Shown in pieces: positions 1 through 32,000 of a DNA stretch of 32,000 nucleotides. The notes under the pieces were generated by a model. That model did no database searches and was not told the DNA's origin. It saw nothing but the letters and a program-made list of their open reading frames with translations. This DNA comes from Candidatus Electrothrix sp. GW3-4 (GTDB taxonomy: Bacteria; Desulfobacterota; Desulfobulbia; Desulfobulbales; Desulfobulbaceae). Position 1 is the first letter of the stretch; every line of letters starts with the position of its first letter. The position numbers and the translations under genes were made by a program. Where the stretch lies: contig NZ_CP147990.1 of NCBI RefSeq assembly GCF_037902255.1, positions 1,050,001 to 1,082,000 of the forward strand, written 5' to 3'.

Positions 1-84
1 CGTTTTGTCATTATTCGCCAGGATCGGTTCGGCCATGAGGAAAAAAGTCATGCCTATCATCATGAAAAATATTTGGATTCTCAC
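1..84 (-). CDS. 5' end of an exported-protein gene that runs off the left edge (signal-peptide-like N-terminus)
   Basis: A minus-strand GTG at 84-82 lies 6 nt downstream of AGGAG (complement of 91-95). The translation VRIQIFFMMIGMTFFLMAEPILANNDKT is hydrophobic and signal-peptide-like. Only 28 codons are visible, so the product is unknown. Confidence 0.3.
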   Translation of the reverse strand, partial: MRIQIFFMMIGMTFFLMAEPILANNDKT

Positions 85-196
85 CTTATGCTCCTTTTTT
101 GCTTATTATTGAATCAAGAGTTCGTGCAGTAAGGATACTCGCGCTTGTCCCGTTACTATTGGTAGAAACTTTGTACTGTTTTCAACAGGATGGTTA

Positions 197-820
197 TCAA
201 GGAAAGCCGTTCTGCCTCGCCTGATGGAGGAAGTTGATCCCCTGCTCATCTATGGAGACAGGCTGCTGATTTGTCCGAAAATAAATTGCAGCGGCGAACT
301 CAAAGAAGAGAGCCCGTTGCAGCATTTCTGGATAATCTTTGCCCACAGTCACTTGTCCGTGGTTTTGAAGAACCACCAGATCATGTTCTTGCAGGGCAGA
401 GGTCACAGCCTGGGCCAGCTCATCTGAACCGGGCGTCATATAGGGGACTGTTGCAACCGGGCCGATATAGTAGGGGAGTTCAGGGATGAGGGGGAGGTCC
501 TTGGCAGATTCTGTGTCCTTGCTGCATGCCAAGGTTGTGGCATAGGGGGATTGGAAATGGAGGACTGTGTTGATATCCCGGCGTTGCTTGAGGACAGCCT
601 GATGAAAGCCGATTTCAATGGATGGCGCTTTTCCGTTGATGCAGACGCCGTCTTCAATGCGGCAGATTGCTATCTGCTCCTCAGTGAGATCCGAGAGCCA
701 GGAACCGCTTGTGGAGATCAGCATGTGTTGCTCGTCCTTGCGGCAGGAGAGGTTGCCGCTACCGCAGAGGACTAAGTCGTGTTGGGCTGTTTTGTGGGCG
801 GTGTTGATGAAGGAATTCAT
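197..820 (-). CDS. class II aldolase/adducin-family protein (fuculose-phosphate aldolase / methylthioribulose-phosphate dehydratase-like)
   Basis: 207-aa ORF with family-typical segments LISTSGS, FHQAVL, VLHFQSPYATTLA and LQNHGQVTVGKD. Confidence 0.75.
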   Translation of the reverse strand: MNSFINTAHKTAQHDLVLCGSGNLSCRKDEQHMLISTSGSWLSDLTEEQIAICRIEDGVCINGKAPSIEIGFHQAVLKQRRDINTVLHFQSPYATTLACSKDTESAKDLPLIPELPYYIGPVATVPYMTPGSDELAQAVTSALQEHDLVVLQNHGQVTVGKDYPEMLQRALFFEFAAAIYFRTNQQPVSIDEQGINFLHQARQNGFP

Positions 821-1077
821 GTGGTTGTGGAGTTGAACCTGGGGAATTTCACATATCCACTCCAGGTTCCCTTTAACGCATGCAGGAGTGGTTCAAAAAT
901 AAGACCGTGGGTGATCTTCTGTTCCGTATGCCTGGTAAACACCCTTCGTTATCGATGCTGGACATGGCTTCTGCCTCCGAGCTCGCTAGAAATATTGCAG
1001 GATAATAACTACACAAGTGATGTTGATGAATATGTGTGAAATATCCCCTGCATGGCCTTGTTTCTTGATTGGAGCAT

Positions 1078-1461
1078 TTAAAGTGTTATGTCAGATATCA
1101 TCTGCCTGATTGTTTCGCTAAGAGGAGGGAGATGTTTCTCACAAACCCAGAATATCTCCTCGGCATCAACATTGAAGTATTGATGGGCGATGATGTCTCT
1201 CAAGCCTTTTGCGCCTTTCCAATCAATCTCAGGATATTGCACGAGAAGCTCTCTCTTGGTTATTTTGTCGATGTTTTTTAAACTTTCTCCGATTGCTATC
1301 AGCTGCATGCAGATTGAATCCATCCGCTCCATGCCGAATGGAGAATCTGTAAAATCGGAAACCGTCTCGATTTGCTCGAAACGTTGCTGTATCTTTTCCG
1401 TTGCCTCCAGAAGCTGATGCAGGATATCCAGGACAAGGGTTTTGTCATACATACCGGGCAT
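1078..1461 (-). CDS. hepT: HepT-type HEPN/DUF86 toxin (type VII TA, RNase)
   Basis: Small ORF with the HEPN Rx4HxY motif (GLRDIIAHQYFNVD). It overlaps the 3' end of the upstream nucleotidyltransferase gene. The start is ambiguous: ATG at 1461 or 1452, TTG at 1470. Confidence 0.85.
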   Translation of the reverse strand: MPGMYDKTLVLDILHQLLEATEKIQQRFEQIETVSDFTDSPFGMERMDSICMQLIAIGESLKNIDKITKRELLVQYPEIDWKGAKGLRDIIAHQYFNVDAEEIFWVCEKHLPPLSETIRQMISDITL

Positions 1462-1735
1462 CCTTTTCAATGCGTTTCTTGAGGTATGGATTCATGTTCT
1501 TTCTGTTGCGGATAAGATCGACAGGCTTGTTAAAGAGCGCCTCAAGTTCCTCTTTGATATGCACCAAGGTGTAGAGATCAGGATATGCGGTTTCGATAAC
1601 AACATCAATATCGCTTTTGTCGGTTGCCTGTCCGGTGGAGTATGAACCGAATATGCCGATGTTGTTAATGCCGTATTTGCTGGAATTTTCCCTTTTGTAG
1701 CGGGCTAAGATAGTTAAAATATCCGAGGGAGTCAT
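1445..1735 (-). CDS. mntA: MntA-type minimal nucleotidyltransferase antitoxin
   Basis: 96-aa ORF with the pol-beta-type NTase signature GIFGSYSTGQATDKSDIDVVIE. GGAGAA lies 9 nt upstream of the ATG. The gene sits directly upstream of, and overlaps, the HEPN gene. Confidence 0.85.
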   Translation of the reverse strand: MTPSDILTILARYKRENSSKYGINNIGIFGSYSTGQATDKSDIDVVIETAYPDLYTLVHIKEELEALFNKPVDLIRNRKNMNPYLKKRIEKDARYV

Positions 1736-2220
1736 GTTTGGTTTTCTCCAGAAAATTTGTTGAGTGAATCCTGTGTTACCTGAAGCGCATCAAGTAAGGT
1801 TTGTGAGTATTGGATATTGAGAAAGGATAATGGTTCCGCTGTACTTTTTTACCCGTTTGCCTCATTTAGTTGGCAGTTATGTCAAGGGTATCTGCATGAA
1901 GTTTTTGGTAATCCTCTAGTGATTGAGACAGGAAACCACGTTCCACCTTTCCTCTACCTATGTAAAATACTTTTGATTCTGCTGGGAAGTAAGTCTCTTT
2001 CACCTTTTTAACTCTTACTTTTTCGGTAGGTTTAAGATTTTTCTTATCTTCTCTACCAGAATCTTCTTTAATGTGTTCAGATATAGATACAAAGGTCTAT
2101 AATGGACCCCTATTCTTGGACAGCTATTTAAGGTAGATTTTTTTCTAAAAATGCTGAATGTATTTTGGTGCGCTTGGCACGAGTCCGAAATTCATACAGC
2201 CACTACCGGAGAATCTACGC

Positions 2221-2499
2221 ATGTCACGTAAAAGAAGAGTCCACTCAGCTGCATTTAAAGGAAAAGTTGCACTTGAAGCACTGAAAGAACTAAAGCCGAT
2301 TAATGTACTGGCCTCCCAGTATGAGATTCAGCCAAACCAGATTAGCACCTGGAAAAAGCAGCTAAAAGAAGGAGTAACCGAAATATTCAGCCGAAAACGC
2401 GGTAAAGCAAAAGATGATTCCCGCAAGGCTGAAAAACGCTTATACGAAGAAATCGGTCGTCTGAAAATGGAGCTGGACTGGCTTAAAAAAAAAGTCTGA
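2221..2499 (+). CDS. IS3-family transposase OrfA (HTH)
   Basis: MSRKRRVHSAAFKGKVALEALKE...QPNQISTWKKQLKEG...LKMELDWLKKKV is the typical IS3/IS911 OrfA with a leucine-zipper end. It terminates just after an A9 run. ATG 2221 is preferred over the ORF-track start at 2158. Confidence 0.85.
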   Translation: MSRKRRVHSAAFKGKVALEALKELKPINVLASQYEIQPNQISTWKKQLKEGVTEIFSRKRGKAKDDSRKAEKRLYEEIGRLKMELDWLKKKV

Positions 2500-3328
2500 G
2501 CCCTACTCGGATCCCCTTGATTTAATTGATTCTCAGCATAGGTCGATCAGCATCCAGAGGCAATGTGAGCTGCTTGGCATCAGTCGATCCCGCTATTACT
2601 ACAAGCCAGCGGTTGAGAGCGAACTGAACCTCAAATTGATGCGAATTATCGATGAGATCTACACCGACTGTCCTTTTTACGGAAGCAGACGGATGGTCAT
2701 CGAGCTGGAACGGCGTGCTTTTCATGTTAACAGAAAACGGGTTCAACGGTTGATGCGCCTAATGGGGCTTGAGGCTATTTACCCGAAACCGAAACTAACT
2801 CATCGGAATATTGAACACAAAGTTTATCCATACCTTTTGAGGAACATCTTGATTGATCGTCCCAATCAGGTTTGGAGCACTGATATCACGTATATTCCGA
2901 TGCAGAGCGGTTTCATGTATCTGACGGTAATTATTGACTGGTACAGCCGATACATCCTCAGTTGGCGTATATCCAATACGATGGATAACGATTTTTGTGT
3001 CGAAGCTCTTGATGAAGCATTAACTCATGGATTACCCGATATTTTTAATACAGATCAGGGAGTGCAATTCACAAGCAAGCAGTTTACACAACGCCTGACA
3101 GATGTTGATGTAAAAATCAGCATGGACGGCAAGGGCCGAGCACTGGATAATATTTTTGTCGAGCGTCTTTGGCGTACAGTAAAGTACGAAAATATCTACC
3201 TGAAAGACTATCGAAATGGCAATGAGTTATACCACGGTCTGGAAGAGTATTTTTCGTTTTATAACACTCGACGTCCTCATCAGTCTTTGGGGTACAGATC
3301 TCCTGAAGATATTCATTATTGCTCATGA
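2465..3328 (+). CDS. IS3-family transposase OrfB (DDE integrase core), expressed only after recoding from orfA
   Basis: The frame is open from 2465 (..SISIQRQCELLGISRSRYYYKP..). DDE residues lie in WSTDITY, FNTDQGVQF and DNIFVERLWRTVKYE. The first in-frame ATG is at 2639. Confidence 0.85.
   Translation, partial: KWSWTGLKKKSEPYSDPLDLIDSQHRSISIQRQCELLGISRSRYYYKPAVESELNLKLMRIIDEIYTDCPFYGSRRMVIELERRAFHVNRKRVQRLMRLMGLEAIYPKPKLTHRNIEHKVYPYLLRNILIDRPNQVWSTDITYIPMQSGFMYLTVIIDWYSRYILSWRISNTMDNDFCVEALDEALTHGLPDIFNTDQGVQFTSKQFTQRLTDVDVKISMDGKGRALDNIFVERLWRTVKYENIYLKDYRNGNELYHGLEEYFSFYNTRRPHQSLGYRSPEDIHYCS
2485..2493 (+). promoter_or_regulatory. A9 slippery tract at the orfA/orfB overlap (recoding or transcriptional-slippage site)
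   Basis: Nine consecutive A occupy the last Lys codons of orfA. The orfB frame overlaps this tract. Confidence 0.5.
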
Positions 3329-3396
3329 GATACAGTCAAACAAATATAGGAGGAAATCACCAGATAAGAAAGTTTGTTGTTAGCCCGAAATCTATC

Positions 3397-3794
3397 TTAA
3401 ATTATGCTAAATTTTGTGTTGACTATGGGGTCCACTTTAGTCTGGGTATCGCTTGGAAGATTTTTGCCAACAAATGTTAAAACTATTTCCAAATTAGTTT
3501 CGTCTATATCTTCTTTGAGAATTGCATCTAGTAAAAATGGCAGCCTATGTGCTGTTTTTGACTTGGCGATCATGGCATTTAAAGCAAAATGATAAGCCAT
3601 AACAGTCTTGTGAAGTTCAACGCCTTGGCGTGGGAAAGAGTGGATGCTGTACAAGTCCAAGTATCTAGGTTCTGTTAACGGCTTAAGATTTAATTGCGAT
3701 GTGTAATCTGAAAATATTTTTTTAAACGCCATTTCTTTTTTTAACCGAGCAGTTATTGTGTCTTGTTCTGTAGCCATAGAATTAAGAGACGCTC
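3397..3794 (-). pseudogene. C-terminal part of the IS630-disrupted Rad50/SMC-like ATPase gene (Walker-B-like lobe)
   Basis: ORF 3397..3777, plus 6 upstream in-frame codons, continues the reading frame of 5028..6211 once the IS is removed. It contains HRLPFLLDAILKEDID, a hydrophobic strand ending in Asp (Walker-B-like). Confidence 0.7.
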
Positions 3795-3881
3795 TAGTGC
3801 TCTGTAAAATCTAAATTTTAGGGTAGCGTATTTAAAATTAATGTAGCATGTTGTCCGAAAAAAAAATTGAAAGAGGATTTC

Positions 3882-4325
3882 ATGCCAAAAAAATACATTG
3901 TCCAATTGACTCCAAAAGAACGCTGTCATTTACAGGAGGTTATCAAAAAGCTTTCGGGGGGCAGCCAGAAAGTCCGTCGTGCTCACATCTTATTGAAAGC
4001 TGATGCAAATGGCCCCTGTTGGAAAGACAGCAGGATAGCAGAAGCATTCAACTGTAGGACAAAAACGGTTGAGAACATCCGTCAAAATTTTGTTTTGCAC
4101 GGTTTTCAACAGGCTCTTGACGGAAAAAAACGTGCAACCCCGCCTACTCCGAAACTATTGAATGGGGAGCAGGAGGTTAAAATCATTGCCACTCGTCTTG
4201 GTTCACCTCCGCCGGGATACGCAAATTGGTCACTGCGCCTTTTAGCCCGACATGTTGTTGAATTGGAAATAGTTCCGTCGATCAGCCATGAAACTATTCG
4301 CCAAGTAATAAAAAAAACGGGATGA
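3882..4325 (+). CDS. IS630-family transposase, N-terminal HTH part (ORF1)
   Basis: MPKKYIVQLTPKERCHLQEVIKK...RRAHILLKADANG is the typical IS630/Tc1-like HTH region. AAAGAGGA lies 4 nt upstream of ATG 3882. The ORF ends just after an A8 run. Confidence 0.85.
   Translation: MPKKYIVQLTPKERCHLQEVIKKLSGGSQKVRRAHILLKADANGPCWKDSRIAEAFNCRTKTVENIRQNFVLHGFQQALDGKKRATPPTPKLLNGEQEVKIIATRLGSPPPGYANWSLRLLARHVVELEIVPSISHETIRQVIKKTG
4310..4317 (+). promoter_or_regulatory. A8 tract: probable -1 programmed frameshift site joining IS630 ORF1 and ORF2
   Basis: An A AAA AAA heptamer lies in the ORF1 frame. A -1 slip gives ..VIKKNGMNNRKIQYWVIPP, which resembles the single-ORF IS630 transposase linker KKN-x-LKPW..W.IPP. 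Confidence 0.6.
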
Positions 4326-5017
4326 ACAACCGGAAAATCCAATACTGGGTTATTCCACCAAAACACGATGCGGAATTCGTGGCCAACATGGAAGATGTGA
4401 TAGAGGTTTATGAAAGACCGTATAATCCTAATCATCCTTTTCTTTGTATGGACGAACAACCAGTTCAGCTGATAAAGGAAACTCGTTTACCTATCCCGGC
4501 AACTAAAAATCATGCTAAACGCGTTGATTATGAGTATGAGCGTAACGGAACAGCCAGTATTTTCATGTTCACCGAGCCTCTTTCAGGCTGGCGTGAAGCC
4601 ACAGCTCGTCCTCGGCGGACTAAAACAGATTGGGCGATCGAAGTGGCTCGCCTCCTTGAAGGTCGCTATGCAGAATGTGAAAAGATAACGTTGGTTTGCG
4701 ATAATCTCAACACCCATACAAAGGGAGCTTTTTATGAGGCTTTTCCTCCTGAACGTGCTCGTGCATTAGTACGCCGGATTGAATTTTGTTACACACCGAA
4801 ACATGGTAGCTGGCTCAATATAGCAGAAAACGAATTGAGCTCCATGACTCGACAATGTCTTGCCAATCGTCGTATAGGAGATATCGAGACGTTACAGAAA
4901 GAGATTGCCGCATGGTCAAGCGATGTGAATAACACTCAACGTGGTGTTGAGTGGCAAATGAAAATTTCTGATGCCCGGTGCAAATTAAAATCCGTTTACC
5001 CTAAAATTAAGTCGTGA
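4322..5017 (+). CDS. IS630-family transposase, DDE catalytic part (ORF2, -1 frame relative to ORF1)
   Basis: WVIPPKHDAEFVANMEDVIEVY, then LCMDEQ, LVCDNLNTH and SWLNIAENE, form the DDE triad context of IS630. The frame is open from 4292 and is in the -1 frame relative to ORF1. Confidence 0.88.
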   Translation: MNNRKIQYWVIPPKHDAEFVANMEDVIEVYERPYNPNHPFLCMDEQPVQLIKETRLPIPATKNHAKRVDYEYERNGTASIFMFTEPLSGWREATARPRRTKTDWAIEVARLLEGRYAECEKITLVCDNLNTHTKGAFYEAFPPERARALVRRIEFCYTPKHGSWLNIAENELSSMTRQCLANRRIGDIETLQKEIAAWSSDVNNTQRGVEWQMKISDARCKLKSVYPKIKS

Positions 5018-5027
5018 CAGAGCACTA

Positions 5028-6211
5028 GTAACTTCTAATTCATTTTCGAATGTTTCAATGTCTGCTTGCATTTTTTTGTATAGCTTAATGTTAGCTTTGT
5101 TATCAATCCACTGTTCAAATGTTACCCCTTCTAGGTTCTTTTCTAAAAGAATACCGTAGTCATCATTAATTTCTTTCTTGATTTTGGCTGTTTTTTTGTG
5201 CGATGAGTTTATTTTTGATTTTTTCTCAATAAGTTTATCAGTAATATGTGATTCAAGTTCAACCGTATCATGATATTTTTGATAGTGGCTATATAATCCT
5301 TCCAAAGAATAAGCCAATACCTGTGTGCAAGCTGGACATCTATCAATGTCGTTGTAATTTTGCTTCTTTATGTTTTTCTTAGTCTTTTTGAGGATCTTAT
5401 GGTGGTTCTGTAATAGAGAAAGTTCATTGCAGAGCCTGATGTAATTATCCCTTTCTTGCTCTAACAAGTTTGACATCTGGATGTATTTTTCAACGTATTC
5501 CTCTGCCTGATCACCAAATGTTTCATCAATCAATTTAGAAAACTGAAGCTCTGCTTTCTTGCTGTATCGCTTGAGGTTGCGAATGTCAGCTGATAGCCGA
5601 TCTTTTTGCTGAGTCAGTTTTCTGTGTTTCACACGGTCAAAGTTATTGCTAACCCCTAGGTAATAATCCAAGTAGTCATCTTTAAAGCCCTTGTAATATT
5701 GAAGGTTAGAAAAAGACTCGCGCAAATACACCCAGCCAACAGATTGAGAAATGTAATATGGCAAAAACATGCATTCAAGTGGAGCGGCCCTCAGTTCACC
5801 CTTCTGTTCTAAATACATTGTGAAACTAACTAAGTCACGTATGTATTCTTTGAGTTTAACGTGCTCAACACTATTGTCTGCATCAATTCCATAGAAAGGA
5901 ACTACTTTGCCACTTGGCTCTTTGACATAAATGGATTTTGGCTCTCTAATAATTGTGTATTCTTCTTCGGTTCCATTGGCTATCTTTGTGAAATCTACTC
6001 TGAAGGTAGGTTGATAACCGAGGATTTCATCTAAATTTTCTCTAACGTCATTAACACCAAAAGTAAATAGTAGGCTCTGAATCAGTGAGCTTTTTCCTGA
6101 TGTGTTACGTCCACTAATAATGTTTGCCCCCGGAGAGAACTCATCGTAGAAGCAGCAATTGTGCAGCTCTGAACTGACAAATAATCTGTTAAACCTAATG
6201 ATTACATTCAT
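5028..6211 (-). pseudogene. N-terminal part of the Rad50/SMC-like ABC ATPase (LmuB-like), truncated by IS630
   Basis: The Walker A motif GRNTSGKS is at 6089-6112. A long K/E/L/Q-rich heptad region is interrupted by CPAC (5327-5338). As it stands the ORF runs on to 4985 through 13 IS-derived codons. The start is ATG 6211 (MNVIIRFNRLF) or GTG 6244. Confidence 0.7.
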
Positions 6212-6219
6212 AGGGAAAC

Positions 6220-7329
6220 CTAGTAGTATTCTACAAATGAGCACAAAGTAGAGAAGAATATGTCGATATCTTTTAGATTCATGCTATGTTGACTCTTGAT
6301 GTCAGAAACATATGCATCAAACATGTCGCCATGACTGTGGTAGTCCATAGAATAGTCATTTTCCCTGATGAATCCTTTGATTATTTGATGTTCATTATTG
6401 CTCATATCTTTTAACAGCTCAAATGTGTTCCTGATGTAATTTTTGTGATGATTCTGGATGCCTATAGGGACTCGAAACTTATGGCATAGCTCCGTTGAAT
6501 AATTTCTCCAAAACTCAAATGTCTTTTGCTCTGTCTCAATGATATCAATTGCCTTCTTGACTTCATCGCCTTCGACTCTCTTGCTACTGTCAAGTAAGGT
6601 GACAACCTTGCCCTGATTGTACACAGCTTCGACTTCTCTGAAGAGGCTAAGAAGTAGCTCAATTGCTGCTAACGGGTCTGAGACATGTGAAAATTTCCTA
6701 CTCATAAGTCCTACTAGGCTATCTTTTTGCCTGTTCTTATTTCGTGGAAAATCGATCCATTGAATGCAAAAGTTGTCCAGTTCAGCTTTGTGATAGGTAA
6801 TCTTTTTCTTTTTACAAAAGTTATCTACTTTCTTGTTTATTTTCTCTTTGATTTCATCAGGAATGGCATTGAAGCCACACTTACAGTTCTGTTCGTTTAG
6901 AAGATACGTTATTTCCTCTTTCCTATCTTTCTTCTCTTTTGCATTAGGCTTGTAGTTCAGTTTGATGTCAGTGTTAGATACGAACGTTAGCTCATGGGTA
7001 TAGTTTGGGCATTTGCGCGCTGGGTCGCTTATAAGATCGTTTCCAACTTCAAGTATTTTTGCAATCACTTCAGAAAATCGTTCATTTATAGTCCAGACGT
7101 TGCCTGAGAGTTTTTTGGCCTGATAAGAATGAATTTCTTTAATATTGCTGCGACAATTTGTTCTATAGCAGAAGAGAAAATCATCGTGATGTTCAATGCA
7201 TAGGAAAAACTCTCTTCCCTTAAACCGGTCGTAATCATCAAGTAGTAAGTACAACGCACAATTACGCTGAAATTCGAAACCTAACAAAGCATCTACACCA
7301 GCGTTCGCTGCTTTTTTCCTTGTGGTCAA
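6220..7329 (-). CDS. DUF4297/Cap4-like PD-(D/E)xK nuclease-domain protein (LmuA-like effector candidate)
   Basis: 369-aa ORF. A TTG start at 7329 has AAGGTGA 4 nt upstream. The N-terminus AGVDALLGFEFQRNCALYLLL...FFLCIEHHDDFLF...IHSYQAKK matches my memory of the G-F-x-F/Y-Q ... E-x2-DD ... Q-x-K core of DUF4297/Cap4 nuclease domains. Its stop lies 8 nt before the ATPase ATG. Confidence 0.55.
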   Translation of the reverse strand: MTTRKKAANAGVDALLGFEFQRNCALYLLLDDYDRFKGREFFLCIEHHDDFLFCYRTNCRSNIKEIHSYQAKKLSGNVWTINERFSEVIAKILEVGNDLISDPARKCPNYTHELTFVSNTDIKLNYKPNAKEKKDRKEEITYLLNEQNCKCGFNAIPDEIKEKINKKVDNFCKKKKITYHKAELDNFCIQWIDFPRNKNRQKDSLVGLMSRKFSHVSDPLAAIELLLSLFREVEAVYNQGKVVTLLDSSKRVEGDEVKKAIDIIETEQKTFEFWRNYSTELCHKFRVPIGIQNHHKNYIRNTFELLKDMSNNEHQIIKGFIRENDYSMDYHSHGDMFDAYVSDIKSQHSMNLKDIDIFFSTLCSFVEYY

Positions 7330-7692
7330 AATTTCACCTTTTAAAAGCTAGAATATTGGAGTTACTTTAGACCGATGCGCTTACTTATAATTATTTATTG
7401 TCGAAATATTTTTTCTGATGACGGTTGAAAATGACAATATTGGGCGAATGCCTCCTAATAATTTGTTCAGCACAGAATTCTAATTCTGCAATCTCCCTGC
7501 ATTGCAACCTACTGCCACAAAAAAACTCCAACGAAAGCTAACTTCTGGATAAAATCTAAACTTTTTTCTCTCTGCGCCCCAAGAAATTACCACTCACTCG
7601 CAAAAAATCAAGACAAAAAGGGTTAACATCTCGTTCTAATTACTTTCTATTACACACCAAGAGACCGCGCGGAACAGCGAACAGACTTAGCC

Positions 7693-10600
7693 TCACTCCA
7701 CCCTCCTCACCCCGGCCCCCTGCACAACACTCTGCCCACCCGTGCCCGGAACCACCTCTAGCTGACAGGCGATCCGCTCCTTAAGAGCCCCCACATGGGA
7801 GATCACCCCGATCAGCTTGCCCTCGCGGCGGAGCCCGGCCAGGGTCTCCAGGGCCGTTTCCAGGGCCTCCTCATCCAGGGCACCAAAGCCTTCATCAAGA
7901 AAGAGGGAGTCCACCCGCACATTGCCGCCCACCATCTCGGAGAGCCCCAGGGCCAGGGCCAGACTGACCACAAAGCTTTCTCCACCTGATAGGTTCTTGG
8001 TGGAGCGGATCTCTCCGGCCTGCCAGGAGTCGATCACGTTGAGTTCCAGGGGCTGGGCCTGATCCCGGACCAGCAGGTAGCGGTCGGTCATCCGGGCCAG
8101 TTGCTCGTTGGCCCGGGAGACCATGAGCTCAAAGGTCAGGCCCTGGGCAAAGTTACGGTATTTTTTGCCGTCTGCCGAGCCGATCAGGTCATGGAGTTCC
8201 TTCCAGCGCAGGCATTCCTTTTTCTGGGCCTCCAGGCCGGTCAGTAGGTCCTGCTGCCGGGCGCGCTGCTCCTTATCCGCCTGTAATTGCTGGTTCAGGG
8301 AACCGATCCGCTCTGTTGCCTGCCTGCGGGCCGTGATCAGCGCTGTATGTTCTTTGCTGAGTTCTTCAGAATCCGTCTCAGTGAGTCGGAGCTGTTCTTC
8401 CTCCTGAAGGCGGGTCTGCCTGTCCTGCAGCCGTTCGTCAAGCCGGGCTCGGCGGTTCTGCAATGCCTCAGCTCGTTTTTGCAGACGGCCCCGTTCCTCC
8501 TCAGGCAGACGTGCGGCCTGCCAGGCCGCCTCATTGGTATACTGGTTTTCCTGCAGCCGTTGCAGGAAGGCCTCCTCCAACCCGGTCAAGGCCTCTGTTC
8601 TCTTGTTGATGGATGCCTCTCGCTCCTTGATCCCGGCCCTGGTTAGCTCGCATTCCCTGAGCAGCTGGGATTGCGTCTTCTGTTCCTGATTTACGCGCTC
8701 TTCAGCCTGGTTACGGGCCGTTGTCAGCTTGCGTTCTTCGGCGTCCGGGTTCTTCTTCTCGCCAAAGAGCTGGAAGCGCTCTTCGCCAAGGGCCTGGCGT
8801 TGCTGGCTGTCCTCGGCTATTGCCTGTTCCAGGTTTGCCAACTGGGCCGCACGTGCGTTCATGCCTGCCTGCACCTCTCGCAGCTCCGTTTGCAGGGCCG
8901 TGATCCGTTCTCCTGCTGCGCTGCAGGCCTTTTGCTGCTGCTGCCAGCAATCTTTGCGGGTGGTCAGGTCGGCAAGGATCTGGGACAGGGCAGGGAGGCG
9001 AAGCTCTGTGATCCCGTATGCTGCCAGTTCTTCCAGGGCCAGGGCGCGGATTTGTTCCAGCTCCTTTGCTGTGGCCTGTTGCTCCTGGCCAAGACGCTGC
9101 TGCTCCTGTTCCGTCTGCTCCTTGACATGAACGGCCCGCTCCTGCTCCTGTATGGTCTGGTTGACCTTGGCCTGCTGCTCCTCCAGGCTCTTGCTGAGTC
9201 GGGCCAGTTTTCTGTCCAGCTGCTCCAGGGCCTCCAGCTGCTGCTGGATGCTGCTCAGCCGTTCTTCAAGCCGACCCAGGCGCGCGGTCAATGCCGAGGG
9301 CGTTTCTTGTTGCAGGCTATTCTCTGCCCCCGGCGCCAGGGCCTCGAATTCGCGGCATTGTTCTGCGATTCGTTCCTCTGCCTCCTGAATGGCCTCTTGC
9401 TTTTCTCGGGTTCGCTCGGCAAGGTTTTGTCCATCCTGGATCAGACGGGCCGCCTGGACCTCGGCCCTGTTCAGCGCCTGTTCCGCCTGCTTTGCAGCTG
9501 TCAGGGCGGCTTGCAGATTTTTTTCATATTCGTTGAGGGGCGGGATATCGCCCGTAGCATAGGGGTGCTCCAGGGCGCCGCAGAGGGGGCAGGGGGTGTT
9601 TTTCCGCAGGTGGGTCCGTTCTTCTTCCAGGTCCCGGATTCGCTTGGCCTGCTCGACCAGGGTCCGTCGGGTTTCCACCTCCTCTTGGGCCTGATCCTGT
9701 TGTTGCCGTAACTGGCGAAGTTGCTGCTCTTGCTCTTTGTTTGCCTCAGCCAGCTCTTTCTGGCGGAGACGGATCTTGGTCAGCTCCTGTTCCACCACTT
9801 CTTTTTTGCGGAGGATTTCCAGCAGACCTCCCAGGATATTGCGCTGCTCAGCAAGGAGGAGCTGTTCCCGGCGCAGCTCCTCCAGTTGCCGTCCTTGCAG
9901 GCGGGCTCCGGCCTCCTCCTGGACCTCTTGCCGTTGCTGGCGAAGAGTGGCAAGATGCTTCTCTGCTGCGGTGCAGGCCTGCACCTTTGCCTGCCAGGCC
10001 TGGGCCGCCAAGCCTGCCTGCTGCTCTGCCTTTTCCAGGGCCGGACCAAGGGCCGCCTGTTTATCAGCAATCTCTCTCAGGCGGGCAAGGGTCTTGCAGA
10101 TGCCTGCCAGATCGCTCATCAGCTGTTCATCCACCTGATGGGCATCCAGATAGGTACGGCTTTGCCTTTGCTGCGCTTGGGCAAGGCTGAGATCCTGTTC
10201 AAACTGAGCAGTCTGTTTTTGTCCTGCGCCGTTTTTTTGTTGGAGATCATGGTGGATAGCCTGTTCTTTACCGATGGCCTGTTCCTTTTCCCGGATGCGG
10301 AGATCCAGCTCCCGGACCTGTTTGAGCAGGCTATGCCCTTGGTCCCAGTTCCTTTGGCAGTGCATGAGCTGATCTTTGCTTCTGGCAAGCCGTTCTTCTA
10401 TCTGGGCAAGGGCCTGTTCCTGGGCTGGTAATCTCTGCCAGAGGGCCTCCACTGTTGCGCGCTCTTCTGCCTGCTGCTCGCGGGTTGCAAGGAGTTGGGC
10501 ATAATCCCCTCCCAGAACCAGGGCCTGTTGGGCTGCCTTGAGTCGGGCCGCATCCTCAGCAAAGGTCTGCTCTTCCTGGGTCAGACCTTCCTGCTCTTTC

Positions 10601-11388
10601 GTTATCCGTTCCAATTCTTCGCGCAGGGCCTTGATCCTGTTGAGCCAGGCCAGGGCTGCGGCCCTTTCCTCCATTGCTGTATTGAGTTGGGTTTCCTCTT
10701 GCCGTTGTTTATCCAATTCCGCCTGGATCGTTGCAGCTTCAGCCGGAGTGAGCAGTTGCATGGATCCAGTCCGTTCCTCCAGTTTTTTTTGTTTCGCTTG
10801 TTCGTCAGTAAAGCGAGCATGGACCCGTTTGGAGATCTCGCTATAGATTGCGCTGCCGGTGATCTGTTCCAGGATCGGGGCGCGTTCATCCTGACTGGCC
10901 TGGAGAAAGGCGGCAAAGCCGCCCTGGGCCAGGAGCATGGAGCGGGTGAAGCGATCAAAATCCATGCCCGTGTATTCTTCCACCTGCTGGGCGACCTCGT
11001 TGGCCTTGGTGGTCAGGATACGTCCGCTCTCTACCTCGGAGAGCTCCCGTTTCGGGGGCTGGAGGGCACCGTCTGCCTGTTTGCGTCCCCTGTGCTGGTA
11101 CCAGGAGGAGCGAAAGATGCCCTTGATGGTGGCGAATTCCACTTCAGCAGAGCATTCCCCGCTCTGGCGGGACATAATCTCGTTGCCGCCCTTGGTTACC
11201 CGATCCAGGCGGGGGGTGCGCCCGTACAGGGCCAGGCAGATGGCATCCAGGATGGTGGTCTTGCCTGCCCCGGTGGGGCCGGTGATGGCGAAGATGCCGT
11301 CGCTCATGAAGGCCGGGTGGGTGAAATCCAGTTCCCATTTGCCGGTCAAAGAGTTGAGATTGTGGAGACGAAGTCGAAGGATGCGCAT
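7693..11388 (-). CDS. sbcC: exonuclease SbcCD, ATPase subunit SbcC (Rad50 family)
   Basis: MRILRLRLHNLNSLTGKWELDF...ITGPTGAGKTTILDAICLALYG (Walker A), a very long Q/E/A/L/R coiled coil, the zinc hook CPLCGALEHPY, C-terminal LSGGESF and LFLDEGFG. The start is placed at ATG 11388; the upstream 28 codons of the ORF track only translate a palindrome. Confidence 0.92.
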   Translation of the reverse strand: MRILRLRLHNLNSLTGKWELDFTHPAFMSDGIFAITGPTGAGKTTILDAICLALYGRTPRLDRVTKGGNEIMSRQSGECSAEVEFATIKGIFRSSWYQHRGRKQADGALQPPKRELSEVESGRILTTKANEVAQQVEEYTGMDFDRFTRSMLLAQGGFAAFLQASQDERAPILEQITGSAIYSEISKRVHARFTDEQAKQKKLEERTGSMQLLTPAEAATIQAELDKQRQEETQLNTAMEERAAALAWLNRIKALREELERITKEQEGLTQEEQTFAEDAARLKAAQQALVLGGDYAQLLATREQQAEERATVEALWQRLPAQEQALAQIEERLARSKDQLMHCQRNWDQGHSLLKQVRELDLRIREKEQAIGKEQAIHHDLQQKNGAGQKQTAQFEQDLSLAQAQQRQSRTYLDAHQVDEQLMSDLAGICKTLARLREIADKQAALGPALEKAEQQAGLAAQAWQAKVQACTAAEKHLATLRQQRQEVQEEAGARLQGRQLEELRREQLLLAEQRNILGGLLEILRKKEVVEQELTKIRLRQKELAEANKEQEQQLRQLRQQQDQAQEEVETRRTLVEQAKRIRDLEEERTHLRKNTPCPLCGALEHPYATGDIPPLNEYEKNLQAALTAAKQAEQALNRAEVQAARLIQDGQNLAERTREKQEAIQEAEERIAEQCREFEALAPGAENSLQQETPSALTARLGRLEERLSSIQQQLEALEQLDRKLARLSKSLEEQQAKVNQTIQEQERAVHVKEQTEQEQQRLGQEQQATAKELEQIRALALEELAAYGITELRLPALSQILADLTTRKDCWQQQQKACSAAGERITALQTELREVQAGMNARAAQLANLEQAIAEDSQQRQALGEERFQLFGEKKNPDAEERKLTTARNQAEERVNQEQKTQSQLLRECELTRAGIKEREASINKRTEALTGLEEAFLQRLQENQYTNEAAWQAARLPEEERGRLQKRAEALQNRRARLDERLQDRQTRLQEEEQLRLTETDSEELSKEHTALITARRQATERIGSLNQQLQADKEQRARQQDLLTGLEAQKKECLRWKELHDLIGSADGKKYRNFAQGLTFELMVSRANEQLARMTDRYLLVRDQAQPLELNVIDSWQAGEIRSTKNLSGGESFVVSLALALGLSEMVGGNVRVDSLFLDEGFGALDEEALETALETLAGLRREGKLIGVISHVGALKERIACQLEVVPGTGGQSVVQGAGVRRVE

Positions 11389-11419
11389 GTTTTTTTGGCG
11401 GGGTGAGGTCGTTTCAGGG

Positions 11420-11447
11420 GTAGGGGCACGGCATGCCGTGCCCCTAC
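11420..11447. repeat. perfect 28-bp GC-rich palindrome in the sbcD-sbcC intercistronic gap
   Basis: GTAGGGGCACGGCA|TGCCGTGCCCCTAC is fully self-complementary. On the plus strand it is followed by GGTTTTTATT (terminator-like for antisense transcription). On the coding minus strand there is no U-run. Confidence 0.8.
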
Positions 11448-11452
11448 GGTTT

Positions 11453-12700
11453 TTATTCAGCCATCGGGTCATCCTGCTCCACGGTCAGGGCAATTTCCTG
11501 ATAGGCAGCCAGCAGGGAAGGACGTTGCTCTGGAGGGATGGCATGGGCATCCAGGCAGCGGCTGAAGACCTCTTCATGGTGGAGATCGGCCAAGGTCTCT
11601 TCGGCCTGGACAGGGTGCAGGGCCTGTTCGATAATGCGGTGATTGCGGATGCGCAGGATCTCCAGGCTGCTGTCTGCTATGATTTCATCAAGACGCTGGC
11701 GCAGATCGGCGATCAACTCCTCGCCCTGATAGATAATCTCCAGCCAGATGGCCCGGCCTTCCAGTTTCAGGGTGGTGAGCTCGGCCTGGATATGGTCCCA
11801 GTCCCCCTGGATGCGCTTGATGGCTTGAAAGACCGGGACGGTCAGCGGGGTAACGGTCGGCGGGCCGGATTCAGGGAACGCAAGCAGACAGACCTTCTTT
11901 TCCTTTTCTGCCTCGCCAAAACCCATTACCAGAGGGGCTCCGCTGTAGCGTCGGGTTTCGTTGCCCCCTACCTTTTGCGGGGCATGGAGATGGCCTAGGG
12001 CCAGGTAATCCAGGCTATCCGGGAAAGCGTCCGCACTCACAGAGGCCAGGGAGCCCACATAGAGATTACGTACCCCGTCGCCTTCCACGGTGCTGCCGCC
12101 AGCGGTGAAGAGATGACCCATCCCGATGATCGGCACCGGACGGGCCAGCTTGTTCCGCTGCTCCTCGGCTTCGGCGCAGACCTCGCTATAATGCTGTTTG
12201 ATGCCCTGGACCAGATCCCGTTCCCGGTCATCCTGGTCCTGTCCGGCGACTGCTGTGCGGATATCCCGGTCGCGGAGAAAGGGCACCGCGCAGATGATGG
12301 CCTCGGGTTCTCCGGCCTGATCTTTGAGGACCAGGACTTCCTCGGCAGGCGAGGAGGGCAGGGCGGCCAGGACGTGGATATTAAGGGCGAGCAGGAGTTC
12401 TCGCGGGGCGCTGAGAAAGGTGGGCGAGTCGTGGTTGCCAGCGGTCACCACCAGATGACGGCAGGACGAGGCAGCAACCCGGCAGAGGAAGTTGTAGTAG
12501 AGCTGCTGGGCCCGGTTGCTGGGGGTGGTGGTGTGGAAGACGTCGCCCGCCACCAGCAGGATGTCCACCTGCTGCTCGACTATGGTGTCGTGGAGCCAGT
12601 TAAAAAAGGCGGTGAACTCGGCGTAGCGGTGGCGTCCGTAGAGGGTGCGGCCTATATGCCAGTCTGAGGTGTGGAGGATACGTAAAGAGGGAGAGCTCAA
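11453..12700 (-). CDS. sbcD: exonuclease SbcCD, nuclease subunit SbcD (Mre11 family)
   Basis: LRILHTSDWHIGRTLYG...LLVAGDVFH...VTAGNHD...GHLH are the calcineurin-like phosphoesterase motifs of SbcD. The start is placed at TTG 12700 (MSSPSLRILHTSDWH), giving 415 aa. The longer ORF-track version (to 12922) runs into the repeat array. Confidence 0.85.
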   Translation of the reverse strand: MSSPSLRILHTSDWHIGRTLYGRHRYAEFTAFFNWLHDTIVEQQVDILLVAGDVFHTTTPSNRAQQLYYNFLCRVAASSCRHLVVTAGNHDSPTFLSAPRELLLALNIHVLAALPSSPAEEVLVLKDQAGEPEAIICAVPFLRDRDIRTAVAGQDQDDRERDLVQGIKQHYSEVCAEAEEQRNKLARPVPIIGMGHLFTAGGSTVEGDGVRNLYVGSLASVSADAFPDSLDYLALGHLHAPQKVGGNETRRYSGAPLVMGFGEAEKEKKVCLLAFPESGPPTVTPLTVPVFQAIKRIQGDWDHIQAELTTLKLEGRAIWLEIIYQGEELIADLRQRLDEIIADSSLEILRIRNHRIIEQALHPVQAEETLADLHHEEVFSRCLDAHAIPPEQRPSLLAAYQEIALTVEQDDPMAE

Positions 12701-12819
12701 TTTTTTTTGAAAAGTTAATTGGTTGGCTGTGCTGTGTTTTTGTCCCGCTGCGGCTGAGATGCGCTCTGCCGCAGCTTGTAGGCGATAAATATACAGAGTT
12801 TTCTCCCACAAAGCACGCC

Positions 12820-13071
12820 GGAATCGGCCCAAAGCACACTGGAATTGCCGTAATTCCAATCGGAATTGCTCTGATTCCAACGTGAATCGATCCAATTCCT
12901 GTTGGAATCGGGTCAAAGTCAACAGGAATTGCCCTGATTCAAATTAACATCAGGCCGATTCAAATTTGATTTGCCTTGATTCCAATTGGAATCGTGTCAA
13001 TGTCAGTCGGAATCGGAGTGATTCCAATTGACATCGGGTTAATTTCAATTGACTTTGGAGTGATGCAAACG
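12820..13071. repeat. array of twelve tandem 21-bp repeats (consensus approx. GGAATYGSNNTGATTCCAATT), non-coding
   Basis: GGAAT-type motifs recur at 12820, 12841, 12862, 12883, 12904, 12925, 12988 and 13009, an exact 21-nt spacing. Degenerate copies sit at 12946, 12967, 13030 and 13051. Most units also carry the inverted half-site ATTCC. GATTCCAATTGGAATC at 12978-12993 is a perfect 16-bp palindrome. Of the frames checked, none stays open across the array: the sbcD frame stops at 12944-12946 and the 12976 ORF frame at 12967-12969. Confidence 0.9.
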
Positions 13072-13114
13072 GCAAAGAAGAACGGGTTGTCCGCTCATGT
13101 ACCGCTTTTCAGAC

Positions 13115-14701
13115 CTATCGATACTTGGTTCGATGTGATTGCCAGGCATAAAATTCTGGATAGAACCTTTCGATTAAGATTTGAACCCCTGTTCTTTTCT
13201 TCGGGTCAGGTTCTTTGAGCCATTCTTTCAAAATGCGAAGCTGGGTCTTTTCGAAATTAACTGTAAAATAAAATTCATAGTCCCGATTTTTTGTAACCAA
13301 CCATTCTTTCAGCTCACGAAGAATGGGGGCGTTAGGGACTAAGATAGAATGGAAAGGTCCGTATGTTTTGATATATTTTTTCCAACTAAAATTAGTGAAA
13401 TTAAAGTGATGTATTTTTTCTCTCAATTCCCCCGCTAAATGCACGAACTGAACCAGCTGGTCTGTCGCGCGTAACGGGTCCTGTCCAGTAAGTTGTTCAT
13501 GTACCACTCCCCAAGCCAGGAGAAACTCCTGCACCGTATAATGACTGAAGCGAAAGGCTCGGTCGGAGTTACGATTCAACAGGGAGCGTCCACCCAATTC
13601 AAATTTTTTCAACCAAGAAATGTTTCTATCAGCAAGAATCAACTGTTGTAATTCCTCTTCACTAATAATTTGTGTTCCCTGTCGCTGCATCTGTTCTGCG
13701 ATTTGCAGACAGACGTTAAACAGTTCCTTACGCTCTGGCACCCGTCGTTGCTCATGTTGTTTTTGCAAATTGCGTACTTCGCGATCAAGCCATTCATTAA
13801 CCAATTCCTGATACACTGTATAGGCATTCCAGTACTCCTGAGGATTATCTACTTCTAGCAGCTTGTCTATATGGCTTAACAACAAGGGCCGCATTCGTAG
13901 ATCCTGCATTTGTTCAAGTAGATGGTCTGCCCACTGCCTTTGCTGTCTGACTTTTCCGCTCCTGAACAACAAACGTTGACTGAAGTTCAGAGGTAGTTTT
14001 TTGTTGATGAATTCTTCTACTTGTTCAGGGGAGAAAGGTGAGAGAAAGAGTACCGGACAGTGATAGCCTGAAAGAACTTTGATTTCCGATCGCCCTCTAC
14101 TTTCTGGTTCCATTTCTGGAAAAAATTGAGTGCGGCTTGAGATGATTACCCGACGGAAGTCCTCGCTGGCACGCAATAATTCGAGTAATCGATTTTTAAT
14201 CCGCTTCCAGGCCTGAGGGTCTTCGTCTAAGGCATCGAGAAGAAGGAAGGTCTTCCCTTTGTTTGGTAACTTACTGATTTCTTCTAAAGTCCCATCGCCT
14301 AGCTTAAACAGCTCGCACTTGTATCTTAGCTGCCAAAAATTGGTCAAATGCATTAGTTTAAGCATTAGGAGAAGTGAGGTTTTTCCCATACCCGCATCGG
14401 AGAGGATGAACATCTGGTGACGACCATCCTTTTCTAGCGGCAATTTGCCCTGAAAAAATTGATTGATTCGGTCAAAGGCAGATTGTCGAGCTGCGGACAG
14501 CAGATCATCCTGATGTGCGTCTGCTGGATTTCGATCCTGCAGGTCAGGCACCACGTATACATCTTTGAGTACGTTGGGATCGAAAATAATGTCTGTTAGA
14601 CGGCCAACCTCCTTGGCTCGCTCACCTCTTAGTTTGGCAAGCTTTTTCCAGAGTGGTTTTATCCAGTCAGTTTTGACAAAGGTCAGCCTTTCCAGAGCCA
14701 T
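13115..14701 (-). CDS. NACHT-family STAND NTPase without a recognisable effector domain (bacterial NLR-like)
   Basis: Walker A SDAGMGKTSLLLML, Walker B TFLLLDALDE, RVIISSRTQ, LSPFSPEQVEEF, RPLLL and FSHYTVQEFLLA occur in NACHT order. AGGGGGA lies 5 nt upstream of ATG 14701. Confidence 0.75.
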   Translation of the reverse strand: MALERLTFVKTDWIKPLWKKLAKLRGERAKEVGRLTDIIFDPNVLKDVYVVPDLQDRNPADAHQDDLLSAARQSAFDRINQFFQGKLPLEKDGRHQMFILSDAGMGKTSLLLMLKLMHLTNFWQLRYKCELFKLGDGTLEEISKLPNKGKTFLLLDALDEDPQAWKRIKNRLLELLRASEDFRRVIISSRTQFFPEMEPESRGRSEIKVLSGYHCPVLFLSPFSPEQVEEFINKKLPLNFSQRLLFRSGKVRQQRQWADHLLEQMQDLRMRPLLLSHIDKLLEVDNPQEYWNAYTVYQELVNEWLDREVRNLQKQHEQRRVPERKELFNVCLQIAEQMQRQGTQIISEEELQQLILADRNISWLKKFELGGRSLLNRNSDRAFRFSHYTVQEFLLAWGVVHEQLTGQDPLRATDQLVQFVHLAGELREKIHHFNFTNFSWKKYIKTYGPFHSILVPNAPILRELKEWLVTKNRDYEFYFTVNFEKTQLRILKEWLKEPDPKKRTGVQILIERFYPEFYAWQSHRTKYR

Positions 14702-14740
14702 TAAGTCCCCCTATACGATGTCTTCAGATGGAACTGCTTG

Positions 14741-15136
14741 TTACAAAACTACATCCCGCTTTCTTTTTAACACCCTCACCCCAACATCCCCCGCAATAAT
14801 TCCTAGATAACTACAGGAAAGATCAATCAAGTCAAAGGTGCGATTCGCAAGAAACATCTGGCTGATTTCTTCCGCCGTAATCGCGATCAAAACGATCAGG
14901 CTACCGACAAAGAAGACCTTCCCGAAAACAAGAAAATGCCTGGGATACAACAACTGATTGGCAAGGAAGGAGGCAAGCGCCAATAGAACGAAATGTCCCA
15001 GTTTATCACCACCAGGAAACAGGTATAACCGACGAATAAAGAAAGGTAAAGTCCCGTGGTTGGCCGCATAGATGATGTAGAGAAAGAAGGCAAGAAAGAG
15101 TACAACGAAGATTGCCCAAAGCCTGCCTGACTTCAT
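14741..15136 (-). CDS. VanZ-like small integral membrane protein
   Basis: 131 aa with about four hydrophobic segments and GGDKLGHFVLLALASF (the DK-x2-H motif of the VanZ family). Its ATG overlaps the stop of the upstream small ORF (ATGA). Confidence 0.6.
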   Translation of the reverse strand: MKSGRLWAIFVVLFLAFFLYIIYAANHGTLPFFIRRLYLFPGGDKLGHFVLLALASFLANQLLYPRHFLVFGKVFFVGSLIVLIAITAEEISQMFLANRTFDLIDLSCSYLGIIAGDVGVRVLKRKRDVVL

Positions 15137-15309
15137 TTTTGCTCAAATTTTAGTTTGTTGTTGATCAATTGCTCTTTTTCAGGACTATACTTTTGAATTT
15201 CAGGAAGGCAGAGTTGTTCCATGTTTTTCATGGCAATATCATCAACCAGCCCGCTTTTGTTCAGATCTCGTACGGTCGTTATGACTGAATCTACAATTGA
15301 TTTTCTCAT
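15133..15309 (-). CDS. 58-aa ORF resembling only the N-terminal half of a COG2944/HigA-MqsA-type antitoxin (HTH part missing)
   Basis: My translation is MRKSIVDSVITTVRDLNKSGLVDDIAMKNMEQLCLPEIQKYSPEKEQLINNKLKFEQK. The pattern DL-x3-G-x-D-x3-M-x2-F/M-x2-LCL-P-x5-SPE precedes the HTH in that family, as I remember it. The ORF is translationally coupled to the VanZ-like gene. It falls below the ORF-track length cutoff. Confidence 0.3.
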   Translation of the reverse strand: MRKSIVDSVITTVRDLNKSGLVDDIAMKNMEQLCLPEIQKYSPEKEQLINNKLKFEQK

Positions 15310-15347
15310 GGTGACTCTTCTGTTGAAAATATCGACGGGTTGCTCTG

Positions 15348-16226
15348 CTATTTCCGCAAGTCGCCGACTTCTCCCGCAGTCAGCCCGGTCATCTCTGCAA
15401 TCTCGTTATCGTCAAGTACACCTTTATTAATGATTTTCAGCGCAATCTCAACAGCTTTTCGCTGTTCTCCCTGCTTGGCACCTTTATTAATACCGGCTGT
15501 ATATGTGGATTCCACCATACTTGCCTGATAATGGAGGTCATCCTGATATCTTTCATAGGCCCGACGCTCTTCATCAGACAGCTTGAGAATATCCAGCTCC
15601 TGCTTGGCCTTCTTTATTCCTTTTGCCTTGAAATCGCTCTTGATCTCCTCGTTTTTCAGGAAATAAATCCACTCATCCAAGGTGTCTTTGGCGATATCGT
15701 CGAATTTATTGACCTTGATCAGGTAGTACTCCGGGAAAATTTCATGGAGCTTATCCTTTCCGTACAGCTCCTGCTGTTCATCAGAAAGCTGCAATACATC
15801 CTGTTCATGCAATCCTCGAAAAGAAGTGGTACCGTGATACACATAGTCGTCTCCGTGCCCCAGATCAAAGTAAAGAATATTGATCGAGATAACCTTGGCG
15901 ACCTTGGAATACGGGTTACTTTCGTGAAGATGCTCGGTGATCACCTTAGAGGTACCAAAGAGAATGCGTTGGAGGTAATCAAACTCCCGTTCGTACTGCA
16001 CTTCAATAATGATAAGCTCTTCCTTCTCGTTTTTTACCTTCAGGTCCACCCTGTTGAATTTATCGCGAGCATCTTCTTTATTGCCTTCACTTTCAAGGAG
16101 TTCCAGGATCCTGACATTTTCCATAAGGAGTTCACTGAGAAAGCCTTCCAGGATTTCAAAGTTGGCCTTGCTCCGCAGGAGTTTTTTCATGGCCCAGTCA
16201 AAGCTGATCAGTTTTCTTCGCGACAT
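15348..16226 (-). CDS. Rpn-family / PD-(D/E)XK (PDDEXK_2, TIGR01784-like) recombination-promoting nuclease / putative transposase, copy 1
   Basis: ISFDWAMKKLL...FLSELL...NRVDLKVKNEKEELIIIEVQYE...YLQRILFGTS...VISINILYFDL is the characteristic D...E-x-Q nuclease core and layout of this family. GGAGCC lies 5 nt upstream of the ATG. Confidence 0.8.
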   Translation of the reverse strand: MSRRKLISFDWAMKKLLRSKANFEILEGFLSELLMENVRILELLESEGNKEDARDKFNRVDLKVKNEKEELIIIEVQYEREFDYLQRILFGTSKVITEHLHESNPYSKVAKVISINILYFDLGHGDDYVYHGTTSFRGLHEQDVLQLSDEQQELYGKDKLHEIFPEYYLIKVNKFDDIAKDTLDEWIYFLKNEEIKSDFKAKGIKKAKQELDILKLSDEERRAYERYQDDLHYQASMVESTYTAGINKGAKQGEQRKAVEIALKIINKGVLDDNEIAEMTGLTAGEVGDLRK

Positions 16227-16317
16227 GTTCTGGCTCCATGTTTCAGGAAGTTATGAATTGAGTGTTTTTGTATAAATTTTCAATATTCCTGATGAAAAAA
16301 CAATAATGGGATGCAGG

Positions 16318-16914
16318 CTAGGGAAAGATCGCGCCATCGTTCCCGCCATGATTGGTCGTGCGATCAAACTCGTCTTCAATGATCAGGTATTTATCAAGAA
16401 CCTTATGGCCTAAACGGTTTGCATCAAGCTCCAGCTGTTGACACGTTCGTCGTGGCTTCATGTTGCGTATTTTCTCTTCAATTTCATTGGCAGCTCGTAC
16501 CCCAATATCTTTATGTCCATTTTCATGCTGCAATAAGGCCCTTAAATACCTTTCCCACTTGTTCACCAATGCCTTTGGCAATGGCGCTGATCTCTTTAAT
16601 TTTGGCAAAATATACTGGACATCTACCGTTGTGCTTACCTGGGTTATCCTGCATTGATCCTCTGATGCATTCCAGTGATACTTCCAATGAACAAGCCAAG
16701 TCGTATAGGCATCATATTTTTTTCCCTTCTCGTTCACTGGCGTCTTTCGGTCGAGATCGTTTCGTATCTCCCTTGCCGTGCTGCCACTGACTCTGTAGTA
16801 ATCTTTTGTTATATCGACGACTGGAGCTGATCTCGCAAGTACGGGCAAGCTCAGCAGCGAAATAATAGCTGCGAATACCAACATTATTCGCATTATTCGT
16901 TGTGGATATCTCAT
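16318..16914 (-). CDS. DUF922-type secreted Zn-metalloprotease-like protein
   Basis: N-terminal signal peptide MRIMLVFAAIISLLSLPVLARSAP, the YYRVSGST..., TTW...W motifs, and an HExxH-type site LQHENGHKDIG. Confidence 0.65.
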   Translation of the reverse strand: MRYPQRIMRIMLVFAAIISLLSLPVLARSAPVVDITKDYYRVSGSTAREIRNDLDRKTPVNEKGKKYDAYTTWLVHWKYHWNASEDQCRITQVSTTVDVQYILPKLKRSAPLPKALVNKWERYLRALLQHENGHKDIGVRAANEIEEKIRNMKPRRTCQQLELDANRLGHKVLDKYLIIEDEFDRTTNHGGNDGAIFP

Positions 16915-17059
16915 GCTCTTTCTGCCGTTTTTTCAAATTTATCCACGACCAATCCCGCTATCTCTGTGGAGTTCACTGAGAAAAAATAGTATTGCAAAGT
17001 TGATTGCTTTGCCTTGGAGTATGTTTTTCTCCTGAGATGGTTGAAACCAGCAAGCCGAG

Positions 17060-17953
17060 CTACTGTCTCCGCCACTTTCCAACCTCTTCTTCAGGCAACC
17101 CTGTCATCTCTGAGATGTTTTTATCATCAAGTCCCCCCTGTTCTATGAGCTTCCGCGTGATCTCAACCGCTTTCTGCTCCTCGCCCTTTCTCATCCCCTG
17201 CTTGATACCCTTCATTACGCCAAAGGTATACGAGAATTCCACCATACTCTCCTGATAATGCAGATGATCCTGATATCTGTCGTAGGTCCGGTACTCCTCG
17301 TCTGAAAGTCTTGCAACATCAAGCTCCTGCTTGGCCCTCTTTATCCCTTTGGCCTGGAAATTATCTCTGATCTCTCTGTTCTTAAAAAAGTAGATCCACT
17401 CGTCCAGAGTGCCCTTGATAACATTGTCGAACTTTTTGATTTTGATCAAATAATGTTCAGGAATAAGTGCATGTATTGTACTTCTTCCGTACAGCTCCCG
17501 CTGCTCACTGGAGAGCTCCAGCAGGTCCTGACTGTGCAGGCCCCGGAAAGAGGTGGTGCCATGATAGACATAATCATCACCATGGCCCAGGTCGAAGGAA
17601 AGAAGAGTTATCGAGATAACCTTGGCCACCTTGGCGTAGGGTGCGCTTTCGTGAAGATGCTCTGAGACAATCTTGGACGTACCAAAGAGGATGCGCTGTA
17701 AATAATCAAACTCCCGCTCGTACTGGATTTCGATGATAAGTATTTTTTCCTTATCATTTTTGACCTTCAGGCCTACCTGGTTGAATTTATCACACGCATC
17801 GTGCTTATTGCTGTCGCTTTCAAGGAGCTTCAGGATAGTGATGTCCTCCATGAGGAGCTCGCTGAGAAAACCTTCCAGTATTTCAAAGTTGGCCTTGCTC
17901 CGCAGGAGCTTTTTCATGGCCCAGTCAAAGCTGATCAATTTTCGTTGGGGCAT
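17060..17953 (-). CDS. Rpn-family / PD-(D/E)XK nuclease / putative transposase, copy 2 (paralog of 15348..16226)
   Basis: It aligns colinearly with copy 1 over its whole length (MPQRKLISFDWAMKKLLRSKANFEILEGFLSELLME...). The start is placed at ATG 17953 (GGAGAG 5 nt upstream) rather than 17965. Confidence 0.8.
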   Translation of the reverse strand: MPQRKLISFDWAMKKLLRSKANFEILEGFLSELLMEDITILKLLESDSNKHDACDKFNQVGLKVKNDKEKILIIEIQYEREFDYLQRILFGTSKIVSEHLHESAPYAKVAKVISITLLSFDLGHGDDYVYHGTTSFRGLHSQDLLELSSEQRELYGRSTIHALIPEHYLIKIKKFDNVIKGTLDEWIYFFKNREIRDNFQAKGIKRAKQELDVARLSDEEYRTYDRYQDHLHYQESMVEFSYTFGVMKGIKQGMRKGEEQKAVEITRKLIEQGGLDDKNISEMTGLPEEEVGKWRRQ

Positions 17954-18308
17954 TTTTCTCTCCATTTTTTGGATCGTATAATGCTGCTATTTCACCCATT
18001 CATCGCAGCCATAATGCCATGCTTGCAAGGAAAAAGCAATTGGACAGCGCCTCTTTTTATTTCCTGTTGTTCCTTATGTTCCGGTTCTCAGCAATACTGT
18101 TGCTGGGAGATAAAGGGGGAGGGCGATGTTTCTCTGTCCATGGTGTGTCCGGGATGCAGGTGTAATAAAGAGATATCATTAGAGGTGTTATTTATTGTGA
18201 AGAAATATCAAACCCTGCTGGTGAAAAGGCTGTACATAAAATGTAAAATTTTGTACGGTGGCCGAAATAGAATTCTGCCGCAGGGAAAAAATGTTAAGGA
18301 TTGGAAAG

Positions 18309-18422
18309 ATGGAACCTCGTGAAGCGATCCGCATATTGATGCTCAGCCCTTTTTATTTTCGGATGACCGTTAAGCAACGGTTGGAATTGATAAAGTATTA
18401 TTGTCGAGAAATCAAGCAGTAA
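18309..18422 (+). CDS. 37-aa hypothetical small ORF
   Basis: MEPREAIRILMLSPFYFRMTVKQRLELIKYYCREIKQ. AAGGA lies 8 nt upstream of the ATG. I recognise no family. Confidence 0.2.
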   Translation: MEPREAIRILMLSPFYFRMTVKQRLELIKYYCREIKQ

Positions 18423-18684
18423 TCCTTGTTTTATCCTGTCTGGATATCTGTTACGTCACTCGTTGCGAATACCCCCTTCTTCTCTCTTTTTTTTACCTTT
18501 CCTGCCAGGAAAAATGAGCGGTGAATCGCCTTGGTCTGTGGTGGAATTTTTCCTGAACTGTTTTTGAAAAGCGTTCCCAGGGTGCTGGGCGATCTTGACA
18601 CACTCTGAAGACCGTATAGAGCGGCAGGCAACGAGCTGTCCCTGGAGGACAAGCAGTATGGAGGAACCTGGGCAGGAAAGAGGA

Positions 18685-19167
18685 ATGTATACTCCTATTG
18701 TGGGAACACTGGGCTATATCCTCTCCCCGGACGCAGAAAAGGTATTACTTGTTCACCGCAATGCCCGAGAGAATGACCAGCATCTGGGCAAGTATAACGG
18801 GTTGGGCGGCAAGATGCAGGCTGATGAGGATGTGTACAGTTGCATGGTACGGGAGATCAGAGAAGAGGCCGGTATTGTCTGTCAAGAGATGCAGCTGCGC
18901 GGTACCATCAGCTGGCCGGGCTTCGGTCCTGACGGTGAGCATTGGCTGGGCTTTATTTTCTTGATTACCTCCTTTGCTGGGGTGCCGCGAAGATATAATG
19001 AGGAAGGAGAACTTGCCTGGCATCGCTTGGATAAACTGGGAGAGCTTCCTATGTGGGAAGGAGATCGCTATTTTCTCCCTCTGGTCTTTGACAAAGATCC
19101 TCTCCCGTTTCATGGACATATGCCCTACAAGAAAGGACGTCCTGTGAGCTGGCAATATTTTCGCTAG
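18685..19167 (+). CDS. NUDIX hydrolase (MutT-like)
   Basis: Nudix box GGKMQADEDVYSCMVREIREEAGI. The start is placed at ATG 18685 (AGGAAAGAGGA immediately upstream); ATG 18658 is an alternative. Confidence 0.8.
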   Translation: MYTPIVGTLGYILSPDAEKVLLVHRNARENDQHLGKYNGLGGKMQADEDVYSCMVREIREEAGIVCQEMQLRGTISWPGFGPDGEHWLGFIFLITSFAGVPRRYNEEGELAWHRLDKLGELPMWEGDRYFLPLVFDKDPLPFHGHMPYKKGRPVSWQYFR

Positions 19168-19336
19168 CAGGAAAAAATCATTATACGGGGGCGGGAAAAG
19201 CCCTTGCGTTTGCCTGCACGAGCTGGTAAGTATAGAGTCGGTAGGAGGCAGCTGCCTTTAAAACGAATTAAAAGAATTGCTTTGGTCGCTTCATGTCGAC
19301 CTTGTATATAGAGAGATATAAAAAAAGGACTAACGA

Positions 19337-19648
19337 ATGGATAACGAAGAGTTTGTTCGTTTAGAACAGCTTGTCGACACCCTGATTGATAATTACAGTA
19401 GCTTGCAAAAGAAATATTGCGTTCTTGAAGAGAAACTCCATGAGAGTGAGGAAGAACGCGAACTCTTAAAGATGGAACTTGCCGAACTGCAGGAACAGCG
19501 TTCTGAGGTGGGGCGTCGAGTATCGGGTCTGCTTGGGCGCATAGAACAATGGGAGTCTGAACAGGGATTCGGCGAGCAGGCAGAGAATGAGCAGAGGGGT
19601 GAAGAAAATAACGAGCTGTCAGATTCTGCTCCCCCTTTGAACTACTGA
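19337..19648 (+). CDS. zapB: ZapB-like coiled-coil cell-division protein
   Basis: FVRLEQLVDTLIDNYSSLQKK...LLGRIEQWE parallels E. coli ZapB ([21 protein letters not shown]...LLGRMEEV). It lies immediately upstream of zapA. Confidence 0.55.
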   Translation: MDNEEFVRLEQLVDTLIDNYSSLQKKYCVLEEKLHESEEERELLKMELAELQEQRSEVGRRVSGLLGRIEQWESEQGFGEQAENEQRGEENNELSDSAPPLNY

Positions 19649-19670
19649 ATAAAAACGCTATCCACTGGAT

Positions 19671-19982
19671 ATGGAAGAGCGCCTTATCAGTTTTACCCTT
19701 TATGGGCAGGAGTTTTCGTTTTATAGCGATGTACCTGATGACGAGGTGCAAGAGGCGGTTTCCATTCTGCGTCAGGAGTTGGGAGAGCCTGAGCGGTGTG
19801 GTCCTACAGCCACTGTTCCATCCAGTACGCTGTTGGTTCTGGCCTGTTTGCGGATAGCTGCTCGGCATGTGAGTTTGCAACGAGACTTTGACCGGTTTTA
19901 TGCTGAGCGGAAAAAATATAAAGGGAGAAATGAGTTGATGTTAGGGCTTATTGAACGAGTTACGACAGCACTGGATACGTGA
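19671..19982 (+). CDS. zapA: cell division protein ZapA
   Basis: 103 aa. ISFTLYGQEFSFYSDVPDDEVQEAVSILRQEL...LLVLACLRIAARHV follows the ZapA pattern (beta N-terminus, then a long helix). Confidence 0.7.
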   Translation: MEERLISFTLYGQEFSFYSDVPDDEVQEAVSILRQELGEPERCGPTATVPSSTLLVLACLRIAARHVSLQRDFDRFYAERKKYKGRNELMLGLIERVTTALDT

Positions 19983-20027
19983 GTTGTTTTTTCCTTTTCT
20001 CTCTTTGGGTTTTAGATTAGAATATTG

Positions 20028-20197
20028 AGTTTCCCTGCGCTGCTTGTGATCAGCGGAGTATTGAGCCAACTCTCATTGATAGGGTGACTTCCCTGCTGCA
20101 TGCTGGAAAACTTCATTGATTTCCTAACTGTGGTATAAGTCGCCCACCTATTTTATAGGTTTAATCATTGCGTTGACACGGCAGGGCGGGGATTTTT
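20028..20197 (+). ncRNA. ssrS: candidate 6S RNA (ssrS); ends approximate
   Basis: It lies directly downstream of zapA, as in E. coli. Long-range pairings are CCCUGC (20033-38) with GCAGGG (20181-86), and GGGUGACUU (20082-90) with AAGUCGCCC (20137-45). Small hairpins sit on each strand of the intervening bubble: GAGU..ACUC, and CCUAU-UUU-AUAGG at 20147-59. The 3' end has a GGGGAUUUUU run. Confidence 0.45.
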
Positions 20198-20694
20198 CTT
20201 GCAGCGGTTTTCGGGGGCCGTTGGCAGTATGCATTGCATGTTGCATTGCCCCGTTGTATAGAAATCCTTGGACGCATTGATAGATGTCCAAGGGGTTCCG
20301 GTGCGGCAGGAAGGGCTCCGGAGAAGTTAGGTCTGCTTCAAAATAGGGGCGTTTTCCGGCGCAATGTCCGGAGGAAAGGGGAGATCCTGCTTCGGTCTTT
20401 GCTGTTATGATCCACCGGTTTTTTAACGGATATATATTCTTCCGATCTGTAAAGATTTTTTAATATAATGTCTTTTCGCAGCGCATTCAGCTGCGTCCTT
20501 TTGATCCGTTTGAAAGCAGATTTCCATCGACCTCCCTTGTTGATGTATTGCTTCTTCTCTTCTCCGCTCCAAGTTTCTTGCTGTTTTTTAATGTAATATT
20601 GATAAGTTATTGAATAGGTGTGTCGTTTTTGCCGCTTAGGTGCGTGCTCTGCGGTTCACTTTCAATACAGCATAACAGAGCAGGTAAATATACT

Positions 20695-22260
20695 ATGATG
20701 ATGAGTGGTGTGGCAGTACTTCTCTTTGTTCTGGCATTAATAGCCGGGGGCGCTGTTGGTTTTGTGCTGAGAAAGAAGTTTGTTGAGGGAAATCAGGCGG
20801 ACATTGAAGGGCAGGGACGTCTGATTGTTGAAAATGCTATCCAGGAAGCTGAGCAGATCAAGAAAGAACGTCTGCTGCAGGTGAAAGAGGACATCTATCA
20901 GGCAAAAAAAGAGGCCGAAGAGGAAATAAAGGAATCCCGGAAAGGACTGAAGGACGAGCAGCGCAGACTTGATCTGAAGCTTGACAAGGTCCATGATGAG
21001 CTTAATGATCTGAAGAGAAAAGAGTCTGGGCTCCAGGGCAGAGAAAAAAAGATCAACGGACGCGAACAAGGAGTTGTTGAGCGGGAAAAGGAGTTGACCT
21101 CCCTTATTGACCAACAACGCTACGAGCTGGAGAATATCTCTGGAATAACCCGTGAGCAGGCCAAAGAGCGGCTCATGGATTCCATAGAAAGCGAAGCGCG
21201 GATGGATGCGGCCAAGCGCCTGAGCCGGATTGAAAACGAGATGAAGCTTGAGGCCGACCGTAAAGGCAAGAACATCCTTGCGCTGGCCATTGCCCGTTAT
21301 GCTGGTGATTATGTTGCCGATAAAACGGTCTCCATGGTACCGCTTCCCAGTGATGAAATGAAGGGACGGATTATCGGCCGGGAAGGGCGAAATATTCGGG
21401 CTATTGAGGCGGCAACAGGGATTGACATTATTATTGACGATACCCCGGAGGCTGTGATTCTCTCCGGCTTCAATCCCATCCGCCGTGAGGTGGCCCGGCA
21501 GTCGCTGATTCAGCTGATCTCCGACGGTAGAATTCATCCTGCCCGGATCGAAGAGGTGGTTGCCAAGGTGACTGATGAGCTGGATGTGGAGATCAAAGAG
21601 GTGGGTGAACAGGCTACTTTTGATGTCAATGCTCACGGTATGCATGTAGAATTGGTGAACCTGATCGGACGTCTGAAATACCGAACCAGCTATGGTCAGA
21701 ATATTCTCCAGCATTCCTTGGAAGTGGCGTTTCTTTGCGGCGTTATGGCGGCAGAACTGGGCCTGGATGTGAAAAAGGCCAAACGGGCCGGTCTCCTCCA
21801 TGATATCGGTAAGGCCGTGGACCACGAGGTAGAGGGCTCGCATGCGATCATCGGTCGTGATCTGGTGAAAAAATATGGTGAGGCCGAGGATATTGTCTAT
21901 GCCGTCGGCGCTCATCACGAAGATCTTCCCCCGAAAAGCGTGCTTGATGTCCTGGTGCAATCAGCAGATGCCCTGTCCGGGGCCCGTCCTGGGGCCCGAA
22001 AAGAGATGCTCCAGAGCTATGTGAAGCGGTTAGAAGACCTTGAGAAGATTGCTAACGCCTTTGAAGGGGTTGAGAAATCTTATGCCGTGCAGGCGGGTCG
22101 GGATTTGCGGATTATCGTGGATAGCCAAAAGGTCCATGATGATGAGGCCATGCTGATGAGCCGTGATATTGCCAAATCCATTGAAGAGCAGCTGACCTAT
22201 CCTGGGCAGATTCGAGTAACGGTTATTCGGGAAACCCGGGCTGTTGAGTACGCGAAATAA
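20695..22260 (+). CDS. rny: ribonuclease Y
   Basis: N-terminal TM helix [18 protein letters not shown], a long charged coiled coil, KH domain [15 protein letters not shown], and HD domain HSLEVAFL...GLLHDIGK. The start is at ATGATGATG 20695 rather than the alternative-codon start at 20620. Confidence 0.92.
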
Positions 22261-22354
22261 AACTTGGTAAGGATAGAGTCCTTTTCGTCCTGGCGGGGGC
22301 GGCGAGGGCGTTCATTTACACCACCCAGCACCCGGTGCGAAGCAAGAAAGGGCG

Positions 22355-23584
22355 ATGATTATGAAATCCGTTGAGGAACAAAGAGCACTCATAGAACGTG
22401 GCTGTGCTGAGCTTATTTCCAGGGAGGACCTGGAAAAGAAGCTCAAAAACGCCATTGAGAAGGATGAACCCCTGGTTGTTAAGGCAGGCTTTGATCCCAC
22501 GGCGCCTGACCTCCATCTGGGGCATACGGTGTTATTACAGAAGTTGCGCCATTTTCAGCAGCTCGGTCATACCGTTAACTTTCTCATCGGTGATTTCACC
22601 GGCCTGATCGGCGATCCGACCGGAAAATCAGAAACCCGACCGCCGTTGACCCGCGACGATATTGCCCGTAACGCCGAGACCTATAAACAGCAGGTCTTTA
22701 AAATCCTGGATCCGGCAAAGACCACCGTGGTCTTTAACTCGGCATGGCTTGGTGAGCTTTCTTCGTATGAGATGGTTCATCTGGCCTCTGAGCTGACCGT
22801 CGCCCGTATGCTCGAACGGGATGATTTTAAGAAACGTTTTGATGCCCATCGCCCCATCTCCATTCATGAGTTCTTCTACCCCCTGATTCAGGGCTATGAC
22901 TCTGTTGCCCTCAAGGCGGATGTGGAGCTGGGTGGGACCGATCAGCTTTTCAATCTGCTCATGGGCAGGGAAATGCAGCGTTCCCGTGGAATTGCGCCCC
23001 AGGTTGTCCTGACCATGCCGCTGCTGGAGGGCCTGGATGGGGTCAACAAGATGAGCAAATCGCTGGGGAACTACATTGGTATTTCCGAATCAGCAGATGA
23101 TATTTTTGGCAAGGTCCTTTCCATGAGCGATGAGCTCATGTTCCGCTATTATGAACTGCTCAGTGATCTGGCCCTGGAAGAGATCCAACAGCTGAAGCAG
23201 GATATGGAACAGGGCAAGGTCCATCCCAAGGCCGTCAAAGTACAGCTTGGCAAGGAATTGGTGGCACGCTTCCATGATCAAGAGGCGGCAGATGCGGCGG
23301 AAAAGAACTTTGAGCAGATCTTTAAGCGCCATGAGCTCCCTGACGAGATCCCGGAAAAACATCTCACCGTGAAAGGCGACGCAATATGGCTGCCCAAACT
23401 CCTGCTGGAAGCTGGTCTGGTGCAATCGACCTCAGATGGCCGGCGAATGGTCAAGCAGAACGCTGTCTCTGTGAACGGTGATAAGGTCGCTGATGTGAAC
23501 GCTGAGATCCCCACCGATGCAGAGGTGCTGCTCAAGGTCGGAAAGCGTCGTTTTTGTACGGTCTCCTTTTCGCTCTCCTCCTGA
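22355..23584 (+). CDS. tyrS: tyrosine--tRNA ligase (type 2, with C-terminal S4 domain)
   Basis: HIGH-type motif [29 protein letters not shown], and an S4-like C-terminus [25 protein letters not shown]. Confidence 0.9.
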
Positions 23585-23631
23585 CGAATAAAAACGCAGG
23601 AAGAGGAGCAAGAGAATGAAGGCTCGCAGGC

Positions 23632-24081
23632 TCATGTTGCGTTAGAAGAAGCTACATCGGCCTCCCTTAGCTTTGCTTGCGCCTTTTGACAGGACGGGCA
23701 TTCACCTGTGAATTCGACGTGATGCCCTAAAATTTTATAGGTGGTTTTTTCGCTGGCATTTTCCGTTATCTGTTCCTGGACGGCAACAGTGAGGTCCTCC
23801 ATTTTTCCGCAGACCGAACAGCGAACATGGTAATGGGGATCGGTTGTGGCGTCAAAACGTTTTTGCGCCCCCCCGAGCTCAAGCTTCAGTATCATGCCGG
23901 AATCAGCCATGAGTTCGAGATTTCTGTACACCGTGCCCAGCCCTATTCTGGGGAGCCGTTTTCTGACCATCTCATACAGTTCACAGGCCGTTGGGTGGCT
24001 GTTGACCTTGGAGAGTTCTTCAAGCAGAATTTGCCGCTGCGTGGTCAGGCGAATCATGGATTCAGGAGCATTCATAATCAT
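23632..24081 (-). CDS. Fur-family metalloregulator (Fur/Zur/PerR type)
   Basis: Winged-helix N-terminus (TTQRQILLEEL...HPTACELYEMV...IGLGTVYRNLELM), HYHVRCSVCG ... ECPSC (two CxxC pairs). Confidence 0.85.
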   Translation of the reverse strand: MIMNAPESMIRLTTQRQILLEELSKVNSHPTACELYEMVRKRLPRIGLGTVYRNLELMADSGMILKLELGGAQKRFDATTDPHYHVRCSVCGKMEDLTVAVQEQITENASEKTTYKILGHHVEFTGECPSCQKAQAKLREADVASSNAT

Positions 24082-24106
24082 TCTCTTTGGTTAATGGAAA
24101 ACGATA

Positions 24107-24131
24107 CGCCTCAATCTGTTTTGTTGAGGCG
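24107..24131 (-). terminator. terminator/attenuator-like hairpin in the leader of the Fur-family gene
   Basis: 8-bp stem CGCCTCAA/TTGAGGCG with a 9-nt loop. On the minus strand it is followed by UAUCGUUUUCC, an imperfect U-tract. It lies 26 nt upstream of the start codon. Confidence 0.3.
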
Positions 24132-24305
24132 GGTACCCTACCGGTCTTCTCGCCTGGAGCAAGGGAGGTGGAGCGTGCAAGGGGCTTGGTACGAGCGTAC
24201 TACGGGCCTGCGTATTCAAATAACAGACGCTGCTGTCCTCTCATAGAATGGAAACGGCACAACACAATGTAGTATGCCGTTGGGCAGCAAGTCGAGAATT
24301 TCCAT

Positions 24306-24349
24306 GAGATAATTATTATCTCTTATAAAGCGATTTTCTGAGAAGTCAA
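24306..24349 (-). promoter_or_regulatory. sigma70-like promoter (TTGACT-16-TATAAG, minus strand) with an abutting Fur box
   Basis: Reading the minus strand, the -35 is TTGACT (24349-24344) and the -10 is TATAAG (24327-22). Immediately after comes the palindrome GAGATAAT-T-ATTATCTC (24306-24322). Its core AGATAATnATTATCT matches the 7-1-7 Fur box TGATAATnATTATCA at 6/7 per half. Confidence 0.6.
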
Positions 24350-24479
24350 GTTTAATACATACGCTAAGGTATTTTTTATACAGTTTGCTCCGGGGAAGAG
24401 CGTCTGCCTTGAGTATTCTTGATATTTTTTCGAGAACATTCTGACGTCGTTGTTATCGTATTCCATGTGCTAATCCAGG

Positions 24480-25505
24480 ATGAAAATAAAAGACCTTCAC
24501 CTTGATCCTCCTCTCTTGCTGGCTCCTATGGCTGGTCTGACCCATTCTGCCCTGCGCACGCTTTTGCTCCAATTCGGAGGCGTCGGACTCTTGTCAACAG
24601 AGATGCTCGCGGCCCGCAAACTCCCGGTGGAGAATGAACGTCTTTCTCCCTTCCTTGTGCGGACGGAGCAGGAAAAGCCGCTTTCCTACCAGCTGTTAGT
24701 GCGGGCAGCAGATGAGGTCGCACCAGCTGTAGAGGCGTTGCATCGCTTGCAGGCTGATGCCGTGGACATCAATCTTGGCTGCCCGGCCCCCAAGGTGCGT
24801 CGCTCAGGTGGTGGCAGTTCGCTGATGGATGCCCCAGAGCTTGTTCGGGAGATTATTGTAGCAGCCCGCAGGGCAACAGCATTACCCCTCACAGCCAAGA
24901 TCAGACTTGGTGAATCCTTTTCCGAACAACGATTACGCAATTTCTGTCTCATGCTGGAAGGAGAGGGAATTGACCTGCTGACCGTGCATGCCCGCCTGCG
25001 CAAGGAGGCCTTTTGTCGGAAACCCCATTGGCAATGGGTGGCCAAGGTGAAAGAATGGATTTCCATCCCGGTGATTGCCAACGGTTCTGTCCTTTCGGTG
25101 GCAGATGCGAAAAAATGCCTGCAGGCGAGCAATGCGGATGGCCTTATGATCGGGCGAGGGGCCGCGTTCACCCCCTGGATCTTTGCTGACATTGCTCGAG
25201 AGGTCTACGGCTTTGATCTCCCTCAGGTTGAGATATGCCTGCCTGCGCTGTATGCTGATTTTGTTGTTGCCTTGGGGCAACGTTTTGTCTCGGAGCGGCG
25301 CCTCGGCAGGCTCAAAGAGTTTACCCATTATTTTGCTGAAAACTATTTTTTTGGCCATACCCTGGCCTGTGAGGTACAAGGCGCCGGTTCTGTGGATCAG
25401 GCTTGGCAACGGGCCTGTGCCTTTTTTCAGCGGAATGATGAGCAGGGGATGGTTAAGGCAGGGCAGCGTCTGGCAGAGGTTGACGAGCTACTGGGCGAGG
25501 GGTGA
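24480..25505 (+). CDS. dus: tRNA-dihydrouridine synthase family protein
   Basis: LLLAPMAGLTHSALR, DINLGCPAPKVRRSGGGSSL, TAKIRLG and IANGSV are Dus/TIM-barrel flavoenzyme motifs. Confidence 0.8.
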   Translation: MKIKDLHLDPPLLLAPMAGLTHSALRTLLLQFGGVGLLSTEMLAARKLPVENERLSPFLVRTEQEKPLSYQLLVRAADEVAPAVEALHRLQADAVDINLGCPAPKVRRSGGGSSLMDAPELVREIIVAARRATALPLTAKIRLGESFSEQRLRNFCLMLEGEGIDLLTVHARLRKEAFCRKPHWQWVAKVKEWISIPVIANGSVLSVADAKKCLQASNADGLMIGRGAAFTPWIFADIAREVYGFDLPQVEICLPALYADFVVALGQRFVSERRLGRLKEFTHYFAENYFFGHTLACEVQGAGSVDQAWQRACAFFQRNDEQGMVKAGQRLAEVDELLGEG

Positions 25506-25510
25506 AGAGA

Positions 25511-26788
25511 TCAAGCCAGACAGGGATTGAAGTAACCAAGTTGGAGATCAGGGAATTGCTTTTTTAAACTCTCCAGCCAGTGGAGCATGCCCAGCGGCGG
25601 GCTCTTAGGCTGGTGCTGGACTGCCTTCCTGTACTGTTCCGGGTCCATATTCAGGTTACGGAGCTGGATAAGATCAGGCCCTGTGGTGGCGATAAGTTCG
25701 CAGAAGGCGGCATATTCTTCAGGATCATCAGTAAAGCCGGGGAGGATGAAATAATTCAGAGAAACATGCCTGTCTGCGGCCTTCATCACCTCAATGGAAC
25801 GGCGGACGTCCGTAAAGGAAAAACCTGAGGGCCGGTAATAACGTTGATGGAAATCAGGGCGGGCCGAATTCATGGAGACCCGGATGGAATCCAGGCCTGC
25901 TGCTGCTAGTTTTTCCACGGCATCGGGCAGGCTGGCATTGGTATTGAGATTGATCGTGCCCTTCTGGGTTTGTTGGCGGATGAGATGAATTGATTGCTCC
26001 AGGATTTTCGCCTGAAGCAGGGGTTCACCTTCGCAGCCCTGACCAAAGCTGACCACCGGACGGGGGGCGTTGTCCAGATGCGGAACCGCGACCTCGGAGA
26101 TCTCGCTGGCAGTTGGGGCAAAGCGGATGCGATCCTGGGTGGATGGGCAGCAGCCTGAGGGCTGGAGCGAGATGCAGCCCACGCAGGAGGCGTTACAGTT
26201 GGGTGAGCTGGGCAGAGGGGCTTCCCAGCGGCCAAGAAAATAATTGCGCGCTGCTGGACAGCCGTAGGTAAGGCAGCACTTACCCAGATGTTGGATCAGA
26301 CGGTTATCCTGATGTTGCTTGAGTTTTTTGGCTGTCCGTTTGTTAATGAGTGCCTGGTCAAATTCCGCCGCATCCTGGCGGCTATCCTGATCACTGCGAA
26401 AGGCTGCGACCCAGAATTTTCCATCCATCCAGCCAACCGCTGTGTAGGCAAACAGGGGCAGGAGTGGTGCTCTCTCCTTACTCTGATAGGCGGCAGTGTA
26501 CACCGCAGTATGGGCTGGGGCCATAAAGGCGGCAACTGCGGATATGTCGGTTTCCCCGGTATAGGGATCACCATCCAGCAGGGCTGGTTCGCCGCTGTCT
26601 GGCTCAATGCCGACAGGGAGTCGGTTCGGCAGGACAAAGAGCTCACTGCCTTCGGGCAACTCAATCAGCTCTGTATGATCCGGGCAGTGGAAAGACTCTC
26701 CACTGGCACCGGCCATGGTCAACCCTTCATACTCTATGATTTCGCCGTTGCTGTTGGCAAAAACCAAAGCCGGTTTTCTGTTCCCCAC
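25511..26788 (-). CDS. radical SAM domain protein (function unknown)
   Basis: CNASCVGC is the CxxxCxxC cluster motif. A GTG start at 26788 is coupled to the upstream gene (AAGGAAATAAGGTG). Confidence 0.7.
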   Translation of the reverse strand: MGNRKPALVFANSNGEIIEYEGLTMAGASGESFHCPDHTELIELPEGSELFVLPNRLPVGIEPDSGEPALLDGDPYTGETDISAVAAFMAPAHTAVYTAAYQSKERAPLLPLFAYTAVGWMDGKFWVAAFRSDQDSRQDAAEFDQALINKRTAKKLKQHQDNRLIQHLGKCCLTYGCPAARNYFLGRWEAPLPSSPNCNASCVGCISLQPSGCCPSTQDRIRFAPTASEISEVAVPHLDNAPRPVVSFGQGCEGEPLLQAKILEQSIHLIRQQTQKGTINLNTNASLPDAVEKLAAAGLDSIRVSMNSARPDFHQRYYRPSGFSFTDVRRSIEVMKAADRHVSLNYFILPGFTDDPEEYAAFCELIATTGPDLIQLRNLNMDPEQYRKAVQHQPKSPPLGMLHWLESLKKQFPDLQLGYFNPCLA

Positions 26789-26789
26789 C

Positions 26790-27209
26790 TTATTTCCTTA
26801 ACTTGCTCAGCACTGCATCAATAGCTTTATACACGTCAAGATCGTCGCCAAACACGTCCTGGATCTTAGGGTGTTTGATCAGATCATCTATGACATAGGC
26901 TGTGAGATACAGAGTGAGGATGTTAGGGTCTGGAACCAGGGTTCGAATGTCGGCGATTTTTAAGCGAATCTCGAACTCTTCCATGTCTGCCGGTTCTCGC
27001 AGCTGTCGCTCAACCCCCTGTTGGATGGCATGGACGTCATTGGTTTCTATGATATGCTCATCTATAAGCCGCTGAACCAGAATTATTGCCAGCTCCGGGG
27101 CATTATCTCTGGCCTTGTTGAGAATGAAACGACGTTCCCGTTCTCGTTTCCGATCAAGGGCGTCAATAGCTTTATTTGTTGATCTGCTCGGGTTAATATG
27201 GCGGGCCAT
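26790..27209 (-). CDS. conserved-looking hypothetical protein (139 aa)
   Basis: GGAGAA lies 7 nt upstream of the ATG. It sits in an operon between glgP and the radical SAM gene. I recognise no family with confidence. Confidence 0.5.
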   Translation of the reverse strand: MARHINPSRSTNKAIDALDRKRERERRFILNKARDNAPELAIILVQRLIDEHIIETNDVHAIQQGVERQLREPADMEEFEIRLKIADIRTLVPDPNILTLYLTAYVIDDLIKHPKIQDVFGDDLDVYKAIDAVLSKLRK

Positions 27210-27259
27210 GATTGTTTTCTCCTTGTCTTTTTCCTTACTTCCGCATCCAGTGTCCGTAC

Positions 27260-29458
27260 TCAGGCATCCGAGGGTTCACTTTGGTAGAGTTTCTGAAAAT
27301 TCTTTATACGTGCATCAGTCTGCTTGGGCAACTTAAGGTCGTATTTACGGACGTATTCAGCAGCCATACGGTGGGTGTTGAATATAGGGACATTCAGTCG
27401 CAGATTATTGACAGCAAGTTGCATGTATTCGTCCGGACGCTCGTAGAAGAGCTCAAGTACCTGAGGAAGGAGTCGGTAAAAGGACTGTGCATCTTCAGCA
27501 TACAGGAGGGTGTCTGGATGTTCACTCAGGCTCTCCGCATTCAAAGGCCCCTCATAGCCGAATTTCCATCCTGTTGCGCCTTCATGGTAGCCTTCCACCC
27601 ACCATCCGTCCATGACACTGAGGTTGGGAACACCGTTCATGGCTGCTTTCATGCCACTGGTGCCGGATGCCTCTAAGGGGCGTTTAGGGCTATTGAGCCA
27701 GGTGTGTACTCCAGAGACCATCATCTTGGCAATCTGCATATCATAGCCTGGAATAAAAATGAGCTGGGCCAAGCCATTACTGCGTTCGTAGAGCTCTTTC
27801 TGATTATCCAGAATGAGTTTCAGGACAGATTTTCCCGGCTCGTCCTGGGGGTGGGCCTTGCCAGCAAAGATAAGATTAATGCGCCAGTTGTTCTTGACCA
27901 GAATATCTGCTAAGGCAGGGATGTCATCAAAGATGAGATCTGCACGTTTATAGGTGGAGAAACGTCGGGCAAAACCTACTGTAAACACCCCGGGAATCAG
28001 GTGGGATTCTTGGGGAAGCAGATGGGAGAGATAGTTGGGCGGATCAATCCAGGTGGTATCCATCTGGCTACGGTGATCCGAAAGCATCGTATTCACATAC
28101 GCCACCAAGGCCTCATTATCTTGGTACCAGGTTTGCTGGAGCTGTTTGCGAAAAGCCTGCTCGTCACCCAGCTTCATTTGGGCAAAAACACCGGGATCAT
28201 CACGCCAGCCTGCCAGTTCTTTGGTGTTGTCAAAGAGCTCGGCCCTTGTTGCACTGATCCAGGTCAGGTGATGGACACCGTTGGTAATAGCTTTGATCTT
28301 CTCGGCTACGTCGGGAAATTGTCTCCTGGTAACATCACGATGCAGGCGGCTGACACTGTTGATGGTCCGGTTTACCCGCATGGCAAAGGCGGTGAAGTTA
28401 TACTCATGGGGGGAATCTGCATCACTGGCCAGCAGATCAAGAATCCGGTGACAGGTTTCGTGACTGATACCGGTATAGAGCGAGCGGGCAAAACGATCGT
28501 GTCCTGCCTTGACCGGGGTATGGATGGTATAGACGATATGTTGGGCCACCTCTTGGGCCGCAGCCATGATATCATCATCATTCATAGCCCGTCTAAAATC
28601 TTTGCCCTTTGTCTTTTCCAGCTGGCGAAGTATCAGGTGCAGGGTCACAGCGACCCCGTGTTGCTCATTGAGATGGATGGTGCCAGGGGTCAGGCCCAGG
28701 GCCTCGGTCAACGGCAGGATACCAGAGCCGAGCATGCGACGTTGATTCGCCTTCATAATGGCGGACTTGGCATTATATAAACGAAGACCGGCTTCACGGA
28801 CCCAAGGAGGAGAAGAGGGGATGGAGTAGTCCAGAAGGAATTCCGGGACAAAATAATCCAGTTCCTCACTAATTTCCATTTTCATCCACACATGGGCCTT
28901 GGCCTCGGTAGGATGGTCATATTCATTGAAAAACGGGACAGTAATCTCCAAGGGCTGGCCCACCTGCAGAGGATCCTGCAGCTGGAAAAGGGTTGGAGTT
29001 TTTTCTGGTGACCAGTTTGTTGCCTGATCAATCTGGCCGATTCGGGAATCGACCAGTTGGGAAAAATAACCTTCTCTATACAAGAGAGAAATGGCCATGA
29101 CTGGTACATGGGTGTCTGCGAAGCTCTTGAGAGTATCTCCGGCAAGGACCCCTAGTCCTCCGCTATAATTTGGGATCTTTCGCGGGCCATGAAGATATTT
29201 GTCCAAGAGTTGCTGGATAGTAGGATCAGGACTTTTGCTATATTCTTCTTCGGTGAGAAAATCCTGAACAGGATGAAAGATATCTGGGTCTGCGCCAATC
29301 TCCATAGAGACATAGGCAACAGAGTTTTTTGGGGGACTGCTGAGTTCCTGCCAGACCTGATCAAAAACAGATTGGGGAACCCCAAAAAATGTACCAAACC
29401 TGTTGCTACAGGTTAACTCTTCGATTGCGTTAATGCGGATCGGTTTTTTATTGGTCAC
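27260..29458 (-). CDS. glgP: alpha-glucan (glycogen/maltodextrin) phosphorylase, GT35
   Basis: YVSMEIG, NYSGGLGVLAGDTLKS and the PLP-lysine region EASGTSGMKAAMNGV. GTG start with AGGAA 6 nt upstream. Confidence 0.9.
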   Translation of the reverse strand: MTNKKPIRINAIEELTCSNRFGTFFGVPQSVFDQVWQELSSPPKNSVAYVSMEIGADPDIFHPVQDFLTEEEYSKSPDPTIQQLLDKYLHGPRKIPNYSGGLGVLAGDTLKSFADTHVPVMAISLLYREGYFSQLVDSRIGQIDQATNWSPEKTPTLFQLQDPLQVGQPLEITVPFFNEYDHPTEAKAHVWMKMEISEELDYFVPEFLLDYSIPSSPPWVREAGLRLYNAKSAIMKANQRRMLGSGILPLTEALGLTPGTIHLNEQHGVAVTLHLILRQLEKTKGKDFRRAMNDDDIMAAAQEVAQHIVYTIHTPVKAGHDRFARSLYTGISHETCHRILDLLASDADSPHEYNFTAFAMRVNRTINSVSRLHRDVTRRQFPDVAEKIKAITNGVHHLTWISATRAELFDNTKELAGWRDDPGVFAQMKLGDEQAFRKQLQQTWYQDNEALVAYVNTMLSDHRSQMDTTWIDPPNYLSHLLPQESHLIPGVFTVGFARRFSTYKRADLIFDDIPALADILVKNNWRINLIFAGKAHPQDEPGKSVLKLILDNQKELYERSNGLAQLIFIPGYDMQIAKMMVSGVHTWLNSPKRPLEASGTSGMKAAMNGVPNLSVMDGWWVEGYHEGATGWKFGYEGPLNAESLSEHPDTLLYAEDAQSFYRLLPQVLELFYERPDEYMQLAVNNLRLNVPIFNTHRMAAEYVRKYDLKLPKQTDARIKNFQKLYQSEPSDA

Positions 29459-29736
29459 GTCTGTTCCTGGATGCCTCGGTAAGTTTTTTTCCTGTTAAGA
29501 GAACCTGCTCACAACAATGTACGCTTTTGTTTTTCTGGAGCGACACCTGAGATGTTTGTAACATGAACACTGTTAAAGTAGATGGGCTGGTTCGGTTTTG
29601 CAAGTGAATTTCTAATTTCAATAGAAATAGGAGTTACGTAGTTGTATAAAACGTGATAGCCTTGACAGGCTAGATTGGTCTCTTTCAAAGAGGCTCGCAC
29701 AGCGTCCCTGACAAGAAAAGACCTCTCTTTGTTTCA

Positions 29737-29782
29737 CTCAGCTTTCATTTTGTTGTATTTTTGTTGTATATTGAAAGCTGAG
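29737..29782. repeat. 11-bp perfect inverted repeat enclosing a tandem 11-nt duplication, in the glgP/eptA divergent intergenic region
   Basis: CTCAGCTTTCA (29737-47) pairs with TGAAAGCTGAG (29772-82). The loop holds TTTTGTTGTAT twice (29748-58 and 29759-69). Confidence 0.6.
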
Positions 29783-29988
29783 ATCAGCCTGAAGCTAATA
29801 AAATGTCGATAACGTCTGGTGATCTCAAAAGCGAGAAAACGAATTAGATCCCCTTTGTGGCGCAATGAGGTTTGAGGTTGAATTGCCTCACGTCGCAGTG
29901 CTTCCTGAAGCATGCATTATTCACGCTGTCGTTGGAAAAAAGAGCAAAGGGTGCAGGGAATCTCCTTTTATTTTTTATATAATTTATA

Positions 29989-31620
29989 ATGATATCAAGT
30001 TGTTCTGGCGCAAGTTTGGCAAGAGAAAAAGAGGTTACAGCAACTCAACTTATAGTCTTATCAGCGCTTTTTTTTGTTCTTTTTGATAATGTTACATTCT
30101 TTCATCACCTCTTAGAGGTTTACCCGTTTTCAGATAAGAACGTTTTTTTTCTCACCTCCTTGGTTGCGGGGACTACGCTTGTTATCGCTCTTTTTCTTAC
30201 CCTTGCAACCACCATATGTCCGATTAAACCTGTGCTCATTCTGTTTCTGCTGGGGTCGTCTGTTGCAGCCTATTGTATGGATACATACGACGTGGTTATC
30301 GACTACATTATGATTCAGAATATTATAGAGACAAACTGGGATGAGACCTCTGATGTGCTCAATCTGAGGATGGCAGGGTATGTAGTTGTGCTCGGGCTGA
30401 TGCCAAGCTATGCGGTGTACAGGGCCGCTCTGCACAAGGAATCCTTCCGGCGGACCGTTCTCCGTAAAATGAGAGACAGCCTTTTTCTCCTTATAGGGAT
30501 GGTTGCCATCGTACTTACTTTTAGTAAATTCTATACTTCTTTTTTTCGTGAACATGAACCCTTGCGATGGTATAGTAATCCGATCTATAGCGTGTATTCC
30601 TTTTCCAAGTATATCAGGAAAAATTTTAGCCTACATGACGTCGAGATAGCCCCCCTCGGTCTGGACGCAACTGTGGCGGAACACGAGGAACAAGCTGAAA
30701 AGAAACTTGTTATTCTCGTTGTTGGCGAGGCTGCACGGGCTGATCATTTTTCCCTGGACGGCTATCGGAGAGAGACGAACCCGCTTTTGCAGAAGGAAGA
30801 TATTGTCAATCTGAGCAACGTCTTTTCCTGCGGCACTTCAACAGCCTATTCCGTTCCCTGTATGTTTTCTGTTTTTTCGAGATCAGAATTCAATTCCACT
30901 AAGGGAAAGACAACAGAAAATTTGTTGGATGTCTTAGATCATACCGGCATGATAGATATTTTATGGAGAGATAACAATTCTGATTCCAAAGGAGTGGCCC
31001 TGCGAGTTCCTTATGAAGATTATAGAGGCGCGGAGAAAAATACCCTCTGCGAAGAGGGGGAATGCAGAGATGAGGGGATGCTGATCGGGCTTGATCAGTA
31101 TATCACGCAGCATGAGGGTAGAGATATTCTCATTATTTTGCATCAGATGGGGAACCACGGCCCAGCCTACTATAAGAGATATCCGAGACAATTTGCTCAG
31201 TTCTCACCTGCCTGCCAAACACATCAGTTGGAGGATTGTCGTCAGGAAGAAATAATCAATGCCTATGATAATGCGCTGCTCTATACAGACTATTTTCTGG
31301 TAAAGGTCATTGAGTTTCTGAAAGAATACGAGAGCAGCCGTGATACAGCGATGTTCTACTTCAGTGATCATGGCGAGAGCTTGGGGGAAAAGGGTGTCTA
31401 TCTTCACGGGCTGCCGTATATGATTGCTCCTGAAGCACAAATACATATTGGAGCTCTGCTGTGGCTTGGGGAGCAGACCAGAAAAGACATCAATCTTGAT
31501 TTGCTTCAGCGGAAAAAAGACAAGGAGTTAAGTCATGATAATCTGTTTCATACCTTGCTTGGACTCTTTGAGGTGAGAACGGTGCTCTATAAGAAAGGTC
31601 TTGATATATTAAGTTATTAG
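29989..31620 (+). CDS. eptA: lipid A phosphoethanolamine transferase (EptA/MCR family)
   Basis: Five N-terminal TM segments plus a sulfatase-type domain: LVILVVGEAARADHFSLDGYRRETNP, CGTSTAYSVPCMFS, HQMGNHGPAYYKRYP, YDNALLYTDY, SDHGESLGEKGVYLHG. It is colinear with E. coli EptA. Confidence 0.88.
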   Translation: MISSCSGASLAREKEVTATQLIVLSALFFVLFDNVTFFHHLLEVYPFSDKNVFFLTSLVAGTTLVIALFLTLATTICPIKPVLILFLLGSSVAAYCMDTYDVVIDYIMIQNIIETNWDETSDVLNLRMAGYVVVLGLMPSYAVYRAALHKESFRRTVLRKMRDSLFLLIGMVAIVLTFSKFYTSFFREHEPLRWYSNPIYSVYSFSKYIRKNFSLHDVEIAPLGLDATVAEHEEQAEKKLVILVVGEAARADHFSLDGYRRETNPLLQKEDIVNLSNVFSCGTSTAYSVPCMFSVFSRSEFNSTKGKTTENLLDVLDHTGMIDILWRDNNSDSKGVALRVPYEDYRGAEKNTLCEEGECRDEGMLIGLDQYITQHEGRDILIILHQMGNHGPAYYKRYPRQFAQFSPACQTHQLEDCRQEEIINAYDNALLYTDYFLVKVIEFLKEYESSRDTAMFYFSDHGESLGEKGVYLHGLPYMIAPEAQIHIGALLWLGEQTRKDINLDLLQRKKDKELSHDNLFHTLLGLFEVRTVLYKKGLDILSY

Positions 31621-31621
31621 A

Positions 31622-31950
31622 ATGTTGTTTTCCGTCATGCTTTTTTCCCGCTGCTGCTCTTGACCTTAGCTGTTCTCTTGGAATACAGCGGCGTAGATCT
31701 CTGGTGGGCTACCCATTTTTACGATGCACAGAATCAGGTATGACCATACAGGGGGCATTGGTTGTTTGATACAATCATTCACTCTGGAGGACAACGGCTC
31801 AATTGGTCTTTTGCAGCGCTCTGGGTTCTGTTCTTTCTTGTGATCAACCTGAAAAAACAGTTCCTGCCGTATCGCAAGATTCTGCTCTTCTTTTTGGTCG
31901 CCACCGCAGCATTGGCCTGTTATTTCCTCTTTTATCCAGAGGAATGGTAG
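31622..31950 (+). pseudogene. possible decayed PAP2-family phosphatase gene downstream of eptA
   Basis: ATG 31622 reads MLFSVMLF and then hits a stop. The continuing frame FFPLLLLTLAVLLEYSGVDLWWATHFYDAQNQV requires a 1-nt correction in the T6 run at 31641-46. An in-frame TGA lies at 31741-43, and the downstream part (PYRGHWLFDTIIHSGGQRLNW...) ends early at 31950. The PAP2 assignment rests only on my memory of the N-terminal pattern DL-x-FYD...W-x-HxGG. The catalytic motifs are not visible. Confidence 0.3.
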
Positions 31951-32000
31951 GCCTTGAAAAAGGACAATATTGTTCCGGTAAGAGGCTGAAAGATAAGGGG

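Follow-up and report, generated by a model that had tools for sequence, protein, structure and literature searches.

The genome of Candidatus Electrothrix sp. GW3-4 very probably carries, at one locus, a type I (two-gene, lmuA-lmuB) Lamassu system that has been inactivated by two independent insertions into lmuB; we put the probability of this reading at about 0.92. The locus was found in a stretch of 32,000 nucleotides, referred to here as the window. Its features, with coordinates in the window, are as follows.

6220..7329, minus strand: lmuA, intact, 369 aa (open reading frame; full-length match to PADLOC LmuA PDLC00244)
5028..6211, minus strand: lmuB segment 1, codons 1 to 394 plus bases 1 and 2 of codon 395
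6089-6112, minus strand: Walker A motif GRNTSGKS, in lmuB segment 1
5327..5338, minus strand: CPAC predicted zinc-hook motif at the apex of the coiled coil, residues C292-P293-A294-C295
3797..5025, plus strand: IS630-family element, 1229 bp, inside lmuB codon 395 (repeats, TA duplication, transposase ORFs)
3444..3796, minus strand: lmuB segment 2, from the third base of codon 395 through the first of codon 513
3523-3549, minus strand: HRLPFLLDA, in lmuB segment 2, with the Walker B motif FLLDA at 3523-3537
2099..3439, plus strand: IS3-family element, 1341 bp, in lmuB codon 513 (repeats, GTCT duplication, ORFs)
1866..2098, minus strand: lmuB segment 3, remainder of codon 513 to codon 589 and the stop codon (translation; alignment with homolog C-termini)
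2073-2087, minus strand: H-loop SISEH, in lmuB segment 3

The product of lmuA is the same sequence (100% identity) as WGN25_04935 of Ca. Electrothrix sp. GW3-4. It matches PADLOC LmuA over profile positions 1-361 of 366 (E 5.5e-147, 488 bits). Its N-terminus is a Cap4/DUF4297 PD-(D/E)xK-type nuclease domain (Pfam Cap4_nuclease, E 1.6e-11, profile positions 2-149 of 200), and residues Q21, E46, D49, D50, Q70 and K72 are invariant among 35 homologs. The C-terminal domain is helical and resembles that of BcLmuA; the best PDB match to the AF2 model (pLDDT 87.7) is BcLmuA (9ux7_C), followed by Cap4 (6vm5). Domain content and fold thus describe an effector nuclease fused to a C-terminal domain which is predicted to dock on LmuB. 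A preliminary description of this DNA, made from the letters and their open reading frames, had placed a 369-aa frame with nuclease motifs at this position and called it a DUF4297/Cap4-like protein. The frame and motifs are present as described, and the Pfam and PADLOC matches agree on the nuclease type.

As had also been reported, the second gene begins 8 nt (AGGGAAAC) past the TAG stop of lmuA, with an ATG at 6211. It runs on the minus strand to 1866 and encodes 589 aa after removal of both insertion sequences. The element in codon 395, already recognized in the preliminary description, is bounded by 32-nt inverted repeats (3794-3825 and 4997-5028) and a TA target duplication (3795-3796 and 5026-5027), and contains ORFs with HTH_32 (3867-4325) and DDE_3 (4322-5017) domains. 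The DDE_3 transposase, terminal inverted repeats and TA duplication are those of the IS630 family, and excising the element restores the lmuB reading frame. The element in codon 513 lies between GTCT target duplications at 2095-2098 and 3440-3443 and encodes orfA (HTH_Tnp_1, 2158-2499) and orfB (rve, 2636-3328); this gene pair, the duplication in the 3-4 bp range and the imperfect terminal repeats assign it to the IS3 family. Its excision joins DTQT to FVSISEH exactly as intact homologs have it.

The first of the three lmuB segments runs from the N-terminal ATPase lobe through the outgoing coiled coil and the zinc hook into the return coiled coil. Segment 2 holds the end of the coiled coil, a signature-like SFPRQGVE and the Walker B motif, and segment 3, which the preliminary description missed, completes the ATPase head at its C-terminus and includes the H-loop. 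The AF2 model of LmuB places helices 193-280 and 303-429 between two head lobes, with CPAC between the helical stretches 220-280 and 303-356. LmuB is an SMC/Rad50-like ABC ATPase in which Walker A and Walker B lobes are parted by an antiparallel coiled coil; the Rad50-like layout of head, coiled coil, CxxC, coiled coil and head proposed earlier is supported, and the Walker A, CPAC and HRLPFLLDA motifs quoted for it were all located. Judged by its sequence, CPAC is a predicted zinc hook: C292, P293 and C295 do not vary among homologs as distant as ~38% identity, and a search with the LmuB family profile reaches the Rad50 hook of P. furiosus (1l8d), at E 0.024. Both Walker motifs are invariant among LmuB homologs (D485 invariant, A486 invariant or nearly so).

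The rebuilt LmuB matches PADLOC LmuB (PDLC00250) over profile positions 1-580 of 582 (E 2.4e-242, 804 bits), and 11 further PADLOC LmuB profiles match as well. In a Pfam search LmuB gave only weak SMC_N (P-loop) and AAA matches and DUF3732 was not detected; Pfam alone might suggest novelty, and it was the PADLOC profiles that settled the Lamassu assignment. When solved structures were searched with Foldseek, the predicted LmuA and LmuB were both best matched by the type I LmuAB-DNA complex 9UX7 (chain A, E 1.9e-15; chain C, E 5.2e-6, TM 0.57/0.67). HMMER detected no similarity to the solved BcLmuA and BcLmuB chains, whether single proteins or family profiles were used, so the link to the characterized type I system rests on the PADLOC profiles, the operon architecture and the fold. 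Sequence searches of the PDB, run with each protein singly, with three profiles of the family and with a homolog from a Bacillus cereus plasmid, returned only P-loop-level matches to Rad50, RecF and LmuB.

The cassette is thus of a kind already known, an ordinary type I Lamassu. The preliminary description was right to call it Lamassu-like, as the full-length matches to both profiles show; its suggestion of a possible new variant does not stand, since 488 and 804 bits amount to a textbook LmuA/LmuB match. The features it had listed as departures are familiar ones. A CxxC at the arm apex is the known LmuB zinc hook (285CQYC288 in BcLmuB), and the single CxxC here occupies nearly the same position. 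An Asp-Ala Walker B belongs with the "deviant" LmuB Walker B, lacking the catalytic Glu, which has already been described; in FLLDA this Glu is replaced. The lack of LmuC defines type I Lamassu, and neither lmuC nor a conserved third gene accompanies this pair. Type I is held to reflect LmuC loss in one clade, and short LmuB proteins average ~600 aa (PMC12663957). The locus differs from type I in that its genes are not both intact, lmuB being split by the IS630 and IS3-family elements; this bears on whether the copy works and leaves its homology untouched. One residual nuance is that Walker B reads D-A here versus the published short-Lamassu consensus hhhhD[Q/S/T/E].

Members of the PADLOC family (LmuA PDLC00244/LmuB PDLC00250), from which the window locus differs only in its two insertions and its host, a cable bacterium, occur in Vibrio, Pseudomonas, Alteromonas, Klebsiella, Yersinia, E. 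coli and Desulfogranum. Identity of this pair to intact LmuB (585-591 aa) and LmuA (369-374 aa) proteins is 52-86%, the rebuilt LmuB being 52-84% identical to its homologs along the whole length. Among related loci, 39 have flanking sequence long enough to judge; they come from four phyla (Gammaproteobacteria, Desulfobulbales, Bacteroidota and Bacillota), and in every one lmuA is directly upstream of lmuB; gene order is kept, and the two genes are adjacent or overlapping. No conserved third gene was found on either side in 37 related loci, and clusters of neighboring genes arise only from near-identical loci, with none common to the family. The check on intact loci proposed in the preliminary description thus shows constant co-occurrence, a conserved CPxC and no third partner. 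The orthologous system of Desulfogranum marinum also contains two IS elements, there in lmuA, a case of parallel IS-mediated decay in a related Desulfobulbales genome.

Among named systems, the type I LmuAB of Bacillus cellulasensis NIO-1130 (the system of Doron et al. 2018; cryo-EM 9UX7/9UX8) has the same lmuA-lmuB operon without lmuC, an LmuA with N-terminal Cap4/DUF4297 nuclease and helical C-terminal domain, and an LmuB of similar size (~560-590 aa) with a deviant Walker B and a single CxxC hook (285-288, compared with 292-295 here). It differs in that its hook is CQYC rather than CPAC, there is no HMMER-detectable similarity (~14-16% identity in structural alignments), and only the window copy is disrupted by two IS elements. 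For this system a 2:1 LmuB:LmuA stoichiometry, a Zn hook at 285CQYC288, sensing of DNA ends and an LmuA tetramer have been described (10.1101/2025.06.23.660979). Type II Lamassu/DdmABC (Vibrio cholerae and Salmonella enterica LmuACB; 9HQU/9HQX, 9UXH, 9NYG) likewise pairs a Cap4-type LmuA with a short, Rad50-like LmuB whose Walker B is deviant, its LmuB chains forming the second tier of Foldseek matches (E 1e-10 to 1e-11), and its sequester-and-release logic would be generally alike. However, type II encodes a third subunit, LmuC, between lmuA and lmuB, where we find an 8 nt gap and, in the related loci, no conserved small gene. Its LmuB proteins carry Pfam DUF3732, which was not detected here, and VcLmuB is without a zinc hook, whereas a CPAC hook is present in our protein. 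The hook is needed for defence in the Salmonella system (10.1101/2025.03.14.643221).

It is unlikely that the CPxC/Walker B D-A clade is a mechanistically distinct two-gene Lamassu lineage. The idea draws on the undetectable sequence similarity to BcLmuAB and on the Ala, invariant or nearly so, at a position that in other LmuB proteins is Q, S, T or E; LmuB of such a clade might be an ATP-binding, essentially non-hydrolysing switch, or LmuC might have been lost independently in this lineage. In the cited Lamassu literature we found no experimental test of any member of this sequence clade.

By analogy with Lamassu complexes of solved structure, two LmuB molecules of an intact type I system of this kind would dimerize via their folded coiled coils and CPxC zinc hook, and the dimer would hold one LmuA monomer near the hook by its C-terminal domain, keeping the nuclease inactive. 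The ATPase heads would bind a DNA end from phage or plasmid replication; LmuA would then be released to form a tetramer, whose Cap4-type nuclease would degrade DNA and abort the infection. The copy described here is almost certainly non-functional as a defence, to judge from the gene disruption, because lmuB is cut at codons 395 and 513 and no full-length sensor is possible.

We consider it improbable that the remnant remains active, with LmuA alone or held by LmuB residues 1-394 acting as a toxin or partial defence, or that autotoxicity of the intact system led to selection for the insertions. In the 1-394 fragment one head lobe is retained, along with the outgoing arm and the hook. In solved complexes LmuA binds the hook-proximal coiled coil, LmuA-releasing mutants are hyperactive or toxic, and every family-invariant residue is kept in the lmuA product here. 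The intact IS copies and perfect duplications suggest recent events, and the Desulfogranum ortholog was struck in the same manner; these repeated hits might mean that in Desulfobulbales an autotoxic system is selected against. Against this, the sequence gives no sign of expression or activity, BcLmuA alone aggregates, and IS-rich genomes gather insertions in dispensable genes without selection.

Still less credible is the proposal of the preliminary description that, once the IS630 element is removed, the pair is a functional new Lamassu-like variant with an unusually compact (~527 aa) Rad50-like ATPase. Deleting 3797-5027 and translating the minus strand does yield an ORF of 527 aa that reads through without a break and contains the Walker A, CPAC and Walker B motifs. 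However, this ORF matches PADLOC LmuB only to position 514 of 582, and the 13 codons at its end (K514 onward, KVDPIVNTKFSII) are non-native: K514, natively F, straddles the junction and the sequence from V515 on is read from the IS3 terminal repeat. The 77 residues absent from this version (TFVSISEH to DITAN and the stop), including the H-loop, are found across the IS3-family element at 1866-2098, and intact homologs are all 585-591 aa. The apparent shortness of LmuB thus arose because the second IS was overlooked, and the lower cassette boundary of 3397 is an artefact of the same kind, since lmuB reaches 1866.

The GC content of the cassette is 0.36-0.38, against 0.60 for sbcC and 0.51 for rny, in agreement with the earlier hand counts; lmuAB probably sits in a horizontally acquired low-GC island, as had been proposed. 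Next to it is a genuine sbcDC pair (7693-12922) whose SbcC, of 1259 aa, has the reported CPLC, and an unrelated MNT/HepT pair lies downstream of lmuB in the window. PADLOC gave no match to neighboring unexplained ORFs, and a promoter and terminator scan of 1000-7800 gave counts not above those of shuffled sequence. Rad50/SbcC-Mre11/SbcD has been proposed as the evolutionary source of Lamassu (PMC12663957), and LmuB shares its layout of heads, coiled coils and CxxC hook, with weak sequence matches in the P-loop and hook regions. Rad50/SbcC differs in its much longer arms (1259 aa for SbcC here versus 589 for LmuB), its canonical D-E Walker B with catalytic Glu, where LmuB has D-A, and its Mre11-type phosphoesterase partner and repair role, whereas LmuB pairs with a Cap4 nuclease in defence. 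We rejected the adjacency of sbcDC as a meaningful link to Lamassu ancestry because GC differs sharply and homologous loci elsewhere are not beside sbcCD. Assignment to another defence family (Septu PtuAB, PARIS AriAB, Gabija, a CBASS Cap4 effector or HerA-DUF4297) or to a housekeeping Rad50/SbcC-type repair factor can be dismissed as next to impossible: weak P-loop PADLOC matches (PtuA, E 1e-4; AriA, E 7e-3), a Cap4 fold common to CBASS effectors and HerA-DUF4297, and Rad50 heads in sequence and fold searches are outweighed by full-length LmuB profiles scoring hundreds of bits higher, by the fact that neither this operon nor 37 related loci contain a SAVED domain, CD-NTase or HerA (the CBASS Cap4 effector has a SAVED/CARF sensor fused to the nuclease, plus a CD-NTase), and by the genuine, 60% GC sbcDC next door.

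The main value of these results is correct annotation, with little beyond it: a standard gene that carries multiple or nested IS insertions can be mistaken for a "compact variant." Of minor value are the record that a cable bacterium carries a Lamassu remnant, the parallel IS decay in Desulfobulbales, and the D-A Walker B, invariant or nearly so in the clade. In the GW3-4 genome database entry, a 408-aa "hypothetical protein," for which an exact-sequence look-up returned no contig, is really the first fragment of the twice-interrupted lmuB.

The locus is a known type I Lamassu system with a Cap4-nuclease effector. It lies downstream of sbcDC in a low-GC island, was probably acquired horizontally, and has been inactivated by insertion of an IS630-family and an IS3-family element in lmuB, the gene for its Rad50-like ATPase sensor. 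Its features are as follows.

6220-7329, minus strand: lmuA, the nuclease effector gene, a 369-aa ORF beginning MTTRKKAANAGVDALLGFEFQ
1866-6211, minus strand: lmuB at its true extent, 589 aa, interrupted at codons 395 and 513
6089-6112, minus strand: Walker A motif of lmuB, GRNTSGKS
5327-5338, minus strand: CPAC motif of lmuB
3523-3549, minus strand: HRLPFLLDA motif of lmuB
2073-2087, minus strand: H-loop SISEH in the C-terminal part of lmuB, absent from the 527-aa ORF discussed below
within lmuB, 1229 bp: IS630-family element with HTH_32 and DDE_3 transposase ORFs, TA being duplicated on either side
2099-3439, within lmuB, 1341 bp: IS3-family element whose two ORFs are of HTH_Tnp_1 and rve integrase-core type

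The preliminary description had delimited lmuA correctly, and its TAG stop is separated by 8 nt (AGGGAAAC) from the ATG of lmuB at 6211. The product, which is 100% identical to WGN25_04935 of Candidatus Electrothrix sp. GW3-4, aligns along its full length with the PADLOC LmuA profile PDLC00244 (E 5.5e-147, 488 bits) and matches Pfam Cap4_nuclease with an E value of 1.6e-11. Residues Q21, E46, D49, D50, Q70, K72, and K73 are invariant among 35 homologs, a pattern that fits the PD-(D/E)xK-type site proposed earlier from the sequence. For its structure, predicted with good confidence (pLDDT 87.7), the best solved match is 9ux7_C (E 5.2e-6, TM 0.57/0.67), with the Cap4 structures 6vm5 and 6vm6 ranking below it.

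The IS630-family element had also been recognized previously, as had the first three lmuB motifs listed; a 32-nt inverted repeat pair (3794-3825 and 4997-5028) flanks its two transposase ORFs. Deletion of 3797-5027 does restore the frame and yields the 527-aa ORF taken at that time to be the repaired gene, but this ORF is incomplete. Its match to PADLOC LmuB (PDLC00250) stops at position 514 of the 582 in the profile, and in alignment it diverges from every homolog past NLPSDTQT, where the homologs continue with FVSISEH...DT..I... for some 75 further residues. The missing C-terminus (TFVSISEHIKEDSGREDKK...LHADTLDITAN*) lies at 1866-2098 of the minus strand, beyond a second mobile element, which we assign to the IS3 family because of its HTH_Tnp_1 and rve integrase-core ORFs. 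This element is bounded by a perfect 4-bp duplication, GTCT (2095-2098 and 3440-3443). At the end of the 527-aa ORF, 13 codons are non-native: K514 spans the insertion junction, and the others are read from the IS3 terminal repeat.

Removal of both elements gives a single uninterrupted LmuB of 589 aa, which matches the PADLOC profile from position 1 to 580 of 582 (803.8 bits, E 2.4e-242) and, full-length but more weakly, 11 further PADLOC LmuB profiles. Its structure, likewise predicted with good confidence (pLDDT 82.3), finds 9ux7_A as the best solved match (E 1.9e-15), above the type II LmuB chains 9uxh, 9hqx, 9hqu, and 9nyg and above SMC and Rad50 heads. Both best matches are chains of 9UX7, in which the type I LmuAB of Bacillus cellulasensis is bound to DNA. 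In the public annotation the N-terminal lmuB fragment, reading into IS630, appears as a 408-aa "hypothetical protein" (P0050, WGN25_04930), which is 100% identical to the fragment in the window; the two downstream fragments are not recognized there as parts of the same gene.

The Lamassu assignment of the preliminary description is borne out by these full-length matches, and their ordinary character speaks against its suggestion of a possible new variant, for which four departures had been cited. The "unusually compact" ATPase is an artefact, because the 527-aa ORF ends in IS3 read-through and lacks the H-loop; intact homologs measure 585-591 aa, and short LmuB proteins have a mean length of about 600 aa (PMC12663957). 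Two genes, lmuA-lmuB, are the definition of type I Lamassu (10.1101/2025.06.23.660979; PMC12663957), which corresponds to LmuC loss in one clade of short Lamassu (PMC12663957), so that the missing third gene is no departure. Nor is the apical CxxC: BcLmuB, the B. cellulasensis protein, carries a zinc hook, 285CQYC288, at its head-distal end (10.1101/2025.06.23.660979), short LmuB proteins have zero, one or two CxxC motifs (PMC12663957), and the hook is needed for protection in a Salmonella system (10.1101/2025.03.14.643221). A "deviant" Walker B without the catalytic glutamate is likewise a known LmuB motif (PMC12663957; 10.1101/2025.06.23.660979). The only small difference is that the clade of the window protein has D-A, a pair outside the hhhhD[Q/S/T/E] consensus published for short Lamassu (PMC12663957). 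None of the four marks a new variant.

Relatives were collected as 37 loci from a one-genome-per-species scan and four by exact-protein look-up. Wherever a locus included enough upstream sequence, LmuB was found to begin at the end of an LmuA homolog, an adjacency spanning Gammaproteobacteria, Desulfobulbales, Bacteroidota, and Bacillota. Plasmid-borne relatives, in Bacillus cereus, Paenibacillus, Yersinia, and Klebsiella, sit beside a DUF4297 gene in each case. Clustering of up to three nearest genes per side revealed no LmuC or other conserved third component, genes being shared only among near-identical loci. C292, P293, and C295 of LmuB are invariant down to approximately 38% identity, and over the same range the Walker B hhhhD-A (D485-A486) is invariant or nearly so, with Gly in a few members. 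Four residues past Walker B (3523-3537, minus strand) lies an invariant K489-E490-D491. Over LmuB residues 241-343 the family profile also gives a weak match (E 0.024) to 1l8d, the crystal structure of the zinc hook of P. furiosus Rad50. Since HMMER detected no similarity of this clade to the solved BcLmuA or BcLmuB chains, the tie to the characterized type I system rests on the PADLOC profiles, including the 11 weaker LmuB ones, operon architecture, and fold. Among published work we found no experiment on a member of precisely this clade.

By analogy with the solved complexes, we infer that an LmuB dimer, joined via folded coiled coils and the hook, would sequester a single LmuA monomer by the C-terminal domain of the latter. 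Binding of a DNA end by the ATPase heads would set LmuA free, which could then tetramerize into an active nuclease and abort the infection. In the window lmuA is intact and lmuB cannot give a full-length product; the copy is therefore presumably dead as a defense, judging from its sequence. Both insertions look recent, because in each IS copy the transposase ORFs are still intact and the target duplications perfect.

The low GC content noted earlier is evident (lmuA 0.377 and lmuB 0.36, versus 0.60 for sbcC, 0.59 for sbcD, and 0.51 for rny). The neighboring genes are the following.

7693-12922, minus strand: sbcD-sbcC, a genuine pair of GC 0.59-0.60, immediately upstream of the Lamassu island
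1078-1735, minus strand: MNT nucleotidyltransferase (96 aa) and HepT-like HEPN RNase (130 aa), a toxin-antitoxin pair with overlapping genes, adjacent to lmuB on its downstream side
13115-14701, minus strand: 528-aa ORF just past sbcD, in a lower-GC stretch (0.438)
15348-16226 and 17060-17965, minus strand: two paralogous PD-(D/E)XK_2 (Rpn/transposase-like) ORFs flanking a DUF922 gene
16318-16914, minus strand: the DUF922 gene

SbcCD has been proposed as the ancestor of Lamassu (PMC12663957), and the SbcC here has 1259 aa and a CPLC hook. The adjacency nevertheless seems coincidental, since homologous Lamassu loci in other genomes do not adjoin sbcCD. PADLOC gave no match for the 528-aa ORF, the PD-(D/E)XK_2 ORFs or the DUF922 gene. 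The 528-aa ORF, whose sole Pfam match is a sub-threshold nSTAND3 NTPase (E 9e-5), may be an uncharacterized STAND-type gene. Among PADLOC candidate systems, the MNT protein matches PDC-S09 (E 5.5e-25), and the GC content of the MNT/HepT pair (0.435) lies between that of the island and the core genome.

Desulfogranum marinum (ERZ21873832 ctg9748l, L001:3441-9770) carries an orthologous type I Lamassu in which LmuB is intact and 78% identical. Its lmuA is in three pieces (aa 1-66, 60-346, and 344-368), broken by two transposase-bearing insertions, DDE_Tnp_1 and DDE_5. Two Desulfobulbales genomes thus each have a system inactivated by two IS elements, in lmuB in one and lmuA in the other. Truncated LmuA proteins occur in several other homolog lists (P0190, P0191, and P0200).

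Follow-up and report, generated by a model that had tools for sequence, protein, structure and literature searches.

The array of 21-bp repeats upstream of sbcD in the cable bacterium Candidatus Electrothrix sp. GW3-4 (Ca. E. antwerpensis; closed 4.64-Mb genome, PMC11247825) is one stray member of a repeat family that, in its conserved form, lies upstream of an fn3-domain gene. The array is non-coding, and it is neither an iteron array, nor a centromere, nor an operator of sbcDC. In cable bacteria, the array and a promoter-proximal tail have been copied ahead of sbcD, PFOR, a CLC channel gene, and a PPDK-like gene. These results remove a tempting but wrong reading of the window (the whole 32,000-nt stretch of DNA that was analyzed), namely that it holds an sbcDC operator or a relic origin. 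They also define a repeat family that extends over the lineage and at which cable-bacteria assemblies break, many of its copies lying at contig ends, and link this family to a conserved array–fn3 module found in 47 of 62 metagenomic lineages.

The array occupies positions 12809–13071 on the minus strand and consists of 12.5 units of 21 bp. Unit starts fall at 12820 + 21n (n = 0–11), and a half unit, CAAAGCACGCC, is additionally present at 12809. The family unit joins a 16-bp dyad, GATTCCAATTGGAATC, to a 5-bp spacer and recurs with a 21-bp period; in the window copy, the perfect palindrome GATTCCAATTGGAATC lies at 12978–12993. A 20-mer consensus, GGAATTGCCNTGATTCCAAT, gave five matches with three or fewer mismatches, all five within the array and in phase, where 0.02 were expected from shuffled sequences and five were reached in none of 100 shuffles. 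Autocorrelation over 12809–13071 was 0.57, 0.57, 0.53, and 0.65 at lags of 21, 42, 63, and 84, respectively, compared with 0.25 ± 0.03 in shuffles, and any of the observed values was reached in 0 of 5000 shuffles. As the value of 0.65 at lag 84, the highest of the four, stands so far above the shuffled level, we concluded that the 84-bp super-period, which divides the array into three blocks, is real; autocorrelation revealed no such period elsewhere in the 32-kb window. Units 1, 5, and 9 share a right half of the CAAAG/CAATG type. These data bear out the original prediction, which described twelve exactly phased 21-bp units at 12820–13071, a perfect palindrome at 12978–12993, three 84-bp blocks, and a distinct right half in units 1, 5, and 9, and which can be summarized as a non-coding array with a dyad-symmetric site every two helical turns. 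The family-forward orientation of the window array is the minus strand (137 bits on the minus strand versus 55 on the plus strand with the 84-bp higher-order consensus). The window units are decayed, with 8–16 of 16 core matches and one perfect dyad, and this decay is no greater than in other copies of the same subfamily (subfamily 1, below). An independent short-read assembly of the same strain (Logan SRR28154589) was 100% identical over 8870 bp.

The array was shown to be the core of a non-coding element of ~380 bp that runs from 13100 to 12722 on the minus strand. The 5′ edge of the element (13062–13100, minus strand) is formed by a terminator-like hairpin, GAGCGGACAACCCGTTC (13096–13080), followed by TTTGCCGTTTGCATC (13076–13062), which is a degenerate terminal unit. 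The same edge was found at loci L010, L018, L020, L039, L043, and L076, and a variant form at L023, L030, and L064. The 3′ tail (12722–12841, minus strand), common to copies at other loci, opens with two decayed units, after which come a −10-like box, the GC hairpin described below, and an A-run; it matched the tail profile with an E value of 5e-31 (nhmmer). The −10-like box, TGTATATTT (12787–12795, minus strand), includes TATATT at 12793–12788, has no recognizable −35, and is conserved in four of eight tails, with a variant in the remainder. A promoter role for this box is putative only, since a sigma-70 consensus scan did not call it; neither by eye nor by scan did the tail contain a convincing match to a sigma-54 or sigma-70 promoter. 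The GC-rich hairpin, GCTGCGGCAGAG-CGCAT-CTCAGCCGCAGC (12747–12775, minus strand), is 92% complementary and conserved with some double changes, although alifold support was weak (−4.96 kcal/mol); it scores as an opposite-strand terminator in L010 and L076. The window element is without terminal inverted repeats (TIRs) at either end, and its tail is truncated ahead of the Shine–Dalgarno sequence that fn3-linked copies carry.

On the minus strand, the order of features is nSTAND3-like NTPase gene, terminator-like hairpin, array, GC hairpin, sbcD, and sbcC. The sbcD gene (11453–12700, minus strand; 415 aa) starts with a TTG codon at 12700, 22 nt past the end of the tail; PGAP calls the same start, and the orthologs have their ATG at the aligned position. 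Given this start, the array ends 109–120 bp upstream of sbcD, in agreement with the ~120 bp originally proposed. The nature of the array as a non-coding repeat also explains why gene callers extend sbcD into it (489 aa versus 415 aa). The upstream gene (13115–14701, minus strand) encodes a STAND-like NTPase, and its stop codon lies ~15 nt before the 5′ edge of the element. The array had been described as abutting the 3′ end of a NACHT gene; the product gave only a weak nSTAND3 match (E value 9e-5), below the curated cut-off. The element lies in a variable island that also holds a Lamassu system, PDDEXK_2 genes, and IS elements; no fn3 gene was found in the 32-kb window.

The distribution of the repeat was determined by scanning 185,579 species genomes, among which the GW3-4 genome was not included, with GGAATYGNNNNNATTCCAAYNKGAAT. 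The scan matched 67 loci, about 22 of which were in cable bacteria: Ca. Electronema sp. TJ (nine loci), PJ (three), KV, JC, nielsenii, and aureum, together with two Desulfobulbaceae MAGs. Eighteen of the 20 cable-bacteria loci examined were 21-bp arrays of 4–16 units, and the other two were short contig-end matches. The higher-order periods of these arrays were 42, 63, 84, or 105 bp. Outside cable bacteria, the matches were single sites in coding sequence, with two exceptions: L046, an array in an Actinomycetota MAG, and L054, where two units form an intergenic cluster. The genes next to the cable-bacteria arrays were mutually unrelated and encoded MORN, PFOR, FKBP, NamZ, class-I (Trp/Tyr-type) tRNA synthetase, MurD, CLC, TrkH, histidine kinase, glycosyltransferase, VIT1, Fic, and tail-specific protease proteins, among others. 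Dispersal over many unrelated loci had been named in the original prediction as an observation that would speak against an sbcD-specific repeat, and this is what we found: more than 20 unrelated intergenic loci of cable bacteria (Ca. Electronema and Ca. Electrothrix) carry the repeat, nine of them in one Electronema draft.

The copies fall into two subfamilies. Subfamily 1 comprises the window copy and those at L010, L018, L020, L039, L043, L076, and L077, which have in common a 5′ edge with CCAACGGCTTTTTTGCCGTTTGCATC, an 84-bp block of four distinguishable unit types, and a tail of ~120 nt made up of two decayed units, TGTATATTT, the GC hairpin, GGACAAAAAAACAC, and, in some copies, AAGGAG. 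All tail-bearing copies with a readable downstream gene are co-oriented with that gene. Besides the window copy, five tail-bearing copies aim at a gene (PFOR, CLC, PPDK-like, and fn3 in two species), the fn3-facing ones being L020, L039, and L076. Counted by independent genes, co-orientation is five of five (sbcD, PFOR, CLC, PPDK-like, and fn3), which is suggestive only, with a chance p of ~0.03. Subfamily 2 comprises L024, L032, L038, L052, L063, and L075 in sp. TJ and L047 and L061 in the MAG S01.Bin068. Here, the same core lies inside MITE-like elements (three complete copies of 642–725 bp and five partial ones), which are bounded by 19/20-nt TIRs, TAACCCAAGTTGYGACCT. The right end of these elements bears an additional hairpin, and their orientation relative to neighboring genes is either way. 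Short direct repeats (TCTTG and AATT) flank two of the three complete copies; the third has none. A link to the IS630-family IS of the window was rejected because the TIRs of that IS (CTAGTGCTCTGT...) are unrelated to those of the MITE-like elements.

In many phyla, the original home of the repeat family is the region upstream of a small fn3-domain gene. At L020, L039, and L076, the tail leads directly into a Shine–Dalgarno sequence and the ATG of a 201-aa fn3-domain gene. The fn3 protein family gave 367 matches, with ~60% identity across phyla, and extends well outside cable bacteria. In the closed genome of E. aestuarii, a diverged 21-bp array with the unit GATTCAAATTTAAATC is located upstream of fn3 and none is present at its sbcD, and a Sumerlaeota-type contig carries a 12-unit array of ATTTCCAGTTGGAAATGTGGC upstream of its fn3 homolog. 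We surveyed 80 metagenomic fn3 loci, of which 70 were assessable, with an array defined as a 21-bp period within 700 nt upstream; an array was present in 54 of the 70. After dereplication at 95% nucleotide identity, 47 of 62 lineages had an upstream array, compared with 1 of 62 for the control region downstream. The distance from the array to the start codon is just 13–40 nt in some lineages. Many of the modules of other phyla are found in polysaccharide-synthesis loci, for example with Wza/Wzz or glycosyltransferase genes followed by the array, fn3, LamG_3, and a Wzx-type flippase or TPR protein gene, into which PDDEXK_3 or four-helix-bundle genes are occasionally inserted. The array–fn3 module was essentially absent from viral contigs. 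DNA methyltransferases, which had appeared as conserved fn3 neighbors, proved to be an artefact of alternative-frame ORFs overlapping fn3 in the clustering.

The design of the unit was constant over lineages, a 16-nt dyad followed by a GAGGC-like spacer, and the sequence of the dyad was lineage-specific (ATTTCCAGTTGGAAAT, ATTGTAAGCTTACAAT, AAATGAAGCTTCATAT, and others), with dyad types that include TTCC..GGAA, GTAAGCTTAC, and TGAAGCTTCA. Across 32 consensus units, the dyad halves were complementary in 84.8% of cells, compared with 66.7% after shuffling, a level that 0 of 500 shuffles reached; double changes were found in 43 cells versus 18 in shuffles, and slid controls were 28–55% paired. Among 234 units, the information content was 0.7–1.6 bits at dyad positions and 0.2–0.5 bits in the spacer core, and the variant spectra were mirror-symmetric between the dyad halves. 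Mirror-symmetric halves and conserved dyad positions are as expected from a strand-blind process acting on double-stranded DNA, although hairpin-templated conversion could also yield such mirror symmetry in the absence of selection. The AlphaFold model of the fn3 protein, of moderate quality (pLDDT 66), shows a three-helix N-terminal domain followed by fn3. No DNA-binding fold was detected in it, as Foldseek returned fn3 matches only and PHROGs and NCBIfam gave nothing useful, and the fn3 protein was rejected as the binder of the array.

Among described elements, BrickBuilt, a MITE of Porphyromonas gingivalis that contains an internal 23-nt minisatellite and for which promoter activity was reported by its authors (Klein et al., 2015; PMC4596501), is the closest analog. 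Both are spacer-free tandem arrays of units of ~20 nt (23 nt in BrickBuilt) flanked by "leader" and "tail" subunits; their ends are small inverted repeats, each genome holds many intergenic copies, and the host range is limited. However, the sequences are unrelated, the unit described here is a perfect dyad of 16 bp that is organized at a higher order of 84 bp, the window copy is TIR-free, and the cross-phylum single-locus form upstream of fn3 has not been described for BrickBuilt. Measured against the features of a MITE, the window copy lacks TIRs and, as expected of a MITE, has no coding capacity; multiple near-identical intergenic copies with unrelated neighbors are present in related genomes (sp. 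TJ with nine loci, sp. PJ with three). Pneumococcal BOX elements are composed of boxA-(boxB)n-boxC with a boxB of 45 bp, and enterobacterial BIMEs are clusters of REP palindromic units of ~35 bp that are not exactly 21-bp phased. REP units are imperfect palindromes that alternate in orientation, number in the hundreds, and go with a RAYT transposase. Both kinds of element are looser parallels: like the present family, they are intergenic and modular, vary in how many internal units they hold, and have palindromic units, in some cases in both orientations, but the unit lengths differ, the sequences are unrelated, and BIMEs lack the exact 21-bp phasing. Full-text literature searches found no description of this repeat or of the array–fn3 module. 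The conserved non-repeat ends, the relatives in TIR-bounded MITE-like elements, and the fn3 context had gone unseen in the original prediction.

The proposal that the array is a phased operator dedicated to a regulator of sbcDC is now highly improbable. The array does lie directly upstream of sbcD with two-turn phasing. However, sbcD orthologs (73–90% identity) occur throughout Electrothrix, and the array was absent upstream of sbcD at all seven other Electrothrix-lineage loci (four closed genomes and three metagenomic contigs), where the upstream gene differs or abuts sbcD, often ending 0–30 bp before it; moreover, the same array and tail stand upstream of unrelated genes. The composition break at which the array had been placed likewise has another source. 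The GC content of sbcCD is 54–60%, compared with 39–50% in the flanks, in five Electrothrix genomes, four of which are array-free. Since every Electrothrix genome examined has an sbcCD richer in GC than its flanks, the AT-to-GC break belongs to sbcCD rather than to the array, and an island boundary made by the array was ruled out. Still more remote is the idea that the array is a packaging site, a centromere, or what remains of plasmid or phage iterons, or that it is translated into a heptad-repeat (IPIGI) protein. Its 12 units of 21 bp are within the ~17–22 bp of iteron direct tandem repeats, and the family resembles tandem operator or iteron arrays that bind dimeric proteins (plasmid iterons and parC/sopC-type centromeres) in its short direct tandem units of about two helical turns, its dyad symmetry, and its half-sites that change together between lineages. 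Unlike those systems, it is chromosomal, dispersed, and tied to fn3 in the polysaccharide loci of other phyla, with no rep or par gene nearby. No linked rep, par, or terminase gene was found among 20 window ORFs (Pfam), no match was obtained in 72,556 plasmids or 50,697 phages (blastn), and 2.9 million viral contigs yielded three isolated single matches only; a plasmid or phage origin was therefore ruled out, and with it the iteron, centromere, or packaging site once suggested. ORFs with IPIGI heptads do cross some arrays, in which such frames are open. Against a coding repeat, no open reading frame spans 12800–13100 in the window, where all six frames contain stops; the numbers of stops in the two mirror IPIGI frames are similar (8 versus 6 in subfamily 1 and ~0 in both in subfamily 2); the ORF tails are frameshifted between copies, and the start codons are not conserved across the subfamilies; and 5.8 billion proteins, when searched, yielded only 18 hypothetical ORFs, all singletons. 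The apparent heptad ORFs are thus by-products of the 7-codon period, as first proposed.

What the family does is most plausibly, though with less than even confidence, explained by a phased double-stranded DNA platform for a dimeric protein, with the array copied to new promoters. This model fits best because the phased dyad is kept across phyla, its halves co-vary, and a strand-specific RNA signature is missing; dyad symmetry, helical phasing, and co-varying half-sites are the features of a phased operator array for a dimeric DNA-binding protein. Each dyad would be occupied by a dimer of one candidate protein that binds DNA sequence-specifically. With sites two turns apart, all dimers would sit on the same helical face, so that they could load cooperatively and act on the adjacent promoter. 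The array may grow and shrink in 21- and 84-bp steps via slippage or unequal recombination, and cable bacteria may have moved the module to new genes, partly by the MITE-like vehicle. Several observations run counter to this model: the only conserved neighbor, the fn3 protein, shows no DNA-binding fold; the window copy has neither a called sigma-70-like promoter in its tail nor TIRs, and its units are decayed; arrays that stop 13–40 nt short of a start codon would suit an RNA-level role as well; and the mirror symmetry has the alternative source named above. A serious rival is an element that may act at the RNA level, which we consider possible but less probable. The array would be transcribed, by read-through or from its own promoter, as tandem hairpins with conserved purine-rich linkers (GAGGC and AGGGC) in a long 5′ leader, serving stabilization, processing, translation control, or antitermination as in polysaccharide operons. 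Co-direction with the downstream gene in every tail-bearing copy argues for this reading, as does the position of the EPS-locus arrays between co-directional genes (Wza/Wzz, array, fn3-LamG-Wzx). Arrays that end 13–40 nt from a start codon must be partly transcribed in those lineages and hence partly in the mRNA; the covariation of the dyad is compatible with stems that have a 4-nt loop and a near-invariant A7/T10; and the conserved tail hairpin is followed by an A-rich linker and, in fn3 copies, a Shine–Dalgarno sequence. However, G.U-compatible mismatches were not in excess over A.C mismatches on either strand: G.T versus A.C counts were 153 versus 150 and 154 versus 158 in the two hairpin registers, and 514 versus 457 across phyla. 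The mirror symmetry of the variant spectra, the pairing within arrays (~66% of positions Watson–Crick paired, with uncompensated decay), and the occurrence of MITE-like copies in either orientation relative to genes also argue against an RNA role. Rfam 15 contained no family that matched the array at the gathering score, with only sub-threshold miRNA-hairpin noise in permissive mode; together with the weak tail alifold, strand-specific RNA hairpins thus gained no support. Compensatory pairing between adjacent units (AAAGTC...GACTTT) was seen in some subfamily-1 blocks, was not systematic, and was absent in subfamily 2.

The window copy may also have no function where it stands. It would then be a decaying remnant, left by a recombinational duplication or by a selfish minisatellite element of the MITE-like kind, and would affect sbcDC through spacing only. 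We regard this as somewhat less probable again than an RNA leader. The absence of the array at all seven other sbcD loci is in keeping with it, as are the missing TIRs at both ends, the truncation of the tail before the Shine–Dalgarno sequence of the fn3 copies, the setting in the variable island described above, and the status of the closest described analog as a MITE with an internal 23-nt minisatellite (PMC4596501). Moreover, the units are decayed, and as only one of them is a perfect dyad, the window copy may be decaying. On the other hand, this copy is no more decayed than the other subfamily-1 copies, the dyad is far better conserved than the spacer, and five of five independent tail-bearing copies aim at a downstream gene. 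Because the element ends 22 nt before the sbcD start, transcription of sbcD must either begin in the element or pass through it, which also speaks against a mere relic. Under the dimeric-protein model, the element would separate sbcD from the upstream gene, and the link to sbcD would be a recent lineage-specific accident rather than a dedicated operator.

If the family is indeed a protein-binding platform, it would show in nature how a mobile element can copy a regulatory site to new genes, and the co-variation of dyad and protein would offer a handle for finding the regulator of a widespread gene pair in polysaccharide loci. A bolder and unlikely extension is that the 21-bp arrays constitute an unrecognized cross-phylum cis-regulatory device of Wzx/Wzy-type polysaccharide loci, placed before the fn3–LamG pair and either read by a co-evolving dimeric protein or acting as hairpins for an operon-specific antiterminator; its mobilization in cable bacteria, as TIR-bounded and TIR-less copies, would have wired sbcDC, PFOR, CLC, and the PPDK-like gene into the same circuit. 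Elsewhere in the window, Rfam identified a 6S RNA.

Two start codons were considered for sbcD. In Logan contigs, automatic gene calls begin the gene at TTG 12922, inside the 21-bp repeat array, giving a protein of 489 aa (11453-12922, minus strand). Both the PGAP annotation and the alignment of orthologues favored TTG 12700, which yields a protein of 415 aa. No Shine-Dalgarno sequence was found at sbcD, either in the window or in its relatives.

To the 5' side of sbcD, four loci of the Electrothrix lineage (L004, L005, L081, and L082) carry a co-directional gene encoding an SMC_N/AAA_15 ATPase of approximately 950 aa. In L004, L005, and L081, the end of this gene is at most 20 nt away from the start of sbcD, and three small genes separate the two in L082. 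This arrangement may represent an ancestral three-gene order that has been lost from the window. In Candidatus Electrothrix aestuarii (L002, CP159373), an inverted pair of 13-nt repeats, GGGAGCATTCCCT, with approximately 190 bp between them, is located upstream of sbcD (7650-8000), and an IS110-family transposase gene (9477-10448) is inserted between sbcD and sbcC. A PDDEXK_2 gene was also observed near sbcD in this locus, as in the window.

Further arrays were observed at other loci. At L046, on a 1.07-Mb contig of the Actinomycetota MAG MFD05512.bin.1.38, approximately 12 TTCC-N4-GGAATTG units form an intergenic 21-bp array (6680-6900) that adjoins a DUF433/PIN-like gene pair, and no fn3 gene was found near it. 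Either the array occurs on its own in a different phylum, or the contig has been misbinned. A 209-kb contig (L077, JGI 3300048585) contains two arrays of the 21-bp repeat family within 5 kb (418-680 and 5100-5380), which bracket a gene encoding a PPDK-like protein of 1415 aa. Different tandem units were observed in Electronema sp. TJ: a 44-bp unit repeated 5.8 times with 99% identity at a contig start (L063, 1-254), and a 102-bp unit repeated seven times within an ORF of 969 aa (L038, 3386-4113).

Very short contigs hold most of the fn3 homologues (L087-L166), as would be expected if assemblies break at the arrays. In these loci, small genes of the PDDEXK_3 (GxxExxY-type) and 23S_rRNA_IVP/four-helix-bundle families recur as insertions between fn3 and the LamG_3 gene, which lies downstream of fn3.

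Elsewhere in the window, a pair of Lamassu defense genes is encoded on the minus strand: LmuA (6220-7329, E 5e-147) and its partner LmuB (4985-6244), whose match spans only positions 1-395 of the 582-position profile. An IS630-family insertion with HTH_32 and DDE_3 ORFs (3867-5017), bounded by 32-bp terminal inverted repeats (3794-3825 and 4997-5028), appears to have caused the truncation of LmuB.

Two PDDEXK_2 (Rpn/transposase-like) paralogues on the minus strand (15348-16226 and 17060-17965) share approximately 76% identity across 695 nt, with a DUF922 gene between them. The 6S RNA (SsrS) gene was detected on the plus strand (20029-20196, 66.7 bits), and the RNase Y and TyrRS genes lie downstream of it.
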